Shown here: positions 1-64,000 of the stretch, piece by piece | How the letters are laid out: each line of letters begins with the position of its first letter | Numbering within the stretch: the stretch's first letter is position 1 | Virus record (IMG/VR): IMGVR_UViG_3300043446_004613 | Span: 147,114-211,113 of that record | Direction: 5' to 3' (one strand) | DNA length: 64,000 nucleotides | Position numbers and translations under genes: made by a program | Notes under the pieces: generated by a model | What the model was told of the DNA's origin: nothing | The model's input: the letters and a program-made list of their open reading frames with translations, nothing else | Databases searched by the model: none

Positions 1-779
1 TCTTTGGTTTCACCTGTCTTGGGATCGTACTGAATGATGCGCAATCCGGCGAGGCCTGTATCCCAAAGAACAGGTTCCTGACTCCGATCGACTACGTTCA
101 AGCTCGTGCCGTAAACGCTGTAGTAGTCCATCAAACGCACCGTAGATTGGTAGTCTGGCGTATGAAAATGCAGCACGTTATCGCGGATGAAGAAGTAGTA
201 CCCTCCGTGCCCGACTGTGTTGACTGCACGCGGTAAAAGGCGCTCGATAACAAAACGCGTATCATCGATGAAAGTCTGGTAGTAGATGAAGTCCCCGCTC
301 GTTTCTTCCACCACGCAATCGAGCTTGTTTTCAGCGGCGATCGCTTTGACGATGTCACTGATCTTGCCTTTGCGGGCTACTACTTTATTAGAGCGCTCAA
401 TTCGTAACAGGTCATTTGCAGTCTTGAATACGATCGTATGGCCAGACGTGTTAGCTATACCTTCAAATTTGCTGCTGTAGCATACGATGATGTGTTGTTG
501 CCAAGGCAGCCAGTACATTTTGGTGGGTGTGCCGAAACCAAGGCGAAATTCCAGCACCGGGTCTGCATCAGCCATAACCTGCTTTACGCTCTCAACAAAA
601 GCCGGGTCGTTCGTCGTAAAAGTGTGTGTACAAAAGCCCGTAGACATCATGCTTTCGCGCAATTCGGCTTGGTAAAGGGTAACAACGTTCGGATTGAACA
701 CGAGCGTCTTGTTGTCCTTCAAAACCAGCTTATACTGTAGCTGAGCTTGACCTTCTAGGGCTTGAACGGTTTCAGGCAT
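1..779 (-). CDS. Baseplate hub / late control D (gp27/gpD-like) protein, partial (runs off left edge)
   Basis: Not in the ORF track. Manual translation from ATG 779 (MPETVQALEGQ...KGKISDIVKAIAAENKLDCVVEE...QTFIDDTRFVIERLL...GYYFFIRDNVLHF) is open to position 1. The pattern resembles gpD/gp27-type hub proteins. Confidence 0.55.
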   Translation of the reverse strand, partial: MPETVQALEGQAQLQYKLVLKDNKTLVFNPNVVTLYQAELRESMMSTGFCTHTFTTNDPAFVESVKQVMADADPVLEFRLGFGTPTKMYWLPWQQHIIVCYSSKFEGIANTSGHTIVFKTANDLLRIERSNKVVARKGKISDIVKAIAAENKLDCVVEETSGDFIYYQTFIDDTRFVIERLLPRAVNTVGHGGYYFFIRDNVLHFHTPDYQSTVRLMDYYSVYGTSLNVVDRSQEPVLWDTGLAGLRIIQYDPKTGETK

Positions 780-790
780 AATGTATACAG

Positions 791-1099
791 TCAGCCCTCA
801 TCCACAGCCACAAAACTGCGTTCAAGCAGTTCGAGAACATGGCTGGATAGGCCGACATCGTACAACGCGATTGACGCATCGTCGATTTCGATTGCGTCGA
901 TCATGCGCTCAACGGTGTTACTGTTGGCAAAAATCATGGAACATTCGGAAGCGCTCAGTTCGATGCCATCTTCTGCGACTGCCGCTTCATCGTTTGGATA
1001 AATCACGGCTTTTGACGTTTTAACCACGTCAACGTCGCTCTGGATGTGCTCAGAGCTAAGGTCTTCCAACAACTGTACAAGTGCGTTTGGTTTTTTCAT
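791..1099 (-). CDS. Hypothetical acidic protein
   Basis: Compact ORF; probable start MKKPNAL at 1099, divergent from the 1120 gene. Confidence 0.55.
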   Translation of the reverse strand: MKKPNALVQLLEDLSSEHIQSDVDVVKTSKAVIYPNDEAAVAEDGIELSASECSMIFANSNTVERMIDAIEIDDASIALYDVGLSSHVLELLERSFVAVDEG

Positions 1100-1119
1100 T
1101 CTGCTAGAATAGTTACGGT

Positions 1120-1674
1120 GTGACATTCAACGAGCGCAAAGAGTGGCAATACGACATGGCTCAGTACGGTCTGGCTGATACCCAAACCGCGCTGAAGATA
1201 CACGCGGAGTACATCAACAAGATGTCTCCCCGGCCATATCCCAAATTCTATGAGATCGACCGCCGCTCTGAGCGCTACGATGACCTTTGGCACGTACCGT
1301 TGGACGATAGAACCAAGTTTAGCCGGGTTATTGATGAACTTCCGGTCATCGTTCAAGCGGAGCGCCCGGACTGGCGTTTGACACGTGTCGGTATCGTACC
1401 GCAGCAAAAATACAAGGTCTGGATGTCCAATCTCGGCCTACAGGCTGCGAACTACTTTCCAACCCGTGGTGACATCATGTACTACAATGGTTATCGGAAC
1501 ATGATCATCAATGTGGTGATTGAGCCGACATCCATGTGGATGCAGACCAATGTCTGGCTGGGCCTGCTGGTCGAAACAACCATTCCGGCGGACGGCGATG
1601 CGCGTCCGTTGGTCAGCCCGAACGAACCAGCGCCGTCAGAACGTATACAAACACGCCCGCTGCCTGAAGCATGA
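1120..1674 (+). CDS. Putative neck/head-closure protein (T4 gp14-like)
   Basis: RYDDLW..., FPTRGDIMYYNG motif; lies upstream of the tail terminator and sheath genes. Confidence 0.5.
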   Translation: MTFNERKEWQYDMAQYGLADTQTALKIHAEYINKMSPRPYPKFYEIDRRSERYDDLWHVPLDDRTKFSRVIDELPVIVQAERPDWRLTRVGIVPQQKYKVWMSNLGLQAANYFPTRGDIMYYNGYRNMIINVVIEPTSMWMQTNVWLGLLVETTIPADGDARPLVSPNEPAPSERIQTRPLPEA

Positions 1675-2018
1675 TAATGGACGCGCTAAAGCGGACTATC
1701 GACCAGTCGATTAAGACACGACTGGCGAACCCAGCGCAACGTAAACAGGTTGTAGACACCGTGCTGGCAGGATTTGAGCATCTGCGTAAAAATCCAGTGC
1801 CCGATTTGCCCGAGCGCACGCAAAAACTACGCCAGCGCGTTGAAAAGCTGGCGCAGGAAGTAGCGGTAGAGTTTTCCGGTGATAAGCTCGTAGTTAAGGT
1901 GGCCGGGGCGTCAGAGTCGTTGTTGGTAGAGCTTAGACGCGGCACAAACTGGTATGCGCCGTGGGAAGAGATTGACGTGATTGTTCTGGCTGCGATATTA
2001 AAAGACCCAAGCAAGTAG
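1671..2018 (+). CDS. Hypothetical virion/neck-region protein
   Basis: ATGA overlap with the previous gene; neck module context. Confidence 0.55.
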   Translation: MIMDALKRTIDQSIKTRLANPAQRKQVVDTVLAGFEHLRKNPVPDLPERTQKLRQRVEKLAQEVAVEFSGDKLVVKVAGASESLLVELRRGTNWYAPWEEIDVIVLAAILKDPSK

Positions 2019-2022
2019 TTAA
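2015..2022 (+). promoter_or_regulatory. Representative copy of recurrent GTWNTTA motif (putative phage late promoter element)
   Basis: GTAGTTAA 5 nt before ATG 2028. Similar 8-mers precede starts at 1120, 2376, 3558, 8224, 10232, 14120, 22781, 23649, 29327, 30499, 33596, 38214, 43710 and 48373 (+), and 21697, 27505, 29245, 30446 and 58582 (-). Confidence 0.6.
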
Positions 2023-2027
2023 GTCAA

Positions 2028-2291
2028 ATGAAAGACCTCAAAAAGATCATTTCGGAATCCGTCGTGAACGGCGGCAAGAACTATGTGAGCGAAGCCGTGA
2101 ACCAGATTCTCGGCGAAGACGTCTCTAGCGGCCAAACGGTCGCAGTTGTTGACGATCCGATCAGCGGTATGACCGGTGCCAAAGGCAAGGTCAAATCCAT
2201 CAGCGACTCCAATCCCGGATTCGCGGACGTGGAGCTTGAAAACGGCACCACGGTGAAGATGCAGACTTCGCTGCTCGTTCCCGTCAAGTAA
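2028..2291 (+). CDS. Small virion protein (SH3/KOW-like C-terminal part)
   Basis: GAKGKVKSI..FADVELENG beta-barrel pattern; biased codon usage; own upstream motif and downstream terminator. Confidence 0.6.
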   Translation: MKDLKKIISESVVNGGKNYVSEAVNQILGEDVSSGQTVAVVDDPISGMTGAKGKVKSISDSNPGFADVELENGTTVKMQTSLLVPVK

Positions 2292-2309
2292 CACCGTGAG
2301 TTATTTTGC

Positions 2310-2355
2310 CAGCGAGCACGGCGGCTAAAAAGGCTGCCGTGCTCGCTGTTTCTTT
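2310..2355 (+). terminator. Rho-independent terminator
   Basis: 16-bp stem CAGCGAGCACGGCGGC/GCTGCCGTGCTCGCTG (one G-U), 7-nt loop, then TTTCTTT. Confidence 0.85.
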
Positions 2356-2375
2356 ACAGACCCGTAATTAAGTGT

Positions 2376-3449
2376 GTGAACGTACCGAATTGGAAAGGTA
2401 ACACGCTGAACACGCAGGCCGGTGCCTTGGCTGGCACCAGTATGCGTTATCATGAACTGGCGCTCCAACAGTGGCTGAACACAGTGTTCAAACTGCGCTG
2501 GGGCGTGCCGGTGCCTGTTGTATTCTCTACACCGATGGACGCGTTCAGCGCGTTCAACAAGCTCTGGGCCGAAAACGACAACGTGTTCAAATACCTGTTG
2601 GACGTAAAAGACGAGGAAGGCCGACCGGTGTATCAGCCGTATCCACAGCCGGTGCGCTACCCGATCATAAGTGTATACAGAAAAGGCTGGAAGCTGCGTC
2701 AGTCGCATAACTTCTCGATTCACCGGATGCGCTACATCAACTGGCCCACGGTCAGCAGCACCGGCTCAAGTGTATACGGGCGACCCGATCAAGGTGATAA
2801 CCTTACCCAGTGCAACATGGGTCACGTGACAACGAGCCGTTTTCCGATGGCTTTCGATTACCGTTTCCAGATCGATCATTTTTGTAACCGCCCGGATACG
2901 CAGGCATTTTATATTTCGCAGCTGTTCCGCGAATTTTGGCGTACAGGAGGCCCGACGATGCAGACATGGATCGTCGTGAATTATCCCGGTTTAGGCTCAA
3001 AGCTTGTTCGACTTTATGTCGACGGTGAAATCCAGAACATGACGCCGGAAGAACCGGAAGATGGCAAGAGCGTTGAATTTCGCACCAGTTTCACCGTCGT
3101 GCTGGAAGGTTACGATATTGACCTCGATTATCAGATTTATCCGACGCTATGGAAACTGGTGCTGCGCAGCGGAAGCGTTGATCCGGCGGCACTGACTGAC
3201 GCGTTTAACGCACTAACCATAGACATGCGCGAACAGCCGGATAATAGCGTCGTAAACTATCGCAGCAAGATGGGTGCGATGCCACCTGAAGGCGATTGCC
3301 CGCAAAAACTGCGTGACGCTCGCTTGGAGCGCGAGCAGGTACAGGTTACCGTGCTTGAAGCATTACAGGTTACAACGCAAGGGCCTTCCGGTTATCCGCC
3401 AGCAGCCGGAGTTACCGCTTTCGGTACTGCTTCACTAGCTTCAGTGTAA
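2376..3449 (+). CDS. Tail terminator / tail completion protein (T4 gp15-like)
   Basis: VPVVFSTP, PIISVYR, FDYRFQIDHF pattern; immediately upstream of the sheath gene. Confidence 0.55.
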   Translation: MNVPNWKGNTLNTQAGALAGTSMRYHELALQQWLNTVFKLRWGVPVPVVFSTPMDAFSAFNKLWAENDNVFKYLLDVKDEEGRPVYQPYPQPVRYPIISVYRKGWKLRQSHNFSIHRMRYINWPTVSSTGSSVYGRPDQGDNLTQCNMGHVTTSRFPMAFDYRFQIDHFCNRPDTQAFYISQLFREFWRTGGPTMQTWIVVNYPGLGSKLVRLYVDGEIQNMTPEEPEDGKSVEFRTSFTVVLEGYDIDLDYQIYPTLWKLVLRSGSVDPAALTDAFNALTIDMREQPDNSVVNYRSKMGAMPPEGDCPQKLRDARLEREQVQVTVLEALQVTTQGPSGYPPAAGVTAFGTASLASV

Positions 3450-3557
3450 ACACCCGCGAGTACGTGGCGTTGCGTTAAGTGCGCTGAATGATACTGGTAG
3501 TTAAAAGTGTGAGCGCGGTTTTAATAGATTAGCGCGTAGTTAAGACAGCAAAAGATT

Positions 3558-5855
3558 ATGACGATTACACCAAAAACCTTTCCGGGGGTTTACACGACTA
3601 TTGTCGACAAATCCTTTTTTACTCCGGCGACCAGCCGCTTCAAACCCGGTTTGCTCGGTGTCGCCTCAAAAGGGCCGTTTGACGTGCCAACCCCGGTGCA
3701 GTCACTCAAGGACTTTGTCAACGCGTTTGGCCGTCCGATCACGACGACCTACTCGACGGACGCGACCAGCCGCATCACGACCCCAGACGGTAACGGCTAC
3801 TTTCTCGCTGACGCCGTGGACGCGATCACGGATTACACCGACGCGATCACGATCGTGCGCATCGGTAACCGCTACACGGAACTTCAACCTTCCGACGCAA
3901 TTTCCGGTGCAAACAACTACACGGTGTACAGCCCGTCAAACGCACCTCGGATTCAGCAGCTGATCGTGGATAACGACGGCCCGGTATATCTGCGTCTTAC
4001 GCAGCCCGGCCTCCACTCGACAGTCAATGTTCTGGCTATCTCAGCCACAGGTACAACCATTGCGCTTGACCCGAGCAGCGACGGTATGGCTGACGCCTAC
4101 GGCCCCAATGCGACGATCTCGTACAGTCTTACGGACAAGGCAGCCAATAAAGCGGAAGGCGTTCTCTACGCTTACACCTACGGCACCGATGCAACTGACT
4201 ATGCAGACGCGCTATTCACGTCTGTCGGTTCCATCTCTGGCAACAAGAATCAGTTCCAGTTCTACTGCGCATCTGATGCGGACAACATTGCTGTCGGTGA
4301 TGTTTTCAAGATCAAGGAAACGAACAAAGACACGTCGTACGAAGTGCGTGTTCGCGGTTTGCTCATTGACTACCTGAACAACAACGCTGGTACGGTCTAT
4401 CTTGAAAAGACGGACATGCCGCAGATCGGCTATCAAGCGCTGCCGTTGCAAGACAACTACTCCAATGCCCAGCTGTACAAGCCCACCGGCAAGCTTCCGG
4501 CTCTTCGCCTCAAGGCGACCACGGAAGGCACATGGGCCAACGGCGCAAATTCCTCGCAAGGTCTTTACCTGCGCGTACGCCCCGGTTCTGACGGCGGTAC
4601 CAAGAAGCTTGAAGTCTACTGGGATTCAGCGCTTGTTGAAACCCACGACAATATCACAGACGATCCGGCTGATACCGTCAATTTCTGGGAAGCCCGCTTG
4701 GCCAAAGGCAAGAGCCAGTTCGTTTACCTCGACGAAGATGCAGGCGTTACCGACTTGATTACCGGAGATTGGACTTGCGCCAACACGGTTCATCCGTGGG
4801 ATGCCCGTTTCTTCGGCACTACCGCAACTCCCGGCCTGCCGGTTCCGATGCCGCTCGGTGCAACCAACGCCGGTATCTTGAACGTCGCAGTGAATACCAT
4901 CGAAGACACTGGCGGTCAGTTTATCAATGGTTACAACGGCGAAAATCCGAACGATTCCGACTGGATTGGTACGCTCGACCCGACGACAGACACCATGACC
5001 GGTATCCGTGCTTTTGAAGACACCGACACGGTTGAAATCAACTATCTCGCCGCGCCGATGGACAACATCAGCTTTGCGGTGATGGAACAGATGGGCCGTA
5101 CCTGCGCCAAGGTCAATGCGATGGCCGTTTGCGACGTGCCTGCTCAGTACAACGCTCGCGAAGCGATTGACTGGCACAATGGCAAGCTGCCGACTCAGGA
5201 CGGTACCCGGATCGACAACCGCAACGTTGCGGTCTATTGGAATTGGTTCATGCGCACCAATAGCTGGGCTGAAACAAAGTTTGTGCCTCCGACGGTTGGA
5301 TTGCTGGCACGTACCGGCTACACCTTCAACGCGGACAAGCCGTGGTATGCTGTCGCTGGCGAAACTCGCGGCTATCTCCAGATGGCTGAAAAGGTCGCGT
5401 TTGACCGCGTGTCTGATGACACCAAGCAGGCGATGTACGGTAACGGCAACAGCATTAACCCGATCCTCAAGATCAAGGGCAACCACTACCTGTACGGTGA
5501 ACGCACAATGCAACGTGCCGAAAGCAAGCTTACGGCAGTTCATAACGTTGTTCTCGTGAACTGGGTTGTAACCGGTATGGCGAACGTCGCCCGCCGCTTC
5601 GTGTTTGATCCGAACGACGCTGAATTGCTGATCCAGCTGAAGCTGGCGTTCACCGAGTTCCTTGACCGCATCGCTAACGATCGCGGCATCGAACAGTACA
5701 ATCTGGTCATGGATGATCGGAATAACACGGCTGAGACTCGCAATAACCGCGAAGTTTTAGTCGACTTGGAGATTATTCCGACCGACGTGGCGGAACGTAT
5801 CTACATCAACGCGACTGTTCGCGAAAGCGGCGCAGTCCTGAACCGTTTAGTCTAA
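3558..5855 (+). CDS. Tail sheath protein
   Basis: N-terminal PGVYTTIVDKS and GVASKGPFDVP; C-terminal VPPTVG, AGETRG, INPI, YGERT, FVFDPND, VDLEIIP signatures. Confidence 0.95.
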   Translation: MTITPKTFPGVYTTIVDKSFFTPATSRFKPGLLGVASKGPFDVPTPVQSLKDFVNAFGRPITTTYSTDATSRITTPDGNGYFLADAVDAITDYTDAITIVRIGNRYTELQPSDAISGANNYTVYSPSNAPRIQQLIVDNDGPVYLRLTQPGLHSTVNVLAISATGTTIALDPSSDGMADAYGPNATISYSLTDKAANKAEGVLYAYTYGTDATDYADALFTSVGSISGNKNQFQFYCASDADNIAVGDVFKIKETNKDTSYEVRVRGLLIDYLNNNAGTVYLEKTDMPQIGYQALPLQDNYSNAQLYKPTGKLPALRLKATTEGTWANGANSSQGLYLRVRPGSDGGTKKLEVYWDSALVETHDNITDDPADTVNFWEARLAKGKSQFVYLDEDAGVTDLITGDWTCANTVHPWDARFFGTTATPGLPVPMPLGATNAGILNVAVNTIEDTGGQFINGYNGENPNDSDWIGTLDPTTDTMTGIRAFEDTDTVEINYLAAPMDNISFAVMEQMGRTCAKVNAMAVCDVPAQYNAREAIDWHNGKLPTQDGTRIDNRNVAVYWNWFMRTNSWAETKFVPPTVGLLARTGYTFNADKPWYAVAGETRGYLQMAEKVAFDRVSDDTKQAMYGNGNSINPILKIKGNHYLYGERTMQRAESKLTAVHNVVLVNWVVTGMANVARRFVFDPNDAELLIQLKLAFTEFLDRIANDRGIEQYNLVMDDRNNTAETRNNREVLVDLEIIPTDVAERIYINATVRESGAVLNRLV

Positions 5856-5859
5856 TCTT

Positions 5860-6501
5860 ATGTCAAAGATGAACTTCAACAATACGTTCGGCGCTATTTC
5901 AGACGCCAACGCTATTGACCTGCAACGCAGCGACCTGTGGAAAGTGGACATTGTCTTGCCACAGGTGCTGAACGCGAACTGGAACGACAACGTGCAGTTC
6001 TTGCTCGAAAAGTTTCCGTTCCCGACCCGCGAACGCGAAATGATCGAGGTCAAGTACATGCAGCAGACCAACTTCATTATCGGGAAGGACACTCCGACAA
6101 ACGCCATCGAAATTCCCGTCCGCTACGCTTTCGGTGTCAAAGTCGTCGAAGCGCTCGAAAAATGGAATTGGCTCGTTGCCAACCCGATCACAGGTGGTAT
6201 CGGTCTGACCTCGCAATGCAAAGCCAAAGGCAGCATGCGCTGGGTTGTACCGAACATGCAGAACCAAGTGAACGCCCTGAGCAACAACGTTGCTGCCGGG
6301 GAGAACACGATGGACGACGGCTTGGTTTACAACCTTGAGGGCTGCATCATCAAAGGACTCAAATACTCAGATGCTGACATGACGCAGAGCGGTTATGTGA
6401 ACATCATGTTCAATCTCCAGATCGATCGCTACTATCCGGCTGGCAAGTCTCGCAACGGCGCTCTGGATGACACAATCGTCAATCCTGTTGTTGCGCGGTG
6501 A
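5860..6501 (+). CDS. Tail tube protein
   Basis: Directly follows sheath; LQRSDLWKV..., FPFPTRERE.IEVKY, GCIIKGL.YSD.D pattern of gp19-like tubes. Confidence 0.75.
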   Translation: MSKMNFNNTFGAISDANAIDLQRSDLWKVDIVLPQVLNANWNDNVQFLLEKFPFPTREREMIEVKYMQQTNFIIGKDTPTNAIEIPVRYAFGVKVVEALEKWNWLVANPITGGIGLTSQCKAKGSMRWVVPNMQNQVNALSNNVAAGENTMDDGLVYNLEGCIIKGLKYSDADMTQSGYVNIMFNLQIDRYYPAGKSRNGALDDTIVNPVVAR

Positions 6502-6899
6502 AAATTGACGTATACAGCGAAGCGGTACTTCGGGTGCTCCCCGAAGTACCTGATCTCCCTCTGGAGGCACCGCCTGCGGAGGGCTTCGATCTTGTCGATG
6601 TCTGCATCTGTCCGGCCTGCGGCGGCCAAGACGCCGCTGTGAAGAAAGTGGAGGATGCGGAAGTTGCTAAATGCCCACAGTGCCAGTGTGAATTCTCGCC
6701 ACGCTTGGAAGCTGTATCGGCGCAAGTCATTCGCCGTATTGGTGAGCACCGTGCCCGGCGCATGAGCCGCTTCCTTGAGTCATTGCCGTTGAATCCACCG
6801 CCGGGTGTAAATCCAAAAGATTACTCACTTTTCCGTAAAATCGTCGATACTGAGCCTTTGGCTGTTGAAAACCCTGAATCCGAACTTGAAAATGAATAA
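6498..6899 (+). CDS. Zinc-ribbon protein
   Basis: CPACGG...CPQCQCEF cysteine pairs. Confidence 0.6.
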   Translation: MKIDVYSEAVLRVLPEVPDLPLEAPPAEGFDLVDVCICPACGGQDAAVKKVEDAEVAKCPQCQCEFSPRLEAVSAQVIRRIGEHRARRMSRFLESLPLNPPPGVNPKDYSLFRKIVDTEPLAVENPESELENE

Positions 6900-7668
6900 A
6901 CTTATCGAAGCTGCTGTTGTTGAACCGCAGTACAGCAAAACAGAGCGTGAATTTGATCCTCGTCATCTCATGAGCAAGCTAGATGCTATACATCGCCGCT
7001 TTGTAGATGAGCGCGTAGCTGGCTTTACGACTCCTGAAGGTGTCACTCACCCACCCTGTTCACGTGAAGAGGCTGAAGCTCGTTGGGCTAAAGCGGAGCA
7101 GGCCTTTATGAACGCGCTTTCAGGAAACGTTGCACCTGAGCACCGTGAAAACAGTAAAAGTTTGCAGCATAAGCTGGGACTTACCCGGCCTAAGTTAACA
7201 GGCGCGATTTACCGCGATGATCCAACCGTTCCAGACACGGAACCAGAAACTGACTGGGAAAGCTACGAAAAATCGTGGCATAAGCAGGAAAGTAACGTGA
7301 GCGCTGTCGTGCGTACGCTTGTAACCGAAGCGATCGATATGCCTACGCCCGAGTGGGAAATAGATAAACATTTTTTTGATCAGGCACTGCACAGTATCCG
7401 CAGCCGCTTTGTAGATGAGCGCGTATCTGGTTTTATGACGCCTGACGGTGTCAAACATCCGCCGGTTTCGCGTGAAGAGGCGGAAGCTCGTTGGGCTAAA
7501 GCAGAGAATGTTTTCAAAAAAGCGCTTATGAATCCATCGCCAAAAGCGGCGAAAAGCTTGAAACTTGGACGTAAACTCAGCCCGTACGAGCGCGGCATGC
7601 GCGATGAGCCTTCGCTACGTCGCGGCGAGTCAAAATCCAGTTCTATCGTGCGGAAGATGATTTCTTGA
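6892..7668 (+). CDS. Hypothetical (probable head-internal) protein with internal duplication
   Basis: Two copies of RRFVDERV.GF.TP.GV.HPP.SREEAEARWAKAE, 408 nt apart; probable start MNKLIEA at 6892. Confidence 0.7.
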   Translation: MNKLIEAAVVEPQYSKTEREFDPRHLMSKLDAIHRRFVDERVAGFTTPEGVTHPPCSREEAEARWAKAEQAFMNALSGNVAPEHRENSKSLQHKLGLTRPKLTGAIYRDDPTVPDTEPETDWESYEKSWHKQESNVSAVVRTLVTEAIDMPTPEWEIDKHFFDQALHSIRSRFVDERVSGFMTPDGVKHPPVSREEAEARWAKAENVFKKALMNPSPKAAKSLKLGRKLSPYERGMRDEPSLRRGESKSSSIVRKMIS

Positions 7669-7670
7669 AC

Positions 7671-8207
7671 ATGAAGCGTCCTGAAGGATTACTAACCATC
7701 AGCGGCATCAAGGATGCCGAAGGTAAACCGCTGTCTACACAGCAAGCGGTTGACTATGGTTGGATCACGCCTTCTGCCGGAAACTTTGCTGGCTGGGGTC
7801 TTGCACGCCACGAAGTGCCTTTGGGTAAAAACCTCTTTGTGGATCAAGGGCGTCAACTCGTCGCCTACGCTTTTGGTTTCCGCAGCCCTATCTCTGACTA
7901 CACGGTTCAGAAGTTTGGAGTTGGCACTGGAACTACACCGGCCAAAGTTACCGATGTTGCCCTTCAAGCGCCGATCACGCTAAGCAATAGCTCTACGCTC
8001 AAAAACATCGATTCCGTCGATTTCCTAGCACCATTTGTTGTGCGGGTGTCTTTCACGCTAGGAAACGACGACGCCAACGGTTACATCATCAGCGAGATGG
8101 GCCTGTTCAGCGGCGGCAGTGCGCTGATTGCGCGTAAAGTCCGCAGCGTAAGCATCAACAAAACTTCCGACTACTCTCCGACATTGACGTGGCGCATCCG
8201 GTTCTAA
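7671..8207 (+). CDS. Baseplate / tail-collar fibre-attachment type protein
   Basis: FGVGTGTTPAKVTDVAL...ISEMGLFS...LIARKV...LTWRIRF pattern common in myovirus tail-collar proteins. Confidence 0.6.
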   Translation: MKRPEGLLTISGIKDAEGKPLSTQQAVDYGWITPSAGNFAGWGLARHEVPLGKNLFVDQGRQLVAYAFGFRSPISDYTVQKFGVGTGTTPAKVTDVALQAPITLSNSSTLKNIDSVDFLAPFVVRVSFTLGNDDANGYIISEMGLFSGGSALIARKVRSVSINKTSDYSPTLTWRIRF

Positions 8208-8223
8208 TTCGGTTCTTACCGGC

Positions 8224-8886
8224 ATGGAACACTCGCTATTAACGGTACCTCAGTTTGCACAGCATGTGCAGGACGCTATAGACAAAGCCTCTAAAAATGA
8301 GCATCGGCTCGACGATGAAACGCTGGCCGTAAAAGGATTCAGCACCGCGCACATGCGGAAGTTATACAACAACCTGTGCGCATATCCGGGCATGACTTAC
8401 CTTGAAATAGGGCTTTGGTGTGGCGCGTCTTTCACAGCGGCGTGCTGTAATAACAAGCAACTTACCGCTTACGGAATCGAAAACTTTGATCAGAGTTTCG
8501 GCCTCGACAGTGTTCGCTACGAGTTGACTGTCAACCTCAACAACTTAAAGGCCAAGGCGGGTGATATAACAACACTGTTTACAGACTGCTGGCAGTGCGG
8601 CCCGGAACAGATCAAGCAACCTGTCGACTACTTTTTCTACGACGGTCATCACGACACACAGTGGCAGCTTAAAGCGCTGCCTCATTTCTTGCCCTGCATG
8701 TCGAACGTGTTTTTGTACGGTGTCGACGACTATAACTGGCCTGCTGTCCGCAAAGGCACAGAAGAAGCTTTCAGCAACCTTGCCGACAAAATTGTAACAG
8801 AGCGCTCATGGGTGTGGGAAACACCCGGAAATGACGATCCAACGTTCCATAACGGTTTGGCGCTTTTTCTGTGCCGTAAGGTATGA
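8224..8886 (+). CDS. Class I SAM-dependent methyltransferase (Methyltransf_24-like)
   Basis: YLEIGLWCGAS motif I; FFYDGHH; VDDYNW. Confidence 0.85.
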   Translation: MEHSLLTVPQFAQHVQDAIDKASKNEHRLDDETLAVKGFSTAHMRKLYNNLCAYPGMTYLEIGLWCGASFTAACCNNKQLTAYGIENFDQSFGLDSVRYELTVNLNNLKAKAGDITTLFTDCWQCGPEQIKQPVDYFFYDGHHDTQWQLKALPHFLPCMSNVFLYGVDDYNWPAVRKGTEEAFSNLADKIVTERSWVWETPGNDDPTFHNGLALFLCRKV

Positions 8887-9647
8887 TCTCTGTTGTCGTA
8901 AACCTCGATACGCGTCCCGGATGGAAACTAGAAGCGACTCTGGCAACAAGTACGCTCAACGGAACACGCTCAGTCGATTTTTTCACTGAGGGCTTGATCA
9001 ATAAGCGAAAATTCTTTGCAGGACATGAAATCGAACTGATTGCTTACGTAGACGAGCACGAGCCTCTGGATGTTGCCGTAAGCGGCGCGGATAAGCTGGT
9101 GGTTGTACCACACAGCAAGGAACGCTACCGCTGGAACGACCATGTTTATCTGGATGCGCTGGCACACGCACAAGGCGACTACGTCTGTCACTTTGATCAG
9201 GATACGGTGGCGTTTTGTGTTGATGGTGCTGTTATCGAGCAATACCTCAAGTTGCTTGACTCCGGCGTCGCTAACTTTGTCAGCCTCCCTTTGCCATCTG
9301 AGCGGACAGATACCTATTGGTGGGCCAGCACACGGTTTTTCATCACCAAGCGGGAATTTTTACCGCTGGACGAAATTCGTCACTACATCACTGATCCGCA
9401 GGCTCTCGTTGAAAAATACCGTTGGCCCGGAATATCTTCTTTCCCGTGCTTAGAGCACCTGCTTGGAGCAATGAACGCAGGTAAAGTGCTCTATCCGGTT
9501 CAAGATGGTAAGGCTCACATCTACTCATGGTACAACTATCGTCAGGGTGTGCTCGCTGATATGAACCGATTGAGCTACCCAGAGGTCTGTGCTTTCATTG
9601 AAAGCAAATGCGGTACCGGCGGTGCTGGTGAGCTTTACCTGAAATGA
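8883..9647 (+). CDS. Glycosyltransferase (GT-A fold)
   Basis: MISVVV N-terminus; GDYVCHFDQD DxD motif. Confidence 0.65.
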   Translation: MISVVVNLDTRPGWKLEATLATSTLNGTRSVDFFTEGLINKRKFFAGHEIELIAYVDEHEPLDVAVSGADKLVVVPHSKERYRWNDHVYLDALAHAQGDYVCHFDQDTVAFCVDGAVIEQYLKLLDSGVANFVSLPLPSERTDTYWWASTRFFITKREFLPLDEIRHYITDPQALVEKYRWPGISSFPCLEHLLGAMNAGKVLYPVQDGKAHIYSWYNYRQGVLADMNRLSYPEVCAFIESKCGTGGAGELYLK

Positions 9648-10225
9648 AAACGATTATTCACGTCGGCTGCGGCCCGATCTACATGGAGTCTGATAGGAAC
9701 TACCGCTGGATAAACATGGACATCAATCCAGCTTTTAAGGCGGATATTACAGGTGATTGTAGACAGCTTAGCGTTCTGATTGGGAATAACGTCGGTGACT
9801 ACTTGTGGTCGTGCCATCATCTGGAGCATCTGCCTTACCCGGACGGTGTCCAAGAGACATTGCGCCAGTTCCTAGCGGTGCTTAAACCCGGAGGAATTGC
9901 GCGTATCGCCACACCTGACCTTGAAACAGTAGCGCAGGCTTACTGTGACGGCAGCAGCTTGAAGTTCATCTACGGCGAAGACTTCAAGGGCTACGCGCAT
10001 ATCGACTGTCCGGCGGAGCGGTTCTTGTTTTTCATGCGTGCGTGGGAACACACGTTTATCCCCGATTTCGTCCTTTTGTCTACACTTATGCGTGAAGCAG
10101 GCTTTGAAAACGTCCGCCGTTGTACCGCAAATCAAAGCGCCATACCCGGCTGGTGCCATGACCGGTTTCAATCTGAGAGCCTATACATTGAAGGACAGAA
10201 ACCTGCGCAGACCGAGTGTATTTAG
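9644..10225 (+). CDS. SAM-dependent methyltransferase (type 11-like)
   Basis: IHVGCG, INMDI, HHLEHL, VLKPGGIARIATPDLE. Confidence 0.85.
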   Translation: MKTIIHVGCGPIYMESDRNYRWINMDINPAFKADITGDCRQLSVLIGNNVGDYLWSCHHLEHLPYPDGVQETLRQFLAVLKPGGIARIATPDLETVAQAYCDGSSLKFIYGEDFKGYAHIDCPAERFLFFMRAWEHTFIPDFVLLSTLMREAGFENVRRCTANQSAIPGWCHDRFQSESLYIEGQKPAQTECI

Positions 10226-10231
10226 ATCAGT

Positions 10232-10585
10232 ATGATGATTCACGTTACAGATTCACAGGTGGTCGGCGAAACCCAGAGCACGCTTTTCAGTGTGCTTCAG
10301 TCGGGGCCGATCAACATGGCCCTTTTCATCAAAAATTCAGGTGTAAACACGATGAACTACCGCTTGCAGGAGTTCAACGGAACCGCTTGGGTTGACCTCG
10401 GTAACTCCGGCAGCGACTACTACAACACTTTGTCACCAAACGAAGTGAAGTTGGTTAAGGTCGTTTCATCGTACCCGCAGGTACAGATGGTCGGCAACGC
10501 TTCCGGCGGCGCGTTCTTGGAGTTCTCAATCGACCGCTACTTCAACCGTCCTTCGGGCGGGGCGCTGCCGATTCTGAACCTCTAA
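10232..10585 (+). CDS. Small beta-rich virion protein (paralog of 27567-28094)
   Basis: FIKNSGVNTMNYRLQEFNGT aligns with VFENTGPNTAYIRLGQYDGT. Confidence 0.55.
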   Translation: MMIHVTDSQVVGETQSTLFSVLQSGPINMALFIKNSGVNTMNYRLQEFNGTAWVDLGNSGSDYYNTLSPNEVKLVKVVSSYPQVQMVGNASGGAFLEFSIDRYFNRPSGGALPILNL

Positions 10586-11406
10586 TCTGAGTAGTAGGGG
10601 TAGACCTGACGATAATACAGGTCAATCTGCGGGACATCGAGTTTATCGACTTCAGCAGGTTTGCGTAGTTTCAAATGTGCCGGGCTTGGAACGCCCGGCA
10701 CATCGTTTCTAAGCAATGTGCGCTCAAGGGCGACGTAGAATTCATCGGCTTGCGTAGGCGGAAGCTGACTGACGATTGTATCCATCGCTTCTTGAAACTT
10801 CATTTCCGGTGTAACAGCCTCAAACAGTTTCCGGCACTTCTTTTCGCCGTAACCGTGTACACCCTTGATGTTGTCGACAGAGTCACCCGTAACCGCCAGC
10901 GAAAGCGCAATCTGACTGGGACGCTTGATGTTTGGGAATTTCTTCAGGATCGTGGCTCGTGACAGAACAGCCTTATCGTGCAGCGAATAATACTGGCAGC
11001 GTTCAGACATCAGCTGCATCAGGTCTTTGTCGCCTGATACGATGTATACGATGTCTTCCGGTGCTTTTTGGGCGCATACCGTGGCTACGATGTCGTCGCC
11101 TTCAGCAGAGTCATTCTCCACGTTAGCTGCCCCGAGTATTTCACGCAGAATCTCCTTTAGGCGGTCTTTTGTCGCGTGGTAAGCTGGAGGCTTTGGGTCG
11201 CGATTTTTCGCTTTATTTTGCTGGCCGTCCCATGCGAACAAGATGCGATCAAACGTAAGCCCGATCTTGTTCGTGCCCGGATTCAGGAGCAGTAGCACGG
11301 AATTGATCGCCAGCCGCAAGGCTTCGCGAGGATCAGGGTTGTTGCGCTGGGCAGCAAACCACGACCTCGCGTAGAGACTGTTGGCGTCAAATACTAAGTC
11401 AGTCAT
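10582..11406 (-). CDS. 5'-3' exonuclease / RNase H (T4 rnh / FEN family)
   Basis: FDANSL, AWDG, EGDD, SGDKDLMQL, GDSVDNIKGV.GYGEK; start MTDLVFD at 11406. Confidence 0.92.
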   Translation of the reverse strand: MTDLVFDANSLYARSWFAAQRNNPDPREALRLAINSVLLLLNPGTNKIGLTFDRILFAWDGQQNKAKNRDPKPPAYHATKDRLKEILREILGAANVENDSAEGDDIVATVCAQKAPEDIVYIVSGDKDLMQLMSERCQYYSLHDKAVLSRATILKKFPNIKRPSQIALSLAVTGDSVDNIKGVHGYGEKKCRKLFEAVTPEMKFQEAMDTIVSQLPPTQADEFYVALERTLLRNDVPGVPSPAHLKLRKPAEVDKLDVPQIDLYYRQVYPYYSD

Positions 11407-11579
11407 CGTTTTGAGGCTTGTCGATTTTCTTCTTCTACGCGTTCGTTGCGCCAAACGGCAAACTGTTTAAGGATGTCGTCCGGCAAATCGTTCATGATTA
11501 GCGATAGACCTTTACCGTCCCACGCTAAGTCGAACATCAGGCGGTATCTGGCGATGCGGCTCGTCCGAGCCGCTTCAAC
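11403..11579 (-). CDS. gp51-like baseplate hub assembly ORF (possibly a frameshift extension of the gp26-like gene)
   Basis: Not in the track. Open frame VEAARTSRIARYRLMFDLAWDGKGLSLIMNDLPDDILKQFAVWRNERVEEENRQASKR*; first ATG only at 11537; its TGA overlaps the next ATG. Confidence 0.55.
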   Translation of the reverse strand, partial: VEAARTSRIARYRLMFDLAWDGKGLSLIMNDLPDDILKQFAVWRNERVEEENRQASKR

Positions 11580-12339
11580 GAAAAAACTCGCTATCGAAGC
11601 TCAACGGAAACGTGAACGAGCGACCGCACGCTGCTTCATCGCACTTGTGCGGAATGTTCGTATCAAGGTGTGGCGTGATCTTACGTCCCTCATCGTCAAG
11701 GAACTTACAATCACGCGGACTCAACGCACGGAACCACTGAATCATTTCATCCAAATTATCCGGCTTACTGTCGTTGATCTCAACGATACGTAGAATCGTA
11801 CGCAGTTCACCATCAGGCACCGCATCGCGATTCGCACGCTGGCCGATAATGACCTTCTCGTCGGCGATCAATAGCGGACGCAGTTTAACAACGTCCTTCA
11901 CATCCGGCAGTGTAACCGTGTCGTAGCCGGGATAGCCGACAGCTTTTTCGCCAATTTTTCCAAGCTCGTCTGGAACTTTTATCGTCTCTTCAGTCTTGCT
12001 ACCGCAGTACGGACACTGAGCAGTGTATACAACTGCCCCGTCCGTAGTCAAGGCACGACTGACAAGAAGCACCACATTGATTTCATCGGCCACGAAGTTG
12101 TCCAGCTTGCCGCCGTTCAAATCAGCTACCTGTCCGAGCAGGCCGAAGATCAAGTCTTGGCGGGAGAGCTTGCGCAGGTTGTCAACGATCCACTGGTCAA
12201 TCGTATTATCCCAAGGGTAAATCGTCAGCTTTCCACCCGCCCACGCAGGATCGTTGAATCCCTTGGAGAGAAGCGTGATTTCTTTCTTATACTGCTGGCG
12301 GCGCGGCGTCAGCGACTTCAGATTGGTTTTAATAGCCAT
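11575..12339 (-). CDS. Baseplate hub assembly chaperone (T4 gp26-like)
   Basis: DEINVVLLVSRALT, CPYCG, VKLRPLLIADE, C-terminal KCDEAACG...SEFFR*. Confidence 0.75.
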   Translation of the reverse strand: MAIKTNLKSLTPRRQQYKKEITLLSKGFNDPAWAGGKLTIYPWDNTIDQWIVDNLRKLSRQDLIFGLLGQVADLNGGKLDNFVADEINVVLLVSRALTTDGAVVYTAQCPYCGSKTEETIKVPDELGKIGEKAVGYPGYDTVTLPDVKDVVKLRPLLIADEKVIIGQRANRDAVPDGELRTILRIVEINDSKPDNLDEMIQWFRALSPRDCKFLDDEGRKITPHLDTNIPHKCDEAACGRSFTFPLSFDSEFFR

Positions 12340-12359
12340 ACAAGGTAGAACGGCAAAAG

Positions 12360-13076
12360 TCAGGTTTTAGGCAGATAAATCGGATCGGTGATAGGCTGTG
12401 GTTCAGCCTGAACTGTTCCTTGCACGTTAGCCGTGATATTCCCGCCTGTAACGAAGTCGCTAAGCTGGGTTTGCGGGAAGTTGATAACCGGTACTGGTAT
12501 CGGCACTTTAACCATGATTGGCGGCGGTGCAGGAAACGGTATTGTGACGGTATAGTCGGCACCCACAGCGATGTTTGGAAGTTCCAGTTGAAAGGTCGGC
12601 ACATCGACAACAACTGGTGTCTTTTTAGCCACCAGCTGGATGTTCAGCACGATGACAAACCCAATCTTGATCACGATGCTGACGGTAAGCTCTGGGATAG
12701 CCTGCACCAGTTTTATCGCGTCATTTACGATGTTCTGCACTCGTTTTACGATATTTGACGTAAGCCAGAGAGTTGCCTCTGGAATACCGAGAGCCGTCAG
12801 TGCAGGGAGGACGAAATCGCCCAAAAGGTTGAGGTTAAGGCTCAGGTTAAGGAATGGAACAGGAATCTGAACGACGATCGTGTAGTTGTATGCGGCGGTA
12901 GCGCCACTGTCTGTACGGATTACAGTGCTGTCCGTCGTTACACCGTAGGACGTCAATCCGGCACTACTGGTCAGCGTGCTTGTTCCGTAGTTGCCGTTCA
13001 GCGTAAAAGTTGGATTGTCCAGTGTCGGGCCGGTATAGCTGGCACTGTTGGTTCCTGAATCGTATACAGTAGGCAT
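12360..13076 (-). CDS. Hydrophobic Pro/Val/Ile-rich protein downstream of the spike gene
   Basis: Full-length ORF coupled to the gp5-like gene; long apolar stretches. Confidence 0.6.
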   Translation of the reverse strand: MPTVYDSGTNSASYTGPTLDNPTFTLNGNYGTSTLTSSAGLTSYGVTTDSTVIRTDSGATAAYNYTIVVQIPVPFLNLSLNLNLLGDFVLPALTALGIPEATLWLTSNIVKRVQNIVNDAIKLVQAIPELTVSIVIKIGFVIVLNIQLVAKKTPVVVDVPTFQLELPNIAVGADYTVTIPFPAPPPIMVKVPIPVPVINFPQTQLSDFVTGGNITANVQGTVQAEPQPITDPIYLPKT

Positions 13077-13077
13077 G

Positions 13078-14100
13078 TTAAATAGTACGGGTTGTCAGTG
13101 ATCCAGTATCCAGCGGCGGTGCTCCAATCGGTGTTCCGGTAGGCTCACCGTCCTTTCCGTTATAGTGCGTGTGGGCTGTGATCCATTCCAGCATTGCCGG
13201 GGTTAGCATCATAACCTGATACTGAGCTTGCGTGCCTAGCGCGATGGCTGCGCTATTCATGACGAACTGCGGGGCGTTCATGGACAGTTTTGTGGCTTCA
13301 CACACAACGCCTGTTCCACCAGCCGAGCCTATATGCGCTTTCGTAGCTTCCAGCGCCAAACTTGATCCGCCAGCTGAATTCAGTGAAACATTGCCACTTT
13401 CGTCGATAATAAACGTCGCGCCGGAGGCGGTACTGATAACTGTGGAAGAAGCTTCGACGCTGATCATCGTGGAGCCGACCATCATCGTTAAGCGCTCCGA
13501 CGCCCGCATAAGCACACTCGTGGCCGCGTTCAAGATGACGGTTTTGGCCGACATCACGCCTGTTTCAAGAGATTGGATGACGGCGGTTCCATTCAAGTCG
13601 TTCAGGGTCATCCGTTGACCCTTTGGCGTTTGTATGGAGGCCTGTCCGCCGCTTTCACTGGTACTTTCCTGTAGCAGCAGTTGATAGCCTTCCTTGGTGG
13701 TCATAACCAAGGAATCGGTTTTTAGCTCAATACTGTGCCCGTAGCGTGTCCAAATGGCCCGATCCGGGGCATTGTTCGTGTACTCGTTGAGCTTTAAGTT
13801 GCTGTGGTCGTTGTCTGATTGAACGGCCCATTCCCAGATTGGTTTTTCCGGTTCACCATCCAGAAAACGTACCCAGACCTTGTCGCCTTTCTCTGGTAAA
13901 TGACTGAATCCGCCTGATTTGCTGGAGCCACCGGCAGGCATACCAGCAGGCAGTGCCCACGGCAAATCGTTGGTAGGCACGTAACCGCTACCCGTAGACA
14001 AAGAGCCGTATACGTGCGGAACGCGCACTTTTAACCGACCGACTTGGCGCGGATCAGCCGTCGACTCAACGATTCCAGCGTATGTGAACCCGTAATTCAT
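13078..14100 (-). CDS. Baseplate central spike (gp5/VgrG/gpV-like)
   Basis: OB-fold ADPRQVGRLKVRVP, DLPWALP, PEKGDKVWVRFLDGEP.KPIW; beta-helix repeats; C-terminal HTH apex motif. Confidence 0.9.
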   Translation of the reverse strand: MNYGFTYAGIVESTADPRQVGRLKVRVPHVYGSLSTGSGYVPTNDLPWALPAGMPAGGSSKSGGFSHLPEKGDKVWVRFLDGEPEKPIWEWAVQSDNDHSNLKLNEYTNNAPDRAIWTRYGHSIELKTDSLVMTTKEGYQLLLQESTSESGGQASIQTPKGQRMTLNDLNGTAVIQSLETGVMSAKTVILNAATSVLMRASERLTMMVGSTMISVEASSTVISTASGATFIIDESGNVSLNSAGGSSLALEATKAHIGSAGGTGVVCEATKLSMNAPQFVMNSAAIALGTQAQYQVMMLTPAMLEWITAHTHYNGKDGEPTGTPIGAPPLDTGSLTTRTI

Positions 14101-14119
14101 TCTCTATTGTAGTTACAGC

Positions 14120-14953
14120 ATGGCGCGTCAGATCGACATAAGCACACAAGTAAATCTCTGGGGCAAGGCGACCGACCAAACGGTTGGACTTGTACCTCAG
14201 CGAAGCGACTTGTTTTACGTTGACTTCAGAAACGCTGTGCGGGGTATAAACGCCACAGGCGCTTCACCGCGCCCTATCGACCCGGCCAGCATCCTGCCGC
14301 AATTTGTACGATCCACCACCTTACCAGAGAACAGACTAAAACCAGAAACTGTACGCCGGGATAGTGTGCCATACAACATGCCCTCGTGGGACGATCCGCT
14401 CGATCCGGTAAAAGTGGTGTTTTTAATGAGTAATTCTGACGATGTCAGTAAAAACGACCTTATATCCGTACTGGATACGTGGTTGAAACTGACACGTGCC
14501 GGTCGTGGTTCTCGTCAGGATGGATACGGTAATTCTGGATACGTACTGTTGAACAGCAACTACTCAATCGACTATACGTTCGACGTGAGTATTCACCTAC
14601 TGCGCGGTACACTGCTCAATGCTTCCAATACAGCAGCTAACACCTCAAATGCAAGAGTCATGGCTGTAAACAACGAGATTCAGCGGCACCGTCGAAAAGC
14701 AAAAGGCTTGGCGCAAATGGGTAAACCCATACCAAAATCGATACAGAAGCAGCTTGCGTCATCACCCGGCGCAGTTAACAACATTGTCGAAACCGGCATG
14801 ACTATCGATGCTACGTGGATCATGTACAACGCATGGATCGGCGGCTACAAGCTTTCTGACCTGAACACCGCAGAAACCGGGCTGGTCACGGTTGAGGCCA
14901 CGTTCTATACAGAAGCGTTTGAGCGCAACGATGCTCTGAGCAATCAACTATGA
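14120..14953 (+). CDS. Tail tube-like baseplate protein (gp48/gp54-like tube initiator)
   Basis: PQRSDLFYVDF resembles LQRSDLWKVDI of the tube gene; AWIGGYKLSDL...TVEATF. Confidence 0.6.
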   Translation: MARQIDISTQVNLWGKATDQTVGLVPQRSDLFYVDFRNAVRGINATGASPRPIDPASILPQFVRSTTLPENRLKPETVRRDSVPYNMPSWDDPLDPVKVVFLMSNSDDVSKNDLISVLDTWLKLTRAGRGSRQDGYGNSGYVLLNSNYSIDYTFDVSIHLLRGTLLNASNTAANTSNARVMAVNNEIQRHRRKAKGLAQMGKPIPKSIQKQLASSPGAVNNIVETGMTIDATWIMYNAWIGGYKLSDLNTAETGLVTVEATFYTEAFERNDALSNQL

Positions 14954-16119
14954 ATCTATCCACGCCGACGCTTAACGCGCTTGCCAAGTTAAGACCGCCG
15001 TTCGCACGGTCGGCTACTTTCTTATACCCGTTCACAAACGAAGGCTTGGTAAACCCCGGAATCACTGTGCAGATGCCTGCCGGTGAGCCGGTCGTTGCCG
15101 CAGGTGCTGGAACGGTCGTTGATGTATACAGGCAGCTTCCGATCTACCAAGTTTCCGACAATACGCTGCTAAAAGCGGTGGTTTACTACGTGGTCATTGC
15201 CCACGGCGGACTGGTGTTCACTACCGTCGCAGGTCTTTCTGGCGTGAACGTCGTTAAAGGTTCGACTGTTCAGCGCGGCCAGCGCATCGGCACGATGTCT
15301 AGTGACAATCTGTTTGTAGCGGCTCAAATCGACAACAAGGCGATAAATCCGCTGACATTAAATAAGCACTGGGCAATCCAGAACTCGGCGTTTGTCGTCG
15401 GTCAGGGAAATAAGATTCGATTCGCTCCTGATCAACTGCTGCGCGATTTGAGTAATGGCATCGTGGTGTTCCTGCATAACGGTATAAAATATTTCAAGCA
15501 AGCAGTCGCGCCTACACCTTTTCTGGTCAATATTGCGTTTAATGGCGACGGTACAAAGACCGGGAGCGCAGCTACTGGCATCACCGCTGATGACTACTGG
15601 AACGATTATCTGCCTGAAGACTTTCAAGCACTTGTAGACTCTGCATGCTATTACCCTTACCTAGGTTCATTTGGGATACAAGCATACGACTTCACTGCAC
15701 AGCCGGTGCTCCACCTGAGCGATTACGCAGGTAATCGCAATCAGGTACTGCTTGAGCGCGTTGCTCCGATGCTTTCGGCAGCAAATAGCGGTTTGAGTTG
15801 GGATGCTATGCTTGCCCGCTGGATTGGTGGTTATCTCGGGCCAGTACCCTACGAAAATATCTTTCGCCTGCGTAACGTTCCACCGGGAACGTATACACTT
15901 TACCTGTACGCTAATGCAGGAACGCTTGGCAGCGCCAGCACGTTTTACGTGTCAATCAACAGCGGTACGCCGACAGTATTGACCAACAATCCTGTGCTGA
16001 CACCCGCTTTCATCGAACACTACAACTACGTAAAAATTGATGTTACGCTTGCACGCAACGACGCCCTCACAATCAAGACAATCGGTTATCTGTCAGGATT
16101 GCAGCTTCAGCGGATTTAG
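14950..16119 (+). CDS. Virion protein: degenerate M23/LytM-like N-terminal domain plus carbohydrate-binding-like C-terminal domain
   Basis: PAGEPVVAAGAGTVV...VIAHG...TTVAGL..V.KGSTVQRGQRIG (fold signature without HxH); C-terminal VNIAF...DYWN...PGTYTLYLYA...LSGLQL. Confidence 0.6.
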   Translation: MNLSTPTLNALAKLRPPFARSATFLYPFTNEGLVNPGITVQMPAGEPVVAAGAGTVVDVYRQLPIYQVSDNTLLKAVVYYVVIAHGGLVFTTVAGLSGVNVVKGSTVQRGQRIGTMSSDNLFVAAQIDNKAINPLTLNKHWAIQNSAFVVGQGNKIRFAPDQLLRDLSNGIVVFLHNGIKYFKQAVAPTPFLVNIAFNGDGTKTGSAATGITADDYWNDYLPEDFQALVDSACYYPYLGSFGIQAYDFTAQPVLHLSDYAGNRNQVLLERVAPMLSAANSGLSWDAMLARWIGGYLGPVPYENIFRLRNVPPGTYTLYLYANAGTLGSASTFYVSINSGTPTVLTNNPVLTPAFIEHYNYVKIDVTLARNDALTIKTIGYLSGLQLQRI

Positions 16120-16700
16120 ACCGTAGCGCCGATGTCAATCAGGCTGCCTTGGCTACGATCATGGAAAAACGGTGACGGAAAAATCACCGCACTATTGAAC
16201 TTGCGCCAAAAATAAAGATCATCAGGGAACCCGTCGAATTCTACCGAGCGAAAGCGCAGCGCCGCTTCTGGTGTTATCCAGTATGCCATGCAGCAGCCGT
16301 TTATGCCGGACGATTTATCATTCGTGTAAAGGCCGTAACCGAATCCAAGATCAGCAACCTTACTGTACGCATTTACATCGAATTCGCGCCCGTGGAGGCT
16401 GATAAAATCGAATCGGTAGAGGTGGGAAAAAGCCTCAAGCGCTATCCTTTGCCAGTGGTTACTGATAGGCACGGCATCGTCTTCAAAAACCAAGGCCGGG
16501 CCAACGGCTTCCGCTAGAGCGTCTTGGTGCCCGCGAAAAGCCCGCAGGTGACCTACCTTGTTTGGCACGATATTGTGCTGGTCGACCCACCCATCCGGCA
16601 GTTCGTAGTCAGCGCAGAAATGCTGGTTGTAGTTCAAGCCGCGCAGGTGCGGCAAAATAAGCGCTTTGCGCTTTGTGTTTGCGACAACGATTATGTTCAT
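16116..16700 (-). CDS. Glycosyltransferase (GT25-like)
   Basis: H..AL....LVFEDDA...AYWITPEAA...D motifs. Confidence 0.75.
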   Translation of the reverse strand: MNIIVVANTKRKALILPHLRGLNYNQHFCADYELPDGWVDQHNIVPNKVGHLRAFRGHQDALAEAVGPALVFEDDAVPISNHWQRIALEAFSHLYRFDFISLHGREFDVNAYSKVADLGFGYGLYTNDKSSGINGCCMAYWITPEAALRFRSVEFDGFPDDLYFWRKFNSAVIFPSPFFHDRSQGSLIDIGATV

Positions 16701-17704
16701 GACCAGATACCTGCTTCACGGAGTGCTGGCACAACGTGCTCTTCCATGTATACACTGTTAATGTAGCGCCTTGCTTGCACACAGCCTGCAACATAGATTC
16801 GATACAGGTTTGCGTGGAGCGCCTGCTCAATTTTGTCTACAGCAGCTTTGACATCTATCCAGTGCGGAGGATTGCGATTGGGCCGCGTAAGGTTGGGTAA
16901 AACCACGCAGTTAACGCCATCTGTCCAAGGGTACGTAAAATCCACGGGAGACTCTTGCATAGCCATGACGCTATTAAAACTGGCTTCAGCATGGCGAAAA
17001 CATTTCCAAGACGCACCCCGTAGGCATAGCGACAACTTGGCCTTGCTTTGATACGCCATCAAAGTGTCCAAAGGTATACGGCGGTAATGCGGTGTATACA
17101 GAATCGCTGTTTGGCGCTTATGCCCTTTTGCAAAAGCGTAGTCCAAGTCCTCAAGCGACGTACACAGACCATTGCACAGCTTTCTTTTAACAAGTTCAGC
17201 GTGTAAAAGCGGACGATCACACGAGCTAAAGCCGTATGAGTAGAATATGTCAATCGGACGTGCGTTAAATGCCTCTTCAGTATCCGGCTCGTGTGGAGAA
17301 AAAGTACTCGTAAAGTCGATAACCTTGAGCGGGAACGCTGTTGTTGGAACAGTGCGCTTGGAGAATTCGCGCTTAAAGTAAAGCTTCACTGCTGGGGCAA
17401 GATCAGCACAAGGCTTGTAGGCGCTCAACTTGCCGGGCCAGTTAAAGCTGTTGGTCAGAATTATTTGATAATCGTTTTCGCACTCAAGGTAGTCAAACAC
17501 GACAACGGGTTTACCTGACAGCAGCACAGCTTTTACAGTTTCCGGGTCACACACGTATTCAGGGTGCCATGTCCAAAGGTAAAAAACGACGTCGGCCTCG
17601 TTCAAAGAGGTGACAAACTCTGAGTCGCGTAAACCTTTTACACGATCAAGCACGAAGCCATCGACTTCGACGTTGCCGCATGTTGTGGAGTAGACTTTCA
17701 CCAT
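16697..17704 (-). CDS. Glycosyltransferase (GT-B; exostosin/CgeB-like)
   Basis: LYFKRE, IDIFY, SKAKLSLCLRG...CFRHAEA, DGVNCV. Confidence 0.65.
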   Translation of the reverse strand: MVKVYSTTCGNVEVDGFVLDRVKGLRDSEFVTSLNEADVVFYLWTWHPEYVCDPETVKAVLLSGKPVVVFDYLECENDYQIILTNSFNWPGKLSAYKPCADLAPAVKLYFKREFSKRTVPTTAFPLKVIDFTSTFSPHEPDTEEAFNARPIDIFYSYGFSSCDRPLLHAELVKRKLCNGLCTSLEDLDYAFAKGHKRQTAILYTPHYRRIPLDTLMAYQSKAKLSLCLRGASWKCFRHAEASFNSVMAMQESPVDFTYPWTDGVNCVVLPNLTRPNRNPPHWIDVKAAVDKIEQALHANLYRIYVAGCVQARRYINSVYMEEHVVPALREAGIWS

Positions 17705-18348
17705 TGGCCTTCTCCAACAAAGTTATAGGCGACATCTTCCGATATTCCGTTTACACCGCTGCCGTATATTCCGATGTGCTGTGCTAGTGAGTGCTTGGTG
17801 GCAATCTTGCGCTCAAACACCTTACTGATGCAATGATCCCAGTTATGAACCCACCAGCTGACGGGCATCTCATCAAACACGCACTGGGCTGTAGCACGAT
17901 CGACGAATTGAATTGCACCGCCTACGCCATCCACCACCACCCAATCTTCGTGCTCTTCGTAGACCTTCTGCGTAACAGAGCGGTATCCGGTGAGCACCGT
18001 TCGGCGGTGCGGGTCTTTTGTGACCTCCCACAGCTGGCGTAGGCGATAATCGAACTGAGCGCCAAGGAGCAGATCGTTGTCCATCGCTAACAGGTAACGA
18101 TACTGCTCAGGCGAACTCAAAAAAGCTTTGTAGCGGTTGTACGCTGCCATACCGACACCCACATGTTCGACATGCTGCTGCACTGGCCAGTCCCAGCGGG
18201 ACAGAAAATCTACGCCGTACTTTTCGCTCTTGTCGTCGATGATCAAGACGTCGCTGGCAGCGCTTTTGTTGCGCTTTAAGCTGTCCAACGTAATTCCTGT
18301 CAGATCGCGGCGATTCCACGTAGACACGATGATGAGGATGTCTTTCAT
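17698..18348 (-). CDS. Glycosyltransferase family 2-like
   Basis: IIVSTWNR, LIIDDKS, LAMDND. Confidence 0.85.
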   Translation of the reverse strand: MKDILIIVSTWNRRDLTGITLDSLKRNKSAASDVLIIDDKSEKYGVDFLSRWDWPVQQHVEHVGVGMAAYNRYKAFLSSPEQYRYLLAMDNDLLLGAQFDYRLRQLWEVTKDPHRRTVLTGYRSVTQKVYEEHEDWVVVDGVGGAIQFVDRATAQCVFDEMPVSWWVHNWDHCISKVFERKIATKHSLAQHIGIYGSGVNGISEDVAYNFVGEGQW

Positions 18349-19223
18349 GCCATGATGCGGAAATGTGTCCGCGTATTGTCTTCCTCAAAGATGTCGAGCT
18401 TGGTCTGGCTATAGGAGCGCTGCCACGATTCTTCAGTTGTGTTCTCGCCCGTCTGTCCAACGTGCCACGCACGGTTAACAAGAGCTACCGCATGAGAAAA
18501 TCCAGCTAGACGCAAGGCCAGCGCCATAGCCCCGTCTTGACTTGATACAGGGCGTGACGTGAAGTACTCCTTGGCTGGCCAATGAACCGGAAACGGTCGA
18601 TTGCCGCAATGGACAGGCAGGCGCTCAGCAATACCACGCATCCAGTCGCCGATGCGGGCGATGTCGCGATCTTTGTAGGGGCACTGGAGGAAGCGCTGGA
18701 CATATTCTTGCATCCACGGACGGGTTAAAATCCAGCACTCGCGGCTCATCATGTGATTACACAAGCTATAGCCGCAGTCCGATACCAGTCCGAGACTGGC
18801 TTGCTTTTCTTCCAGCGGCATGTTGCAGAATACGGCTGTGCTGACAACACACTCGTTGCTGTAGTTGGCTTTTATCCAAGCCATCATGTTCTGCAACAAA
18901 GTCATCAAGTGCGGAGACATGCGGATGTCGTCCTCGACGTAAAATACCCGGTCAAACTTGCACTCTTCAAACAGATAGCGTTTAGCCTCGTACACGTTTC
19001 GACCGATACCGTAGTGCTCTGGGCGCATCAGCAGGTGCAACCCCGGAATCTTTGCCCGTATAGCGATGGCTGCGTTTTCATACTGGGCAGCGTCAGGGCC
19101 TCCGTCGCACGCCAGAACGACCGGCATGCCCATGCGTACCTGCGGAAATGCCAGCACGTCTTGCAGCACTTGAGCAAGCATGCCGGGTCGGTTATAGCAC
19201 GGTATTAAAATAGCGGTCTTCAC
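18345..19223 (-). CDS. Glycosyltransferase family 2-like
   Basis: ILIPCYNRP, LACDG, FYVEDDI. Confidence 0.85.
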   Translation of the reverse strand: MKTAILIPCYNRPGMLAQVLQDVLAFPQVRMGMPVVLACDGGPDAAQYENAAIAIRAKIPGLHLLMRPEHYGIGRNVYEAKRYLFEECKFDRVFYVEDDIRMSPHLMTLLQNMMAWIKANYSNECVVSTAVFCNMPLEEKQASLGLVSDCGYSLCNHMMSRECWILTRPWMQEYVQRFLQCPYKDRDIARIGDWMRGIAERLPVHCGNRPFPVHWPAKEYFTSRPVSSQDGAMALALRLAGFSHAVALVNRAWHVGQTGENTTEESWQRSYSQTKLDIFEEDNTRTHFRIMA

Positions 19224-20944
19224 GCGACAACGGTAGAACGTTTCACCGCAAAGAACCGAATTTCCTCGCCGTTACCGGATGCCCATACTTTTTCGATCTC
19301 TGCATCAATCTCTTCGGTCTTCATGACGCGGTTTTCGCGCTCTTGGATTAAACGGCGCAGTTCGTTTAAGTCGTAATCGCCTGTATGCGTGTACACACGG
19401 AGTACGTCAAAACCGAACTTCTCAAGCGTCGCTTTCAAAGTTGCCGGACTGTAGTGGACATAGTGCGTGTTGACGTCCAGCCATTGCCATTTTTCTTTGC
19501 GCTGTTCGCTACAATACGATTCGATGTTAGGAACGATACCGGCGAAAATGCCTCCTACTTTTAAGAGTTTGCACACACGGCTTAAAACCTCAGCTGGCTT
19601 GGAAAGGTGCTCGAACGTGTGGATAGCGACAATCACGTCAAGGCTGTCGGCATCAATCGCACAATCCAGCAGTTCGTCGCAGGTGGTAGGTATGCCGAGC
19701 ACAGAGTTGCTAAAATTGGCCGCCTTGTAGCAAACGTCGATACCCTGCGGCGTGAATCCCTTCTCGCGAGCATTTACCATGAAGGCACCCCAGCCGCAGC
19801 CAATGTCCAGCATCTTACCGGGCGGTTTGGCGAATTCCATAAGCTGCTGCATGAAGTAGTCACGACGCAGTCCGCTCGTACGGATGTCGTCAAAATTCTT
19901 CGGCAGGCGCATGTGTGAGTGGTCATCGGCGTACTGCTGATAATAGAGCATCGTCTGCTCATGATCCGGGTGCGTGCGCAGATACACGAGATTGCAGCTT
20001 GGGCACTTTACGATGTCAGTCTGCGCTCGATGCTGCGGAGCGTTGGCGGCATCTGCGTCGCAGATGGGACATTTTGTTAACACGGTATTCATAGATTTTT
20101 TGTATAGTTTTGGTATATGAACAATAGCGCTTTCGCCGTAAATCGCGTTGCGCCGGTTGAAAATGCAGTTCGGGCCTTCGAGCCACACTTCGAGCATGCT
20201 GTCGTGCTTCAAGCCTTCACAGATGGCGTAAGGCAGCGACTGGTTTCCAATGTACAAGCGGCAACCCGCTATGAGACGCGCAAGTTCAAGGAAGTCTTTT
20301 GTCGGCAAATACGTCAAATAACCCCAGTCAGCAACGAACGCGTTGTACTCGCTAGGCAATCCGACAAAGGCCGCTCTTTTGCCGTGACGCTCCATGATCT
20401 TCGCCCACGGAAAATCAGAATTACGCCAACGCGGGCTGCGGTGGATAAGAACTGGATAGTCATTTAGCTCAGTGGGAGTGTCGATCGTAAGCCACGCGGA
20501 TTGACAGGCATCTAGCGGCACTTTGAACGTGTATAGATGAGCTTCCGCTAGGTTGAGTCGCCGTGCGCCTTCCGCCATTTTGGTGTGCTCCGTCAGCAGG
20601 TATTCACGGAACTGGTTCAAGTCGATGTCGATTTCAGGGGCTTTTTCTACAAAGCTCAGTTCGTGGATATACGGTTGCATTTCCAGCAGAGGTCGCATTA
20701 CTTCTACATGCTCTGCTGTCATCGACAAACGTGTCTTGTGTTGAACACTTGGGCCGATAAACAAGCTGCCGCCGCCCATCGCTTTTATGGTCGGCAGCGC
20801 GTAAATGATGTCGCCAAAGTCACCGCTATGGAAAAACGAAAGACGGTGCTTCAGTGGAATGACGACGCTTCTTTCGGCAGACACGGGATCAAAGTGTTCT
20901 GCTTTTAGCTTTTTAGCGATGTATTCAAACGATTTCACTAGCAA
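19220..20944 (-). CDS. Fusion: GT9-like glycosyltransferase plus Zn-ribbon/class I SAM methyltransferase
   Basis: N-terminal HSGDFGDIIYALP...LARLIAGCRLYIGNQS; C-terminal CPIC..CPSC, LDIGCGWG, HTFEHL, GGIFAGIVPN. Confidence 0.85.
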   Translation of the reverse strand: MLVKSFEYIAKKLKAEHFDPVSAERSVVIPLKHRLSFFHSGDFGDIIYALPTIKAMGGGSLFIGPSVQHKTRLSMTAEHVEVMRPLLEMQPYIHELSFVEKAPEIDIDLNQFREYLLTEHTKMAEGARRLNLAEAHLYTFKVPLDACQSAWLTIDTPTELNDYPVLIHRSPRWRNSDFPWAKIMERHGKRAAFVGLPSEYNAFVADWGYLTYLPTKDFLELARLIAGCRLYIGNQSLPYAICEGLKHDSMLEVWLEGPNCIFNRRNAIYGESAIVHIPKLYKKSMNTVLTKCPICDADAANAPQHRAQTDIVKCPSCNLVYLRTHPDHEQTMLYYQQYADDHSHMRLPKNFDDIRTSGLRRDYFMQQLMEFAKPPGKMLDIGCGWGAFMVNAREKGFTPQGIDVCYKAANFSNSVLGIPTTCDELLDCAIDADSLDVIVAIHTFEHLSKPAEVLSRVCKLLKVGGIFAGIVPNIESYCSEQRKEKWQWLDVNTHYVHYSPATLKATLEKFGFDVLRVYTHTGDYDLNELRRLIQERENRVMKTEEIDAEIEKVWASGNGEEIRFFAVKRSTVVA

Positions 20945-21485
20945 AACGGGTTACGTAATGAGCCGCACTGTCGATTTCTGTCACGATCTCGAACTGTTTC
21001 CTGAACTCCACAGGGTTTTCTGTAAAGCTCGCTGGAAAGAACCGGTAAAATCCCCAGCAATCACGATGACCTTCTACGATCACAAGCTTTCTGTCTTTTA
21101 ACGCATAGACCCGCTGTTGGCGCAGTAAAGTGATCGAGTTCTTGGCCCGTTTGTCCATGTGTGCCCGGATATAGGCTGGATCGTAAACAGCATCAGGTAG
21201 CCAGTTGAAGCACCATTCACCGATGGCATTATCGCGGCAAAGCTGAAGCATTGCCGGTACGGATTGGCGGCTGAGTTGAATCTCCAGAAAGTTAGGCCAC
21301 CGCTTAAACCAAGGCTTGAGCTTGCTATTGGTCGTATTGTATACAACCATCTGCTTATTCGGCCAGTCTTGGTTGTAAAATGAAGCGATGCTTGCTCTCG
21401 CGGCGGTTAGCTGCTGGGGACGGGTAAACGCCATGAGTCCCGATGCGATCGGGTATTCAATCCAACTGGTGTCGTTCTCAGGCAC
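20925..21485 (-). CDS. GT2-like protein (degenerate DxD)
   Basis: SIASFYNQDWPNKQMVVYN; GEWCFNWLPDA in place of the usual WDDD. Confidence 0.6.
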   Translation of the reverse strand: MPENDTSWIEYPIASGLMAFTRPQQLTAARASIASFYNQDWPNKQMVVYNTTNSKLKPWFKRWPNFLEIQLSRQSVPAMLQLCRDNAIGEWCFNWLPDAVYDPAYIRAHMDKRAKNSITLLRQQRVYALKDRKLVIVEGHRDCWGFYRFFPASFTENPVEFRKQFEIVTEIDSAAHYVTRFASEIV

Positions 21486-21505
21486 ACGACAAAGAACGGT
21501 TTTTG

Positions 21506-21697
21506 TCAGTTGGATACTGGCGTGATCGGTGGCATCTGCTGCGGCATGCCTTGCGTCTGGTTTTGCGCAGCCATGCGTTGGGCTAGTTCGACACCGAAAC
21601 CGACCTGATGGCTACGGTCAATCGTAGGCAGCTGGCTGTCCGAAGCAGGTGCGGTGTACTTTTGTGCCGTATCAATGAATTTGTTAATATCGTTCAC
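21506..21697 (-). CDS. Small hypothetical protein
   Basis: GTG start 4 nt after GTTCTTAG; first gene of the leftward GT cluster. Confidence 0.5.
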   Translation of the reverse strand: MNDINKFIDTAQKYTAPASDSQLPTIDRSHQVGFGVELAQRMAAQNQTQGMPQQMPPITPVSN

Positions 21698-21717
21698 AGT
21701 TCTAAGAACAAGATAGC

Positions 21718-22776
21718 ATGATCGGGCCGGTACTAAAGCAGGAAATTGAGAATACGTTCATCGTGGTGCGCGAAAAGTGTACCACCCTCGAATTGGTATT
21801 CTGCTGCCCCGAGTGCGGCGATAAGACAGGCCATCGCAGCGTAAACCTCAAGTCCGGCAAGACTTTCTGCTGGAAATGCAACAAGGGCAAGAATAACAAA
21901 GGGAACTTTGTTGCGTGGGCGCGGGCGCTCGGTTTCCATTTTACGGCAGATACAGGGGCGAATAACGTTCCGGTTGAACAACTGCTTTATGCTGAAGATC
22001 AGCAGGAATCGGTTGTTCCCGTTATCCAAGAGGTGAAGCTGCCTGAAGGTTTTACACCAATCGCCCGGACACCCAAGAGCGTATACACTAAGTTGATAAC
22101 CAAGATGGCTGCACGTAAAAACCTAGACTACGCTGCATTTGCTGAAGCAGGAGCCGGTTATACCCCAGCCCACCCAAAATGGGAGCCTTTCTGCATTTTT
22201 CCGGTGCAAGAGTACGGTTTGACGGTCTACTACCAAGGGCGCACTTATGTAGACGTGCCGGGGGAGACAACCAAGAAATTTCCAAGTCGGAACGAGGTAA
22301 CTTTTGGTGCTGGTAACTGGGTGTACAACATCGATACCGTTCGTGAGCAACAGCCGGAAATTGTTGTCATCGTGGAATCCATATTGAACGTGCTGTCGTT
22401 GCGCAAAAAGCTTCGGCAGCTTGGCTGGAAAAATATCGTTCCTGTCTGTGTTTTTAAGCACCACCTAAGCCAAGTACAAGCACTTAAACTACTGCGTTGC
22501 CAAGGTGTTCAAGAGTTCTGCATGCTGTTTGACCACGATGCGATCGATAAAACGTGGCAGAGTGTCAGCGCGATTGCGAACAAGAAGGTCGTGACGATCG
22601 CTGAGATGCCGTTATTAGACGGCAATAAGAAATGCGATCCAAACGACGATGTGGACGCCGCGATAAACGCAATCGAAAATCGTCAGCTGTATACAGCTTC
22701 GAGCTTCAGCCGTAAAATGCTGGAGGCAGATGATCCGAGAATTTTTAGTATCACATCACGAAATATCTGTTCTTAG
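21718..22776 (+). CDS. DNA primase (Zn-finger plus TOPRIM, gp61-like)
   Basis: CPECGD...FCWKC; YYQGR; IVESILN; MLFDHDA; CDPND. Confidence 0.9.
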   Translation: MIGPVLKQEIENTFIVVREKCTTLELVFCCPECGDKTGHRSVNLKSGKTFCWKCNKGKNNKGNFVAWARALGFHFTADTGANNVPVEQLLYAEDQQESVVPVIQEVKLPEGFTPIARTPKSVYTKLITKMAARKNLDYAAFAEAGAGYTPAHPKWEPFCIFPVQEYGLTVYYQGRTYVDVPGETTKKFPSRNEVTFGAGNWVYNIDTVREQQPEIVVIVESILNVLSLRKKLRQLGWKNIVPVCVFKHHLSQVQALKLLRCQGVQEFCMLFDHDAIDKTWQSVSAIANKKVVTIAEMPLLDGNKKCDPNDDVDAAINAIENRQLYTASSFSRKMLEADDPRIFSITSRNICS

Positions 22777-22780
22777 CACC

Positions 22781-23407
22781 ATGAACGTAAATCTATTCGG
22801 CCACCGTTGTCTCGTTGAATTCACACGTCTGAAAACGACGAGCAAAATCGTTATCCCTGACGCAGCCCAAACGCACGATACCCACCGCATCGGTATTGTT
22901 CGCTTTATCGGCGACGGTAAAGTGAAAGGCAAAGATGAACCAGTGCCCTCGTTGGTAAAGCCCGGTGACATGGTCATGTTCCAGATGAATCAAGTCATGG
23001 AGAACACGCAGAAGTATGTCGCTGATGGCAAGCACTACATGAACTTGCTTCAAACGGAGTTGGTGTGCCGGATCAATGGTGAAGATATGTCCATCGACAA
23101 CCTTGAAGCGCTTGGTGACTACACCATCCTCAAGCACTTTGTGCGTGAAGCGTCGGATACCATCATCCTGCCTGATAGCGTTGCCCGCCAGAACGCCAAT
23201 GAATTCATCTATTTCAAGCTTTTGAAGAAAGGCTCAACTGTCGATCTGCCGATTAACGTCAATGATGAACTTATCGTCAATTTTGGCCGCCTTACGCCGA
23301 TGTTTATCGTCACCAGCGGTCTTGAAGGTACCCGTAACGAGGAATACTGCTACACAAGCAAGGAATGGATCGACGCCGTCGTTTTCAATGTCGACACCAC
23401 ACGTTAA
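22781..23407 (+). CDS. groES: Tandem-domain GroES-like co-chaperonin
   Basis: Domain 1 LFGHRCLVE..TTSKIVIPD..GIVRFIGDG..VKPGDMVMF; domain 2 ALGDYTILK..SDTIILPD..KKGSTV...VNDELIV. Confidence 0.75.
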   Translation: MNVNLFGHRCLVEFTRLKTTSKIVIPDAAQTHDTHRIGIVRFIGDGKVKGKDEPVPSLVKPGDMVMFQMNQVMENTQKYVADGKHYMNLLQTELVCRINGEDMSIDNLEALGDYTILKHFVREASDTIILPDSVARQNANEFIYFKLLKKGSTVDLPINVNDELIVNFGRLTPMFIVTSGLEGTRNEEYCYTSKEWIDAVVFNVDTTR

Positions 23408-23438
23408 GCGCGGTACGACCGATCTCTGCGCCGGGGAG

Positions 23439-23645
23439 ATGGTTTGGGGAAAGACGTCCTTGCGGATGTCGAAAGCGCAGTTTCGTAGGCAGTGCCCTGA
23501 GTGCGGTCGGCGCGAAATTTGGGTACCGGCGCGGGGAGCCGCGAAAGGTTACTGGTCAGTTGTTGATCTTCACAATCTCGAACAGCGAAGCCCAGAATGG
23601 CTTGCTTCGCATTTGATGTCTTGGATAACAGGCGACCGTAGTTAA
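23439..23645 (+). CDS. Small Zn-finger protein (start uncertain)
   Basis: CPECG motif; fills the gap before the next gene. Confidence 0.4.
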   Translation: MVWGKTSLRMSKAQFRRQCPECGRREIWVPARGAAKGYWSVVDLHNLEQRSPEWLASHLMSWITGDRS

Positions 23646-23648
23646 TGC

Positions 23649-26600
23649 GTGATCGAGCTATTCGTCAATGATGCCCCTTTACCGGCGTCTCTAGCTGCTA
23701 ATGCCAATTACACGCTAACCGTTCGTTTGAACGGTGCTGTGGTGTTGCCGTTAAATTGGTCGGTCACCGATGGCACCTCTACAGTCGCCGAGGGTGCGTC
23801 CAGCCCGGTAAAGTTTCAACCTGTAAGTCCGGTACCGCACACGATCGTTGTCCGGGTGATGGGTGAATTCGATTTGCCGCAAACCTATGCCCAGACGGTA
23901 AATATTGTTGCACGGGGAAGCAGTGCGCAAGCCGGTGTGAACTGGAGCAACCTGATCTTTACGCCCGGCGAAAACATCACAGCCGTCATTCAAGCCCGCG
24001 ACAGTGTAGGTGCGCCTCCCCAAAGCATCCTCTGGACACTTTACCGGAACGGTGTCGAAGTGTTCAAGAGCAGCGGTTCATCCGTGAATTACAGTGGTTC
24101 AGCGAGCGGTCTTTATCGGTTACGTGGAACGGCTTACTGCAACGATGGATCACAGCTTAGTTTCGACAGTACGGTGCAGTGCTCAGGTTCGGTTAATGTA
24201 CGTCACAATCTTCCTGTGCCGGAGTTTGGAGGTAGTTTGGTTTATCTAGGATCGGTGTATACACAAACACTAGCTGCTAACGGCGGTACAGCTACCAGCT
24301 TGCCGCAACAGATTGCTAGCGTCACCGAAGAAATTTTCCTGCTTCCGGGCACTACGCACTGGACTTTTGATATTGATCCCGGTGCCGGGCCTCTTGCGGA
24401 TGAAGTCGTGTTGCGCACGCAAAAAGGTAACTGGTGCTTGAACGGTTTGTCTGGCGGATTGGCTGGTGAAACGGTCGGTTATGACTACGGTTACATGCCG
24501 ACATACATCCCCGCACCGGCAGACCAACACCTGCGTATCACAACGGACACTTTCAGCGTAAGCAGTTTGACCTATAGCGGTTACACATCACGGTTGCGCT
24601 TAAACTGCTACCGCACCGTGCCTCAAGGCATCTACCGTTACGAGCGCTGCACTAATTCTGACCTGCCGGGTGGCGAAGGTCGGCGTAATCGGCGCTGGGC
24701 CGCTATCATCACTGAGATGGATGTGCAAACTGACGCCAACACGCGCCTTGACCGCATGGGTGTCGGTGAAAGCCTTACACACTACACTACGGTAGATGCT
24801 ACCAGTGTTCCGTTGATGAATCTTGCCACGAACGGCGCACCGAATCCGATCCAAGCAAATACCGGACTCTTTTACACTGACAGTAACTTGTACGCATTTT
24901 ACGAGTCCGACGGGAAGTACGAGCTAAGCGCTCACGCCATCGCTGCGATTGAAGGTGTACGTCCTTGCTGCATGTCCTTATTGACGTTCGGCAACACACG
25001 TCCGCTGATCAACAACCGGATCAAGCGTTTAACTGGAAAGTTGAGTGTTTATCTTACGGATGGATCGGTAATGGCTGGTTCTGTGATCAATGTAACCTTG
25101 CTTCGGCAGGAAGGATTAGCGTCAACAATAATTCCTGTAAATGTAACGGAAACTGCTTACGCGGACGACTCCAACACCCTACTTCGTGTGGGTCAGGCTG
25201 AGATCAATATCAGTGACTTTCAGTTCAGCGAGACTGGGCTGGTTATGTCTTTTTCTGTTGACGAGTCCGGTGTCACGGATTCGACGCCAAATCCGCTGCC
25301 TACGCCGATAAGCAGCCCGGATAACATCTACTCGCCGGTTTGGGGACGCACTGTAGTTTACGAAGGGGCTTGCTACACAAACCCAGTGTACGTTCCGGTA
25401 TTTGACGGCGAGGGTGTGCTTGTAACGCCAATCGGCGGCTGTCAGACGCCAATCTGTGGCCCGGCAGCGCTTTACTGTTACACCTCGCTGGAATCACCAG
25501 TCACCAAGATCAACGTGGCACAGCCTTTTGGATTTCCTGCCCCGTTTGTCGCCTATGGCGCAGCCCCTGCACGTTGTTATGGTGATCCTAAAGCGCAGGC
25601 GTACTATAACGGCACAAACGTGTCTACAGCGGCGTTCACTGGAACGCAAGCGATTGACCTTTGGGCATATCAAACCACAGACTTTTGCGGAGAATCCTAT
25701 CTCTATAACGCCTGCGTAGCATCCGCAGCGTACGCAGCTTCACTGGTAGTTGTTTATCCTACTGCGTCAACACCGCATGCTTACTTGAGCTATGGCGACC
25801 GCCTATACACGTTCGCCGGTACCGTGGATGACTACGGTTCGCGGATGCTCGTTTCCGCTGCTGACGTCATGCCTGCGCTGGATTGTGAACTAAACGCATC
25901 CGTCAACGGCGACTCAGTTGTATACATTGATACCCAGACAGGCATTGAAGTTCCGGTTCGTTTTGACCACCTAGCTGAAGGTATCGCGCATTACGGAGTA
26001 GCCAGCGAGATCATTGACGACTGGAACGACGGTGTAACCGATGGTCGTCGTTCGGTCGGGTTGAATCGCGCTGACACGCTCATCTACAGCAGCACCGGCA
26101 CAGGTAAGCTTATCTTTGACGTCGGGCTGGCTTACCCCAAGAGCCTCGTGCGCGAGCGTGCCGGAGTCCTGACCGCCTACACGATGCCGTCTGCCACTTA
26201 TCGCCAGCTGGTTCAAGTGATCCCCGGAGACAAGGTCTATCTGCGCGTTTCTGATGCCTATGGCCGTCTGCCGCATCAGTTGACCGGTAAAACGGTAGCA
26301 GTCAGCTGGCAGGCTATACCTGCACTGCCTCGGCTATACCATGCTGCGCTGCTTGAATACGAAGGCAGCAGCGCCATAAACGCGGTCGGTTTTTGTGCGT
26401 ACACCAACCAAGGTGAATACGTTTTTTATGGAACGCTGCCGTATAAAGGCTCGATGTCTGGCCCGGTCAATCCAGACAGTATTGTTACAGTCACAGCTGA
26501 AGGTACGGAGTACAATCTTATCAGCGCTTCTGCGGTAGGCGACGTTAACTCTTACGAGCTTACGCACCTGCCGGATTACGCAGGCCAGCTGCTCAACGGC

Positions 26601-26957
26601 CCGTTCCTATTCAAGTTTTACGCCGGGCGTGAAGCCTTTGGTGCGCATGGCGAGATGGATGTATGGCTCGATACTGACGGCGAATTTCCAAATTACTTCC
26701 GTGCAGGACAGTTCAGCGCCTTGTCCGTTGGAACATATCGGCGTGACGTGGCTCCAACAGACACGCACCGTAATAGCTTTGCCGTGGCTGCTTCGGAAAC
26801 GGTCGTAGATGCCGTATGGCCGCAGCTGGCGGTTGCTGCCGATGGTGAAGTCATTTCAGCCTACAATCCGACCGGTTATTTCGTATACGGAGGTAAAACC
26901 TTCAATGCTGTTGCACCTGATCCCGGTTTATCTTACTCGATCATCCGGCTGGCATGA
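23649..26957 (+). CDS. Large virion structural protein (Ig/PKD-like N-terminal domains; fibre/baseplate-associated)
   Basis: 1102 aa, Ser/Thr/Gly/Tyr-rich, beta-rich; SILWTLYRNG..GLYRLRG Ig-like segment; several Cys clusters. Confidence 0.7.
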   Translation: MIELFVNDAPLPASLAANANYTLTVRLNGAVVLPLNWSVTDGTSTVAEGASSPVKFQPVSPVPHTIVVRVMGEFDLPQTYAQTVNIVARGSSAQAGVNWSNLIFTPGENITAVIQARDSVGAPPQSILWTLYRNGVEVFKSSGSSVNYSGSASGLYRLRGTAYCNDGSQLSFDSTVQCSGSVNVRHNLPVPEFGGSLVYLGSVYTQTLAANGGTATSLPQQIASVTEEIFLLPGTTHWTFDIDPGAGPLADEVVLRTQKGNWCLNGLSGGLAGETVGYDYGYMPTYIPAPADQHLRITTDTFSVSSLTYSGYTSRLRLNCYRTVPQGIYRYERCTNSDLPGGEGRRNRRWAAIITEMDVQTDANTRLDRMGVGESLTHYTTVDATSVPLMNLATNGAPNPIQANTGLFYTDSNLYAFYESDGKYELSAHAIAAIEGVRPCCMSLLTFGNTRPLINNRIKRLTGKLSVYLTDGSVMAGSVINVTLLRQEGLASTIIPVNVTETAYADDSNTLLRVGQAEINISDFQFSETGLVMSFSVDESGVTDSTPNPLPTPISSPDNIYSPVWGRTVVYEGACYTNPVYVPVFDGEGVLVTPIGGCQTPICGPAALYCYTSLESPVTKINVAQPFGFPAPFVAYGAAPARCYGDPKAQAYYNGTNVSTAAFTGTQAIDLWAYQTTDFCGESYLYNACVASAAYAASLVVVYPTASTPHAYLSYGDRLYTFAGTVDDYGSRMLVSAADVMPALDCELNASVNGDSVVYIDTQTGIEVPVRFDHLAEGIAHYGVASEIIDDWNDGVTDGRRSVGLNRADTLIYSSTGTGKLIFDVGLAYPKSLVRERAGVLTAYTMPSATYRQLVQVIPGDKVYLRVSDAYGRLPHQLTGKTVAVSWQAIPALPRLYHAALLEYEGSSAINAVGFCAYTNQGEYVFYGTLPYKGSMSGPVNPDSIVTVTAEGTEYNLISASAVGDVNSYELTHLPDYAGQLLNGPFLFKFYAGREAFGAHGEMDVWLDTDGEFPNYFRAGQFSALSVGTYRRDVAPTDTHRNSFAVAASETVVDAVWPQLAVAADGEVISAYNPTGYFVYGGKTFNAVAPDPGLSYSIIRLA

Positions 26958-27505
26958 TTTAGAATCTCAGCGGCATCCTGCACGGTAGGTGGAGCGGCTT
27001 TCTTCGTGAAGGCGCTGCGGACTTTTTCGTCCTTTTCACAGATAATAGACAGCGCTCCCAGTACGTTTTCTACGATATAGCGGGCGATGTCCTGTTCCGT
27101 TTTGGGTACCGGCACGTAGATCACTTGATGATTTTCCACGATCAGCTGCACCGTAAGTTCTGCACCAAGTACATCACTGGCTTTTACGACTTTCGCGTTG
27201 ACCTTGTGGATCGGTGTACCGTCAGGCGCTTTGCCTACGACTTCATTCGTATAAGTGTAACCGGGGAAGGATGTAACAAAAGCAACACGCTGTGGTTCAG
27301 CTATTTTTAGATCGATAAGGATACCGGACTTTTCGTAGGCATACGTGGTTGTGCTTCCTTCCACGAGTGACGTGAATTCGCGCTGTTTCATAAACACATC
27401 GAGTGCCAGCAAGGCAAATCGATACTGCTGATGGCGCTGACCAGACAAGAGTCTGGCCTTGCTGTCTGAGGCCGCTAGGGAACTGCTTGCCGGTACTATG
27501 TCCAT
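26933..27505 (-). CDS. Hypothetical protein
   Basis: Start MDIVPASS at 27505, 5 nt after GTTCTTAG. The longer track ORF extends through a terminator and another gene. Confidence 0.65.
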   Translation of the reverse strand: MDIVPASSSLAASDSKARLLSGQRHQQYRFALLALDVFMKQREFTSLVEGSTTTYAYEKSGILIDLKIAEPQRVAFVTSFPGYTYTNEVVGKAPDGTPIHKVNAKVVKASDVLGAELTVQLIVENHQVIYVPVPKTEQDIARYIVENVLGALSIICEKDEKVRSAFTKKAAPPTVQDAAEILNHASRMIE

Positions 27506-27516
27506 ACAGGCTAAGA

Positions 27517-27543
27517 ACAAAAAAGCCGCCCCGAAGGGCGGCT
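27517..27543 (-). terminator. Rho-independent terminator
   Basis: AGCCGCCC-TTCG-GGGCGGCT followed by a T-run on the minus strand. Confidence 0.9.
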
Positions 27544-27566
27544 CGTGATCTACGCAGACGGCTCGA

Positions 27567-28094
27567 TTAGATGGTCGTGCCGTTGGGATTGATGTTACCG
27601 GGGCCTGCGTTGATGTTGGCAACGGTAGAGGCTGGGCCAGTAACAGAACCCCACTGCTTGATGAGTTCGTTGCGGCACCAACCTTCGTCGTAGCCCCAAG
27701 CGCGGCGGCCCGTGGCAACGATGTCGATCTGCGCACCGCGCAGGTCGGACTTGTTGCGAAGAACAGCCGAGATGTTGACGGAGGTGTTGCCAGAGCCGAA
27801 GAACGCCACGCGCTTGCTAACAAGCGTGTAGTGACGGGTGACAGTACCACCGGGAGCCACTGCGAAGCCACGGAATCCAGCAGTGAACGGAGACGCGGTG
27901 TAGGTCGTGTCGATTGTGGCGAAGCCGGAGGGCGACGTTGTACCGTCATATTGACCGAGACGGATGTAAGCGGTGTTAGGCCCCGTGTTTTCAAACACGA
28001 AGTCGATTGCGCCCAGCCGGTCATTGGCGGATTCGGCATAACCTTGGAACACGTTGGCGTCAACGCCGAACGGTACAGAGGATACTTGGTTCAT
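27567..28094 (-). CDS. Probable abundant virion (decoration-type) protein
   Basis: Strong C-ending codon bias, own structured leader and strong terminator; paralog of 10232-10585. Confidence 0.6.
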   Translation of the reverse strand: MNQVSSVPFGVDANVFQGYAESANDRLGAIDFVFENTGPNTAYIRLGQYDGTTSPSGFATIDTTYTASPFTAGFRGFAVAPGGTVTRHYTLVSKRVAFFGSGNTSVNISAVLRNKSDLRGAQIDIVATGRRAWGYDEGWCRNELIKQWGSVTGPASTVANINAGPGNINPNGTTI

Positions 28095-28208
28095 AGTGAT
28101 GTTTTGGTTTGTTGTTGTTGTTGTTTATCAGCCAGCCACATGACCGGCATTTGTTGCACCATAACAACGTGTTCACTGCCTACTGCATCGAACACTGTTG
28201 AAATTCAA
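28095..28208 (-). promoter_or_regulatory. Structured 5' leader: four hairpins followed by a (CAA)n unstructured tract
   Basis: Stems at 28198-28208, 28169-28195, 28151-28167 and 28131-28148; A/C-only tract at 28101-28126 before the ATG. Confidence 0.5.
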
Positions 28209-28222
28209 TGCGCTTAGACGTA

Positions 28223-29245
28223 TCAGCCATTCAATACGTGCCCGCTCATCTCGATCATCTCATCTTCATTCAGGCTGATTCCAACTTTTGATGGCGGTAC
28301 TGACTTCAAATAGCGGCGAAGCGTGCCTTCAAACGAGAAATCCGTTTGTTCCGTCTGCTCCTCTGGTGCCTGTTCTTCGTATTTGTATTCGGCGACTGCG
28401 CGGTTGAACAGCGGATGCCGGAAAAACTGCTCGGATTCGTCGTGGCTGGTCAGCACGACGCGGTAGCGATCCTCGCTGGCTGTGCCTACAGAAGTCATGA
28501 ACTCTGTCAGCGACAGCGTGCGGTATTGCGGGTATCCGGTAAGAGGAACCCACTTCACGGAACAGGTATCAGTGTCTACAATAGCGACGCGCTTATCTTG
28601 ACCGGCTTCACCCCAGTCCTGCTGAAAAGGTGAGCCGATATAGTGGATTTTACTCGTGAGTGACTGGGGCATGTGAATGTGTCCCATCAGCACTAGGTTG
28701 CACGCAGAAAGCAACTTTTGCGGCACGCCTGTCAGCGCTTTGGCATTATTGAAAAAGGAGCCTTCAATCTCAAAGTGCCCGAATAATATAACCGGGCCTG
28801 CACAAGCACCGAGTTTTTTATCGATCCACTCACAGAGCTTCTTATAGTCGCCGGGATAGGATGCAAAAAGCAGGTTCACGTCGTCTACTATTTCGTGCCG
28901 ATAGCGGTCAACTACGGTAAAGCTGTGGTCGAACAAACGGCGATTGTTGACCGAAGCATCGCGTAGGTATTGCTCATGGTTTCCGGTCAGTTTCCAGCGC
29001 GGGCAGTCTGGCAGACCAGCGATGCCCGAGCCAAGTACCTCAACAGTCGTCATCGGTATCGATGACCGATCATCTGTTGTGTCCCCTAGATCGACTATTC
29101 CATCGCAACCTTCCGCCGTGTATATCTCGGCGATGTCCTTAAAGAACTTTTGCGTTCGATAGTGCTGGAGTGTTGTGTTGGGCTTCGTGAAGCAGAGTTC
29201 GTCGCCGTCAGTGGCCTGTAGATCAGCGTAGCATAGCAGTTTCAT
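28223..29245 (-). CDS. Mre11/SbcD-like DNA repair nuclease (T4 gp47-like)
   Basis: ADLQ, LGDTTD, GNHE, FGHFE, MGHIH, YIGSPFQQDWGE. Confidence 0.92.
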   Translation of the reverse strand: MKLLCYADLQATDGDELCFTKPNTTLQHYRTQKFFKDIAEIYTAEGCDGIVDLGDTTDDRSSIPMTTVEVLGSGIAGLPDCPRWKLTGNHEQYLRDASVNNRRLFDHSFTVVDRYRHEIVDDVNLLFASYPGDYKKLCEWIDKKLGACAGPVILFGHFEIEGSFFNNAKALTGVPQKLLSACNLVLMGHIHMPQSLTSKIHYIGSPFQQDWGEAGQDKRVAIVDTDTCSVKWVPLTGYPQYRTLSLTEFMTSVGTASEDRYRVVLTSHDESEQFFRHPLFNRAVAEYKYEEQAPEEQTEQTDFSFEGTLRRYLKSVPPSKVGISLNEDEMIEMSGHVLNG

Positions 29246-29326
29246 GCTTTTTAAGAACAGCGTCTGCTTGAAGTTCAATCAGGAAAGATGCGTTAAGGGG
29301 TTTGCTGTTATTGGTTCTTATTGAAA

Positions 29327-29548
29327 GTGGAACTTACATTGATGACAAAGCTATATTCACTGGCTGTAAACAGACAGGAAGTCTGTCGGGTCGAAATTGA
29401 AGCCCCGGCATGGCTGCCGGTAACGCCGCGTGTACCGAAAGAATGGCTGCGCGGAGTCGTCACCAAGGCGCTTCACCGCTATTTTTCTGAGTCGTCCCTG
29501 TATTTAGATTGTCATGACCGAAGCACGCGCAGCACAATTTTTAATTGA
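29327..29548 (+). CDS. Small hypothetical protein
   Basis: GTG 5 nt after GTTCTTAT. Confidence 0.4.
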   Translation: MELTLMTKLYSLAVNRQEVCRVEIEAPAWLPVTPRVPKEWLRGVVTKALHRYFSESSLYLDCHDRSTRSTIFN

Positions 29549-29891
29549 AGACCTGCCCTTTAAGCTCAAGAAAGCAGGGGCAGACGAGAAAGTCTCAGCC
29601 GTAGCCAACCGGATGGCTTTGCAGGTCTTTAGTGTCCCTTCGTTGCAGGCTTTTCTTTCTGACTGGAGCGTCACCGATAAAGGCTGTTCTGACGGTGCCG
29701 TGAAAGTTCAGCTGGACTTTTTGCGTTTGCCGCAGGAAATCATCCCCGAGCTTGAGAAATTACTGTGCGTTGACCAGTTCAAGAACCACCGGCTGCTAAA
29801 ATACATCAAGAACGGTCAAGCGCGTACAGGGCTGGAGATTGAGATCAGCCCGAAAGACCTGCCGGGTACGCCTTACAACTATGCCTTCTGA
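29514..29891 (+). CDS. Hypothetical protein
   Basis: Coupled ORF; GTATTTAG 6 nt upstream. Confidence 0.6.
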   Translation: MTEARAAQFLIEDLPFKLKKAGADEKVSAVANRMALQVFSVPSLQAFLSDWSVTDKGCSDGAVKVQLDFLRLPQEIIPELEKLLCVDQFKNHRLLKYIKNGQARTGLEIEISPKDLPGTPYNYAF

Positions 29892-30189
29892 TGAAGCCAA
29901 GAAAGTGGCAGGCACCTACGTTCCCGATGAAGTGAACAAGCTGTCAGAAACGATGGCTTGGCTTACCAAGGAATGTCGTTCTGGCTCTCTTTCTGAGCAC
30001 GTAGCTCAATTCTGCAACGAGCAGCGTGAGTTTATAGACAAATCGCTGGTGATCGTTGAAAACGTCACCAGCGACTGTATACACTGTAGAATTCCCTGCC
30101 GCTGCTACGACCACGAAGATGCAGGCACTTTTCCGGTCGATGTCCGCTTCACGCTTAATCCGAAGACGGGGGCGTGTGCTCGGATTTAA
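29881..30189 (+). CDS. Hypothetical protein
   Basis: Probable start MPSDEA at 29881; CxxC/CxC motif. Confidence 0.5.
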   Translation: MPSDEAKKVAGTYVPDEVNKLSETMAWLTKECRSGSLSEHVAQFCNEQREFIDKSLVIVENVTSDCIHCRIPCRCYDHEDAGTFPVDVRFTLNPKTGACARI

Positions 30190-30446
30190 CCGATCTTTTC
30201 GTGGTCAACCAGACGATCTGCCGGATTTTTGTATACAAGGCGGCCATCAATGAAGTCATTGACCACCTTACGGGCCTGTTGATTCAGTGAATTCACGCCG
30301 GTAGCTTCGCCGCGCTCGAAGATTTCGGAAAGCTTGCCGTGCTTGTCGCCGCTGAGGCGGAAGCTGACAACGTGTGGATGTGTGATCGCCTCGCGTTGAA
30401 CGGCGGCGCTTTTCTTTGTTTTTGGTGCTTTAGTGTTTTTAGCCAT
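30186..30446 (-). CDS. Ribbon-helix-helix-like DNA-binding protein
   Basis: HVVSFRLSGDKHGKL...SLNQQARKVV Arc/MetJ-like pattern; start 4 nt after GTTCTTAG. Confidence 0.55.
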   Translation of the reverse strand: MAKNTKAPKTKKSAAVQREAITHPHVVSFRLSGDKHGKLSEIFERGEATGVNSLNQQARKVVNDFIDGRLVYKNPADRLVDHEKIG

Positions 30447-30498
30447 ACCTCTAAGAACAGCATTTTGAGAATTTTCTGTTCTCGTAGTTAAAGATATT

Positions 30499-32472
30499 AT
30501 GGCTGATACCAAAACCAGCAGTTTGTTGCGCTACATGGGACTTACGGGTTCGAGTGGGGCGCACACCGGTTCTCTAGTGCCTCGTGCCCAAACGCCCGAC
30601 GCCGATCAACGGCTATGGCAGGAATTTCAAGATGCCGGTCGTGTAAGCGATCCTGAAATCTGGACGAAGTTCAATTCCATGATGAAGCGTCCGACGACGT
30701 TCGACGCGATGCTTCAGATGTGGGATGAGATGAGTCAGTGGGACTTGCTGGCGGCAGCGCTCGTCGAAATTGTCGATGAAGCAACGCAGGCCGATGCCAA
30801 CAGCCCCGGCACGTTATGGTACCAGTGCAACGATACGGCTTTTGAGGAAGAACTGAACGACATGCTTGTTCGCCTCGATGTCGAGTCCTTGATTCAATCT
30901 CAGGTCTGGTATATCGCCGCGATGGGTAATCACTTCGAGAAATTGGAGTACGCACCGCACGACGGCATCATCGGGATGTCTTTTGTTCACCCAATGGAGA
31001 TGCGTCGCTACTGGCTGGAGCGCAACCGCAAATGTATCGGATTCCGCTGGCTAAACCATAAACCGAACAAAGAAGACGTTTTTGTACAGCCCGACAACTC
31101 GACGCCGGTTGAACGTGTTTCAATGGCCAGCGGCCAGAACGTCGAAGATTTGTGGTATCCGTGGGATTTTATGCACTTTCGCCGCATGTTCCGCATGCGC
31201 ATGAGTGAGCACGGTGAACCAATTTTTTCTGAAGCTGACGGCATCTATAAGAAGCTGCGCTTAGCTGTTGACCAGATGGTCGTCTGCCGTGCGCAAGTTC
31301 AACCTGATCGTTACGCGGTCAGCATCGACACACAAGAGCAACCGCCGATTGAGCAAATGAAAACGGTGCAGCGCTGGCGTCAGACGCTACGCAGCAAGCT
31401 GGCGTTCGGGCAGGTTGGATCGCCGAACGAGATGAATAGTGCCAGTGACTTTACGGCTTATTACAACGCGCTGGCTTTGGACACCATGCTGTACATTGCA
31501 CAGCCCAAAGGTTTCAACAACGTCATCACCAAGCTGCCCGGTACAGCAGACGTGCCTGATGTATACGACATCGAGCTTTTAACCGACCTTTTCTACAGCA
31601 TCATCGGCATGCCAAAGTCATGGTTCAGTAACCAAGGTGGTGGCGGCGGTGGCGGCGGTGAAACACCGTCCGGTCGTGCGTTGCTCGCTCAAGACATCCG
31701 TTTCCTGCGCAAGATCAAGTCCATCCGCAAGCCGATTACCAACTGTTACCAGTGGCTGGCTTACTTCCACGCCGTACTGAAAGGCAAGGATGTCAGCAAG
31801 CTCGACATCAAGGCCATGATGCCTCAGATCGGCAGTCTGGAAGAGCAGATGAAGATGGAAATGCTCGGTATCCAAGCCGACATCTTGCAGAAGCTAGGTG
31901 ACGTCATGGAGCAGTACAAGTTGCCCAAGGAAGCGTGGATTGACGTCGTTTTCAAGCGCTACATGCACCTTCCAGACGAAGTTGTTTCTGTTTTCATGAC
32001 GGCGCTGCCCTCTGAAATCGAGCAGCAGGAAGAGAGTCTTGGTCGCAAGGGTGCGCCCAAGATGGATAAACTGATCGAAGAGATCAACGCCAAGATCGGC
32101 AATAGCCGTGAAGGTCAGGCAGCCATGAACATGCTGCGGGAGGTCTACTACAAAGAGAAGTTGCCGCAGGAACCGAAGACCAAGTGGACAAAGGAACGTG
32201 TCCTTGAGCGTGCGCCGATGAAAGAGAACGACGTTGTTGTATCAAGCTTTGGTCGCCATCCGTTTGAGCTTAAACGCCGCACAAATTCTGACGGAAAACT
32301 CTCCGAGAGCAAAGTCGGCGAAAATGGTGCTGCCGGGGTCATCCAAGCCAAAGTCGATGCTAAGTCTGCGGGCTGGGACGATGACGGCGCTACGAAGCCT
32401 GTCAACGAGTCACAATCAGGTTCCGGCGAGGGCATGGGCGGCCCGTCCGTGTACCGTAAATGGATCGGCTAA
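30499..32472 (+). CDS. Portal protein (T4 gp20-like)
   Basis: AALVEIVDEAT, WYIAAMGNHF, PWDFMHFR, HGEPIF, DQMVVCRAQVQPDR, LPGTADV.DVYDI, ALLAQDIRFLRKI. Confidence 0.9.
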   Translation: MADTKTSSLLRYMGLTGSSGAHTGSLVPRAQTPDADQRLWQEFQDAGRVSDPEIWTKFNSMMKRPTTFDAMLQMWDEMSQWDLLAAALVEIVDEATQADANSPGTLWYQCNDTAFEEELNDMLVRLDVESLIQSQVWYIAAMGNHFEKLEYAPHDGIIGMSFVHPMEMRRYWLERNRKCIGFRWLNHKPNKEDVFVQPDNSTPVERVSMASGQNVEDLWYPWDFMHFRRMFRMRMSEHGEPIFSEADGIYKKLRLAVDQMVVCRAQVQPDRYAVSIDTQEQPPIEQMKTVQRWRQTLRSKLAFGQVGSPNEMNSASDFTAYYNALALDTMLYIAQPKGFNNVITKLPGTADVPDVYDIELLTDLFYSIIGMPKSWFSNQGGGGGGGGETPSGRALLAQDIRFLRKIKSIRKPITNCYQWLAYFHAVLKGKDVSKLDIKAMMPQIGSLEEQMKMEMLGIQADILQKLGDVMEQYKLPKEAWIDVVFKRYMHLPDEVVSVFMTALPSEIEQQEESLGRKGAPKMDKLIEEINAKIGNSREGQAAMNMLREVYYKEKLPQEPKTKWTKERVLERAPMKENDVVVSSFGRHPFELKRRTNSDGKLSESKVGENGAAGVIQAKVDAKSAGWDDDGATKPVNESQSGSGEGMGGPSVYRKWIG

Positions 32473-33233
32473 TGTCACTGCGCATAACCAACTTAAACGG
32501 GGTAAACCTCATCGAGCAACCACCAGAGACGGTAGCAGTTGCTGCTTATCCGGTAACCGGCGGTGCCGCAAACATCCAGTGTTTGTTGATTGAGGACTCA
32601 GCCCTGCCGGTTGACTACATCACCGGTACGCTTTACTGGGATGATGGCTCATTACCGGTTGTATACAACGGTACCAGCGCAGGCACGATTGTCATTGATG
32701 CGACCCGTAACCTACAGCCCGGACAATACGTGGCGCGGGTGGAGGCGCACAATTATGCGGTGATACCGGAGGACTGCGGACGACCGCACTGGAACACTGT
32801 CAGCGTAAACTTTGGATTCTATGTCCAACCGATTGATAAGCAACCGGTCAAGACGCCGTTGATCTACGGCCCGATTCTGCCAAAGGACACCGGTTATCCG
32901 AACCAAGACCAATGGAACTGGAATCGCGGTGAAGACATTGAGATTCTTGCTTCTTCTGTAAAGATGCTGCTCACCACGCGCAAAGGCGAGCGGATCATGC
33001 AGCCGGGTTACGGTACCAATCTGCACGCCATCTTGTTCGAGCTTCAGACCACCGGTATTGAAACATTGGTTCAGCAAGAGATTGTAGACGCGCTGGTGCT
33101 TTGGGAGCCTCGTGTGAGTTTACGTTCTATACTTGTGGAACGAACGGCAGAACGTGACGTAACAGTGACTGCCGATTTCGTCAGTAAACTGAACCAACGG
33201 GATTTTACGATCCCAATGACATTCAACACGTGA
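32472..33233 (+). CDS. Baseplate wedge protein (gp25/GPW-like) with N-terminal PKD-like extension
   Basis: SVKMLLTTRKGERIMQPGYGTNL...LWEPRV; TAATG overlap with the portal stop. Confidence 0.85.
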   Translation: MSLRITNLNGVNLIEQPPETVAVAAYPVTGGAANIQCLLIEDSALPVDYITGTLYWDDGSLPVVYNGTSAGTIVIDATRNLQPGQYVARVEAHNYAVIPEDCGRPHWNTVSVNFGFYVQPIDKQPVKTPLIYGPILPKDTGYPNQDQWNWNRGEDIEILASSVKMLLTTRKGERIMQPGYGTNLHAILFELQTTGIETLVQQEIVDALVLWEPRVSLRSILVERTAERDVTVTADFVSKLNQRDFTIPMTFNT

Positions 33234-33589
33234 ACGAAATTGACGCGAAAACGTTTGACCGGCGGACTTTTATCGATCGGTACATGAAAGAAGGTGGATT
33301 GACGTACAGTCAAGCCTGCCGCCTGCACACCGTAACCTGTAACGTATTTGAAGAGGCTATCATCACCGGCAGTAAAGTTACCATCGGGCGTGTTGGAGCC
33401 ATCGTTCCCTGCTGGCGTTCACCGCGAGAAATCCAGATGCACTTTCGGCGGACGGGCCAGAAGGTCGAAAAAGGTGTTCACCGCACTTTTTTCATGGACG
33501 GACGCTACGAGTTCAAGTTCCGCCTCTACCGGCGATTCTTGGAATCTCGGAACCTAAAGTGGATGGTAGATATGCCGGTCAGTAGTTAA
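33230..33589 (+). CDS. HU/IHF-like DNA-binding protein
   Basis: GSKVTIGRVGAI...RSPRE...FKFRL beta-arm pattern. Confidence 0.65.
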   Translation: MNEIDAKTFDRRTFIDRYMKEGGLTYSQACRLHTVTCNVFEEAIITGSKVTIGRVGAIVPCWRSPREIQMHFRRTGQKVEKGVHRTFFMDGRYEFKFRLYRRFLESRNLKWMVDMPVSS

Positions 33590-33595
33590 AAGCGT

Positions 33596-34930
33596 ATGGC
33601 AATAAAACCACTCGATTTACCGGCAGCAGCTGGTGTTGATTATAGCGGCGGCGATGTGCGGCACTTCTCGCAAGGTGACGCTGTTAACGTGCCCGGCTTG
33701 AGCGCCCCGACACGCAATCTAGCTGAGCGCGACAATCTTATCGGGGAAAAAGTCAACGAGATCATCAGCACGGTGAACAACCGCGAACAGTTTGTTCCCC
33801 TGCCGGTAATCCGCACCACCGTACCTCCCGGCGAAGAGATCATCGTCACAAATTACCGTATTCCGGCAGGCTATGAATCGCGGGTGCTTAACGCAGTCAT
33901 CAGCGCCACGCCAACCAGCAATCTGGCGCAGCTGAACGTCTATTACTCGGATACGTATGGCGGTTCGACGGGTACAGCTGTGGTTACAACCACACCTAGC
34001 AGCGAATTCAACGGTGACGTCAATTTTTATCAGACCGGCGAATTCATCGTTTCACTGAAAAACACTGGAGCCGCCACGCTCGAACTGGCCGCCAGCTTGA
34101 TGCTGACGATGCGTCCGTTGGGTGCTGAAGGTACGCTTCTTGTCGGCACGGTCATCCAAGGCGAACAAGGGCCTCCCGGCCCGAAAGGTGCGCCCGGCCC
34201 GCAGGGGCCTCCCGGTACCGGCGGTGTTGGTTCTCCCGGCATGATCTGGCGCGGCGCTTGGTTGAACGCTACAGGCTACCTGACAAACGACGTGGTCAGC
34301 TATGACTACAGCGGAACGTACGGGTCTTGGATTTGCCGTAATGCTCATGTGTCATCGCTGGGTGTTAACGATCCGGCTGTTGATCCGGCCACTTGGAATT
34401 TTGTTAGCTACGGTATCTATGCCCAAGGCCCCGCAGGCCCTACAGGCCCTACCGGTGGTGAGCCTGTGTTCAGCCAGCAAGACATCAGCGGTACGATCTT
34501 TACGTCGAATACCTACGTGTCGCGTCCGTACAGTGCCGATTACACGGCAGGTGTCGTATCAGCTGCGAGCACTAAATATCCGATTGCTGTGCGTGAATCG
34601 GTCATCACTAACGCTTCAGGTACGATCGGCTTTGCTTTTCTGGAAGCTTCCTACAAGACATGCTTCAGCGGAAGTCTGTCTATCATACTACCGAACAAGG
34701 CGTTCAACGGCGCGGCTGCGAACTACAACACGTCCAGCATCAGCCTTCAAGTAGCAGCGGCAGGTACATTCGTGTCCGCAGGTACAGCCACGAACTCTTC
34801 AGTTTCCGGCGGGGTTTATTCCAAGCTGTTTGAGCAGACAACGTACAGTTACGGTTGGGGTATCAAGGTGCTGTCACCGGACGCGCTTCCAATGTCATTC
34901 CTGATTTCTGGCGTTCAGTCCGTTCCTTGA
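33596..34930 (+). CDS. Tail fibre with collagen-like G-X-Y repeats
   Basis: GEQGPPGPKGAPGPQGPPG, GPAGPTGPTG; W.GAW...Y..NDVV.Y motif. Confidence 0.8.
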   Translation: MAIKPLDLPAAAGVDYSGGDVRHFSQGDAVNVPGLSAPTRNLAERDNLIGEKVNEIISTVNNREQFVPLPVIRTTVPPGEEIIVTNYRIPAGYESRVLNAVISATPTSNLAQLNVYYSDTYGGSTGTAVVTTTPSSEFNGDVNFYQTGEFIVSLKNTGAATLELAASLMLTMRPLGAEGTLLVGTVIQGEQGPPGPKGAPGPQGPPGTGGVGSPGMIWRGAWLNATGYLTNDVVSYDYSGTYGSWICRNAHVSSLGVNDPAVDPATWNFVSYGIYAQGPAGPTGPTGGEPVFSQQDISGTIFTSNTYVSRPYSADYTAGVVSAASTKYPIAVRESVITNASGTIGFAFLEASYKTCFSGSLSIILPNKAFNGAAANYNTSSISLQVAAAGTFVSAGTATNSSVSGGVYSKLFEQTTYSYGWGIKVLSPDALPMSFLISGVQSVP

Positions 34931-35255
34931 TGAACTGAAGGTAGCTGGGAAAAGTACAGTCAGGAAAAAGGTCATCCACTGAAATTTTAAGCTGTTCCGC
35001 TATGCGGTTCATCGCTTCATCGTCTTTACCTTCACGGTGTAAGCGAACAAGTTCCAGATCAAAAGCTGCCAGCGCCTGCCAATCGTAGCTGCTGCGCTCC
35101 TCAGCCCTCATGACCAATGTTCCTTGGGTGTGGTGATAAGCTGCAACCAATATCGGCCATTCCCGAAGCACATAAGCAAAAACCCGGCGCATATCGTCTT
35201 TTTCGTCCTGCGTCCACGCGTGAACGTTTTTAACATGCGCACAGATTGTGTTCAT
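34863..35255 (-). CDS. Hypothetical protein
   Basis: Coupled to 35252-36391 (ATGA overlap); converges on the fibre gene. Confidence 0.5.
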   Translation of the reverse strand: MNTICAHVKNVHAWTQDEKDDMRRVFAYVLREWPILVAAYHHTQGTLVMRAEERSSYDWQALAAFDLELVRLHREGKDDEAMNRIAEQLKISVDDLFPDCTFPSYLQFIKERTERQKSGMTLEARPVTAP

Positions 35256-36391
35256 ATCGGAGGCCCCGGCGGATAGTAATAGTTGTCAGAGTAGACCGGA
35301 TCATTCGCCAGTGTGATACGCGAAGCCGATTGATTCGTATCAGGGCCGGAAAATATCCAGCTGCCATCCTCGTCGTTACAACGGAAATAGCACCAATTTG
35401 TATACGTTGATCCAGCCGCGTTCGTAAACTTACCCCGCACCAAAGCTCCGGGTTGACCACTGTTATTGCCTGAAGCTGTCCTGATAACAAGTTCGTACGG
35501 GTATTCCGCAGTTCCGACCATCTTCGAGTGTGTATTAACCCAGCTTACTTGAGCCGGTACAGCGGTAAATCCTGTGCTGTATACAAGAGATACCCATTCG
35601 CCTGAGCCTAAAAGCGGATCAGTTGGGCCGGTAGGCACGTAGCTGTTGAGTTGCCATTCAAAAATGTACGGAAGGGTACCGCCAGCAGGCAAATTAACGT
35701 AGAAGTAACCAAACTGGGTATCATCACGCCCCATCGAGCAGTAGTTGCAGTTAGTTCCGATCAAAGTCGTTATCCCCGGAAAAGCCGGACGTACCGGCTG
35801 TAGCGGGCCGCCCAGTCTGCGACTGCATGGAAGCAAAAGCTCAACGCCGTCTACGATGATACGCGCAAGGTAATCCGCAACCCGATGGCCTGCGCTATCG
35901 ACCGTGACCTGTGGGATCACTTGGTACAAGCCGCCGCTGTGTGTTTCCCAGTGTGCTTCCTGCGTGTGCGGCAGCAGCACCTGCGTATTCGTATTGATCA
36001 AGTCTTGCTCGTCTTGTGGTGTGAAGTCGGTGACCCACGCAGTACCTCCGGGCGCGGTGGTAATCGTCGGCGTGTTGAGCGTGCGGCTTATGCCTGTCTC
36101 GGGGTCTTTACCCGGAAGTGACGTGGCTTCAATCGGAACAAAGTAGTTGATGCGGTTGTAGTTCAGCACCATGTAGTAGCGACCAACGCGATCACCGTGG
36201 CTGTCCAGATACATGCTTACGTCGTTACCGGCGGCATCGTAGTAGGGCACCGGCAGGTAGCGCAAGTTGATGCCGTGCGCTTTAGACAGCGAAGCGTTAG
36301 CGTGCTTGAACAAGTTGTTTACAAGCTCAGTCTGTGCCGCTTTTATCTGCTCAAGTCGCGCACGGGTAACGAGATTTTGTTGTGAAGCCAT
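35252..36391 (-). CDS. Virion fibre-like protein with two H-x7/8-H repeat modules and a C-terminal Ig-like segment
   Basis: KHANASLSKAH..DSHGDRVGRYY..FVP and PHTQEAHWETH..DSAGHRVADYL..LLP. Confidence 0.6.
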   Translation of the reverse strand: MASQQNLVTRARLEQIKAAQTELVNNLFKHANASLSKAHGINLRYLPVPYYDAAGNDVSMYLDSHGDRVGRYYMVLNYNRINYFVPIEATSLPGKDPETGISRTLNTPTITTAPGGTAWVTDFTPQDEQDLINTNTQVLLPHTQEAHWETHSGGLYQVIPQVTVDSAGHRVADYLARIIVDGVELLLPCSRRLGGPLQPVRPAFPGITTLIGTNCNYCSMGRDDTQFGYFYVNLPAGGTLPYIFEWQLNSYVPTGPTDPLLGSGEWVSLVYSTGFTAVPAQVSWVNTHSKMVGTAEYPYELVIRTASGNNSGQPGALVRGKFTNAAGSTYTNWCYFRCNDEDGSWIFSGPDTNQSASRITLANDPVYSDNYYYPPGPPI

Positions 36392-36394
36392 AGG

Positions 36395-37525
36395 TTATCC
36401 AAGGGGCGGCAGAATCACGTTAGTTCCGGCGCTGCTTATACTGGCAGGCCCGGATATGTGGGCCAGCCCGTACATCGCGAAATTGAAGAATCCTTTCCAG
36501 AAACTGTTATGTGCCACGTAGCCATTGACCACGTACACGTCGGTAGGTTCAACATCCAGATTGTAGGTTTCAACATGTCCGCGCACGTATGACATGCGAT
36601 CGATCGTTACCGACATCCCATCTTTCCAGAGAAGGTCGCCAACAACCAAGTCCTGAACCTGACGAAAAGCCCAGATGCCAGAGCGACAGGTAAGCAGCGG
36701 ATGTTCGTAAGTAACACGAAGGTCGAGCAACTGAAAGTAACCGGTGAACTGCTGATGCAGGACGCGCTTGACCGTTGATGGTGACGCACGCATCACCAGT
36801 TCCTTAGCCGACCACGTTTTCCACGCGTCCTCGTTATCTGGATTTAGGCCGTTGATCTTGTATGACATGACCTTGTCGCCGACTTTGACATCGCAGATGA
36901 GCTTTTGCGTGCCATCAGCCATTGTAACCGGCGTGTCTGGCAAAAAGCAGCCGTCTTTGTGGTATCTGAAACCTGAACTGATCGGCGATACCGTCAAATG
37001 CGCGGAACTGCTGACCGTTGTTCCGTAGCTGTTCGATACGACTACATCGTAATTTCCACTGTTCGCTGTAGTGCAATACGGTATGAGGTAAGCGGCTGTA
37101 TTTCCGTTAGCTACGTTTGTGCCGTTGAAACGCCACTGATAGCTCATTTCCACCGGGCTGATAGCTTTAACCACAAACTCTGCCGGATCAGTTGTATACA
37201 CAGATAGCGGCTCCGGTTGGCGCACAATGTACGGCGTGCTTCCAACCTCGTAGGCTGTCGAACCGGATATGATTGCAGGCAGTGTAAAGGCAGCATCGCC
37301 GGTACCGTCTACGTTGGTACCTGTCAGCTGCACCCGCAGCAGAAAAGCGCCGTTTATGGTATGACCCGTGTCGTGCTCAGCGAAAGTTGTGCCGTAAAAG
37401 CGCACTTGATTATGAGCGCCCCAGTCCCCAGATGCGTGGGCGGCGGCGGAGTTCTCGTAACCGGTAACGGCTTGATAAACGGCAGCTTCGCTGGCAGACG
37501 TCAGTATGTTTACGTTCTGCCGCAT
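36395..37525 (-). CDS. Virion protein: H-x7-H module, Ig domain and Hint/mini-intein
   Basis: Ig: RQPE...SYQWRFNGTN...SGNYDVVVSNSYG; Hint from C193 to N340. Confidence 0.85.
   Translation of the reverse strand: MRQNVNILTSASEAAVYQAVTGYENSAAAHASGDWGAHNQVRFYGTTFAEHDTGHTINGAFLLRVQLTGTNVDGTGDAAFTLPAIISGSTAYEVGSTPYIVRQPEPLSVYTTDPAEFVVKAISPVEMSYQWRFNGTNVANGNTAAYLIPYCTTANSGNYDVVVSNSYGTTVSSSAHLTVSPISSGFRYHKDGCFLPDTPVTMADGTQKLICDVKVGDKVMSYKINGLNPDNEDAWKTWSAKELVMRASPSTVKRVLHQQFTGYFQLLDLRVTYEHPLLTCRSGIWAFRQVQDLVVGDLLWKDGMSVTIDRMSYVRGHVETYNLDVEPTDVYVVNGYVAHNSFWKGFFNFAMYGLAHISGPASISSAGTNVILPPLG
36506..36949 (-). mobile_element. Mini-intein / Hint domain (148 aa)
   Basis: Block A CFLPDTPV, block B TYEHP, block F VETYNLDV, block G VVNGYVAHN followed by Ser; no endonuclease domain. 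Confidence 0.85.
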
Positions 37526-37532
37526 GTTTTAA

Positions 37533-37991
37533 TTATTCGCGTGGCGGCTCAGGCAAAGCAATCTCTTCTTCGCCAGCACCTTCAGGTGAAGCCAGTTGTT
37601 CGGCTGTTTCTGCCTCGCTGGGTTCTTCGCCGGGTTCAGGCAGACCAGCTTCTGGGCCGCCTTCGACCGGAGCTTCCATGCTCTCAGGCTCTTGTGTCGG
37701 CACCTCTTGCGCGTCTTCTGGCGCACCGGCATCTGGCGGCGCATTAGGCGGGAGCGGGATAGCCATATCGCTTTCCGCATCACCTTCGCCCTCACCTTCA
37801 CCCTTGCCTTCATCCTCCTCTTCGCCGGGGCCGGGCACGCGTTCCATGTACCACTGCCATTCCGCGTTGAGTTCGTCGGCAACAGGATCACTGTGGTTAT
37901 TGGCCAGCGCTGCTGCGATCGCCTCGATTTGACCCCAGCTAAGTTCTAACTTATAATCGTTATAAGTTTTTTTAATCTTTTCGAGTTTCAT
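37533..37991 (-). CDS. Acidic, Glu/Pro-rich low-complexity protein
   Basis: Folded-looking N-terminal ~55 aa, then a disordered EGEG/EP-rich tail. Confidence 0.65.
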   Translation of the reverse strand: MKLEKIKKTYNDYKLELSWGQIEAIAAALANNHSDPVADELNAEWQWYMERVPGPGEEEDEGKGEGEGEGDAESDMAIPLPPNAPPDAGAPEDAQEVPTQEPESMEAPVEGGPEAGLPEPGEEPSEAETAEQLASPEGAGEEEIALPEPPRE

Positions 37992-38205
37992 GGTTTTGCT
38001 TTATTTTTGTGTAAACGCGGACGCACCAGTCGTAAAACTCGGCCAAGCTGTTATCGCTTTTAGCATAGTTGCATACTTTACAGCAGGGAACTGCGTTTTC
38101 AGGAACGTACGCCATATCATTATCTACACGATCAAGATCGCTATAGTTAAAGCCGCCGTTTATTCCGTAGCCGTGTATAAGAACAGAATCGGCGGCTTGC
38201 TGTTC
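37972..38205 (-). pseudogene. HNH endonuclease remnant (C-terminal half)
   Basis: Not in the track. Startless frame ...LDRVDNDMAYVPENAVPCCKVCNYAKSDNSLAEFYDWCVRVY..., matching the phage IDR.DN..GY...N.V.CC..CN..K family. Confidence 0.7.
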
Positions 38206-38213
38206 TTAACACC

Positions 38214-39350
38214 ATGAATCTGATCACATTCAATGACCCGATCACAATCGCCTTCAAGAAAAGCGCCGGTGGCGTCACTCAAACCTTTGAAGCCAACCGT
38301 CCATACCTGATCGCCAATGCGCAGATTGAGCGCATCATGCGCGATCAACAAGTCAGCGGACGCGCTTACAAAATCAGCCGCGCCGACACACGTATTCCGA
38401 ACGCGCATAAAGCCGCTTTCAACCGTAATGACAGCGTTCTGATCTACAACGGCAGCGGCGGCTACGGCGACCAGATTTTGACTTGGCCGGTGGCGCGTTA
38501 TCTTGCCAATCAGGGTTTGAAAGTCCACGTCTTAACTGACCCCGGCAACAACGTATGCTGGTGGGGATTTGACTTCGTCAAGACGGTGAACACGATTCCG
38601 TTGCTTTGGGAGACTGTTCAGCTATATGACCACTTCATCCACTGGGAGGCGGTGGTTAACATGGACGAGCATCAGGATCAGGAGCATCCGATTGACATGA
38701 TGTTCCGCAAGATAGGCTACGATCCGGCGGATATTTCGGCTGAGGACAAGTGCGTGCGCCCTGTGTTTACGCCAAGTGAACTAGGCACCTTGAACAAATA
38801 CGTGACTTCCGGCAAGCGCGTCGGTCTTTACCAGCTATCCAGTGCCAATCCAGTGCGCTGCCTGCCTGCGGCGGACAGCGTGTTCTTGATCATGAAGATT
38901 GCTGAAGCCTATCCTGACATTCACTGGCTCTGCCTGCATGACGAGTTTGTGCCCAAGGAGTACAAAGAGACACTGGCTGTTGAAATTACCAAGCGCGGTT
39001 TTACGAATGTGGAAGGTTTTACGGCTCCTAATCTGCGCGAACTGTGGGCGCTGACAGAGCACGTGAATGTGGTTATCAGCCCTGACAGCATGATGGCCCA
39101 CATCGCCGGAGCTTTCGGTACTCCCTGCGTAGGTCTTTGGGGGCCGATGTCACCGGAAAGTCGGATGAAATACTACAAGAACCACCACCCGATCTACCAT
39201 CGCGAGTTCTGCCCGCACAGCCCCTGCTTTGTATACAGTAACACATTCCCGAAATATTGTCCGCCTCGCGCAAATCGCAATGTCTGCGACGTTATGGCCG
39301 GTATTTCGCCTTCGGAAGTGATTAGCGCTATCGGTCACATCTGTAGATAG
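38214..39350 (+). CDS. GT9-like (heptosyltransferase-like) glycosyltransferase
   Basis: GGYGDQI, LRELWALTEHVNVVISPDS..AHIAGAFGTPCVGLWGP; C-terminal C..SPC...C...C cluster. Confidence 0.88.
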   Translation: MNLITFNDPITIAFKKSAGGVTQTFEANRPYLIANAQIERIMRDQQVSGRAYKISRADTRIPNAHKAAFNRNDSVLIYNGSGGYGDQILTWPVARYLANQGLKVHVLTDPGNNVCWWGFDFVKTVNTIPLLWETVQLYDHFIHWEAVVNMDEHQDQEHPIDMMFRKIGYDPADISAEDKCVRPVFTPSELGTLNKYVTSGKRVGLYQLSSANPVRCLPAADSVFLIMKIAEAYPDIHWLCLHDEFVPKEYKETLAVEITKRGFTNVEGFTAPNLRELWALTEHVNVVISPDSMMAHIAGAFGTPCVGLWGPMSPESRMKYYKNHHPIYHREFCPHSPCFVYSNTFPKYCPPRANRNVCDVMAGISPSEVISAIGHICR

Positions 39351-39484
39351 TTCATGAACGATGAACCGATAAATACTGAGTATATTGATCCCGAGGCTGA
39401 ACGCTATCGGTCACATCTGTAGATAGTTCATGAACGATGAACCGTTAAATCCTGAGCATCTTGATCCCGAAGCTGAACGCTATC
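39326..39484 (+). repeat. 76-bp tandem duplication of a gene junction
   Basis: CGCTATC at 39326, 39402 and 39478; first 43 nt identical, then 5 substitutions; first copy encodes MNDEPINTEYIDPEAERYRSHL*. Confidence 0.9.
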
Positions 39485-40158
39485 TCAGCCAGCTTCCGCC
39501 CGCGCCGCCAGACGATACGCTTCAAGGTGTCGTTTCCGCGCTGCAACCGTTGGGCATTACAGAGCTTAAGGTGCAATATTCCGGCTATGGTGACAGTGGA
39601 GACATCGACTACATCAGCATAGAGCCGTCTGACATCGTTTTGCCGGATAAGTTCGATGAAGTGGTTAAAGACGTTGCGTGGAAAACAGCCTACAATCTAC
39701 ACTCCGGATTTGAGAATAACGAAGGTGGTCAAGGTCATGTAACTTTTGATTTTAACGATAGAACGGTCACGGTATATCACACAGACAATGTTGAGTTCGA
39801 CGAGGAACTGAACATGCCGAATTTACCTTTGCCGGAAGAATTTCGGGAATACACTGGGGATGACGGATCGTGCTACATTAGCTTCTACATGGGCAGCGAT
39901 GGTGATGTCTACTTCAATGATAAAACTGAAGGCATCGATGAAGATGCAAACAATGTTGGGGCTATTTCAACGCTTGTTTTTGATAACGCAGACTTAGGGG
40001 AAAATGATTCCTACTCTGGAGCAGTGCGCTGGCAAAATGGCTCAGACACCTGCTCTATCAGAGGCACGAAATCATGGACAGCGACTGACGAGGATAATGC
40101 CTCTGTAAACACGTATACGTTCGATGAAATTTTAGCGAATGAGCAGCTAGGTACCTAA
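39430..40158 (+). CDS. DUF6878-like protein (possibly two domains)
   Basis: VQYSGYGDSGDI...GFENNEGGQGHVTFD; adjacent to a DUF6915-like gene. Confidence 0.6.
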   Translation: MNDEPLNPEHLDPEAERYLSQLPPAPPDDTLQGVVSALQPLGITELKVQYSGYGDSGDIDYISIEPSDIVLPDKFDEVVKDVAWKTAYNLHSGFENNEGGQGHVTFDFNDRTVTVYHTDNVEFDEELNMPNLPLPEEFREYTGDDGSCYISFYMGSDGDVYFNDKTEGIDEDANNVGAISTLVFDNADLGENDSYSGAVRWQNGSDTCSIRGTKSWTATDEDNASVNTYTFDEILANEQLGT

Positions 40159-40178
40159 CCGGAGGAGTTACCTTAAAC

Positions 40179-40568
40179 ATGGCCACATCTTACCACCACG
40201 CAGTGAGCAGCGCCCGTAAGTGGGGCGGTAAACCGGATGATTACATCAAGGTTCACACGTGGTTTGATGAATCGAAGATGTTCATGGCCGATTTCCGGCA
40301 CCGCGCATTGCGTCACCATGCTGAAGGTATCTTCATGGCTGAACGCTTGTTCGGTACAGTCATCATCAATTCCTTGGGTCGGGAGATACCTGTGCGTTGG
40401 ATCGGAGAGCAGCATGTGCTTGAAGACCTTGGGTTTATCCCTTCCATGCAAGATTGGTTTGAGCACATCACCCCGGTTCATTGGATGCGGAACACCAAAA
40501 AGCTTCCCGTTGAGATTGAAGCAGAGAAAGCGGCCAAAGCAGCTGCAAAAGCACGTAGTGCGAAGTAA
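40179..40568 (+). CDS. DUF6915-like protein
   Basis: HHAVSSARKWGG...HRALRHHAEGIF...IGEQHV.EDLG; has a real GGAGG SD. Confidence 0.7.
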   Translation: MATSYHHAVSSARKWGGKPDDYIKVHTWFDESKMFMADFRHRALRHHAEGIFMAERLFGTVIINSLGREIPVRWIGEQHVLEDLGFIPSMQDWFEHITPVHWMRNTKKLPVEIEAEKAAKAAAKARSAK

Positions 40569-40640
40569 TTGTTGATTATTGTTGACGGTTACTATACCGT
40601 CGAGGTGCGACGTTTTTCTGGTTCTTAACGTCGGCCCGCT

Positions 40641-42395
40641 ATGATCACACTTTACGAAAACGCTACGCATGTCACCGTCACCGGTAACGCGCAAGAGATT
40701 GACGAGCTTGTAACCACTTTCCGCTTCCGCCCGGATGGGTACTTCTTTGCTCTCAGCTACCAGCGTAATGTAAAAAGCCAAGGCGAAGAAGGCTGGGATG
40801 GCTACACCTACCCTTTACAGCGCACCGGCAGGACAGCGGCCCGCGCTCTGCGCGGACGTAAAGACGAAATCATCCGGGCAGCCAAGATGTTGGGATATAA
40901 AGTTGACTTGGGTCACCTGCTTCCTTATCCGTTCGCACACCTTTTACCGGACGACATCCAGCCCGACTGTGTCAAAGGCGAGCACCGGCTGGATGACGAT
41001 CAGCGGCGCTGCATCTGTGATTGGCTCAAGGCCGGTATCGGCTTCAACAAAGTCACTGTGGGTGGCGGCAAGACCATGACTTTTGCAGGAGCCGCGTATA
41101 CAATCAAGCAGAAGTATCCCGAAGCTCGCTTTTTGTTCATTACGCCATCCGAGCGCCTTGTGCGGCAGGTGACCAAAGAGATGAAGAAGTTCCTGCCCGA
41201 CTTTGACATCGGACAGTGCGGCGGTGGACGCAAGGAATTTGCTGCGAAAGACATGGTGGTCTGCACCGTGGCGATGCTCAACAAGAACTACATCAGTCTG
41301 CGTAACGAGCAGTGGTTTGATACCTTCATGGCCATCCTGTATGACGAAGTTCACCACGCAGGCAGCCCGTCATCGATGAAGATTCTCCTCTCGATCCCGG
41401 CTTATTTCCGGCTCGGCGCGAGCGATTCCGGCAAAGAAAACGATCTGGTGCGTTTCAACAATGTCCGGGGTCTTTTCGGCCCGATGCTTAACGAAGTCCA
41501 TTCTGCGCCTTTGATAGACAAAGGGCGCTTAGCCCGCCCAAACATCTACATTGTAGACATTCCTGACTGGAAGAGTCGCTTTTCTGACGTGCCTTATCGC
41601 CCGACCATCGGCAGTAAAGCGCACTTGCTACTGGATGGTGCGTGGATAACCGGTACGTATGCAGGCCCGGTCTACGAGATGGTTGAGACTAAGGATGGTC
41701 AACAAAAAATAAAAACCAAAGCCGTCAAAACCGCCGAACGTGATGCTAACGGTGAGTGGATCGTGGTACATGAGCCTGTAACCGTAACCGGCGTCCACAA
41801 GATAAACGTCGACGGAGAAGACTTTGAGATTGAATCGCGTTGGTGCCTGCTGGAGCGGATGTACGATCGCGCCATCATCCAGTTCAAGTCACGTAACCAG
41901 ATGATTGTAGACTGGGTTCGCTTCTTCAACAAAAAGGGCTGGCCGACGGTGGTTGTCGCTACACGCACGACACATGTCTGCATCTTGGAGGCACTTCTAA
42001 AAGGCGCTATCGGCGAAGAGTCTGTGCGCGTGCTTATCGGTGAAGCTTCGCCCGAAGAACGTGACGCTACTTTTGAATGGTTCAGAAATACACCGGGCAG
42101 TGTGCTTGTCACACCGCTCGTCAAAGAAGGGGTCAGCATCAACGAGATACGGGCTATGGTGGTCGCCGACTACGTCAGCGACTACGACGTAGCCCGTCAG
42201 ATTATCGGACGCGGCATGCGTCCAAAGAAGACCGACAACCAAGCACACATCGTGTGGTTTTGGGATCGGCAACACACGGTGCTCAACCGTGGATGTAATG
42301 AGATTTTCAACCAACTAGAACGCGTCGAAGGCTTCGAGTTTTACCATCCCTGTGCGGGGCCGGAGACAGTGTTTACAAAAGACAAGGAATTATGA
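40641..42395 (+). CDS. Superfamily 2 DNA helicase (UvsW-like)
   Basis: TVGGGKT, DEVHH, LGASDS, EGVSI, RQIIGRGMR; ~100-aa insert between the RecA domains. Confidence 0.92.
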   Translation: MITLYENATHVTVTGNAQEIDELVTTFRFRPDGYFFALSYQRNVKSQGEEGWDGYTYPLQRTGRTAARALRGRKDEIIRAAKMLGYKVDLGHLLPYPFAHLLPDDIQPDCVKGEHRLDDDQRRCICDWLKAGIGFNKVTVGGGKTMTFAGAAYTIKQKYPEARFLFITPSERLVRQVTKEMKKFLPDFDIGQCGGGRKEFAAKDMVVCTVAMLNKNYISLRNEQWFDTFMAILYDEVHHAGSPSSMKILLSIPAYFRLGASDSGKENDLVRFNNVRGLFGPMLNEVHSAPLIDKGRLARPNIYIVDIPDWKSRFSDVPYRPTIGSKAHLLLDGAWITGTYAGPVYEMVETKDGQQKIKTKAVKTAERDANGEWIVVHEPVTVTGVHKINVDGEDFEIESRWCLLERMYDRAIIQFKSRNQMIVDWVRFFNKKGWPTVVVATRTTHVCILEALLKGAIGEESVRVLIGEASPEERDATFEWFRNTPGSVLVTPLVKEGVSINEIRAMVVADYVSDYDVARQIIGRGMRPKKTDNQAHIVWFWDRQHTVLNRGCNEIFNQLERVEGFEFYHPCAGPETVFTKDKEL

Positions 42396-43702
42396 AAAAA
42401 CAAATAGTACACGAGTTCGACGCAGAAATCGCAACACACTACAGTATCAACGCAGCCATCGTGTTCGGCTACTTCAACTTTCGGCTGAACAACAGGTCTT
42501 ACCTTCAGCTTGAATTTGAAGACCGCTACTGCCCAATCAAGTTCGACAATCTTCAAGCCATGTACCCCTACATGGCACGAAAAACGATCCAGAACGCGCT
42601 GGAACTGCTGTGCAAAGGCACTGATAAGCATCCAGCCCTGTTGAAGCGCCGGAAAAAGGGCAACATACTGGAGATCGGCCTTACCGGCGCGTTCAAGCTG
42701 ATCCAATCACCGCATAAGTTTGACACACAGCTTGCAGCCAAGTTGGGTGTCATCGCGGCAGTCGCTTACTACAACATCTCCTACTTCATTGGTAAGAACT
42801 GGTCAAAGGCGATGACTGACTACGTCTTGCGCCTTGATCCCCTCAAGTTTACGGACAATCAGGAGCGCACCCACGCCGCTTATTTAGCAACCCTACGTGC
42901 CGCTGCCTACACCGGTTCCATCAGCAACTGGCTAAAGCACCGTCCGTACGTTTCACAGCGTACCTCTGAACGGGCTTTTGCTGCTTTGATTGATGAAGGC
43001 CTGCTGCATAAACAGCGCGGTGATCGTCATTCTTTCAAGTATTGCTGGAGCAAGAAGGAACTGGAAAAGTATCTCGCTACGTCTTTGAATTTGTGTGGGA
43101 TAAAAAATTATCTCCCCAAAGATATACAGTTGCCGTCAAATGTATATGATGGACGTCAAATGTATATCGAAGGCGTCAAAGATATATCAAAACTGGTGTT
43201 AACTGCAACAGCATCAGCCACTTGCAAGCCTGTTGTAGAAGATTTAGTTGTAGGAAGAAGCGCTGACGCTTTTGGAGAAGATATTGACGAAGACATTGAC
43301 GAGCCGCCTTCGCTTCGCTCGGCGACGTCGTCCGGTGAACGTGCTTCGCACGTGGAGGCGGAGGATTTACGCTCTCCGGTAGAAATCCGTAAGATGCAGG
43401 AGATCGAAGCGAACGGTGGAGAAGACCCTGACAAGACGTTAGCTCAGAAAATACCTCGCGGTGTCGTTTCTGAGCTACATGTGATCGAAGGAGAGGAAGA
43501 CCGTCTTTACCTCAGTGATAAGGGACTCAGTGCGCTTCAGCGTAAGCTCAACAGACCGTACTACCCGAAAGCTCCACGGAAGAAGAAGACAGGTACCCGG
43601 CCATATCATAAGAAGATCATCCCGGATCATCCTGATTTCGATGACTACGTGGACGGACTGACACCGGAACAACGGGCAGCGTACTTTGCCAGTCTTTCGT
43701 AG
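42392..43702 (+). CDS. Putative replication initiator with tandem winged-helix-like repeats
   Basis: FDAEIATHYSINAAIV..YPYMARKTI and FDTQLAAKLGVIAAV..PYVSQRT repeats. Confidence 0.5.
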   Translation: MKKQIVHEFDAEIATHYSINAAIVFGYFNFRLNNRSYLQLEFEDRYCPIKFDNLQAMYPYMARKTIQNALELLCKGTDKHPALLKRRKKGNILEIGLTGAFKLIQSPHKFDTQLAAKLGVIAAVAYYNISYFIGKNWSKAMTDYVLRLDPLKFTDNQERTHAAYLATLRAAAYTGSISNWLKHRPYVSQRTSERAFAALIDEGLLHKQRGDRHSFKYCWSKKELEKYLATSLNLCGIKNYLPKDIQLPSNVYDGRQMYIEGVKDISKLVLTATASATCKPVVEDLVVGRSADAFGEDIDEDIDEPPSLRSATSSGERASHVEAEDLRSPVEIRKMQEIEANGGEDPDKTLAQKIPRGVVSELHVIEGEEDRLYLSDKGLSALQRKLNRPYYPKAPRKKKTGTRPYHKKIIPDHPDFDDYVDGLTPEQRAAYFASLS

Positions 43703-43709
43703 TTAAGGC

Positions 43710-44090
43710 GTGAAGTTAACGCCTGAACAACAGCGCGACATTGCCCGTCGTGCTCAGTGGTACTTTGACTGCTACTTCGGCCCACCCGGTGAGAGTGTGG
43801 TGTTTACCGGAGACGGCGTTGAAGACCTTGATCAGTTGATCAGTCGGTTGCAGTTCAACGGCACGACGAATTTCTTTCGTAACCAGAAGTTTTTCTGTGA
43901 CGTGGGTACCCAGTATTCCGACTGGAAACCGTTTGACATCGACGATGTCGTGGCGATCAAAGCGTTTTACGAAGCGTACTACGGTGACGTCAATAAACCG
44001 AACGTATACGCTTCAGGATCAAACGTGGCAATGCCGGTGGCGATAGACACTGAATATGGCGGGAGCAGCCCGCAGATTTCGATTGAATGA
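43710..44090 (+). CDS. Hypothetical protein
   Basis: GTG 3 nt after GTAGTTAA. Confidence 0.6.
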   Translation: MKLTPEQQRDIARRAQWYFDCYFGPPGESVVFTGDGVEDLDQLISRLQFNGTTNFFRNQKFFCDVGTQYSDWKPFDIDDVVAIKAFYEAYYGDVNKPNVYASGSNVAMPVAIDTEYGGSSPQISIE

Positions 44091-47047
44091 ACGAAGCCTA
44101 CCATAGTCGTTATGACAGACCGGAGATGACTCCGCACACAGCCGGTGCGGATGATCCGAACTTGTCTCTGGACGCGGCGGCAGAGATGGTGGACGCGATC
44201 CTCAACATCGGTTACGTGCGCCATAAGCAGTTGGAAGACTATGCGGCGGCTAGTCAGTCGCTTGAAGTCTATCGCGACGGAACATTCCATATCAAGCACG
44301 CACACGTGGGCCAGTATGCAGACTTTGTAGACCGTTCAAACCACAGTTACTTGAAAGAAACGTATCCGTGGCTGACGGATGTCGGTGATGGGCTTGGTTT
44401 TGACGTAGACACGTGGCCCGAAGAATTCGACAGCTTTGAGGCGTACCTTGCGTCGATAACTGAAGATAGCTGGACAGCCTTCTTTGAGGAACTTGAAAAT
44501 TTGGAGAACTACCCTGTGTTGGATGAGCAGGGCATGTCTGACCTTGAGATGAAGGAGACTGATCGGTGGATCACCGAGGACGGTACCCCAGATATGATCA
44601 AGGAGTTGATGTCTTACATCGACGACGCTTACGAGGTATTTCTTGTCTCAAAGATCACGCCGGACTTGATGTACGAATGGTGCCGCGAAACGGGTCATTA
44701 CCCGGAAAGTCAGGGCGAGGGCGCGGTGTGGCTGGACGTCAAAAGCTACGCGCAGCAGGAAGAGACACAGAACTGGTTCGTTGAGCACATCGACGACGAT
44801 CACGCAGGCTGGGAGGCTGTGCGGACGACGTTCTTTGAGTCGCAAGGTAACAAGTTTGACGCGCTGCTTAAAAAGCTCGCCATTGAGGATGAGGTTATCG
44901 CGACTGTCTACAACAAGCTCGATGCCGACTCTTTCCGCCGTCTGTGGGACTTGGCACACCCTGACCACTGGGCTGGCGGCGATGAGCCTTACTGGTATTT
45001 CTGGAAGCCATACAACGCTACAGAGATCGTGTGGGCTTACGGCTGGGAGCCGGAAGGCTGGGGCAACAATGACTGGATTGGGCAGTATCAACTCGCGCTT
45101 GAAGAGATGTACGATTCGGATAAGTTCCGCAAGCTCGTGGCAACTTTCTTTGAACGTCCGCCCAAAGACCACCCGGAACTGAAATTTGAGTCGATCGACC
45201 CGGATGATCCAAGTATCTTCATGGACTACGGTGGTGGCCTGAACCAGACCACGCTCTATGCCGATGATCGTATTGTTCTCATTGAGCCTAAAGATACAGC
45301 GGCGATAAATCATTACCTTGAAACAGGCGGCTATCAGCCAATCAACGGTCAAGACTACGAACGTTATTTCCGTTGGCCGGACAAGATTGTCATCTTGGAT
45401 AAAGTCGGTGAATCCGACGAGCAAGGCAGCCAATCGGTAAAGCCGCTCGGTATCTTGCTGCTGGAAGATGGAAACATGCGCTCATGGCCGCCTCCGACTT
45501 ACGGTGGAAAAGGCATCGACGTGTTGTTGGAAAACGTGGCTGTGCGGAAAGCCCTGCTTCAGTACTTCCGGCGTCTGATTGAAGAGGACAGTGAATCGTA
45601 CGCGCTAGGCAACTACCTGCTCAAGCTTGGAGGCCCCGCAGAGCTTCGGCGACAGGATCGTAAAGGTAACTTGCGGCTTGATGACTACAGCCTGCCGCTC
45701 GCGCTATACTACGTTAATCGTAAACAGTACAAGAAGATTCCAGCGCTATACGGCAAGCCGGTAGAGGCAGCGGAGCCTCGCGGAATTTGGTTGAGCTACA
45801 CAGGCTTTGATGATCTCGCGCCGGTTTTTGAGAACGAGAAAGCGGCAGAGGAAGTTTTCAGCCAAGAAAATTACCACTGGTTCGATTACACCGACGAGCC
45901 GGAAGCAAAAGATGTAATCCCTTATCTCACAGGTAAAGCGATGAAAAGTATCCGGGAGGCGCTTTTGAATCGCCGCGTCTGGATGCCCGATGCCGGTGAA
46001 AATCAGCGTGGAGACTACGTCGTGCTGACCAAGGCTGTCCTTGATCAGTATGATGATCAGACACTAAAAGACTGGCTGAGTGATCCGAGCGACGAAGATA
46101 CCGAAGATGGTGTGTTCGACGATATAATCGACGCGATTAAATCCGATGGCCGTCGCGCTATCGAGTCGTTAAGTCAGGACAATGTTTACACTGCGTATAC
46201 AGATAAAGCCATCGAACAGATCGGCGGCATTGAGTACAAGTGGGGCACGTCCGGCGTAGACAAGTCTGGTAGACCGAAAGAAGCGCTGCTTGTGTTGGTT
46301 CGCTGGAATGACATCGCTGAAGCAGCTACTACGTATTACAGCAACGAAAACGAAAATTTTAGCGGCGCTTTGGAAGACCTGATGGTGCAAGCCAACAAAA
46401 AGTCAGCCTCAGTGGACGATTCGCAGTATCACGCCAGCACCTACGATTTTGCCAAGTGCCAGCATCTCGATGGCCTCTTTTACGAGATATACGAGCTTGA
46501 AGCGCCTAAGCCTTATGTAGACCCAAACCAAACACAGTTGGCGCTTGAATCGCAGGTTGACTTAGACAGTCCTGACGAAATGCCTGCCATGTGGAGCGGC
46601 ATACCAGTGACACTTGAGAAGCGGGTCAACGCCGCTATCAAAGACGCAGCCAATGCGGAAGGTGCAGTGCTGTCACCTGCACATTTTAAGCTTATACCGA
46701 TCGAGCAGTACTCCGAAGAAGAGCTTGATTCATCGGACGGTCGTTTGACGCAACCAGACGCTGGACGGAAATTGGCGCTTTGGTTTGAATATGACGAGAA
46801 CTTTAAGTGGCGATCGATGCAGAGGCTGTTTGACGCTGTCACGGACATCGTTGTAAACGAGTTCCCGGAATATACGTCCGTGCGCTATTCGGCGAGTATG
46901 CTGGATGCTGACGTGTTAGGCTTGGAAGACATCGAACATCCAGAAAGTACACTCGTGTTTCTGTATGCTCTCCACGACGCTGCTCGAAAGCAGTCGGATC
47001 AAGAAGTGCTTGATCAGCTGGGCGCTGGAGAGGAAATTCCATTTTGA
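44087..47047 (+). CDS. Large acidic multi-module protein (probable head-internal protein)
   Basis: 986 aa, very Asp/Glu-rich; modules separated by LKFESIDPDDP and LALESQVDLD linkers. Confidence 0.6.
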   Translation: MNEAYHSRYDRPEMTPHTAGADDPNLSLDAAAEMVDAILNIGYVRHKQLEDYAAASQSLEVYRDGTFHIKHAHVGQYADFVDRSNHSYLKETYPWLTDVGDGLGFDVDTWPEEFDSFEAYLASITEDSWTAFFEELENLENYPVLDEQGMSDLEMKETDRWITEDGTPDMIKELMSYIDDAYEVFLVSKITPDLMYEWCRETGHYPESQGEGAVWLDVKSYAQQEETQNWFVEHIDDDHAGWEAVRTTFFESQGNKFDALLKKLAIEDEVIATVYNKLDADSFRRLWDLAHPDHWAGGDEPYWYFWKPYNATEIVWAYGWEPEGWGNNDWIGQYQLALEEMYDSDKFRKLVATFFERPPKDHPELKFESIDPDDPSIFMDYGGGLNQTTLYADDRIVLIEPKDTAAINHYLETGGYQPINGQDYERYFRWPDKIVILDKVGESDEQGSQSVKPLGILLLEDGNMRSWPPPTYGGKGIDVLLENVAVRKALLQYFRRLIEEDSESYALGNYLLKLGGPAELRRQDRKGNLRLDDYSLPLALYYVNRKQYKKIPALYGKPVEAAEPRGIWLSYTGFDDLAPVFENEKAAEEVFSQENYHWFDYTDEPEAKDVIPYLTGKAMKSIREALLNRRVWMPDAGENQRGDYVVLTKAVLDQYDDQTLKDWLSDPSDEDTEDGVFDDIIDAIKSDGRRAIESLSQDNVYTAYTDKAIEQIGGIEYKWGTSGVDKSGRPKEALLVLVRWNDIAEAATTYYSNENENFSGALEDLMVQANKKSASVDDSQYHASTYDFAKCQHLDGLFYEIYELEAPKPYVDPNQTQLALESQVDLDSPDEMPAMWSGIPVTLEKRVNAAIKDAANAEGAVLSPAHFKLIPIEQYSEEELDSSDGRLTQPDAGRKLALWFEYDENFKWRSMQRLFDAVTDIVVNEFPEYTSVRYSASMLDADVLGLEDIEHPESTLVFLYALHDAARKQSDQEVLDQLGAGEEIPF

Positions 47048-47049
47048 TT

Positions 47050-48360
47050 ATGACACCGTTTGGATTAGCCAGAAGCCTGCTTGAAGCCGAATACTCGTAT
47101 TCGTCGACGGACATCGCGCCGCCGCCGGAGATGATCGACTTCATCCTTGAATGGAACCGGTTACAGGTTCCTGAAGATGCTCTGGTCATCGATCCAGATG
47201 GCGGCAAAGGTCGTGAACGCGATCCGCATATCACCGTCAAGTACGGGCTGCTTGCAAGCGAAGTACCGGGTGAACTGAGGCAGATCGCCAAGGACACCAG
47301 ACCGTTCCCAATCTTCTTGGGTACTGTATCGTTGTTCACAACGAACCCGCAATTCGATGTGGTGAAAATCGATGTGGAGTCGCCCGAACTTCGCTTGCTC
47401 AACAAGCGCGTCAGCGATGCAATCCCACACGAAGACTCGTATCCGACCTACAATCCACATCTGACGCTCGCCTACGTTAAGAAAGGTTCCTGTACACATC
47501 TTGTCGGGGAAGACCCGTTTGAATCACCAGAGTCGACACGCGAATTCATTGCTGCCGGTATGCGCTTCAGCGGTGCCGGTGACGACAGTGACCCTGACCG
47601 TTTACGTGAGCATTTGCTGTTTAGCCGTGCGCCAAAAGCCAAAGAGGTAACCGAGGCGGTCATAGACGTTGAACGCACCGAAATCGACAGCATTGTAGAC
47701 ATCATTACACAGTGTGCGGAAGAATCCAACAGCGACCCGCGCATTTTTGTGGCCTTGGCTAATGATGCGTTGCAAGACAAAGGCGTCCTGTTCGGCGAAA
47801 CCCAGTTCAACGTGCCAGAAGCGGATGAGACAGGTGTTACCATACCGATCCCTTATCCCCAGCAGCTGCGCAGCCCATACTGGCCGAAGAGCTTGGCTTC
47901 CATTTTATACCATGAAGGCGTTCATCTTGGGCAGATGGATCGCATGCAAGACCCGAAGGCCGTAGCCGATAAGGCTACCGAGTACGTCGCTCCCGGCGGT
48001 AAGATGGATACTGATCGCTATCTGAACCAAAAGCAGGAAGTCATGGCGTGGGCGGCTAGCATGGTTGACTCTTGGCGTCGGCAAGGGCTTTCCAAGGAAC
48101 AGATGGTGCAGCGCCTTCGCTCGGGTAACTGGGGCTACGGAATGAAGTACTGGCATAATCGTCAGCGCTACCCGCAGACGTTCAACCGTTTCGTCAAGCA
48201 GGCGACTGAATACATCAACCTAAGTGAAAGCGAAGAAGCCCGCATTGAATCCGTTAATACTGATCCATTTGCCAACCTGAAGTTCCCGGTTGACCCGGCG
48301 CGGGTTGCTCAGTTCTTAAACAGTAACTGGAGGAAGCGCGTTGGGCGCATGATCCTGTAG
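47050..48360 (+). CDS. 2H phosphoesterase (Acb1/gp57B-like) fused to a HExxH domain
   Basis: DPHITVKYGL and YNPHLTLAYV (two HxT motifs); C-terminal LYHEGVH...QEVMAW. Confidence 0.8.
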   Translation: MTPFGLARSLLEAEYSYSSTDIAPPPEMIDFILEWNRLQVPEDALVIDPDGGKGRERDPHITVKYGLLASEVPGELRQIAKDTRPFPIFLGTVSLFTTNPQFDVVKIDVESPELRLLNKRVSDAIPHEDSYPTYNPHLTLAYVKKGSCTHLVGEDPFESPESTREFIAAGMRFSGAGDDSDPDRLREHLLFSRAPKAKEVTEAVIDVERTEIDSIVDIITQCAEESNSDPRIFVALANDALQDKGVLFGETQFNVPEADETGVTIPIPYPQQLRSPYWPKSLASILYHEGVHLGQMDRMQDPKAVADKATEYVAPGGKMDTDRYLNQKQEVMAWAASMVDSWRRQGLSKEQMVQRLRSGNWGYGMKYWHNRQRYPQTFNRFVKQATEYINLSESEEARIESVNTDPFANLKFPVDPARVAQFLNSNWRKRVGRMIL

Positions 48361-48372
48361 TTATTGCGTTAA

Positions 48373-51300
48373 ATGAGCATCGGCAATCTCAAAGAGCAGT
48401 TTCTGTACGATCTCCTGCCTGACGCTGTCGTCAGTCAGGATGATCGCGGGTACATCGAAGCAGTCGTTTCCGGCGTGCAAGACCGCTTGGAAGACGTGCG
48501 CTCTTATGCCAAGAAGCTGGACTTGTTCTGGCAGCCCGGTGCGCTTCCAACCGGGAGTTACAATGTCATTCTGGTCGATCTCGTCAGCGAACAGGGTAAA
48601 GCGTATACGCGCAGTCTGGACATCCAGACGGATACACCTGCTCCGGGCAGCAGCCAGCTTCCACTGTGGGCAGCTTTTCAACTGAACATCCCGGTCGAAG
48701 CATTAGGCGCGGTGCGTTACGGATACGATGCGTTGCGTGCTGTAGACGTTAACACTTTGGCGTGGCTGGCCCAGACACTGGGAGCGATCCTGTATGATAC
48801 CGACATGCTTGAGGGCAATGCGGTAAACGCCGCTCAAGTCCAACTGGTGTCTACGTGGTTCCCGCGCCTCAAGATCAAAGGCACCAATCAAAGCTTTGAA
48901 GTGCTCGGTAAGATTCTCGGCTTTGACGACATCCGCATGACCCCGCTGTGGTCACGCCTTAATCCGCACGTCCCGGACGATGTCGGCAACAGCGCCAATG
49001 CAACCGATTACGCCGCCGAGCCGGAATACGCGCCGCAGCAAGTTATCGGCCCTTACTACGATCCGTTCGTTTATCGTGACGGCCCTTTTTACAGCTGGAG
49101 CACTACGGTTAACAACGGCACGAACAGCACCGAATTTTACACGGAAAGCGTCAACGGTAAGAATCCTTGGATTCGCGTTGCACTGCTCGGTTCACTGGCA
49201 GGCACGAACGTACCATCGATTCAGAACGGGACAGTTACTCATCCAGCGACTGGCTCATACGCACTGGCCAACGGTAATTCACTGGCCCGCGCATACGTTG
49301 ATCCGCTCGGCAGCAGCGTTCGTTTTCAGGCGGTCGCCGACGGTGCTTCCTTCAACGGCATCTATGTCCACGTTACTACCGTGGGTACGCTGGCGACGAT
49401 TGCCATCGAAGACCGACTGTCGGCAATCAAGTACCGCAGCAGTTACTTCGATCTCGGCCTCACCGCTGACATGGACAAGGTGGAGGAAATCTTTGGAAGC
49501 CGGGCGGCGACGACCAATAAAGACCTCAAAGCCAATCCGAACCTGACCCCGGATGGAACGGCGGAGAGTCCATACCGGCCTTGGGTATCCGGCAGCATCG
49601 CTGTTGCCGAGACGACGACAGACTGGGTGACTTCAAACGGCGACATCACCTACACGGTTGTTGCTCGTCAGCAAGCTGATCCAGCGGTCGGTGACCGCCA
49701 GCTGAACACGGATTCACTGGTCGTTGCCGGTGTGCAGGTCACGCAAGCCTTGGAAGAGGTACGTGCAGCTACCCGCCTACCCCGGCGTAGCCAGACCGGT
49801 TTCTTGGTGAATGACAGCGCTTGCTATGCGCCGTACGCTGTAAACGGCACGTTGTTTACAGAACCGACAGCAGTCGCCGCCTCAAGCGGAACCTGCGCTG
49901 ATGCGCCGTTGGGTTCGTATGTGGCTGCTCTGACGGCAGTCATTCCCAATGTAACGGAGATCAAGTGGGTCGCTGAAGCAAACGTTCAGTACGTCCTGAC
50001 CGCTTATTTCATATCGCCGCCCGCACCAAACGTCGTGCTTGGAACAGTCACAGCGCAGAACGCAGGAACGTACGCTTTTTACACCGATACCAGCCCATCC
50101 GCCGCTTTCTCCATCGAACCGTCTCCGGTCTATGCGTTCCCGGTGCAATCGAACACGGCAACGCTGCCTTTGACCGCTGAGGTTAATCCGGCAAACTACG
50201 ACGAATACATCTACGCGATAAAGTCGGATACGAACATAACCTGCACCGGTTCGTTTAATTTCGCGACTGGGCAGTACGGCTTCAGCCACAGCAACATTGC
50301 AGATTTTACGGTGTTGACGGCATGGACGCTGGTGAGCACAGGTACGATTCGGCCTGAGCCTTATGAAAGTGTTCTGGTTTGTGAAACAGGCACGTTTTAC
50401 ACCGATAGCACGTTAGGCCCGACGAACACAAATCCGACTGCGCCGTGGCCGGATACAGGCATATTTTTTCAACAAGGCGAACTGATCTCGATAACGACGG
50501 TCGGTTCTGTTTCACCAACGCCCGGTTATTGGATCGGGCCGGAAGGCTACAACTGGGCACCTGACCGGCTGGACAATCGGTTCAAGCACGAAGCTTTGCT
50601 TGGTCGCGTCGGGCTATCGGGCAGCATCTTTTTGGTCGGCTCGCTCTATTCCGGCGCGGCGACAGACACCGGAAGCCTTTACCTAGTCACGAATGACGTA
50701 TCACGCGCCAACAACGAAGGCTCGTTTACATCGTACATTACCGTCTGTTCCGAAGAAGAACAACGGGCGGCGGAAGCGTGCTTGTGTCGTCCCGAAGACG
50801 AAGATGACGGGCTGATTTACGAGGTTGCTGATGATTTTCCGTGGAACCGTGAAGTCACGGTCGGCGGTGAACTGGTTGAGTTGGACATCTACCGCACAGG
50901 CACGGACATCGCTGTTCAAGAGCTAGAGGAGGCAACAGCTTTCAACGACCAGACCGGTGTCGACATAAATGTCTACGCGCTGACCAGTCCCAACACATCG
51001 GTACCTCGTCTGACCTACGAACCGCGTTCAATCGCTAAAGGCGTATACAGTCCGGCCTACACCGCCATCGGCTATCAAGGCACACTCAAGGACTTGTCTA
51101 CGCTAACATCAGCGGAAACAGACTTCATACGTCCTCCGATCGGTTCCAGCTTTGGCGATACAGAGACGGACTATGACGTGCTCTTTCAGCCCGGATACAG
51201 TCTGTACCACGTTGGCCTCGCTCAAGGCGTTTTGGTTGCGGACTTGGTTAAATTTTTCGGCCCTCAGCACAGCGTGGGCTTGGTCGGTTGGTTCGCATTT

Positions 51301-54300
51301 AATGAGCACGTAGACGCAGCGCTTTCTGTAGTCGACCACAGCTTCCGGGCTACGCCGACAGACTTGATCGGTGTTAATAGCGCAGACCGCCATTTTGACT
51401 CTGTTCGTGGATGGTGCCTGACGTTGAATGACAGTCAGGTGATTGCCGATGAATACCGTGATTTGGTAGACGAAGTGACGGCGGCGTTCTGGATCAAGCG
51501 CACGGCGACTGCACTCTACCCGTCAACGGAAACTACGATTGTCGACTGTTCACTGGTCTATTTCACGCTAAGCCCCGGCGGTGCCGTGACTGGCTACGCC
51601 AAAAAGGACAACGGTGTAGGCACTGCCCTTGGCAGCGTAGTGATTGCAGACGGCGAATGGCACTTCATTTACATCCGGCGCAGCGAACACAATGCAGTGT
51701 TCGGTGATGCAACGTTGTCTACCAGTGCTGTGGAAATCAACGTAGCTGGTTCATACCTTGCCGGTGATCCCGATATTGATACGCTGGTAAATGTGCAAGC
51801 TGCCAATGGCGCTGCATTTACGATCCACGATCTGCGCATCTGGAACGTGACCAAGACAGCAGCGGAAATGGACTTGATCCGTTACCATAATCCGACACCG
51901 ACGCTCTGCACTTACCGCCTTGGGTTCATCTATACGCTGGATCGAAAGGACAAATACGGTATCAAGATTCTACCGTCCGGTTGGGCTTACCCGAATGTAT
52001 TGCCTGCGTGGTATCGTCGCACGCGCCAAGGTCTGGTGTTGCGCTACGATAGCATGGGTTCCTACCACGGCGACAGCCGTTTCAAGGAAGTCGGTATCGG
52101 CGACTGTCGTCCGTTGCCGGACACTTATACGCTGGGTGCTCAGTTCACGTGTATGACTGGTGAAGGCACGACGCCGTACAGCACTGACAGCGGACAGTTG
52201 CCCGGTTGGTCTGCTAAGTGGCAGTCCCAGAACAATTCAGGCAACTACCTGAAATTAAACTTCAGCGGCAGCACGGCTAACGGTATTCCAGCGGTCACTG
52301 TTTCAAGCGGTACCGCAACGCCGTGGCCGAACACGATGACGCAGACTAATCCGTTCCGTGAGTACGTGTACGTGCTTACCACGAACGGGCAGCATGTATA
52401 CCAGATGGCTTTGAATGGTGATGCCGCATCAACATGGTTGGAGGCGGTTTTCGTGGGTACAGTAGGAAATGAAGAAGCCACCGGGGCTTATACACGGCTC
52501 AGCAAGAACGGCGTAGGCATGCTTTTCGCCGACCCGACCACAATGCGCGGCGTTATCTCAGCCGCGAATCCGTGGCCGACGCTTGGTATGTTCACAACGC
52601 CGCCGCTGTACATGTATCTGACCAGCCGCAGCAAGCAGACAGTGGGAGATGCTCACGACACATGGGTCGACAAGACACCTACAGGCAGTCCGCCCGTAGT
52701 GACGCCCGAGGATAATGCCGTCGATTGGCAGCCCATGCCAAGCATCGTGCGTATCGACTCGTACGGAACATCTTTGTATACGCCTGCACTCGGCAAAGCG
52801 GGCGTGCTTGAGTTTACAGGTAGCAACTACCTCGCTACAGGCAACTACGAGCTAACGATTGTTAGTGCGCAAGTAGGTCAAGCGGATGAAGACTTTGACG
52901 GATTCGCTGTCGGCATCAATGTGAACGACACGGTTATCCAGCGCCGCCTGCTGCGCGGTAAGAGCGGCTACAATTTTAGCGGCACGGATACGTTTCAGTT
53001 TTATCTGGACGACGAAGTGAGCGGGAATTATCTGATCAGTTTCGATTGGACGAACCCATTGACAGATACGGCAAAAGGAACCAAGCGCCAGCTGGCGATC
53101 CTTGGTTACACACTCCGCCACATCAATACTGAGATTTTTAAGGTTGAGGCGCTGAGCGTTGGGTCACCCACATTTACGCAGCTTTCTACCGACATCAGTT
53201 CTATTGGTACGACACCCGGCGGCTGGTTTGCAGCAATCAATAGCTATGGTACTGCGGTAGGCTACCAGCACGAATCGACAATCTATACGTCGAACGAAAA
53301 TACAGCGGCAATATATCCCGTTGGAGATACGCTCTCTCCGCTGACAAACGAACGTCGCGACGACATCATTTATACCGGAACGAATGTCGTCGTTGCCGAT
53401 ACCGGTACAATCACGATGCCGAACTTTACGGCGGCAGGCACGGCTCCGCAGGACGCTCCGGCTTGGGTTTGGGCAGGTGCCTTGACCAGTAATCCATCGT
53501 TCACAGTGACAGTCAAAACGACCGGTCAAACGACACTTCGCTTAGCGGTAAGCGAGTCGAGCACTTTTAGCGATAGTTCGATGACCGACATGGTGGCCTC
53601 GGGTGCCGACAATTACACCAAGATCAAAGTTGATGGGTTGAAGCCGTGGACAACCTACTATTACGCTGTCGAGACAGGCGGAAGCATCCATTATGAGATG
53701 GCAGGTACCGTTGCAACATCCGGTACAGGTGCCCAGAGCTTTAAGTTTGCGGTGGTCGCTTGCGAGAACAATACCAGTTTAAGCACGGTATCCAACGCGG
53801 CTTGGGGATTTATTCACACGCAGAATCCGATGTTTGTAATGCACGTTGGGGATTTCCATTACTACAACATCAACGTAAACGATCCATCTTTTTACCGGAC
53901 AGCGTTCAACAACGTGCTATCGGAAAGCAAACACAAAGCGTTCTACCGGCAACATGGCGTCATGTACATGTGGGATGATCACGATTACGGCCCGAATGAC
54001 GGCAGTAGCGCAAACGTATCACGCCCGGCAGCCCGTTCGGCCTACCGGCAAGTGGTACCGCATCTGCCTTTGGCAGCGGGCGATGGTAACCAGCCGATTT
54101 ATTACGCGTTTACTGTAGGGCGCTGTCGCTTCATCGTCACTGATTGCCGATCGGAACGTACGCCAGTAACGGTGGCTGATAACAACAACAAGACCGTACT
54201 AGGCGCGGCGCAAAAAGCTTGGTTCAAGCAGGAACTGCTGGCGGCTAGTTCAAGTGGAGACATTGCAGCGATCTTCTGGGTCAATTCCTTCCCGTGGACA

Positions 54301-54756
54301 GGCGTTGCCCATCCCGAAGCGAATCCGAGCGTGGAGAACTGGGCAGCCTATCCGACTGAACGTAAAGAGATCGCAGATTACATTTACAGCAAGGCCATCC
54401 GCAAAGTGTTCATTCTCTCGGGCGACATGCACGCCACGGCTTTTGACGATGGTCGAACCTACGATTTTCACGCAAACGGTACGAATTCCGTAGCCCCTAA
54501 TGGACACGGACTACCGGTATTTCAGTGCGGTCAGCTATACAACTCGAATAGCCAAAAGGGAACGCCATACCAAATCGGCCCGTTCTATACAGGCTCAGGC
54601 ACGCGTTCTATCTTTGGCATGGTTCAGGTGGACGACTACGGAAGTTACATGCTCATCACTTTCACCGCCCGCAGCGGAGCCAGCGGAGCAATCGTGAACG
54701 TGGGCGGTATCTACGTTACGGCAACACTTAACTCAGCAGAATCACCCAGACCATGA
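48373..54756 (+). CDS. phoD: Baseplate wedge-type protein with LamG domain and C-terminal PhoD phosphatase
   Basis: N-terminal gpI/gp7-like LAWLAQTLG...KIKGT; LamG (AFWIK, EWHFI, IHDLRIWN); PhoD from about 53461 (VACE, GDFHY, WDDHD..PND, DCRS, GDMH). Confidence 0.88.
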   Translation: MSIGNLKEQFLYDLLPDAVVSQDDRGYIEAVVSGVQDRLEDVRSYAKKLDLFWQPGALPTGSYNVILVDLVSEQGKAYTRSLDIQTDTPAPGSSQLPLWAAFQLNIPVEALGAVRYGYDALRAVDVNTLAWLAQTLGAILYDTDMLEGNAVNAAQVQLVSTWFPRLKIKGTNQSFEVLGKILGFDDIRMTPLWSRLNPHVPDDVGNSANATDYAAEPEYAPQQVIGPYYDPFVYRDGPFYSWSTTVNNGTNSTEFYTESVNGKNPWIRVALLGSLAGTNVPSIQNGTVTHPATGSYALANGNSLARAYVDPLGSSVRFQAVADGASFNGIYVHVTTVGTLATIAIEDRLSAIKYRSSYFDLGLTADMDKVEEIFGSRAATTNKDLKANPNLTPDGTAESPYRPWVSGSIAVAETTTDWVTSNGDITYTVVARQQADPAVGDRQLNTDSLVVAGVQVTQALEEVRAATRLPRRSQTGFLVNDSACYAPYAVNGTLFTEPTAVAASSGTCADAPLGSYVAALTAVIPNVTEIKWVAEANVQYVLTAYFISPPAPNVVLGTVTAQNAGTYAFYTDTSPSAAFSIEPSPVYAFPVQSNTATLPLTAEVNPANYDEYIYAIKSDTNITCTGSFNFATGQYGFSHSNIADFTVLTAWTLVSTGTIRPEPYESVLVCETGTFYTDSTLGPTNTNPTAPWPDTGIFFQQGELISITTVGSVSPTPGYWIGPEGYNWAPDRLDNRFKHEALLGRVGLSGSIFLVGSLYSGAATDTGSLYLVTNDVSRANNEGSFTSYITVCSEEEQRAAEACLCRPEDEDDGLIYEVADDFPWNREVTVGGELVELDIYRTGTDIAVQELEEATAFNDQTGVDINVYALTSPNTSVPRLTYEPRSIAKGVYSPAYTAIGYQGTLKDLSTLTSAETDFIRPPIGSSFGDTETDYDVLFQPGYSLYHVGLAQGVLVADLVKFFGPQHSVGLVGWFAFNEHVDAALSVVDHSFRATPTDLIGVNSADRHFDSVRGWCLTLNDSQVIADEYRDLVDEVTAAFWIKRTATALYPSTETTIVDCSLVYFTLSPGGAVTGYAKKDNGVGTALGSVVIADGEWHFIYIRRSEHNAVFGDATLSTSAVEINVAGSYLAGDPDIDTLVNVQAANGAAFTIHDLRIWNVTKTAAEMDLIRYHNPTPTLCTYRLGFIYTLDRKDKYGIKILPSGWAYPNVLPAWYRRTRQGLVLRYDSMGSYHGDSRFKEVGIGDCRPLPDTYTLGAQFTCMTGEGTTPYSTDSGQLPGWSAKWQSQNNSGNYLKLNFSGSTANGIPAVTVSSGTATPWPNTMTQTNPFREYVYVLTTNGQHVYQMALNGDAASTWLEAVFVGTVGNEEATGAYTRLSKNGVGMLFADPTTMRGVISAANPWPTLGMFTTPPLYMYLTSRSKQTVGDAHDTWVDKTPTGSPPVVTPEDNAVDWQPMPSIVRIDSYGTSLYTPALGKAGVLEFTGSNYLATGNYELTIVSAQVGQADEDFDGFAVGINVNDTVIQRRLLRGKSGYNFSGTDTFQFYLDDEVSGNYLISFDWTNPLTDTAKGTKRQLAILGYTLRHINTEIFKVEALSVGSPTFTQLSTDISSIGTTPGGWFAAINSYGTAVGYQHESTIYTSNENTAAIYPVGDTLSPLTNERRDDIIYTGTNVVVADTGTITMPNFTAAGTAPQDAPAWVWAGALTSNPSFTVTVKTTGQTTLRLAVSESSTFSDSSMTDMVASGADNYTKIKVDGLKPWTTYYYAVETGGSIHYEMAGTVATSGTGAQSFKFAVVACENNTSLSTVSNAAWGFIHTQNPMFVMHVGDFHYYNINVNDPSFYRTAFNNVLSESKHKAFYRQHGVMYMWDDHDYGPNDGSSANVSRPAARSAYRQVVPHLPLAAGDGNQPIYYAFTVGRCRFIVTDCRSERTPVTVADNNNKTVLGAAQKAWFKQELLAASSSGDIAAIFWVNSFPWTGVAHPEANPSVENWAAYPTERKEIADYIYSKAIRKVFILSGDMHATAFDDGRTYDFHANGTNSVAPNGHGLPVFQCGQLYNSNSQKGTPYQIGPFYTGSGTRSIFGMVQVDDYGSYMLITFTARSGASGAIVNVGGIYVTATLNSAESPRP

Positions 54757-56036
54757 ATCAAGTAGGCGATCAAGTTATCTTGCTGGCGACACCGATACCT
54801 ACCGGTAGCGATGTTTACAGCTATGTCTGGGACTTTTGGGATAATTCTTCGGCAGCGACCAGCCAACCGTTTATCACTAAAGTTGTAAACATGGGCGGCA
54901 ATCCGTTCAACGATGTGCTGTCTTACCGTTGCCGCCCGGTAGCTGTCGACGGTCAAAGTGATACGGTGCTTGGTTACATCACGGCAAATCAGCCGCCGAC
55001 CATATTGCCGGGGGTCAGCATCAGCCGAAATGACGAATACTTTACGTATCCGACACGGCTATCGTTGACGGCTATCGACATTGATGGCGACGCCATTGGA
55101 TTCAGCTGGTATCAGGGAACAAATTACATCGGTTCCGGTACCACGGCATCTGCCGGTAGCGCGAATGGAACATGGCACGGCCCGGAGTGGTACAACGGGA
55201 CGACGATTGTCGTATCGCGCCCGGCTACCGAGTGTTACTACGATCTGCTCGTAACTAGCCCGCGCACCGTCACATGTAAGGTTTATGATGTGCGCGGTGG
55301 TACGAGTTCCGTCGACTTTTTGCTGCGCGGTGACGCGAATAGACCACCGGATGCAAGTCTTACCGCAGGTGTAAACGGCGTCGCCTTTGACGCAAGTACG
55401 CCAGTCCAAGCTAGGATCGGTGAAAGCCAGCAGCTGACTTTCAGCGTGTTTGTCGGCCCGATGCCGACACACGTTGTTTATTTTGATTGGAGTTTTTCGG
55501 GAAGTAACCACTGGACGATGGCTCCGCACAGCGTAAACGGCACCACGACTTATCTGGCCAACGGTGCGATCCAGAACACCGTGGAACGCGACATCAGTGC
55601 GGAAGTAGTCACCAGTGGCACAGCCAAGCTGGCCCGTGTGGATGTACGTGTATACGCCGAAAATATCTACGACAGTCGCGTCAGTTATACCGACATAAGC
55701 TATTCGGTATTGCTCATCGAGAATAGTGCTCCTAGCGCAGTCACGGTGGGGCGCTACGATGAAAACAACCTGCCGATTGATACATCGACCGGAACCGGCA
55801 CGAAGATTTTGTTCACCGCGACCGGCACAGACTACAATAACGACTGGATGACCTACGAATGGGCGTTCTCGCATACCGTGCCGCATCTGCCCAGCCCGTT
55901 TTACTGCTGGGGGCCGAAAGTCGTATTCGATACGACCGGCGCGGTGGTCGATACGACGCTTGAAGGTCTGCTTACGGTTACGGATGTGTTGGGCGGCAAA
56001 CTTATCGTAGCGCTGCCTTCTACCACGCTGGAATAA
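54753..56036 (+). CDS. PKD/Ig-domain virion protein
   Basis: YSYVWDFWD, FSWYQG, YEWAFS repeated PKD-like motifs. Confidence 0.7.
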   Translation: MNQVGDQVILLATPIPTGSDVYSYVWDFWDNSSAATSQPFITKVVNMGGNPFNDVLSYRCRPVAVDGQSDTVLGYITANQPPTILPGVSISRNDEYFTYPTRLSLTAIDIDGDAIGFSWYQGTNYIGSGTTASAGSANGTWHGPEWYNGTTIVVSRPATECYYDLLVTSPRTVTCKVYDVRGGTSSVDFLLRGDANRPPDASLTAGVNGVAFDASTPVQARIGESQQLTFSVFVGPMPTHVVYFDWSFSGSNHWTMAPHSVNGTTTYLANGAIQNTVERDISAEVVTSGTAKLARVDVRVYAENIYDSRVSYTDISYSVLLIENSAPSAVTVGRYDENNLPIDTSTGTGTKILFTATGTDYNNDWMTYEWAFSHTVPHLPSPFYCWGPKVVFDTTGAVVDTTLEGLLTVTDVLGGKLIVALPSTTLE

Positions 56037-56052
56037 ATATTGTTTTTTAGTG

Positions 56053-56081
56053 TTGACGCAGCTTACGACACTGTATACAGT
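56053..56081 (+). promoter_or_regulatory. Sigma70-like promoter
   Basis: TTGACG-17-TACAGT; ATG 8 nt downstream. Confidence 0.7.
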
Positions 56082-56089
56082 ACAGGCGT

Positions 56090-56749
56090 ATGGCAAAACT
56101 AAACTCTCTTGATATTCCAGATGCGGCCTCTAAAAAGGCCAAAACCGAAATCCCCACCGTCGTCGTCACCGGCGATATTGTCACCCGCTACAACGAGGCA
56201 CGCGATGCCGCTGACCGGGCCGAAGAAATTCTCAACGAACTGAAGCCAACGCTTACCGAAGAAGGTTTGCAGGGCGTGTTCAATCACAACGCGCAACATC
56301 CTGAAGACCCAAAAGCCCGCATCAGCAGCGTCAATCTCAAGGACGACGCCACCGGCGAGATCGTTCAATTCTCATGGACGAAGAAGAACCTCAAATGCGA
56401 CCCGAAACAGGTCGAAGCCGAGTTCAATACCTTGCGCACTGTGGATGGTAAAAAGGCCAACGTGAACGACTACGTCGGCTATGAGATTGCAGCCAGTTTC
56501 GATACCAAAGTGTTCATGGTTGACGGCAAGTTCAACCGCAACCGCTATGATCAGTTCATGACAGCCATCCAGCAGGTAGCTGCTGATCTGGGCGTCGATA
56601 ATCCGCTTACCTGCGGAAAAGTGCTCGTTCCGAAGGCCGACTTCCACGATAAACGCTGGCAGGCTTTCAACGTCGAGGACAACCTCTGGTTGCAGCAGCT
56701 GCTTCCGACACAGTGCAGCCTTAAACCTATTCGCCCGGAGGCAGACTAA
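56090..56749 (+). CDS. Hypothetical early protein
   Basis: Own promoter and terminator; biased codon usage. Confidence 0.75.
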   Translation: MAKLNSLDIPDAASKKAKTEIPTVVVTGDIVTRYNEARDAADRAEEILNELKPTLTEEGLQGVFNHNAQHPEDPKARISSVNLKDDATGEIVQFSWTKKNLKCDPKQVEAEFNTLRTVDGKKANVNDYVGYEIAASFDTKVFMVDGKFNRNRYDQFMTAIQQVAADLGVDNPLTCGKVLVPKADFHDKRWQAFNVEDNLWLQQLLPTQCSLKPIRPEAD

Positions 56750-56760
56750 ATATCACTGGA

Positions 56761-56796
56761 ACAGGGCGGCGCTAACGTGTGCCGCCCTGTTCTTTT
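56761..56796 (+). terminator. Rho-independent terminator
   Basis: ACAGGGCGGC/GCCGCCCTGT 10-bp stem followed by TCTTTT. Confidence 0.8.
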
Positions 56797-56811
56797 ATGT
56801 TGACTATGTGC

Positions 56812-56840
56812 TCGACAAATATGTCCATAGCGTATACAAC
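56812..56840 (+). promoter_or_regulatory. Sigma70-like promoter (weaker match)
   Basis: TCGACA-17-TACAAC; ATG 9 nt downstream. Confidence 0.5.
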
Positions 56841-56849
56841 ATAAACATT

Positions 56850-57359
56850 ATGCCGAAACGTATCATTAAAAAGTGTGCCGAAGTGCAAGCCGCTGCGCTT
56901 AGCGACTATCGAGGCTCCGATCTAACCACGGAGGAAATCGCCACTAAGCATGGCATTTCCAGTGCGACGCTGACCGTATGGGCCAAGAAAGCCAATATCG
57001 CGCTGCGTAACCGTGGTCGAAAGACCCAGACGGAGCCGACGCCTCGTCAGCTTGCAATCGTCAAGCTTTCCGCCAACTTCAGCTATGAGCAGGTTGGTAA
57101 ACGATTTGGCATGAAGAAGCAGTCGATCCACCGTATTGTCACGCGCTGGAAGCACTGGGGAGAAACAGCTTCTCCTCCGTTTGAACGCGGTGATGTCATC
57201 CTATGGCGTAATCGTAAGTTTACTGTGCTTGAGGCCAGAAAAGACGAAGGAACCTTACGTGAAGAACCTACTGGCAAGCAGTATAAGAATTTTTCGTGGA
57301 CTGGTGGACGTATTCCGAAAAAAGTCGGTCACGTCACGCTACCGGATAGCGGGGAGTAG
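56850..57359 (+). CDS. Transcriptional regulator with two HTH motifs
   Basis: LTTEEIATKHGISSATLTVW and FSYEQVGKRFGMKKQSIHRIV. Confidence 0.75.
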   Translation: MPKRIIKKCAEVQAAALSDYRGSDLTTEEIATKHGISSATLTVWAKKANIALRNRGRKTQTEPTPRQLAIVKLSANFSYEQVGKRFGMKKQSIHRIVTRWKHWGETASPPFERGDVILWRNRKFTVLEARKDEGTLREEPTGKQYKNFSWTGGRIPKKVGHVTLPDSGE

Positions 57360-57434
57360 AACAGGCCGCCTGACCGTAAAACATTCAGGCGGTACTGCTT
57401 TTTACACCTACGACCCAACCACACTAGCCTTCCA

Positions 57435-57923
57435 ATGGCTAAGCTACCGGAAACGCTGAACCAGTTCATGCTGCCCTCGGGTGTCCCTGTCGGACAGGCT
57501 GGGCCGGGCGTTACCGCGCTATTGCTGGCCAGAGGGTACAAACTGCCCCACAGCTACCCCATAATTGAGGAAGGTGACTACGAGGATTTCGAGCAGTGTG
57601 TCCTACGGGCCTGCTCAAGGATGGTTTTCGATATAAAGCTGGAAGACTTTACTTCGCAGTGTCAGTCGGACGGAGTCGAAGTACGTCGTTTTGATCGCAA
57701 ATGGGTTTATGATGCGCAGCTAAAGCCATCAACCACGATTAGCGCAATGTTTCAGTTTAGAAGCTTCACCGACGAAGCTGTTTACCACTACCTGAAAGAG
57801 CTATCACTTGATTACGGTTTCATATTCAACCGTCTACAGATAAGTCGTGAGCGCAACTACATGGAGCCTTGGAAGGACATCGCGGTTGCGGAAGCCGAGC
57901 TTGTCTGGCCAACGTGGACGTAG
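57435..57923 (+). CDS. Hypothetical protein
   Basis: Full ORF between the regulator and the convergent kinase-like gene. Confidence 0.6.
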   Translation: MAKLPETLNQFMLPSGVPVGQAGPGVTALLLARGYKLPHSYPIIEEGDYEDFEQCVLRACSRMVFDIKLEDFTSQCQSDGVEVRRFDRKWVYDAQLKPSTTISAMFQFRSFTDEAVYHYLKELSLDYGFIFNRLQISRERNYMEPWKDIAVAEAELVWPTWT

Positions 57924-57928
57924 CTGCT

Positions 57929-58582
57929 TTAATCAGCGACGTAAGGTTCGATAGCCATAGCCCCCGGACGTTCGCAGAAGGCGTCACGCAGAGACTTGTC
58001 CGGGAACAGATAAAGCGCATAGCCTCCAAATCCGTCGCCCACGTACTTGTAGGCTAGGCTGCGGAAAGCGCTTGGCAGTGGCTCCATGCCATCGGACAGC
58101 TGGATGTTGTGGGTAAGGTTTATCGCCTCGGCCAGTTTGGTCAGGTTACCGGCAGCGACAGCGGCGACAGCTAGAGCGCTAGATTCAGCATGGGCGCTGA
58201 TAGGGGCGCGAGCAACTACTTCCAAGCAGTTTTTACCGGTGTGCCAGAGAGCCATTTTACCGGCCAGAAACGCAGCCTCTCGCTTTTCAATCAACGGTTG
58301 GGGCTTTAGCGGATCAAGTGACCAGACACACAGGCCAGTCTCTTCCAATATGCCAAAATCAGGCAGGAAGCAATCAGACCACGCAGAGGGATCAGCGTCC
58401 AAAAGCAAGCTCCGGGCGTAGGTATCAGCTAAACCAGAACGGTCAAGGTACGGCCAGTCATCCAGCGTCACTGTTGGACTGATCGCGCAGTTAACAACGA
58501 CCACGGATGTCGATGGGTAGACGTTCACCGGGAAACTGGACGGCCCGGCGAAATCAACACGTAATGGTACCTTGTCAGGCAT
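57929..58582 (-). CDS. GHMP-kinase-like protein with degenerate motifs
   Basis: PLRVDFAG, VVNCAISP, SGLA, KYVGDGFGGYALYL. Confidence 0.65.
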   Translation of the reverse strand: MPDKVPLRVDFAGPSSFPVNVYPSTSVVVVNCAISPTVTLDDWPYLDRSGLADTYARSLLLDADPSAWSDCFLPDFGILEETGLCVWSLDPLKPQPLIEKREAAFLAGKMALWHTGKNCLEVVARAPISAHAESSALAVAAVAAGNLTKLAEAINLTHNIQLSDGMEPLPSAFRSLAYKYVGDGFGGYALYLFPDKSLRDAFCERPGAMAIEPYVAD

Positions 58583-58595
58583 AGCCTAAATACAG

Positions 58596-59054
58596 TCAGG
58601 ATAGCTTGCCGCCACAGTGCGGGCAAACACAGAGGTTATGTCTTTTGTTCGCTGATTTTTGCGGTTCAGGTAATCCGAGCCACTTGGCAAGCTCCTTATG
58701 AGATTTCCAGCCATACCCCCGCGTCTTACTGCTCCAGTCTTTCTGATCAGCTTTAGTAACACGCAAACGTCCAGATTGGTACGCTTCCAGAGCTTCTTCG
58801 CGGCTATTGATATTGCAGTTGTTCAGCAGGTTTGCAAGCCTTACGCTAAAACCGTCTGTCCAGTGCGGGCCGCGATTTAGGCACTGTATGGCGTCTTTGT
58901 ATAGGTAGTTTGCCCTGCCTTCACATACACCCATTCTTTTGCCTATTTCCCTATAGGTCAGCCCTTGTTTGCGCAGCGTGTAGGCTGAGAAACGGCGCTC
59001 GCCTAAAAGCTCAACGGACGGAGCGCTAAGAGTTTCAAGTTGTTCGTCTTGCAT
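58596..59054 (-). CDS. HTH plus RNA polymerase alpha-CTD-like domain plus Zn ribbon
   Basis: GLTYREIGKRMGV; FSVRLANLLNNCNINS...RGYGWKSHKEL; CPHCG. Confidence 0.7.
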   Translation of the reverse strand: MQDEQLETLSAPSVELLGERRFSAYTLRKQGLTYREIGKRMGVCEGRANYLYKDAIQCLNRGPHWTDGFSVRLANLLNNCNINSREEALEAYQSGRLRVTKADQKDWSSKTRGYGWKSHKELAKWLGLPEPQKSANKRHNLCVCPHCGGKLS

Positions 59055-59092
59055 ATCAATATTTTGAGGTGCCCTGTCAATACGTATTATCT

Positions 59093-59314
59093 CTATTGCT
59101 TGCGAAATACCTCTTCAAGATATTCGATGAGGTATTTCGCATACCCTAGAACAAAGGTGCGCCCTTCAAAGATGAATGTGTCGGCCTGCACTGCTTCGGC
59201 GGCTTTGTATGTACGCTTGAGCCGGGCAAGCATGTCCGGCGTAAAATTGATGGACTCCTGCGACTCCTGCGCTGGTTTCGGTTCCGAATTCACATGTTCG
59301 AGTAGACTTAGCAT
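59093..59314 (-). CDS. Small hypothetical protein
   Basis: FTPDMLARLKRTY..FEGRTFVLGYAKYLIEYL. Confidence 0.65.
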   Translation of the reverse strand: MLSLLEHVNSEPKPAQESQESINFTPDMLARLKRTYKAAEAVQADTFIFEGRTFVLGYAKYLIEYLEEVFRKQ

Positions 59315-59320
59315 ACGATT

Positions 59321-59593
59321 CTATTTCTTGTTGAGCCACGCGGAAACCTTTTCAGGTGATCCGTAGCAGTCCGTACGGACGTTGTTATGGATGAAAGTGA
59401 TCAACAAGCCAATCGCGTTCTGGGCGTCGCGATCGGCGCGGCCAAAAGCAGCAAACAGATCGTTGGATAAGATTGCCGTCAGAAAATGTCCGGGAGCAGA
59501 GTGGTGCTCGACATAGTCATAAAGGCTGGTGAGGATGTAACTGGGAATTGCCCGGTATTGGGGATCGTTTACGGCTTGTTCAAATGTAATCAT
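59321..59593 (-). CDS. Small hypothetical phage protein
   Basis: PGHFLTAILSNDLFAAFGRAD; directly after its promoter. Confidence 0.7.
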   Translation of the reverse strand: MITFEQAVNDPQYRAIPSYILTSLYDYVEHHSAPGHFLTAILSNDLFAAFGRADRDAQNAIGLLITFIHNNVRTDCYGSPEKVSAWLNKK

Positions 59594-59600
59594 GGCAATC

Positions 59601-59628
59601 AGTATAAAGACTTTAGTTTCTACGTCAA
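59601..59628 (-). promoter_or_regulatory. Sigma70-like promoter
   Basis: TTGACG-16-TATACT; ATG 7 nt downstream. Confidence 0.7.
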
Positions 59629-59663
59629 CTTTAATTTTTAATATTATTTAGCAGACCATGCAG

Positions 59664-59729
59664 CGCTTTACGCGGGCGTCCCATTCATCAAACGAACAAG
59701 GATGTCGAGGTGTGCGCCCACGTAAAGCG
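59664..59729 (-). other. Long intergenic hairpin
   Basis: 15-bp stem CGCTTTACGTGGGCG/CGCCCGCGTAAAGCG (one U-G on the minus strand), 36-nt loop. Confidence 0.6.
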
Positions 59730-59740
59730 GCAAAGGCTGT

Positions 59741-60775
59741 TTACACCGTGCCAAAGGCGTGCAGGCGCTCAATGGCGGTGACAAAGCTCATGAGAGCACC
59801 ATTGTTGAGGCGGAACGCTTTCTTATCGCCGTAATGATCACGCACTGTCTGCCAGCGGCGTGTATAGTCGTTGTGACCGGATACAAGGACGTAATCGACT
59901 TGCGGCAGTTTCGCATGCGGTTGATTTTCACCAAGAATGAGTTCGACGTTATAGCCGCGACCAAGACGTTGGGTGATGCGTGGAATTTCTTTGTCCGACG
60001 GCCCGAACACCAGAAAGCGCTTCAAGTTCTTCGGGGTGGCGGCGGGTGTAGCAACTACAGTCGCCGGGGCCGGTGCAGCAGGCATGCTGACCGTAGGAGC
60101 CGGTGTAGCAGGTGTAGCAGGTGCGGCATGCTCGACAGCAGTTTTCACTTCCTGCTTGGAAAGGAACACATTGACGCGCTCGACATTCTGGATCATCTGG
60201 TCGTAACCAGTGCGGAATTTATCCACGTCTTCGAGCGCCGTGAGCACGGAATCTTCGATACCATTGAGACGCTTACCGAAGTCGGACAGTGTATTTTTGA
60301 CGCTGAGTTCGATAGCCTTAAAGCTTTCATTTCCAGCATTTTGTTTTTCAACGACACGCGCTTCAAAAGCGGTCAATTCCGTAAGACTGGCAGCAAGCTG
60401 AGCCTTAAATTCTTCCAGCTTAGAGAGTTCTTCTTTCAAAAAGCTGCCCCGTGCGAAAAGCTCAGTCAATAGTGTGAGCGCCGGGATGTCTGACAGGGGA
60501 GAAACCGTAGGCAGTTCAGCCTCGGGCGCTGCAACTACAGGCTTAACCGGTTTTTCGTTTCCAGATGCGTCGAGGTTGAGAATCTCGAACAGCGGCTTCA
60601 GCTGAGTTAACCGGCCAATGTGAAAACGACGGCGTTCGGGGGCGATGTCATCCTGACAAACCATCACAACCTGCGTCCACGGCATTTCGGGCTTGGACTG
60701 TTTCATTTTCTTTGCCCGGTTGGCGATGCCTTTCCACTCGTCATCAGTCCAGACTATGTAGCTTCTTGTATCCAT
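59741..60775 (-). CDS. Hypothetical coiled-coil protein
   Basis: Central heptad region, Ala/Pro/Thr linker and C-terminal alpha/beta domain. Confidence 0.7.
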   Translation of the reverse strand: MDTRSYIVWTDDEWKGIANRAKKMKQSKPEMPWTQVVMVCQDDIAPERRRFHIGRLTQLKPLFEILNLDASGNEKPVKPVVAAPEAELPTVSPLSDIPALTLLTELFARGSFLKEELSKLEEFKAQLAASLTELTAFEARVVEKQNAGNESFKAIELSVKNTLSDFGKRLNGIEDSVLTALEDVDKFRTGYDQMIQNVERVNVFLSKQEVKTAVEHAAPATPATPAPTVSMPAAPAPATVVATPAATPKNLKRFLVFGPSDKEIPRITQRLGRGYNVELILGENQPHAKLPQVDYVLVSGHNDYTRRWQTVRDHYGDKKAFRLNNGALMSFVTAIERLHAFGTV

Positions 60776-60793
60776 AATGTTTAGAGTTTTGAG

Positions 60794-61243
60794 TTAACGT
60801 TGGCAACCGCACCAGAAGACGGCGTCGGCGTTGTTATACGTGGCCCAGTGGGTTGCCTTGCCGCACTGGACACAGGGGCCAGCTTCCGCCGAGCGGAAGC
60901 CGAAATTAGTAGCGCCTAAGACGGTCATGGTTTGGCTATCTGGCTGATCTACAGGGACATCAATGATCTGCCTGATCCAAGGCCGGGCAGGAGACAGCAG
61001 CCATTCCTGACTTGATTTTACTTGTGACAACATCTTCAGTTGACCGGCAACGTTTGCGCTGGTTATGTCTGACAAGTTTCTGTTTTCCAGACGCTTAGTA
61101 AGAGCGTCACAGGTATCTTTTGTGAGGGTATAGGTCTTCACCTGCGCAGAAAGCATCCACGAGAAGGCAACAAGTTCCCGTTTTACGTCGCCGCAGTGCT
61201 CGCACTTGGGAGCCTCTAGTTCTTTTAAGCTCTTGATAATCAT
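60794..61243 (-). CDS. Hypothetical protein with C-terminal CxxC...WCGC finger
   Basis: GPCVQCGKATHW...WCGC. Confidence 0.6.
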   Translation of the reverse strand: MIIKSLKELEAPKCEHCGDVKRELVAFSWMLSAQVKTYTLTKDTCDALTKRLENRNLSDITSANVAGQLKMLSQVKSSQEWLLSPARPWIRQIIDVPVDQPDSQTMTVLGATNFGFRSAEAGPCVQCGKATHWATYNNADAVFWCGCQR

Positions 61244-61255
61244 AGATAAATAAGG

Positions 61256-61546
61256 TTAGTCGCAACCGCACCAGTACGCATGACGATCGACTACCTGTAT
61301 CCGCCAGTTGGTCGGCGTATTGCATTTCTCACACTTGCCGCGAACCGTGTGCCGAAAACCGGTGTGCGTCGAAGTTTGTTTGAGCATGGCCGTGTTCAGA
61401 TCGTCGCAGAGCCTTTGAACGGCAGTCAGATCAGTCCGGCGCGTTCCTTCAACCATGAGGTTGTCGGAATCCATGACCCAGTGCTCCTGTACCTTGTTCC
61501 AGCGAGGCTGCTCGGAGTAAACGCGATAGGGTGTTTGCTTGCTCAT
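61256..61546 (-). CDS. Hypothetical protein with C-terminal CxxC...WCGC finger
   Basis: GKCEKCNTPTNW...WCGC. Confidence 0.6.
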   Translation of the reverse strand: MSKQTPYRVYSEQPRWNKVQEHWVMDSDNLMVEGTRRTDLTAVQRLCDDLNTAMLKQTSTHTGFRHTVRGKCEKCNTPTNWRIQVVDRHAYWCGCD

Positions 61547-61983
61547 TGTGCGCCTTTCGCTTTGATGCCTTCGAGGATGTACTTGGCCAGAGTGTACTTG
61601 TCGAGCAAGCTTCCGGGCGGCAAGTCGCTGGAATTGTGCTCAATGTCCTTGAGCTTCACTTCGAGCGTATCAGGATCACTGGCAGCCCGCAGGATAAAAT
61701 CAAGGTAAGGTTCATCAGGCTTCTTGGTCAGCAACAAGAGTTTATCAACAAGTTCGTCAGGCAAGAGTGTGCGCAAGCGCTCTTCGTCGTAGGCAACGTT
61801 GTCTTCCATCACGTCATGCAAGATAGCCAGCGGCTTGAGACGGTCGGGTACCATCATTGCAACCGCCATTGGGTGCATGATATACGGCTCTTCAGTTCTG
61901 TTGCGCTTTTGTGAACGATGCGCGGCGCTGGCAATGGTGACGGAAAGTTGAATTAAATCGGGGAGTTTGATTTCGATTTTCAT
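61543..61983 (-). CDS. HD-domain hydrolase (RelA/SpoT/Mesh1-like small alarmone hydrolase family)
   Basis: AAHRSQKR...EPYIMHP..VA, AILHDVMED, VKLKDIEHN; start MKIEIK at 61983. Confidence 0.85.
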   Translation of the reverse strand: MKIEIKLPDLIQLSVTIASAAHRSQKRNRTEEPYIMHPMAVAMMVPDRLKPLAILHDVMEDNVAYDEERLRTLLPDELVDKLLLLTKKPDEPYLDFILRAASDPDTLEVKLKDIEHNSSDLPPGSLLDKYTLAKYILEGIKAKGAQ

Positions 61984-61984
61984 G

Positions 61985-62248
61985 TTAAAAATGAGATACT
62001 TGGATTGTGCCGTTGAGTTTCTTTGCAGACTTCGGTGTACCATGCTGCCAGTGGCCAGCGGTACGTGCTTCGATCTCGGTCGGGAACCAGCGGGCTTGCT
62101 GGAGATCGTGGGATAGACCGACGGGAGGTAAATCACTCAAATAGAGTGGATTATTGGGATCACCACCGCCCCTGCGTTTACTCGCTTCGACGATGTAACC
62201 GAATTCGATGGATACGGTAGGCATAAACTCAGTTTTGATTGCTTTCAT
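61985..62248 (-). CDS. Hypothetical protein
   Basis: First gene after the 62265-62294 promoter. Confidence 0.55.
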   Translation of the reverse strand: MKAIKTEFMPTVSIEFGYIVEASKRRGGGDPNNPLYLSDLPPVGLSHDLQQARWFPTEIEARTAGHWQHGTPKSAKKLNGTIQVSHF

Positions 62249-62264
62249 GTTGAATCATGTGCTG

Positions 62265-62294
62265 ATACTAAAAGGAGTTGATTGTTACAGTCAA
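62265..62294 (-). promoter_or_regulatory. Sigma70-like promoter
   Basis: TTGACT-18-TAGTAT. Confidence 0.55.
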
Positions 62295-62316
62295 CATTTA
62301 TTTTTAGCATAGCACA

Positions 62317-62556
62317 TCACCAGAGCGGGACACTGGCTGAACGTGCCCAGCGTTTCCAATCGGTCAGTGAGCAGCGGCAGAACTTCGTCGAATTCTTCTT
62401 GCGCTTGTACACCACAGTAATCCCACGTGGATAGCGCTTCTCGAGGGCGACCACCATACGGGAATGGACACTGGTAACTCCGTGACGATTCCGCAATACG
62501 CGGGCAATACGATCACCGGGTTTGGGGACTTTGTTTGGTTTGCGTTTAATACTCAT
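62317..62556 (-). CDS. Small basic hypothetical protein
   Basis: Probable start MSIKRKPNK at 62556. Confidence 0.5.
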   Translation of the reverse strand: MSIKRKPNKVPKPGDRIARVLRNRHGVTSVHSRMVVALEKRYPRGITVVYKRKKNSTKFCRCSLTDWKRWARSASVPLW

Positions 62557-62566
62557 ACTGTGCGAT

Positions 62567-62893
62567 TTAGTTGTCTGTTTCTTTTTCAGGATCGTCCTCG
62601 ATCTCAAGTTCAGCGGCGATGTCTTCCATGAGGCAGTTGCCATCGCAGTCGGCCCCGTCATAGTGAACGACGATTGCCGTGGCCTGCTCGACGTAGTTGG
62701 ACTCATTCGCCTTGGCGAGTAAGTCATAGGCCGCCTTGAGCAGCACACCTTGGCGCTGATACGCGGCGTCGATCCGTTTGGCTACTTCTTCAGCTACCGG
62801 CAGATGAATCGCTGTCACTCCGGCAAGTTCGTTGTACTCTTTGATGTGTTTCAGGACGGTATTGGCGACGTCCAGCGCTTTGGTAGAGGTCAT
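62567..62893 (-). CDS. Hypothetical protein
   Basis: Probable start MTSTKAL at 62893; YDGADCDGNCLMEDI motif. Confidence 0.6.
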   Translation of the reverse strand: MTSTKALDVANTVLKHIKEYNELAGVTAIHLPVAEEVAKRIDAAYQRQGVLLKAAYDLLAKANESNYVEQATAIVVHYDGADCDGNCLMEDIAAELEIEDDPEKETDN

Positions 62894-62894
62894 G

Positions 62895-63728
62895 CTAATT
62901 TTCTTGGGCGTAGTTCGTTTGGCTAAAGGGTTTGAAGGGTAATTCCGGCAACGGCATCCAGTGCGTGACGGATTGGGCGGACGGACTGCCGTCCATGAAG
63001 AATTCATCCAGTGTACCGACATAGCGGCCACGGACAGGTGTCTCCTGCCCCGGAATGGCGAGCAGGATCGGTTTATAGTCCATAGCTGTGCTGTGCAGCT
63101 TGGCCGGGACAGGGTGCTTTGCTACGGCGTGCCAGACAGGCAGTGGCAGGTTGTCCCGGAGCAGGTTACTGAACTCGATCAAGGCCCGAACCTGCAACGG
63201 TTCAAGGCTGTCGAGCGGGCCGTCGGTGAACGTGTGGGGGTAAGCGGCGTGGGTCAGGTCACCGTCCTCGCTCACATTCGGGCGTAGGCCGATCCATTTA
63301 GGGATAGCCAGTCCATTGAGTTCGGCGGCGAGCGCCTGCTCAGCGGCCTCTTTCCGGCGCTGATTGGCCTTGAAGCGGTCATTCTTGTCCTTCTCCTTCT
63401 GATGCGTGTTCAGCGCGTATTCGACCACCTTCGTGATTGTCTCCTCGGTCTGAAGGTGCAGGGTGACTGACCGCGCAGCGTACGGATTGTGGCAGGTGAT
63501 GATCGTGGCCATCCGGCGCGGTGTCAGGAGCAAACGCCGGACGAATTCGATTGTGTAGCGGAAACCTCCGGTGCGTTCGATGCAGACGAGAGAGCCGATC
63601 TTGTCCTCCGTTTGATTGCTGGTGCGCTTGAGGTAATGGACGTCCCAGCCTTGCTTATCGAAGGCGACCGTAAAGTCATTGATCCACTTCGTGCGTGTAT
63701 CGTTTACGATGTCTTGTTGTTCAGGCAT
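62895..63728 (-). CDS. Hypothetical protein with C-terminal DUF551-like domain
   Basis: Ends ...VTHWMPLPELP. Confidence 0.65.
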   Translation of the reverse strand: MPEQQDIVNDTRTKWINDFTVAFDKQGWDVHYLKRTSNQTEDKIGSLVCIERTGGFRYTIEFVRRLLLTPRRMATIITCHNPYAARSVTLHLQTEETITKVVEYALNTHQKEKDKNDRFKANQRRKEAAEQALAAELNGLAIPKWIGLRPNVSEDGDLTHAAYPHTFTDGPLDSLEPLQVRALIEFSNLLRDNLPLPVWHAVAKHPVPAKLHSTAMDYKPILLAIPGQETPVRGRYVGTLDEFFMDGSPSAQSVTHWMPLPELPFKPFSQTNYAQEN

Positions 63729-63734
63729 AGAGAT

Positions 63735-64000
63735 TTAGTATTCGAGGCCCATGTCAGCGACCTTGCCGTCCGCCCAGTTCTGCGGGTCACGTTGACGCGC
63801 TTCATCAAAGCGCTTCTGATGGCAGGGACGCAGCTTGGGACGGATGGCATCGTAGTTCTCCGCCAAGAGTTTTTCTGCCAGCGCACGGCGAGCATTGCTG
63901 GCCGCGCAATAGGCAAGATAGGCTTCCTTCGACTTGGCTTGCAGAGCTTCAAGTTCGGTCAGGTCAAGGCCAGCGGCGCGAGCGGTTTCCTTGAACTCAC
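63735..64000 (-). CDS. Hypothetical protein, partial (start beyond right edge)
   Basis: Open frame EFKETARAAGLDL...ADMGLEY*. Confidence 0.55.
   Translation of the reverse strand, partial: EFKETARAAGLDLTELEALQAKSKEAYLAYCAASNARRALAEKLLAENYDAIRPKLRPCHQKRFDEARQRDPQNWADGKVADMGLEY

What the first reader, a model, noticed from the sequence alone, without database searches (positions are those of the whole stretch)
36395..37525. Mini-intein/Hint domain in an Ig-domain virion protein with only a 36-aa C-extein
Seen in sequence: C193 (CFLPDT), TxxH block B, block F, and terminal HN340 followed by Ser341, which is the full set of splicing residues. There is no endonuclease. Phage inteins usually sit in conserved replication or packaging enzymes. 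Here splicing or cleavage would join, or release, the short hydrophobic peptide SFWKGFFNFAMYGLAHISG... relative to the Ig domain. Inference: regulated autoprocessing of a fibre tip, or BIL-type ligation to another molecule, rather than a selfish element.
Basis: partly seen in the sequence, partly recalled or inferred. Interest (0 to 1): 0.68.

Follow-up and report, generated by a model that had tools for sequence, protein, structure and literature searches.

The report
Intein-like domain on phage Ig protein
A large phage's small surface protein ends in a real self-cutting intein-like domain that is old and inherited rather than mobile, and it belongs to a wide group of phage fibre and decoration proteins in which a lysine just after the domain, not the usual serine or cysteine, is the conserved residue.

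Summary
ORF 36395-37525 (-) encodes 376 aa: an unexplained N-domain, one Ig domain, a 148-aa Hint domain (Cys193, T272xxH275, His339-Asn340) with no endonuclease, Ser341 and a 36-aa tail. The fold is confident and its closest relatives by sequence profile and by structure are the two studied bacterial intein-like (BIL) domains, not canonical inteins.

In 43 orthologues Cys193, Thr272, His275, Asn340 and Lys344 never change, but +1 is Asn in 30 and Ser in only 5. Four orthologues in the same operon lack the Hint; one joins the Ig domain directly to the tail. They are scattered in the tree. Hint and host protein diverged together, so this is an old resident lost repeatedly, not a mobile intein.

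In 80 of the 87 closest relatives with a single unbroken Hint (50%-identity representatives), it sits 1-20 aa from the C-terminus, and many of these proteins match phage fibre, tail or decoration families. All 80 tails hold a Lys (17 expected) and Arg is not enriched.

Best reading: a type-A BIL-like self-excising domain on a decoration-type protein, with the acyl group probably passing to Lys344. "Fibre tip" is not supported. Nothing was tested biochemically.

The parts
36395..37525 (-). Whole gene, 376 aa plus stop: N-domain, Ig domain, Hint domain and tail (P0001)
   Evidence: About 46 orthologues of 347-376 aa
37241..37525 (-). N-terminal domain, residues 1-95, of unknown fold. The invariant motif AAH..GD.G.HNQ lies here. 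It may be the part that attaches to the virion
   Evidence: Invariant columns. Low pLDDT. No Pfam, PHROG or Atlas match
36980..37240 (-). Ig-like (I-set type) domain, residues 96-182
   Evidence: Best solved relative is 9C2D chain S, Sf14 gp20, a Hoc-like decoration protein
36950..36979 (-). Linker SSGFRYHKDG, ending in the invariant Gly192 (the -1 residue)
   Evidence: The -1 residue is Gly in 50 of 80 related C-terminal Hints
36506..36949 (-). 148-aa mini-Hint domain, type-A BIL-like, residues 193-340
   Evidence: 16 residues are invariant over 43 orthologues
36947..36949 (-). Cys193, first Hint residue, predicted thioester nucleophile
   Evidence: Invariant in 43 of 43 orthologues. Cys in 79 and Ser in 1 of the 80 relatives
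36701..36712 (-). Block B, Thr272-Tyr-Glu-His275
   Evidence: T272, E274, H275 and P276 are invariant
36506..36511 (-). His339-Asn340, the end of the Hint, predicted site of Asn cyclisation
   Evidence: N340 is invariant and H339 is present in all but one orthologue. All 80 relatives end in HN
36503..36505 (-). Ser341, the +1 residue. It is a possible canonical nucleophile in this phage only
   Evidence: Across the family +1 is N 30, S 5, P 3, V 3, G 1, I 1
36494..36496 (-). Lys344 (+4), proposed acyl acceptor
   Evidence: Invariant in the A1 alignment. Every one of the 43 Hint-bearing orthologues has a Lys in its tail. All 80 tails of related C-terminal Hints hold a Lys, mostly at +4 to +6. 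The Hint-less P0039 tail has no Lys
36398..36505 (-). 36-aa C-terminal tail, aromatic and hydrophobic. It is homologous to the family tail (N/S)FFKSVWRFITPETAI.G
   Evidence: Disordered in the model
37533..37991 (-). Upstream gene of the conserved operon: a 152-aa acidic, Gly/Glu/Pro-rich protein
35252..36391 (-). Downstream gene of the operon, 379 aa, function unknown. Its start lies 4 nt after the stop of the Hint gene
   Evidence: No family match. The fold failed
34863..35255 (-). Fourth gene of the operon, 130 aa
   Evidence: a 126-129 aa gene lies at the same place in relatives

Best explanation
Residues 193-340 form a type-A BIL-like (bacterial intein-like) Hint domain. It has been a long-term, vertically inherited part of a small Ig-bearing virion surface protein of a T4-like jumbo phage; the host protein has the layout of a pb10/Hoc-type decoration protein. 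After translation the domain removes itself. Cys193 attacks the Gly192-Cys193 bond to form a thioester, and Asn340 cyclises to cut the bond to residue 341. The acyl group of Gly192 is then passed to an amine of the short tail. The most likely acceptor is the epsilon-amine of the invariant Lys344, giving an isopeptide-branched product as shown for Tetrahymena BIL2. In this phage Ser341 could also serve by the canonical route. The mature protein is therefore N-domain plus Ig domain carrying the hydrophobic tail, the same composition that the Hint-less allele P0039 encodes directly. Shown here: the fold, the residue conservation, BIL affinity, the distribution, vertical inheritance and repeated loss. 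Inferred: that the chemistry happens, and which nucleophile resolves the thioester.
For: HINT fold with pLDDT above 90 over most of 193-340; the top Foldseek hits are BIL2 (6Y75/6TMM, TM 0.76-0.78) and the C. thermocellum BIL (2LWY, TM 0.80). The Hint-only profile hits 2LWY at 1e-10 and BIL2 at 7e-10, against 1e-5 for the best true intein and 0.014 for Hedgehog. C193, T272, H275 and N340 are invariant in 43 orthologues, and the Hint diverges at the same rate as the rest of the protein (0.405 against 0.408). +1 is not conserved. Each of the 43 orthologue tails has a Lys. All 80 short tails of related C-terminal Hints have a Lys, against 17.3 expected from composition and 24-36% in ordinary C-termini; Arg is at 0.68x. 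In tandem arrays +1 is Lys at 94 junctions and Arg at 6. BIL2 forms a Lys isopeptide bond (PMC8616854), and type-A BILs cleave or splice without a +1 nucleophile (PMC4031507). P0039 has the Ig domain joined directly to the tail, in the same operon. There is no endonuclease, this is the only Hint in the genome, extein and Hint distances correlate at r=0.80 with Mantel 0 of 2000, and GC content is not unusual.
Against: No biochemical data exist for any member. The Lys could have a non-nucleophilic role. Three orthologues (P0070, P0072, P0075) lack both Hint and tail, so the tail is not essential, and plain cleavage would give the same product as those alleles. The query has Ser341, so canonical splicing is chemically possible here. 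Only one Hint-less allele with a tail is known.
Confidence: 0.55

Rival explanations
1. Cleavage only. The Hint is a removable C-terminal pro-domain (a folding or assembly aid, or a timer). The thioester is hydrolysed and the tail is discarded. The mature protein is N-domain plus Ig ending at Gly192, like the 180-aa alleles.
For: Reviews say cleavage products dominate for type-A BILs. Three orthologues consist of N-domain plus Ig only. Most relatives have tails of just 5-8 aa that look too short to function.
Against: This does not explain why Asn340 and a tail Lys are invariant, nor why the family tail is conserved over about 20 aa. P0039 keeps the tail after losing the Hint.
Confidence: 0.2
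2. An ordinary class-1 mini-intein. It splices through Ser341 and is a neutral or selfish passenger.
For: This sequence has Cys1, TxxH, HN and Ser+1. A Hint-less allele with matching flanks exists. Related true inteins occur in Vibrio phage helicases, with +1 Cys.
Against: +1 is Asn, Pro, Val, Gly or Ile in 38 of 43 orthologues and Ser appears in scattered positions on the tree. There is no endonuclease. The Hint co-diverged with its host protein. The profile matches BILs 100,000 times better than inteins. The host site is a variable C-terminal end, not a conserved enzyme site.
Confidence: 0.13
3. A ligation warhead. The thioester is kept until an outside amine attacks it, either another virion protein or a molecule on the host surface. 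The Ig protein is then fixed covalently, in the manner of Hedgehog or BIL transfer.
For: BIL2 can pass its N-flank to other proteins. The Hint sits at the outer end of surface proteins with adhesion-type domains (Ig, fn3, BACON, collagen).
Against: A built-in Lys is always present next to the site and would compete. No conserved partner was identified, and there are no data.
Confidence: 0.08
4. An inactive relic. The Hint stays attached as a structural C-terminal domain.
For: None is specific. Processing has not been observed.
Against: All catalytic residues are invariant over 43 orthologues at about 40% mean divergence, and over 80 more distant relatives.
Confidence: 0.04

Closest known systems
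Type-A bacterial intein-like (BIL) domains, e.g. the Clostridium thermocellum BIL (PDB 2LWY)
   Same: Mini-Hint with Cys1, TxxH and a C-terminal His-Asn. There is no conserved +1 nucleophile and no endonuclease, and the domain sits in a variable surface protein rather than a conserved enzyme. It is the best PDB hit by profile (1e-10) and among the best by fold (TM 0.80).
   Different: Here the domain lies at the extreme C-terminus of phage virion proteins, and a Lys always follows within a few residues. I found no mention of this in the papers I could read. The sequence motifs that define type A were not compared one by one.
Tetrahymena thermophila BIL2 of the BUBL1 locus (PDB 6Y75, 6TMM)
   Same: It is the top Foldseek hit and the second-best profile hit. 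It lacks a +1 nucleophile and is reported to join its N-flank to a Lys side chain by an isopeptide bond.
   Different: BIL2 sits between two ubiquitin-like domains in a eukaryote and conjugates a ubiquitin-like protein. Here the flanks are an Ig domain and a short peptide in a phage. Lys chemistry is only inferred here.
Canonical class-1 mini-inteins, e.g. the Vibrio phage 13VV501A helicase intein, gp41-1 and the DnaB mini-inteins
   Same: The same fold and the same catalytic blocks, and this one sequence even has Ser at +1.
   Different: Those inteins sit inside conserved sites of replication enzymes with a conserved +1 Cys, Ser or Thr and long C-exteins. This one has a variable +1, a tail of 3-36 aa, and a much weaker profile match (1e-5 or worse).
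Hedgehog C-terminal (Hog) autoprocessing domain
   Same: A C-terminal Hint domain that releases the N-terminal part of the protein through a thioester.
   Different: From general knowledge, Hog domains have no terminal Asn and pass the acyl group to cholesterol through a sterol-recognition region. Here His-Asn is invariant and there is no such region. Profile E is 0.014.
Intramolecular chaperone auto-cleavage domains at the C-termini of phage tailspikes and fibres (Peptidase_S74)
   Same: A self-removing C-terminal domain on phage surface proteins. This is an analogy of role and rests on general knowledge.
   Different: An unrelated fold and chemistry (a Ser-Lys dyad). No Pfam match here.
Ig-bearing capsid decoration proteins (T4 Hoc, T5 pb10, Sf14 gp20)
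   Same: An N-terminal binding domain followed by one or more Ig-like domains. Sf14 gp20 is the best solved match to the Ig domain (1e-18), and Hoc-like PHROGs also match.
   Different: The N-domain shows no detectable similarity to known capsid-binding domains. None of the named proteins is reported to carry a Hint domain. Where the protein sits in the virion was not shown.

Membership tests
HINT superfamily | Hint fold | tested here: met
   AlphaFold2 pLDDT above 90 over most of 193-340. Foldseek TM 0.75-0.81 to BIL domains and mini-inteins
HINT superfamily | N-terminal Cys/Ser nucleophile and block B TxxH | tested here: met
   C193, T272 and H275 are invariant in 43 orthologues
Type-A BIL domain | C-terminal His-Asn | tested here: met
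   N340 is invariant and H339 is present in all but one orthologue
Type-A BIL domain | No conserved +1 Cys/Ser/Thr | tested here: met
   +1 is N 30, S 5, P 3, V 3, G 1, I 1 in 43 orthologues. It is Ala, Val, Lys, Ile and others in 80 relatives. The query itself has Ser
Type-A BIL domain | Sits in variable, non-conserved (surface or secreted) proteins and not at conserved enzyme sites; no homing endonuclease | tested here: met
   The host is an Ig-bearing virion-type protein. Relatives carry collagen, Ig, fn3, BACON and tail-fibre domains. The Hint is 148 aa and contiguous
Type-A BIL domain | Closer in sequence to known type-A BILs than to inteins, type-B BILs or Hog domains | tested here: inconclusive
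   The profile hits 2LWY and BIL2 at about 1e-10, against 1e-5 or worse for inteins and Hog domains. No type-B BIL structure or curated BIL motif set was available for comparison
Type-A BIL domain | Autocleavage or splicing activity | not testable with these tools
   Needs expression and mass spectrometry
Canonical (class 1) intein | Conserved +1 nucleophile used for trans-esterification | tested here: not met
   Ser in only 5 of 43 orthologues, scattered on the tree
Canonical (class 1) intein | Mobile element: sporadic distribution with empty alleles, and horizontal spread | tested here: not met
   Empty alleles exist, but they are nested losses (AU p 0.027). Hint and extein co-diverge at r 0.80. 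No endonuclease and no GC anomaly
Hedgehog-type Hog domain | No terminal Asn; acyl transfer to a sterol through a sterol-recognition region | tested here: not met
   His-Asn is invariant, only 3-36 aa follow the domain, and profile E is 0.014
Hoc/pb10-type capsid decoration protein (host protein) | Capsid-binding domain plus Ig-like domain(s), located on the capsid | tested here: inconclusive
   The Ig domain matches Sf14 gp20 and Hoc-like PHROGs. The N-domain is unexplained. The protein's place in the virion is unknown

The most novel reading that the evidence does not exclude
A large subfamily of Hint domains uses a lysine placed +1 to +8 after His-Asn as its built-in acyl acceptor. Many of its members match phage fibre, tail and decoration protein families. 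'Splicing' in this subfamily would make an isopeptide branch between the last residue of the N-flank (usually Gly) and the tail Lys. That would be a third kind of nucleophile for protein splicing in prokaryotic viruses. Tandem Hint-Lys-Gly(n) arrays would be a related, unexplained use of the same chemistry. The window's protein, with Gly192, Cys193, Asn340 and Lys344, would be a simple model for testing it.
Probability: 0.35. Interest if true: 0.8.

Novelty: new variant of a known kind. Interest (0 to 1): 0.62.

Why it matters
BIL domains have been known since 2003, but what they do in nature is still unclear. This case offers a well-sampled family of orthologues that has natural 'already processed' alleles: one keeps the tail and three have neither Hint nor tail. 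It also yields a simple sequence rule, Gly(-1), Cys1 ... His-Asn, then a Lys within a few residues, that held in all 80 related C-terminal Hints examined. If the Lys is the nucleophile, isopeptide-forming protein splicing is common in phages, and so far it has been reported only for a Tetrahymena polyubiquitin-like locus. That would also give protein engineers a compact ligation module that is specific for Lys and needs no ATP. For phage biology, it would show that many fibre and decoration proteins are matured by a self-removing C-terminal Hint domain. This would be a second, unrelated solution beside the known intramolecular chaperone domains. Relatives occur in cultured phages (Dickeya phage AD1 gp108 and Erwinia jumbo phages), so the idea can be tested.

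Tried and rejected
(1) A megablast of the region against phage records found nothing.

(2) NCBIfam gave only sub-threshold intein hits.

(3) Geometry of Lys344 relative to Cys193 could not be measured. The model's coordinates are not exposed to scripts and the tail is poorly modelled.

(4) The fold of the downstream 379-aa protein, built from five orthologues, failed (mean pLDDT 37), so no fold search was run on it.

(5) I tested whether the N-termini of the Hint protein and the downstream protein are related. BLASTP found nothing. hhalign aligned residues 1-59 with 1-60 but with probability below 1% and E 0.076, so the idea was rejected as unsupported.

(6) An Atlas search with the N-domain gave no usable hit.

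(7) Literature searches for Hint or BIL domains in phage fibres, for a Lys rule, and for virion mass spectrometry of Dickeya phage AD1 gp108 found nothing relevant. The library lacks most subscription papers, including the original BIL papers, so prior description cannot be excluded.

(8) Recent insertion was rejected on GC content and co-divergence.

(9) A frameshift as the cause of the query's odd tail was rejected. Its end (…SSAGTNVILPPLG) lines up with the tails of P0024-P0034 (…GAGQPLLPFGG).

(10) I did not build, search or fold the joined N-flank plus tail sequence. Its parts were examined by reference only.

(11) Complex prediction, read laying and the look-up of sequencing runs were not used, because no claim here rests on them.

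Full report
**What is there**

The window is the last 64 kb of a 211,113-bp virus record that CheckV rates 93% complete. Around the finding lie a T4-type portal gene, a gp25-like baseplate wedge gene and a 444-aa fibre-like protein with a collagen-like Gly-Pro stretch. A family-9 glycosyltransferase and a helicase lie on the other side.

The finding is the second gene of a four-gene minus-strand operon:
- 37533-37991: an acidic 152-aa protein.
- 36395-37525: the Hint protein, P0001.
- 35252-36391: a 379-aa protein of unknown function.
- 34863-35255: a 130-aa protein.

The operon and its neighbours are in the same order in relatives that are only 34-60% identical.

**The observation**

A 36-aa tail follows. 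The Hint is 148 aa and unbroken, so it holds no endonuclease.

On the single sequence, Pfam hits to the Hint clan fall below the curated thresholds. The domain is real all the same:
- 36 of 37 orthologues hit PF01079, and most also hit other Hint families.
- AlphaFold2 with 37 orthologues gives pLDDT above 90 for most of the Ig domain (96-182) and of the Hint (193-340).
- Foldseek's best matches to the Hint are the BIL2 domain of Tetrahymena (6Y75/6TMM, TM 0.76-0.78), the Clostridium thermocellum BIL (2LWY, TM 0.80) and then mini-inteins.

**Which kind of Hint**

I built a profile of the Hint alone from the window, two orthologues, Dickeya phage AD1 gp108 and Phage NCTB BN7874_132 (alignment A3). 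It hits 2LWY at 1e-10 and BIL2 at 7e-10. The best true intein scores 1e-5 and Hedgehog 0.014. The identity of 6Y75/6TMM as BIL2 comes from PMC8616854.

According to reviews, type-A BILs end in His-Asn, lack the +1 nucleophile, sit in variable non-conserved proteins and mostly cleave, though they can splice (PMC7664689, PMC7765530, PMC4031507). The window's domain meets each of these features that sequence can test.

**The family**

Word-based searches found about 46 orthologues. In the 43 that carry the Hint:
- C193, F194, T198, L269, T272, E274, H275, P276, R281, W285, F287, D297, N322, E326, D329 and N340 never vary.
- Gly192 is invariant in the 37-sequence alignment, and so is Lys344, the Lys of the FFK motif.
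- The +1 residue is Asn in 30, Ser in 5, Pro in 3, Val in 3, Gly in 1 and Ile in 1. The five Ser cases are scattered over the tree.
- Tails run from 3 to 36 aa and most begin (N/S)FFKS.

Canonical trans-esterification through +1 is therefore not what selection maintains, although this phage could use Ser341.

**Hint-less alleles**

- P0039 (236 aa) reads ...LTVQPLSAAFNVRQRSRGG|FFDNFWRFLPVILAPTPEIAITG.... The Ig domain is joined directly to a tail that is homologous to the family tail.
- P0039 sits in the same operon. Its upstream neighbour is 33% identical to the window's, and its downstream neighbour is 58% identical.
- Three further orthologues (P0070, P0072, P0075; 179-181 aa) stop right after the Ig domain and are followed by the usual downstream gene.

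On a tree of the N-domain plus Ig part, the four Hint-less rows are scattered among Hint-bearing ones, and all deep branches carry the Hint. An AU test rejects placing the four together (p 0.027).

Other evidence agrees with long residence:
- Pairwise distances of Hint and of host protein correlate (r 0.80; Mantel 0 of 2000 permutations), and both have the same mean divergence of about 0.41.
- The Hint has ordinary GC content.
- It is the only Hint in the genome.

So the Hint is an old, vertically inherited part of this protein that was lost at least twice. It is not a recently mobile intein. Both kinds of loss allele tell us what products are tolerated: Ig with the tail, and Ig alone.

**The wider class and the lysine**

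A full HMMER search with residues 190-345 found 1765 representatives at E up to 1e-3. I re-analysed 149 of the 150 best with a family HMM.
- 87 have one unbroken mini-Hint. In 80 of these it ends 1-20 residues before the C-terminus.
- Of the 80, 79 start with Cys and one with Ser, and all 80 end in His-Asn.
- The -1 residue is Gly in 50.
- +1 is Ala, Val, Lys, Ile, Ser and others.
- All 80 tails contain a Lys. From each protein's own composition 17.3 are expected, and none of 200,000 simulations came near 80. Ordinary ORFs of this genome have a Lys in their last 5-8 residues in 24-36% of cases.
- The first Lys lies at +4 to +6 in 50 tails and at +1 or +2 in 15.
- Arg is not enriched (0.68x).

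The N-terminal parts of these proteins are varied. Some match collagen repeats, Ig, fn3, BACON, tail-collar fibre, gp38 and gp53-like domains, and tail-fibre, tail, virion-structural and Hoc-like PHROGs.

Cultured examples follow the same rule: AD1 gp108 (...AHN|TDIVAKAEKK) and NCTB BN7874_132 (...VHN|APVDQKH).

A further 49 representatives carry tandem Hints joined only by Lys-Gly(n). There, Lys is at +1 at 94 junctions and Arg at 6.

As a control, a related true intein in the Vibrio phage 13VV501A helicase reads ...VVHN|CHHV..., with a long C-extein.

In the window Lys344 is at +4. The one Hint-less tail, P0039, has no Lys at all, and Asp stands where the Lys would be.

**Mechanism**

The strict preference for Lys over Arg points to the Lys amine acting as a nucleophile rather than as a charge. 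So do its variable but short distance from His-Asn, the small -1 residue, and the reported Lys-isopeptide chemistry of the closest solved relative, BIL2.

I therefore propose three steps:
1. An N-S acyl shift at Gly192-Cys193.
2. Attack on the thioester by Lys344, or in this phage possibly by Ser341.
3. Cyclisation of Asn340, which frees the Hint.

The product is the N-domain and Ig domain carrying the tail. This is inference, and nothing here shows that the reaction occurs. The alternatives are hydrolysis (cleavage only), ligation through the alpha-amine as proposed for type-A BILs, canonical Ser341 splicing, and transfer to an outside nucleophile. All are listed with odds under the rivals.

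**The host protein**

The best solved relative of the Ig domain is chain S of 9C2D (1e-18). This is Sf14 gp20, a Hoc-like capsid decoration protein with an N-terminal capsid-binding domain. Hoc-like PHROGs match too. The 180-aa alleles have the layout that the Sf14 paper describes for T5 pb10. The N-domain itself remains unexplained. 'Fibre tip' is thus not supported, and a decoration-type surface protein is more likely but not shown.

**Limits**

- There is no experiment behind any of this.
- Only one Hint-less allele keeps the tail.
- The top-150 sample is of cluster representatives and was chosen by similarity to the query.
- The original BIL papers were not in the searchable library, so the Lys rule may have been noted before.

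Noticed in passing
P0115, P0117, P0119, P0122, P0131, P0132, P0142, P0174, P0216 and about 40 more; not in the window: Proteins with 2-9 tandem Hint domains separated only by Lys-Gly(1-4) linkers (...HN|K-G-G-C-F-L-P...). The arrays often end in Gly-rich tails. Lys is at +1 at 94 junctions. What such arrays produce is unknown.
   Followed up: partly
window 34863-37991 (-); L003, L005, L007, L008, L009: A conserved four-gene operon: an acidic Gly/Glu/Pro-rich protein of about 150 aa, the Ig(-Hint) protein, a protein of about 370 aa and a protein of about 130 aa. It always lies between the portal/gp25/fibre genes and a GT9 glycosyltransferase. None of the three partner proteins matches any family.
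   Followed up: partly
window 35252-36391 (-): The 379-aa downstream protein has many invariant His, Asp and Gly positions across five orthologues, but no Pfam or PHROG match, and its model is unusable (pLDDT 37). Its first 60 residues align collinearly with the Hint protein's N-terminus in hhalign, though not significantly.
   Followed up: partly
window 38214-39350 (+): A phage-encoded family-9 glycosyltransferase (heptosyltransferase-like, PF01075, E 2.6e-10) lies next to the operon and is conserved in relatives. It might modify a virion protein or the host LPS.
   Followed up: no
window 33596-34930 (+): A 444-aa fibre-like protein with a collagen-like Gly-Pro stretch (about residues 190-215) and a match to tail-fibre phrog_5073. 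It converges on the operon from the other strand.
   Followed up: no
P0033 and P0069 tails: Two orthologues have a doubled motif after His-Asn (NFFDS-FFKSVWRF and GFFSD-FFKSVWRF). The Hint-less P0039 keeps an FFDN-FWRF version without the Lys unit. This hints at how the Hint and the Lys-bearing unit were deleted together.
   Followed up: partly
PDB 8W20 chain A, residues 1085-1221: A solved 1368-aa 'Intein C-terminal splicing domain-containing protein' matches the Hint profile at 1.3e-5. I did not look up what it is.
   Followed up: no
window 39430-40158 (+): A 242-aa acidic protein with a DUF6878 match (E 1.6e-11) lies between the glycosyltransferase and the helicase.
   Followed up: no

What the first reader, a model, noticed from the sequence alone, without database searches (positions are those of the whole stretch)
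47050..48360. Acb1-like 2H phosphodiesterase fused to a HExxH domain, apparently in a late/virion operon
Seen in sequence: paired HxT motifs (PHIT, PHLT) in a T4 57B/Acb1-like context, a VTEA-type linker, then a domain with HEGVH and a downstream Glu (zincin-like). The gene is coupled to a large acidic protein. Established: Acb1 degrades CBASS cyclic nucleotides. Inference: a packaged, possibly protease-matured, two-function counter-defence protein delivered at injection.
Basis: partly seen in the sequence, partly recalled or inferred. Interest (0 to 1): 0.6.

Follow-up and report, generated by a model that had tools for sequence, protein, structure and literature searches.

The report
Packaged phage 2H–metallopeptidase cargo protein
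A 211-kb freshwater phage encodes a two-enzyme protein (a 2H phosphodiesterase joined to a probable zinc peptidase) whose sequence signals suggest it is loaded into the phage head, cut apart by the head protease and injected with the DNA; it is a generic 2H enzyme, not a true Acb1, and its substrate is unknown.

Summary
The gene is real: 47050-48360, + strand, 436 aa from the ATG, with about 30 full-length homologues at 50-62% identity. Both HxT motifs, HE of HExxH and a downstream QKQE Glu are invariant.

The C-domain has zincin topology but no significant match, and about 20 natural variants lack the HExxH core.

- The genome has a T4-type S77 prohead protease.
- The protein starts with a 12-residue leader ending L-L-E. 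At least a dozen unrelated proteins of this phage share it (p=4e-8), and two relatives replicate the enrichment.
- The only invariant linker residue is E204 (V-T-E|A).
- A stand-alone HExxH homologue has its own leader and the same junction.
- The same 2H module is fused elsewhere to portal, MuF, prohead protease and the upstream 986-aa protein.

"Late operon" is not shown. This is a compact variant of Iyer/Aravind "polyvalent proteins". Substrate and packaging are untested.

The parts
47050..48360 (+). Gene for the 436-aa protein (49.4 kDa, pI 5.2): leader, 2H domain, linker, HExxH domain, helical region, basic tail
   Evidence: ORF. ATG start 2 nt after the upstream stop. About 30 full-length homologues at 50-62% identity.
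47050..47085 (+). 12-residue N-terminal leader ending L-L-E|A (E14): candidate capsid-targeting propeptide and prohead-protease site
   Evidence: E14 invariant, hydrophobic residue at -2 in 90%. The same type of leader sits on at least a dozen unrelated ORFs of the genome (19 of 232 against 4.1 expected, p=4e-8). Replicated in relatives G003 (p=6e-5) and G004 (p=0.013). It precedes the 2H module even inside giant proteins.
47086..47628 (+). 2H phosphoesterase domain (residues 15-195)
47227..47235 (+). First catalytic HxT motif (H62-I-T64)
   Evidence: H62 and T64 invariant in 20 homologues.
47458..47466 (+). Second catalytic HxT motif (H139-L-T141)
   Evidence: H139 and T141 invariant. Aligns with H113 of T4 Acb1.
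47629..47658 (+). Disordered inter-domain linker with the invariant V-T-E|A site (E204 codon 47653-47655): candidate maturation cleavage site
   Evidence: pLDDT below 50 for 196-205. E204 100% conserved, hydrophobic at -2 in 100%. The stand-alone HExxH protein P0132 has its own leader followed by the same E|AVVGP junction.
47659..48081 (+). HExxH domain core (residues 206-346): helices, three-stranded sheet, HExxH helix, Glu helix; probable zincin-like metallopeptidase
47911..47925 (+). HEGVH motif (H290-H294)
   Evidence: H290 and E291 invariant; H294 in 19 of 20 and in 6 of 6 in the C-domain set.
48028..48039 (+). Invariant Q-K-Q-E (E332), candidate third zinc ligand on the following helix
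   Evidence: Invariant. A similar segment (HRQE) is also kept in variants that lack HExxH, so its role may not be zinc binding alone.
48082..48249 (+). C-terminal helical region ending R-I-E|S (E402), kept in all family members including those without HExxH
   Evidence: A phi-x-E-S/A site precedes the tail in distant homologues.
48250..48357 (+). 36-residue strongly basic C-terminal tail (pI 11.6) with a conserved DPF...FPxDP...FL...IL signature
   Evidence: Found in the last 60 residues of 58 of 223 collected relatives, directly after the 2H module in proteins of about 1000 aa. pI. Low pLDDT. Absent from stand-alone HExxH proteins.
44087..47047 (+). Upstream 986-aa acidic partner (113 kDa, pI 4.4): an 'A' module of about 820 aa plus a 165-aa 'B' module, with an internal L-A-L-E|S junction (E821 codon 46547-46549)
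   Evidence: P0083 is a natural fusion of the A module and the target homologue. The A module is fused to the 2H module in at least 34 proteins. No Pfam, PHROG or PDB match.
48373..54756 (+). Downstream 2127-aa protein with a LecA-like lectin segment and a C-terminal PhoD-type phosphodiesterase; conserved neighbour
   Evidence: PF09423 80 bits; PHROG hydrolase/phosphodiesterase families; PDB 2yeq 7e-12 and LecA 6e-3; synteny.
40641..56793 (+). Probable transcription unit: helicase, 436 aa, 126 aa, 986 aa, target, 2127 aa, 427 aa, 219 aa, then a strong terminator at 56758-56793
   Evidence: Tightly packed or overlapping ORFs. Terminator with a 15-bp stem. The same gene order in L002 and L003.

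Best explanation
The gene encodes a compact phage 'polyvalent' cargo protein.

Shown:
- A catalytically intact 2H phosphoesterase domain is joined by a disordered linker to a conserved HExxH domain, a helical region and a basic tail.
- It is translationally coupled to a large acidic protein, and in other phages it is fused to that protein.
- The phage has a T4-type (S77) prohead protease.
- Many unrelated proteins of the phage share the same short N-terminal leader.

Inferred:
- The leader, and possibly the basic tail or the partner protein, directs the precursor into the prohead.
- The prohead protease cuts after Glu at L-L-E|A (E14), at V-T-E|A (E204) and probably at R-I-E|S (E402).
- This releases a 21-kDa 2H enzyme and a 23-kDa HExxH protein, which are ejected with the DNA and act at time zero.
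- The 2H enzyme then cleaves a ribose-phosphate bond by the metal-independent two-histidine mechanism. The most likely substrate is a host defence nucleotide signal (cyclic or 2'-5'-linked oligonucleotides, working like Acb1 or the viral 2'-5' phosphodiesterases). A host RNA is the alternative.
- The HExxH domain is a zinc peptidase that attacks a host protein or helps processing.
For: 2H domain:
- PF13563 46.5 bits and invariant H62, T64, H139, T141.
- It is the only 2H gene in the genome.
- No Rnl2-type RNA ligase or RtcB in a 93%-complete genome. This matches Iyer et al. 2017 (PMC5512222, section 20), who found that polyvalent-type 2H domains never pair with RNA ligases.

Packaging and processing:
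- S77 protease at G000 127484-129178, next to the major head protein.
- The L-[LIMG]-E leader falls in residues 7-22 of 19 of 232 ORFs against 4.1 expected (p=4e-8).
- The carriers are unrelated beyond 12-25 residues, and one carries a lysozyme domain.
- The enrichment is replicated in G003 (10 of 132 against 2.1, p=6e-5) and G004 (7 of 126 against 2.5, p=0.013). About half of those carriers have no homologue in G000.
- E14 and E204 are the only fully conserved Glu with a hydrophobic residue at -2 outside the folded cores.
- Stand-alone HExxH protein P0132 has its own leader and the same junction.
- The 2H module is preceded by L-x-E/L-L-x-E even inside giant proteins.
- The 2H module is fused to portal, MuF and S78 protease domains and to the A module.
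- BFVD hits include proteins annotated 'capsid morphogenesis' and 'structural'.

Precedent:
- T4 internal proteins and Alt carry 10-20-residue capsid-targeting propeptides that gp21 removes. They are diverse defence proteins that share only that sequence. Giant-phage homologues of the protease cut after Glu (PMC3012670, PMC5694885).

Zincin:
- The topology equals the MPTase core described in PMC5512222 section 8.
- Weak zincin matches recur.
Against: - There is no proteomic or biochemical evidence. Packaging, cleavage and substrate are all inferred.
- The leader helix always travels with the 2H module, so it could be a structural element of this 2H clade and not a cleavage signal.
- In the distant relative G001 the motif is not enriched (6 against 4.7 expected, p=0.34). 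Its 2H protein is a bare 177-aa form without the tail.
- The operon begins with a helicase and a replication-initiator-like gene and holds no recognisable virion gene.
- T4 internal proteins are mostly basic, whereas the two mature pieces here would be acidic (pI about 5).
- Nothing separates a signal-degrading role from an RNase or RNA-end role. Structure ranks LigT-type enzymes slightly above Acb1.
Confidence: 0.5

Rival explanations
1. It is a cytoplasmic, non-packaged anti-defence enzyme. The protein is made after infection, like T4 Acb1, and degrades cyclic-oligonucleotide signals in the cytoplasm. The N-terminal helix and the linker Glu are structural features, and the C-terminal half is a regulatory or substrate-recruiting domain.
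For: - T4 Acb1 acts as a soluble enzyme in infected-cell lysates and is not reported to be packaged (PMC9117128).
- The operon starts with helicase and replication-like genes.
- The relative G001 has a bare 177-aa 2H protein.
- The leader always accompanies the 2H module.
Against: - The same leader is shared by many unrelated proteins in three genomes.
- The same 2H clade is fused to portal, MuF and prohead protease.
- A stand-alone HExxH protein has its own leader.
- An invariant Glu sits in a disordered linker.
- Acb1 family membership is not met.
Confidence: 0.2
2. It is an RNA-repair or end-healing enzyme of the LigT/ThpR type. The 2H domain opens 2',3'-cyclic phosphate ends left by host anticodon nucleases so that tRNAs can be re-ligated.
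For: - The domain is full-size, about 180 residues, and not compact like Acb1.
- PF02834 (LigT) scores 22.9 bits, just under its cutoff of 23.3.
Against: - No Rnl2-type ligase or RtcB in the 93%-complete genome. The Rnl1 search was uninformative.
- Iyer et al. found this 2H clade never linked to RNA ligases.
- Profile similarity to E. coli ThpR is as weak as to Acb1.
- Fusions to portal, MuF and lysozyme fit an effector, not repair.
Confidence: 0.12
3. It is an injected RNase effector. The 2H domain acts like Usb1/Mpn1, attacking host RNAs and leaving 2',3'-cyclic phosphates. It would then be a toxin-like takeover factor, analogous to the PBECR RNases fused to MuF or portal.
For: - Iyer et al. 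propose this as their first option because 2H and PBECR share MuF/portal architectures.
- It shares all the packaging evidence of the best explanation.
Against: - No RNA-binding domain is detected.
- Nothing in sequence or model distinguishes RNase activity from nucleotide-signal hydrolysis.
- The experimentally proven phage 2H enzymes (Acb1) target signals.
Confidence: 0.13
4. The HExxH domain is not a peptidase. It is a helical adaptor or packaging domain in which HExxH is a relic or binds metal only structurally. The conserved part that matters is the helical region plus the basic tail.
For: - About 20 family members lack residues 205-303, including HExxH, but keep the QKQE-like helix, the helical region and the tail.
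- There is no significant sequence or fold match to any peptidase.
- One homologue has H294 replaced by R.
Against: - H290 and E291 are invariant, H294 is near-invariant and E332 is invariant across 50%-identical sequences and in stand-alone proteins.
- The topology equals the zincin core.
- Weak hits fall repeatedly on zincins and on no other fold class.
- MPTase is the commonest domain of polyvalent proteins.
Confidence: 0.3

Closest known systems
Phage 'polyvalent proteins' with 2H and zincin-like MPTase domains (Iyer, Burroughs, Anand, de Souza, Aravind 2017, PMC5512222)
   Same: - Several effector domains in one polypeptide.
- A 2H clade not linked to RNA ligases and fused elsewhere to MuF or portal.
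- A domain with the MPTase core topology (three-stranded sheet, HExxH helix, Glu helix).
- Predicted delivery with the DNA and processing into separate units.
   Different: - Only two enzymatic domains in 436 aa.
- The HExxH domain matches no Pfam MPTase model.
- Processing appears to be written as prohead-protease-type phi-x-E sites plus a shared N-terminal leader. The paper attributes processing to MPTase autoproteolysis.
- A conserved basic C-terminal tail and a conserved acidic partner of about 820 aa are not described there, in the sections I read.
Acb1 (T4 gp57B; anti-CBASS 2H nuclease; Hobbs et al. 2022, PMC9117128; PDB 7t26/7t27, 9q2g)
   Same: - 2H fold with two catalytic HxT/S histidines, so the same metal-independent chemistry is possible.
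- Phage-encoded.
- The local motif around the second His is similar.
   Different: - Below the family cutoff (16.4 against 27 bits).
- About 180 residues against the compact form of about 140-150.
- No equivalent of the short C-terminal lid could be identified.
- Fused to a second domain, a leader and a tail.
- Activity is untested.
LigT/ThpR and archaeal/bacterial 2',3'-cyclic phosphodiesterases (PDB 5ldi, 4qak, 1iuh, 1vdx, 5h7e)
   Different: - 14-15% identity.
- PF02834 is just under its cutoff.
- hhalign to E. coli ThpR gives probability 7%.
- No RNA ligase partner in the genome.
- The context is a phage effector.
T4 internal proteins and Alt with their capsid-targeting sequence (CTS), removed by the gp21 prohead protease
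   Same: - A short (10-14 aa) N-terminal leader ending in a hydrophobic-x-Glu site.
- The leader is shared by otherwise unrelated proteins scattered over the genome.
- A T4-type S77 protease and a T4-like portal are present.
- The predicted mature pieces (21 and 23 kDa) are, from memory, about the size of T4 IPIII.
   Different: - The leader sequence differs (hydrophobic-V-x-x-L-L-E).
- The cargo is acidic, not basic.
- There is an additional internal site and a basic C-terminal tail.
- There is no experimental evidence of packaging here.
ArdC / P1 DdrB-type MPTase domains and the VgrG2b effector metallopeptidase

Membership tests
2H phosphoesterase superfamily | Two HxT/S motifs on a pseudo-symmetric alpha+beta fold | tested here: met
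Acb1 (PF23474) | Score above the curated family cutoff (27 bits) | tested here: not met
   16.4 bits and 16.6 bits. The same model gives sub-threshold hits in ordinary cellular genomes. Authentic T4 Acb1 scores 202 bits.
Acb1 (PF23474) | Compact 2H fold of about 140-150 aa with a short C-terminal lid that closes over the ligand, and aromatic base-stacking residues (Y12, W74, F107, W147 in FBB1; PMC9117128) | tested here: inconclusive
Acb1 (PF23474) | Hydrolysis of 3'3'-cGAMP and other CBASS cyclic oligonucleotides 3' of adenosine | not testable with these tools
   This is a biochemical assay.
LigT/ThpR RNA 2',3'-cyclic phosphodiesterase (PF02834) | Score above the family cutoff, and a functional link to RNA ligation or repair | tested here: not met
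   PF02834 22.9 bits against a cutoff of 23.3. hhalign to E. coli ThpR gives probability 7%. No PF09414 or RtcB in the genome. The structure is nevertheless the closest.
Zincin-like metallopeptidase (MPTase of polyvalent proteins) | HExxH on a helix that follows a three-stranded sheet | tested here: met
   Strands at C-domain residues 48-51, 59-61 and 64-68; helix 80-99 carries H90-E-x-x-H94. H and E invariant. The core is as described in PMC5512222 section 8.
Zincin-like metallopeptidase (MPTase of polyvalent proteins) | Third zinc ligand (Glu) on the next conserved helix, positioned at the metal site | tested here: inconclusive
   E332 is invariant on helix 130-146 of the C-domain model. A similar Glu-bearing helix survives in variants without HExxH.
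Zincin-like metallopeptidase (MPTase of polyvalent proteins) | Significant sequence or fold match to a known zincin family | tested here: not met
T4-type capsid-targeted internal (ejection) proteins | Short N-terminal leader shared by unrelated proteins and ending in a hydrophobic-x-Glu protease site | tested here: met
   G000, p=4e-8; G003 p=6e-5, G004 p=0.013. The target's leader is conserved in its homologues. Not enriched in the distant relative G001.
T4-type capsid-targeted internal (ejection) proteins | A T4-type (S77) prohead protease in the same genome | tested here: met
   PF03420 67 bits and PHROG 207 'head maturation protease', next to the major head protein. T4-like portal.
T4-type capsid-targeted internal (ejection) proteins | Physical presence in virions, with the leader removed | not testable with these tools
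   This needs virion mass spectrometry. No RNA or proteome data exist for this uncultured freshwater phage.
Polyvalent proteins (Iyer et al. 2017) | Two or more conflict-related effector domains in one polypeptide, with domains that recur in MuF/portal-linked architectures | tested here: met
   2H plus an HExxH domain. The same 2H clade is fused to portal, MuF, S78 protease, lysozyme and GGDEF and occurs inside proteins of up to 7768 aa.

The most novel reading that the evidence does not exclude
A previously undescribed, modular 'cargo code' operates in a large clade of T4-type-protease phages. It has three parts:
- a short leader (hydrophobic-V-x-x-L-L-E) on each independently encoded module;
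- hydrophobic-x-Glu junctions between fused modules;
- a basic PFPxD...IL tail.

With this code the phage loads interchangeable anti-defence enzymes into the head, cuts them apart with the prohead protease and injects them. This gene would be the first case of a pre-made nucleotide-signal-degrading 2H enzyme, plus a peptidase, delivered at time zero. That would beat signalling defences such as CBASS or type III CRISPR before any phage gene is expressed.
Probability: 0.3. Interest if true: 0.75.

Novelty: new variant of a known kind. Interest (0 to 1): 0.55.

Why it matters
Known enzymes that destroy defence signals (Acb1, Apyc1) have to be synthesised after infection. An enzyme already in the capsid would act before the host alarm can build up, which changes how the timing of signalling defences should be modelled.

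The shared leader, the junctions and the tail also give a simple sequence rule for finding ejected anti-defence cargo in uncultured large phages. About half of the leader-bearing proteins in the relatives are lineage-specific unknowns. The leader could also serve as a handle for packaging foreign proteins, as the T4 capsid-targeting sequence does.

If the inference fails, the gene is still a clean, well-conserved example of the 2H and MPTase-like modules of polyvalent proteins, and of a 2H clade that is neither Acb1 nor LigT.

Tried and rejected
- **Acb1 membership:** rejected.
- **LigT membership:** rejected. Its Pfam score falls just below the cutoff, and there is no ligase partner.
- **Subfamily by structure:** VIA and Foldseek cannot discriminate beyond a slight LigT-type lead, and Z depends on length.
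- **C-domain identification:** several routes led nowhere decisive.
  - Pfam, PHROG, PDB sequence profile, Foldseek pdb and VIA wide gave no significant match.
  - The atlas structure library was unavailable.
  - The language-model atlas returned only unnamed viral clusters, with LPD23 and SprT-like as sub-threshold leads.
  - Two further homology searches found only the same narrow family.
- **Upstream 986-aa protein:** no Pfam, PHROG, PDB or atlas assignment.
- **Giant downstream protein:** its N-terminal 1200 aa find no match in annotated phages.
- **Late-promoter search:** TATAAATA is absent from the genome. Sigma-70-like hits are at chance level. The only enriched upstream 8-mer, TGTATACA, does not mark this operon. 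'Late operon' therefore could not be tested.
- **L002 'split' of the upstream gene (792 + 181 aa):** it looks like a frameshift and not a true gene fission, so I did not use it as evidence.
- **Apparent lack of the leader in P0001:** this was a gene-calling artefact.
- **Genome-wide leader test in the distant relative G001:** negative.
- **Literature search for virion proteomics of 2H-fusion proteins:** nothing usable.
- **Sequencing runs:** no RNA runs hold the sequence.
Full report
**Setting.** The window is the last 64 kb of a 211,113-bp IMG/VR phage record, estimated 93% complete, from a freshwater metagenome. The phage has a T4-like portal at window 30499-32472. About 18 kb upstream of the window it has a head module with an S77 (T4 gp21-type) prohead protease followed by the major head protein.

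**Observation.** The ORF at 47044-48360 (+) exists. Its real start is almost certainly ATG 47050, 2 nt after the TGA of the upstream 986-aa ORF and preceded by GGAGAGGA. Homologues start at the same Met. One database entry that seemed to lack the first 12 residues was a gene-calling artefact.

About 30 full-length homologues at 50-62% identity occur on metagenomic contigs of up to 250 kb. In an alignment of 20 (A1), numbering from the TTG at 47044:
- H62/T64 and H139/T141, the two HxT motifs, are invariant.
- H290 and E291 are invariant, and H294 is kept in 19 of 20.
- The Q329-K-Q-E332 block is invariant.
- E14 and E204 are also invariant.

**N-terminal domain.** Pfam places residues 57-147 in PF13563 (2_5_RNA_ligase2; 46.5 bits, cutoff 27). 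LigT_PEase scores 22.9 against 23.3, and Acb1 scores 16.4 against 27.
- Usb1 scores about 14, YjcG 13.8 and AKAP18 about 13. Acb1 scores 11.3-12.4, with FBB1 aligning 134 residues and BCSR5 151. Viral 2'-5' phosphodiesterases score 10-12.
- Acb1 is smaller, which lowers its Z, so this is only a slight lean.
- The family profile is about equally weak against the PDB sequences of YjcG (E 3e-4) and Acb1 (E 6e-4 and 0.39).
- hhalign scores are equally weak against authentic T4 Acb1 (27.5) and E. coli ThpR (26.8).
- The Acb1 model also gives sub-threshold hits in ordinary bacterial genomes, while T4 Acb1 itself scores 202 bits.

So this is a catalytically intact 2H phosphoesterase of a separate clade. 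It is a member of neither Acb1 nor LigT. It is the only 2H gene in the genome. The genome has no Rnl2-type RNA ligase or RtcB, and the Rnl1 search was uninformative.

**C-terminal half.** Folded alone (pLDDT 85, pTM 0.74), it shows N-terminal helices, a three-stranded sheet, a long helix carrying HExxH, and a later helix carrying the invariant Glu. This is the core that Iyer et al. 2017 describe for the zincin-like MPTase, the commonest domain of polyvalent proteins (PMC5512222).

No search gives a significant match:
- Foldseek best E is 0.5.

The weak hits are nonetheless repeatedly zincins:
- M1 aminopeptidase catalytic domains, the VgrG2b effector peptidase, ArdC, M36 and DUF885 in VIA.
- ArdC, abylysin, AM0627, MATCAP and M48 in Foldseek.
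- DUF6782 and BSP in Pfam for some family members.

About 20 relatives of about 330 aa keep the 2H domain, the Glu-bearing helix, the helical region and the tail, but lack residues 205-303 including HExxH. The peptidase core is therefore dispensable in part of the family. I rate 'zinc peptidase' at roughly 0.6-0.7.

**Modularity and partners.** An exhaustive search found 4,500 proteins with this 2H module (2,373 at E below 1e-10). Many are 1,000-7,768 aa long, with the module internal or near the C-terminus.
- Pfam confirms fusions to portal, MuF and S78 prohead protease. Precomputed annotations add lysozyme, MuF_C, GGDEF and PF18823.
- P0083 is a natural fusion of the homologue of the upstream 986-aa protein (39% identity over 844 aligned residues) and the whole target.
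- That 'A' module of about 820 aa precedes the 2H module in at least 34 of the collected proteins.
- The gene order is conserved in independent contigs: GT9, helicase, about 390 aa, about 110 aa, about 1000 aa, target, about 1950-aa PhoD protein, about 424 aa, about 220 aa, HTH.
- A strong terminator at 56758-56793 closes the unit.

'Late/virion operon' is not shown. The unit opens with a helicase and a replication-initiator-like gene, and I could define no late-promoter class.

**Processing and targeting signals.** This is the main new result.

(i) *A shared leader.* The target begins with a 12-residue leader ending L-L-E.
- In this genome, 19 of 232 ORFs have L-[LIMG]-E within residues 7-22, against 4.1 expected from internal windows (p=4e-8).
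- At least a dozen share a clear hydrophobic-V-x-x-L-L-E leader, followed by acidic or Pro-rich sequence.
- They are unrelated beyond the first 12-25 residues. Three lie directly upstream of the protease gene, and one carries a lysozyme domain.
- Because I defined the motif after seeing the data, I tested it as a fixed pattern elsewhere:

| Test set | Protease identity | Hits | Expected | p |
|---|---|---|---|---|
| Head-module loci of 7 relatives | 38-78% | 8 of 147 | 3.1 | 0.013 |
| G003 (120 kb) | 78% | 10 of 132 | 2.1 | 6e-5 |
| G004 (129 kb) | 67% | 7 of 126 | 2.5 | 0.013 |
| G001 (complete, 225 kb) | 47% | 6 of 278 | 4.7 | 0.34 |

- In G003 and G004 about half of the carriers have no homologue in this genome. 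The exact code appears specific to the lineage.

(ii) *Conserved Glu sites.* Only E14 and E204 are 100% conserved, have a hydrophobic residue at -2 and lie outside the folded cores. E204 sits in the disordered linker.

(iii) *A stand-alone HExxH protein.* P0132 starts with its own leader of the same type, followed by the same E|AVVGP junction.

(iv) *Module boundaries in giant proteins.* When the 2H module sits deep inside a giant protein, an L-x-E-S/A-L-L-x-E segment still comes directly before its first strand.

(v) *A basic tail.* A 36-residue tail (pI 11.6) with a conserved PF...FPxD...IL signature ends the target. It also ends 58 of the 223 collected relatives, usually just after another hydrophobic-x-Glu-S/A site.

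**Interpretation.** In T4, the internal proteins and Alt carry 10-20-residue capsid-targeting propeptides that the gp21 protease removes. [quoted passage not shown] The homologous proteases of giant phages cut after Glu, often at several sites (PMC3012670, PMC5694885). The L/I-x-Glu preference of gp21 is established knowledge that I did not re-verify here.

The simplest reading is that this phage lineage uses an analogous code, and that the target is one of its cargo proteins. On that reading:
- The precursor is loaded into the prohead.
- It is cut after E14, E204 and probably E402, giving a 21.3-kDa 2H enzyme and a 22.7-kDa HExxH protein.
- Both are ejected with the DNA.

This agrees with the polyvalent-protein concept. 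Iyer et al. predicted that such 2H domains act as Usb1-like RNases or degrade defence nucleotide signals. The difference is that the cutting is apparently delegated to the head protease, where the paper invokes the MPTase.

All of this is inference. There is no proteomic, transcript or enzymatic evidence. The leader might instead be a structural element of this 2H clade, and the mature pieces would be acidic, unlike most T4 internal proteins.

**Function of the 2H enzyme.**
- Shown: an intact two-histidine active site.
- Inferred: a counter-defence role. The grounds are the absence of a ligase partner, the effector-type fusions, and Acb1 and the viral 2'-5' phosphodiesterases as precedents.
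- Not decidable here: whether the substrate is a cyclic oligonucleotide, a 2'-5' oligonucleotide, an RNA>p end or RNA. A recent preprint shows that an ejection protein can antagonise CBASS by another mechanism, so virion-delivered anti-CBASS activity has a precedent.

**Verdict.** This is a compact new variant of a known kind (polyvalent or ejected anti-defence proteins), not an Acb1. Its processing and targeting grammar is previously undescribed, as far as the papers read here go, and it is partly replicated. I left no step out for safety reasons.

Noticed in passing
window 791-1126 (-) and 29514-29891 (+); elsewhere in the genome at G000 938, 19509, 38449, 75150(-), 86492(-), 109515, 124988, 125632, 126396, 132003, 143887: A set of otherwise unrelated ORFs (about 105-450 aa) share a 10-14-residue N-terminal leader of the form hydrophobic-V-x-x-L-L-E, followed by acidic or Pro-rich sequence. 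One (G000 109515-110867) carries a phage lysozyme domain. They are candidate head-internal or ejected cargo proteins, and most have no known family.
   Followed up: yes
whole genome; window copies at 782, 2672, 12024, 15123, 16747, 17093, 21338, 22688, 24256, 25919, 30076, 30230, 32660, 35578, 37193, 39230, 56072: The palindrome TGTATACA occurs 40 times in 211 kb, against roughly 3 expected for a random 8-mer palindrome. Nine copies are intergenic although only about 3% of the genome is non-coding. Its function is unknown; it could be a regulator or operator site, or a modification target.
   Followed up: partly
window 48373-54756 (+): A giant 2127-aa acidic protein directly downstream has a LecA (PA-IL)-like lectin segment (residues 695-789) and a C-terminal PhoD-type phosphodiesterase (residues 1690-2100). 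It is conserved in synteny. The first 1200 residues find no match in annotated phages. It could be a fibre or surface enzyme, or a second delivered phosphodiesterase.
   Followed up: partly
window 44087-47047 (+): The first ~820 residues of the 986-aa acidic protein form a widespread but completely unannotated phage module. In at least 34 proteins it precedes the 2H module. An internal L-A-L-E|S junction (E821) separates it from a 165-aa C-terminal module that ends in a conserved ...IPF.
   Followed up: partly
L002:7022-9969: In a related 229-kb contig the counterpart of the 986-aa gene is called as 792 + 181 aa. The first product has an aberrant C-terminal tail, so this is probably a frameshift or assembly error and not a true split.
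   Followed up: partly
G001:C1:24450-24983 (-) (locus L031/L033): A complete 225-kb relative with terminal repeats and 47% protease identity encodes only a bare 177-aa 2H protein, without the HExxH domain, the tail or an extended leader. The leader motif is not enriched in its genome. This suggests the cargo code and the fusion are specific to the lineage.
   Followed up: yes
window 38214-39350 (+), 39430-40158 (+), and the - strand genes at 14-21 kb: A GT9 (heptosyltransferase-like) glycosyltransferase and a DUF6878 protein lie just upstream of the operon. A GT9 gene also precedes the helicase in L002 and L003. Another glycosyltransferase-like gene lies upstream of the head module (G000 124045). 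The gene block at 14-21 kb was not annotated, and any role in virion or host-surface glycosylation was not examined.
   Followed up: no

What the first reader, a model, noticed from the sequence alone, without database searches (positions are those of the whole stretch)
48373..54756. PhoD phosphatase fused to the C-terminus of a 2127-aa baseplate protein
Seen in sequence: one uninterrupted ORF with a gpI/gp7-like baseplate N-terminus, a LamG domain, and from about 53461 an FN3-like PhoD N-domain plus a catalytic domain. It retains all canonical PhoD ligand motifs (VAC, GD.HY, WDDHD, PND, GDMH) and has no Tat signal. Established: PhoD is a secreted Fe/Ca phosphatase/phosphodiesterase that can act on teichoic acids. 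Inference: the virion displays several copies of an active phosphatase at the adsorption device. It could cleave phosphodiester-linked surface polymers or phosphorylated receptors, or release phosphate at the cell surface. I am not aware of PhoD described as a structural baseplate fusion.
Basis: partly seen in the sequence, partly recalled or inferred. Interest (0 to 1): 0.82.

Follow-up and report, generated by a model that had tools for sequence, protein, structure and literature searches.

The report
Phage baseplate protein carrying PhoD phosphatase
An uncultured freshwater giant phage encodes a 2127-residue tail-baseplate protein that ends in an apparently active PhoD-type phosphatase, which suggests that some phage "phosphate-scavenging" genes are really enzymes carried on the virus particle to work on the host cell surface.

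Summary
The ORF at 48373-54756 is one intact 2127-aa gene, and it is not an assembly chimera. The same 21.6 kb occurs in two IMG/VR contigs, re-assembled contigs from two runs span the junction, and 31 relatives share the architecture.

The layout is:
- a conserved N-terminal core (aa 1-520), whose first ~230 aa are a divergent P2 gpI (Tail_P2_I) domain, shown through an intermediate profile;
- a variable insert (aa 521-800) with a PA-IL/LecA-type lectin;
- a conserved core (aa 801-1690) with a ConA-like/LamG jelly roll;
- a disordered linker;
- a PhoD module (aa 1697-2127) with every Fe3+/Ca2+ ligand of B. subtilis PhoD in place.

The phage is a contractile-tailed jumbo phage with no cultured relative. 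The PhoD module is an optional add-on, present in 32 of 120 homologues, and was gained or lost at least 9 times. Eleven other members carry a purple-acid-phosphatase-like module at another site.

I conclude that it is a virion-displayed phosphoesterase on the baseplate periphery. The teichoic-acid idea is unlikely, because the host looks Gram-negative. Phage PhoD genes are already known as presumed metabolic genes, and tail-borne phosphodiesterases of another fold (GDPD) are known. This is therefore a new variant of a known kind. Activity, virion location and substrate are untested.

The parts
48373..54756 (+). Whole ORF, 2127 aa: modular baseplate (gpI-class) protein with a C-terminal PhoD module
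   Evidence: about 150 homologues among 1.84 billion representative proteins
48373..49062 (+). aa 1-230: divergent Tail_P2_I (P2 gpI)-type baseplate-anchoring domain
   Evidence: Its profile retrieves a distant group. hhalign to that group gives 99.7%, E 2e-26. Of that group, 14 of 29 hit Pfam Tail_P2_I, best 8e-8; the one member whose score is shown has 32.3 bits, above the 20.6 cut-off. 6 of 57 close relatives give sub-threshold Tail_P2_I hits. The top BFVD hit is 'Tail protein I'.
48373..49932 (+). aa 1-520: conserved core 1, present in all homologues
   Evidence: BLAST coverage profile; AF2 model with mean pLDDT 81
49933..50772 (+). aa 521-800: hypervariable insertion site, shared by few homologues
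   Evidence: Coverage falls to 2-50 of 119 homologues. In P0080 and P0091 a Metallophos module sits here.
50455..50739 (+). aa 695-789: PA-IL/LecA-type Ca-dependent lectin domain
   Evidence: Pfam PA-IL scores 23.7 bits against a cut-off of 22.5 when the part is scanned alone. PDB LecA matches at E 4e-3, with the Ca ligands D100, N107 and N108 aligned and conserved, while the galactose contacts H50 and Q53 are not.
50773..53442 (+). aa 801-1690: conserved core 2, beta-rich, present in all homologues
51463..51867 (+). aa 1031-1165: ConA-like / LamG jelly-roll domain
   Evidence: Pfam Laminin_G_3 is weak. PF13385 is on record in P0020, P0021, P0026 and P0078. Foldseek gives E 1e-9 to ConA-like jelly-roll receptor-binding subdomains.
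53317..53457 (+). aa 1649-1695: predicted disordered linker; relatives without PhoD end here
   Evidence: pLDDT is below 50 for model residues 850-896. HSP ends of the short homologues fall here.
53461..53697 (+). aa 1697-1775: FN3-like N-domain of PhoD/purple acid phosphatases
   Evidence: Sub-threshold PhoD_N and Pur_ac_phosph_N hits. The region is covered by the PHROG profiles and by the 2yeq alignment.
53746..54693 (+). aa 1792-2107: PhoD catalytic domain with a full metal-ligand set
   Evidence: ligand list from PMC4223295
47044..48360 (+). Conserved upstream neighbour, 438 aa: 2H phosphoesterase (two HxTx motifs) plus an HExxH motif. The link to the finding is not established.
   Evidence: same gene order in L003
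54753..56036 (+). Conserved downstream neighbour, 427 aa, PKD/Ig-like repeats. Its start overlaps the stop of the large ORF (ATGA).
   Evidence: present after the large gene in L003, L009, L012, L013, L015, L017, L018 and L030

Best explanation
The ORF encodes the gpI-class baseplate wedge protein of an uncultured freshwater jumbo myovirus, enlarged into a long peripheral arm.

The N-terminal ~230 aa (Tail_P2_I type) anchor it in the baseplate. By analogy with P2 gpI and T4 gp7 there would be one copy per wedge, so about six per virion. This copy number is inferred from established baseplate structures, not shown here.

The rest carries carbohydrate-binding modules: a PA-IL-type Ca lectin and a ConA-like jelly roll. 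At its end, on a ~45-residue flexible linker, sits a PhoD-type Fe3+/Ca2+ phosphomono/diesterase with a complete active site.

During adsorption the lectin modules would hold the baseplate on host surface glycans. The tethered PhoD would hydrolyse phosphoester groups in the surface layer. Candidate substrates are phosphodiester-bridged or phosphate-decorated capsule, EPS or LPS, or possibly matrix DNA. Hydrolysis would expose or clear the way to the receptor. This is the role glycan depolymerases and GDPD phosphodiesterases play on other phage tails.

Shown: gene integrity, domain identities, ligand conservation, modular swapping, and contractile-tail genes in the genome.

Inferred: virion location and copy number, catalytic activity, and substrate.
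For: - Reality and integrity of the gene.
- gpI homology through an intermediate group. Weaker leads.
- The phage has a sheath, a baseplate hub, a gp25-like wedge protein and a portal, so it needs a gpI/gp7-class protein.
- A gp25 gene lies next to the orthologue in L029.
- Extracellular-type binding modules: PA-IL and ConA-like. Relatives carry PKD, CHB_HEX_C and Fn3_assoc modules at the same C-terminal position.
- PhoD identity and ligands. The ligands are conserved in 31 of 32 fusions despite 36-57% identity.
- PhoD is a clean add-on after the linker and needs 14 changes on the tree, at least 9 of them forced by well-supported branches. This is the pattern expected of distal host-interaction modules.
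- Eleven relatives carry a different, purple-acid-phosphatase-like module at the internal insertion site, and one has both. The same chemistry has been recruited repeatedly onto this scaffold.
- Precedents: a PhoD-domain protein sits in the gene slot after the tape measure and tail protein in Thermobifida phage P1312. One sits inside the structural block in Microbacterium phage Alleb. The 38%-identical YongM protein ranked 7th of 32 proteins in particle LC-MS/MS (PMC8875764). GDPD phosphodiesterases occur in tail modules (PMC10194240).
Against: - The query gives no direct hit to Tail_P2_I, and no solved baseplate structure matches the N-terminal model.
- The local gene neighbourhood is replication-type and unknown genes, not a baseplate cluster. 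No gpJ/gp6-like partner was found in the window.
- There are no virion proteomics, no activity data and no known host for this lineage.
- The YongM preparation also contained DNA polymerase and thymidylate kinase, so it was not a clean virion proteome.
- Streptomyces phages carry their PhoD homologue among tRNA genes, and cyanophage Elbi carries its homologue among nucleotide-metabolism and hypothetical genes. Phage PhoD is therefore not always structural.
- One family member (P0007) has a PhoD module with all ligands replaced, so catalysis is dispensable at least there.
- Loading of Fe3+/Ca2+ into a protein made without export has not been tested.
Confidence: 0.5

Rival explanations
1. Auxiliary metabolic gene reading. 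The PhoD module mineralises organic phosphorus, in the lysate or around the infected population, to relieve phosphate limitation. Its attachment to a structural protein would be incidental, or a way to release it at lysis.
For: Phage phoD genes are widespread and are interpreted this way. One was expressed and found active (PMC10987575). The closest cellular relatives are secreted 'alkaline phosphatase D family' enzymes of environmental bacteria. The source is a freshwater metagenome.
Against: An AMG gains nothing from being tethered to a 1690-aa baseplate scaffold that also carries lectins. About six copies per particle is negligible for bulk phosphate supply. The same scaffold swaps PhoD for PKD and other binding modules, which is how host-recognition parts behave, not metabolic genes. 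There is no export signal, so the enzyme cannot serve the living infected cell from outside.
Confidence: 0.15
2. Binding-module reading. The PhoD fold is used mainly as a receptor-binding domain for a phosphorylated surface ligand, with little or no turnover.
For: P0007 keeps the module although every metal ligand is replaced. The module sits at the distal tip, where receptor-binding domains usually sit, and it alternates with PKD-type binding modules in relatives.
Against: The full ligand set is conserved in 31 of 32 modules at only 36-57% overall identity. This points to selection on catalysis or at least on metal binding. A purple-acid-phosphatase-like module has been recruited in parallel.
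Confidence: 0.15
3. Not a baseplate protein. On this reading the protein is a head or tail fibre, a decoration protein or a non-virion protein, and the gpI similarity is a shared small domain without a shared location.
For: The gene neighbourhood is not a baseplate cluster. Foldseek found no solved baseplate match. In Microbacterium phage Alleb the PhoD-like protein lies between the capsid and head-tail connector genes. In YongM it lies next to a 'capsid fiber protein'.
Against: The homology chain to Tail_P2_I is strong: 99.7% by hhalign, with 14 of 29 intermediates hitting the Pfam model. The match is at the N-terminus, as in gpI-class proteins. The family is single-copy and conserved in phages that have sheath, hub and gp25 genes.
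Confidence: 0.15
4. Counter-defence reading. Together with the adjacent 2H phosphoesterase, the PhoD module degrades nucleotide second messengers or nucleic acids inside the cell.
For: A 2H phosphoesterase with intact HxTx motifs always precedes the gene. Jumbo phages encode many phosphodiesterases with proposed counter-nucleotide roles (PMC7824862).
Against: The 2H neighbour is equally present in relatives that lack PhoD, so the pairing is with the scaffold and not with PhoD. PhoD enzymes are extracytoplasmic Ca2+-dependent enzymes (PMC4223295). The lectin, ConA-like and PKD context is extracellular.
Confidence: 0.04
5. Assembly chimera that joins a structural gene to a bacterial phoD.
For: None was found. 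There is only a slight GC dip (0.51 against 0.54-0.56) around 53000-54000.
Against: The sequence is identical in two IMG/VR contigs. Independent re-assembly from two runs spans the junction at about 20x depth without differences. The same fusion occurs in 31 diverged homologues.
Confidence: 0.01

Closest known systems
P2 gpI / Pfam Tail_P2_I (PF09684) baseplate proteins. By published structural work, recalled and not tested here, these are the counterparts of Mu gp48 and the N-terminal part of T4 gp7.
   Same: The N-terminal domain is homologous through an intermediate profile, including the conserved ...KGT...LG(F/Y)...(E/L)W motif. The genome is that of a contractile-tailed phage.
   Different: P2 gpI has 176 aa; this protein has 2127. 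The query gives no direct HMM hit. The gene is not in a W-J-I-H type gene cluster. It carries lectin and enzyme modules.
B. subtilis PhoD (PDB 2yeq) and the PhoD family PF09423
   Same: It has the same fold family and the same Fe3+/Ca2+ ligand set: Cys, Asp, Tyr, Asp-Asp, Asn-Asn/Asp, Asp and His. It belongs to the Cys subfamily.
   Different: It is not an orthologue: 52 bits against a cut-off of 1000 on the NCBIfam equivalog model. It has no Tat signal. The B. subtilis C-terminal cap helix falls outside the aligned region (chain residues 65-386), and the paper says most PhoD proteins lack it. It is an internal module of a phage structural protein.
Phage-encoded PhoD proteins: PHROGs 13624, 24476 and 25497; Anabaena phage Elbi gp95; Nostoc phage YongM; Thermobifida phage P1312 gp22; Streptomyces and Microbacterium phage 'hydrolase/phosphoesterase' proteins; and soil-virome phoD 'AMGs' (PMC10987575)
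   Same: The PhoD module is the same, at 26-40% identity. P1312, Alleb and YongM hint at virion association.
   Different: Those proteins have 650-1100 aa and unrelated partner regions. None has the gpI-type N-terminus: tblastn matched only aa 1698-2125. The published interpretation is metabolic, not structural.
Tail-associated glycerophosphodiester phosphodiesterase (GDPD) domains of phages of Gram-positive bacteria (PMC10194240)
   Same: It works like them in concept: a phosphodiesterase carried on the tail or baseplate to attack a phosphate-containing surface polymer.
   Different: The fold is unrelated (a TIM-barrel GDPD against a PhoD/PAP metallophosphoesterase). Their substrate is wall teichoic acid of Gram-positive hosts, whereas here the host is probably Gram-negative and the substrate is unknown.
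Tailspike and tail-fibre depolymerases in general
   Same: The virion-borne enzyme sits at the distal end of a modular, frequently recombining host-recognition protein.
   Different: Those are glycosidases, lyases or esterases, usually trimeric beta-helices. This is a metallophosphoesterase on a baseplate wedge-class scaffold.

Membership tests
PhoD family (PF09423) | Match to the family HMM above the curated threshold | tested here: met
   80.1 bits against a cut-off of 27, E 2e-22, aa 1792-2027; 2yeq at E 1.5e-12
PhoD family (PF09423) | Metal ligands C180, D207, Y210, D265, D266, N271, N272 and D436 (B. subtilis numbering, PMC4223295) | tested here: met
   The equivalents are C1797, D1827, Y1830, D1868, D1869, N1875, D1876 and D2018, with H2020 in the GDxH motif. 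N272 replaced by Asp is a substitution the paper itself reports as common.
PhoD family (PF09423) | N-terminal FN3-like domain (PhoD_N) | tested here: inconclusive
   PhoD_N scores 17.6 bits and Pur_ac_phosph_N 22.8 bits, both below the cut-off of 30. The region is aligned by the PHROG profiles and by 2yeq. No structure model of this part was made.
PhoD family (PF09423) | Tat-dependent export (typical of bacterial members) | tested here: not met
   The module starts at aa ~1697 of a phage protein, and there is no signal peptide at the N-terminus. This is a feature of localisation, not of the fold.
PhoD family (PF09423) | Phosphomono/diesterase activity with Fe3+ and Ca2+ | not testable with these tools
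   Needs an enzyme assay.
B. subtilis PhoD orthologues (NCBIfam NF058638 equivalog; teichoic-acid-linked) | Score above the equivalog cut-off | tested here: not met
   52 bits against a cut-off of 1000
Tail_P2_I / P2 gpI baseplate proteins (PF09684) | Direct match of the protein to the family HMM | tested here: not met
   No hit for aa 1-260 or 1-520 even at E 10. 6 of 57 close relatives give sub-threshold hits, best E 5e-4.
Tail_P2_I / P2 gpI baseplate proteins (PF09684) | Homology shown by profile methods | tested here: met
   The profile of aa 1-230 finds a distant group at E 1e-15 to 2e-4 in 1.84 billion proteins. hhalign to that group gives 99.7%, E 2e-26 over 207 columns. Of that group, 14 of 29 hit PF09684, best 8e-8; the one member whose score is shown is above threshold. 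The group aligns to a P2 gpI alignment at E 2e-4 over the KGT motif region. Direct hhalign of the family to the narrow P2 gpI alignment was negative.
Tail_P2_I / P2 gpI baseplate proteins (PF09684) | Gene lies in a baseplate cluster next to gpW/gp25 and gpJ/gp6 homologues | tested here: not met
   The window neighbours are a helicase, a replication-type protein, an unknown 986-aa protein and a 2H phosphoesterase. The gp25-like gene is 15 kb away. In L029 a gp25 gene is adjacent to the orthologue. No gpJ-like gene was found.
Tail_P2_I / P2 gpI baseplate proteins (PF09684) | Protein present in the baseplate of the virion | not testable with these tools
   This lineage has no cultured member: tblastn finds no N-terminal match among 50,697 phage records.
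T4 gp7-like wedge proteins | Fold similarity to solved baseplate structures | tested here: not met
   Foldseek of the aa 1-530 model (pLDDT 81) against the PDB gave no match at E <= 0.001. The core-2 model matched only ConA-like jelly rolls among the 50 matches listed, of 233 at E <= 0.001.
LamG / ConA-like lectin superfamily | Jelly-roll fold or HMM match | tested here: met
   Foldseek gives E 1e-9, probability 1.0, about 224 columns at 3.8-4.8 A. Pfam Laminin_G_3 is sub-threshold here but is recorded in four homologues.
PA-IL / LecA lectins (PF07828) | HMM match and Ca2+-binding residues | tested here: met
   23.7 bits against a cut-off of 22.5 on the part alone (19.9 on the whole protein). 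The equivalents of D100, N107 and N108 are conserved and T104 is replaced by Ser. The galactose contacts H50 and Q53 are not conserved, so specificity is unknown.
GDPD tail phosphodiesterases | GDPD domain | tested here: not met
   No GDPD hit in the Pfam scan. The resemblance is functional only.

The most novel reading that the evidence does not exclude
Metallophosphoesterases of the PhoD and purple-acid-phosphatase type form an unrecognised class of virion-borne host-surface enzymes. They have been recruited repeatedly onto the baseplate arm of a lineage of uncultured jumbo phages. They may also sit on the tails or particles of cyanophages and actinophages. If so, a share of the 'phoD auxiliary metabolic genes' counted in viromes are adsorption enzymes that act on phosphorylated envelope polymers of Gram-negative hosts, not phosphate-scavenging genes.
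Probability: 0.4. Interest if true: 0.7.

Novelty: new variant of a known kind. Interest (0 to 1): 0.55.

Why it matters
First, it would add a new enzyme chemistry, Fe/Ca metallophosphoesterase, to the known set of virion-associated host-surface enzymes. It would also point to phosphorylated surface polymers as phage receptors or barriers in Gram-negative freshwater bacteria.

Second, it questions a current habit in viral ecology. Phage phoD genes are counted as phosphorus-cycling AMGs (PMC10987575), but here the gene is a swappable tip module of a structural protein.

Third, it gives a first functional handle on the largest gene of a jumbo-phage lineage that has no cultured member and almost no annotated genes.

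The cultured cyanophages YongM and Elbi carry a 38-40% identical PhoD protein, so the virion-enzyme idea can be tested now.

Tried and rejected
- Direct identification of the N-terminus failed. Pfam and PHROGs on sub-pieces at E 10, NCBIfam and a PDB profile search all gave nothing. Foldseek gave nothing significant against the PDB and only weak hits against BFVD. hhalign against P2 gpI alone and against a narrow gpI alignment was negative.
- Scanning the 10 most divergent relatives for Tail_P2_I gave nothing. The exhaustive profile search followed by Pfam on its distant hits settled the question.
- A megablast of the gene against phage genomes found no match.
- A scan of GTDB genomes for the N-terminal core found no relatives, so there is no prophage or host clue.
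- The ESM-atlas search of the upstream 986-aa protein was uninformative.
- I considered whether the upstream 438-aa protein is the gpJ/gp6 partner and rejected it. It is a 2H phosphoesterase with an HExxH motif.
- I considered using the GTAGTTA motif as evidence of co-regulation with structural genes and rejected it. The motif also precedes a gene in the replication block and often overlaps the stop codon of the preceding gene.
- P0241, the best 'stand-alone' PhoD relative at 53% identity, turned out to be a family member truncated by a contig end.
- The Foldseek matches of core 2 to clostridial neurotoxin binding domains are a generic ConA-like jelly-roll resemblance, not a toxin relationship.

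Full report
**Observation**

The window holds one uninterrupted ORF at 48373-54756 on the + strand, 2127 aa with an ATG start. Its start lies 12 nt after the stop of the preceding gene. Its stop overlaps the start of the next gene in an ATGA. Base composition is even across it, apart from a small GC dip near 53000-54000.

**The PhoD module**

- Pfam PhoD matches aa 1792-2027 at 80 bits, against a cut-off of 27.
- Three PHROG families of phage proteins match aa 1693-2107 at E 1e-43 to 1e-57.
- B. subtilis PhoD (2yeq) matches at E 1.5e-12.

I used the ligand list of the PhoD structure paper (C180, D207, D265, D266, N271, N272 and D436, plus the Fe-binding tyrosine; PMC4223295) together with the HMMER alignment. 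The equivalents here are C1797, D1827, Y1830, D1868, D1869, N1875, D1876 and D2018, with H2020 in the GDxH motif. The paper itself describes Asn-272 to Asp as a common variant.

The module belongs to the cysteine subfamily. It is a family member but not an orthologue of B. subtilis PhoD, scoring 52 bits against a cut-off of 1000 on the NCBIfam equivalog model. The FN3-like N-domain gives only sub-threshold Pfam hits.

**Not an artefact**

- The 21.6 kb around the gene is identical, with no mismatch, in two IMG/VR contigs from two datasets: 3300043446_004613 (211 kb, the source of the window) and 3300046804_005041 (110 kb).
- Logan contigs of two runs of a freshwater metagenome each cover 51000-56000 in one piece at about 20x depth, with no differences, joints or loose ends. 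These runs may come from the source sample. They are an independent assembly, not an independent sample.
- The strongest evidence is that 31 homologues from other metagenomes carry the same fusion at 36-57% identity in the module.

**The family and the architecture**

A search with aa 1-500 found about 120 proteins of 1200-2400 aa, on contigs of up to 260 kb. An exhaustive profile search of 1.84 billion representatives found only 153 proteins in all. None is in a cultured phage: tblastn of the whole protein against 50,697 phage records matched only the PhoD part. None is in GTDB genomes either.

BLAST coverage along the query defines four parts:

- Core 1, aa 1-520, is present in all members.
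- An insertion site, aa ~521-800, is shared by few members.
- Core 2, aa ~801-1690, is present in all members.
- An optional C-terminal module follows aa ~1690. Members without PhoD simply end at the position equivalent to aa 1685-1690.

The AlphaFold model of aa 800-1695 is confident in the body (407 residues at pLDDT >= 90) but disordered over its last ~47 residues, aa 1649-1695. PhoD therefore hangs on a flexible linker.

**Other modules**

The insertion holds a PA-IL/LecA-type lectin at aa 695-789. It scores 23.7 bits against a cut-off of 22.5 when the part is scanned alone. In the LecA alignment the Ca2+ ligands D100, N107 and N108 are conserved and T104 is replaced by Ser. The galactose contacts H50 and Q53 are not conserved.

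Core 2 holds a ConA-like/LamG jelly roll:
- Laminin_G_3 is weak here.
- It is on record for four homologues.
- Foldseek gives E 1e-9, probability 1.0, to ConA-like jelly-roll subdomains of receptor-binding proteins. This is a fold resemblance only.

**Is the N-terminus gpI-like?**

Direct tests failed. Weak leads agreed with each other:
- Tail_P2_I was the only Pfam family hit by several close relatives (6 of 57, best E 5e-4).
- The top BFVD structural hit is named 'Tail protein I' (E 4e-3).
- ESM-atlas neighbours include baseplate-wedge and Tail_P2_I clusters.

The decisive test was transitive:
1. A profile of aa 1-230 retrieved a distant group of 1000-1350-aa proteins at E 1e-15 to 2e-4, matching the same N-terminal region.
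2. Of 29 of these, 14 hit Pfam Tail_P2_I, best 8e-8. The one member whose score is shown has 32.3 bits, above the 20.6 cut-off, in exactly that region.
3. hhalign between the two groups gives 99.7% probability, E 2e-26, over 207 columns.
4. The distant group aligns to a P2 gpI alignment at E 2e-4 over the conserved KGT...LG...W segment.

The distant group are orthologues in related jumbo phages. They share the upstream helicase and the downstream ~425-aa gene, and in one contig a gp25 gene lies next to the gene.

The window itself encodes a tail sheath, a baseplate hub, a gp25-like wedge protein and a portal. The phage is therefore contractile-tailed and needs a protein of this class.

I accept the gpI-class assignment with the following reservations:
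- The local neighbourhood is not a baseplate cluster. It holds a helicase, a replication-type protein, an unknown 986-aa protein and a 2H phosphoesterase.
- No gpJ/gp6 partner was found in the window.
- No solved baseplate structure matched.
- The equivalence of gpI with the N-terminal part of T4 gp7, and the figure of one copy per wedge, come from published baseplate structures that I recall. They were not tested here.

**Evolution of the PhoD module**

On a tree of core 1, PhoD presence needs 14 changes, at least 9 of them forced by well-supported branches, within one clade of 80 members. The metal ligands are conserved in 31 of the 32 modules. One protein (P0007) has every ligand replaced.

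At the same C-terminal position other members carry PKD, CHB_HEX_C or Fn3_assoc modules, or unknown ones. Eleven members carry a calcineurin-type Metallophos module in the internal insertion site. Its nearest solved relatives are purple acid phosphatases (weak, E 3e-4). One protein has both that module and PhoD.

So phosphoesterases of two sister families have been recruited to two different sites of the same scaffold. I read this as selection for that chemistry at this place on the particle.

**Host and substrate**

- The phage is remote from all cultured phages. Its sheath is 22% identical to that of a Flavobacterium phage, and its portal is barely detectable.
- Only 2 of 32 genes have a Shine-Dalgarno-like motif.
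- There is an LPS-heptosyltransferase-family gene.
- The nearest cellular PhoD relatives (35-43% identity) are 'alkaline phosphatase D family' proteins of Bacteroidota (several with a type IX secretion sorting domain), Chloroflexota, Verrucomicrobiota and Planctomycetota.

This points to a Gram-negative freshwater host, so teichoic acid is an unlikely substrate. The actual substrate is unknown. Candidates are phosphodiester-bridged or phosphate-decorated capsule, EPS or LPS, or matrix DNA. This is inference.

**What is already known**

Phage PhoD genes are not new:
- There are three PHROG families.
- About 50 cultured phages carry annotated homologues.
- A 2024 study counts phoD as the commonest soil-phage phosphorus AMG and showed activity for one enzyme that was longer than usual (PMC10987575). 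That paper never uses the word 'tail' (0 occurrences).

Some contexts hint at structural roles:
- In Thermobifida phage P1312 the 1096-aa PhoD protein follows the tape measure and a tail protein.
- In Microbacterium phage Alleb it lies between the capsid and head-tail connector genes.
- In cyanophage YongM the 38%-identical protein ranked 7th of 32 proteins in LC-MS/MS of concentrated phage, above the baseplate J and tail fibre proteins. That preparation also contained replication enzymes (PMC8875764).

In Streptomyces phages the gene lies among tRNA genes, and in cyanophage Elbi among nucleotide-metabolism and hypothetical genes.

Tail-borne phosphodiesterases of a different fold (GDPD) are documented for phages of Gram-positive hosts (PMC10194240). 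Full-text searches found no paper that describes PhoD as part of a baseplate or tail protein.

**Verdict**

This is a new variant of a known kind. A PhoD-type metallophosphoesterase serves as a swappable distal module of a gpI-class baseplate protein, in a jumbo-phage lineage with no cultured member. Its main value is as a testable challenge to the AMG reading of phage phoD. Virion location, activity and substrate remain untested.

Noticed in passing
window 47044-48360 (+): A 438-aa protein lies directly upstream. It has a 2H phosphoesterase domain with both HxTx motifs (DPHITV, NPHLTL) and a C-terminal HEGVH (HExxH, metalloprotease-like) motif. A 2H-domain gene also precedes the large gene in a distant relative that lacks PhoD (L003).
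   Followed up: partly
P0007 (homologue, 1999 aa), PhoD module aa ~1556-1998: The PhoD module is retained but every metal ligand is replaced (C to N, D to G, DD to AA, H to Q, D to E, H to D). It is either a catalytically dead module kept as a domain or one in decay.
   Followed up: partly
P0078, P0080, P0087, P0091, P0092, P0094-P0096, P0098, P0099, P0109 (insertion site equivalent to window aa 521-800): Eleven family members carry a calcineurin-type Metallophos (PF00149) module at the internal insertion site. Its nearest solved relatives are purple acid phosphatases. P0094 has both this module and a C-terminal PhoD.
   Followed up: partly
window 1890, 2015, 3497, 3536, 14109, 23638, 30484, 33582, 43699, 48357 (all + strand): The motif GTAGTTA(A) occurs 10 times, against 4.3 expected on both strands together, and always on the + strand. 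Eight copies lie just upstream of start codons: the sheath, the portal, the giant ORF, and the genes at 14120, 23649, 33596, 43710 and a small ORF at 2028. The motif often overlaps the preceding stop codon. It may be a promoter or a re-initiation signal.
   Followed up: partly
window, 32 gene starts: Only 2 of 32 genes have a Shine-Dalgarno-like motif in the 25 nt before the start. This would fit a host with weak SD usage, such as Bacteroidota or cyanobacteria.
   Followed up: partly
window 38214-39350 (+): The phage encodes a glycosyltransferase family 9 (LPS heptosyltransferase-like) protein. It is followed by a DUF6878 protein at 39430-40158.
   Followed up: no
window 54753-56036 (+): A 427-aa protein made of PKD/Ig-like repeats has a start that overlaps the stop of the giant ORF (ATGA). 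It is conserved downstream of the giant gene in nearly all relatives examined. It is a likely structural partner.
   Followed up: partly
window 32460-33233 (+) and 30499-32472 (+): The gp25-like baseplate wedge domain (aa 156-247 of a 257-aa protein) is encoded immediately after, and overlapping, the portal gene. This is far from the sheath (3558), the hub (13078-14100, minus strand) and the gpI-class gene. The structural genes of this phage are scattered.
   Followed up: no
window 44087-47047 (+): A 986-aa protein with no detectable family in Pfam, PHROGs or the ESM atlas is conserved upstream of the 2H gene in relatives, where it has 700-1070 aa.
   Followed up: partly
window 50455-50739 (aa 695-789 of the giant ORF): The PA-IL/LecA-type lectin insert is shared by only about 2 of 119 homologues. 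It is a very recent or rare acquisition within the hypervariable site.
   Followed up: partly
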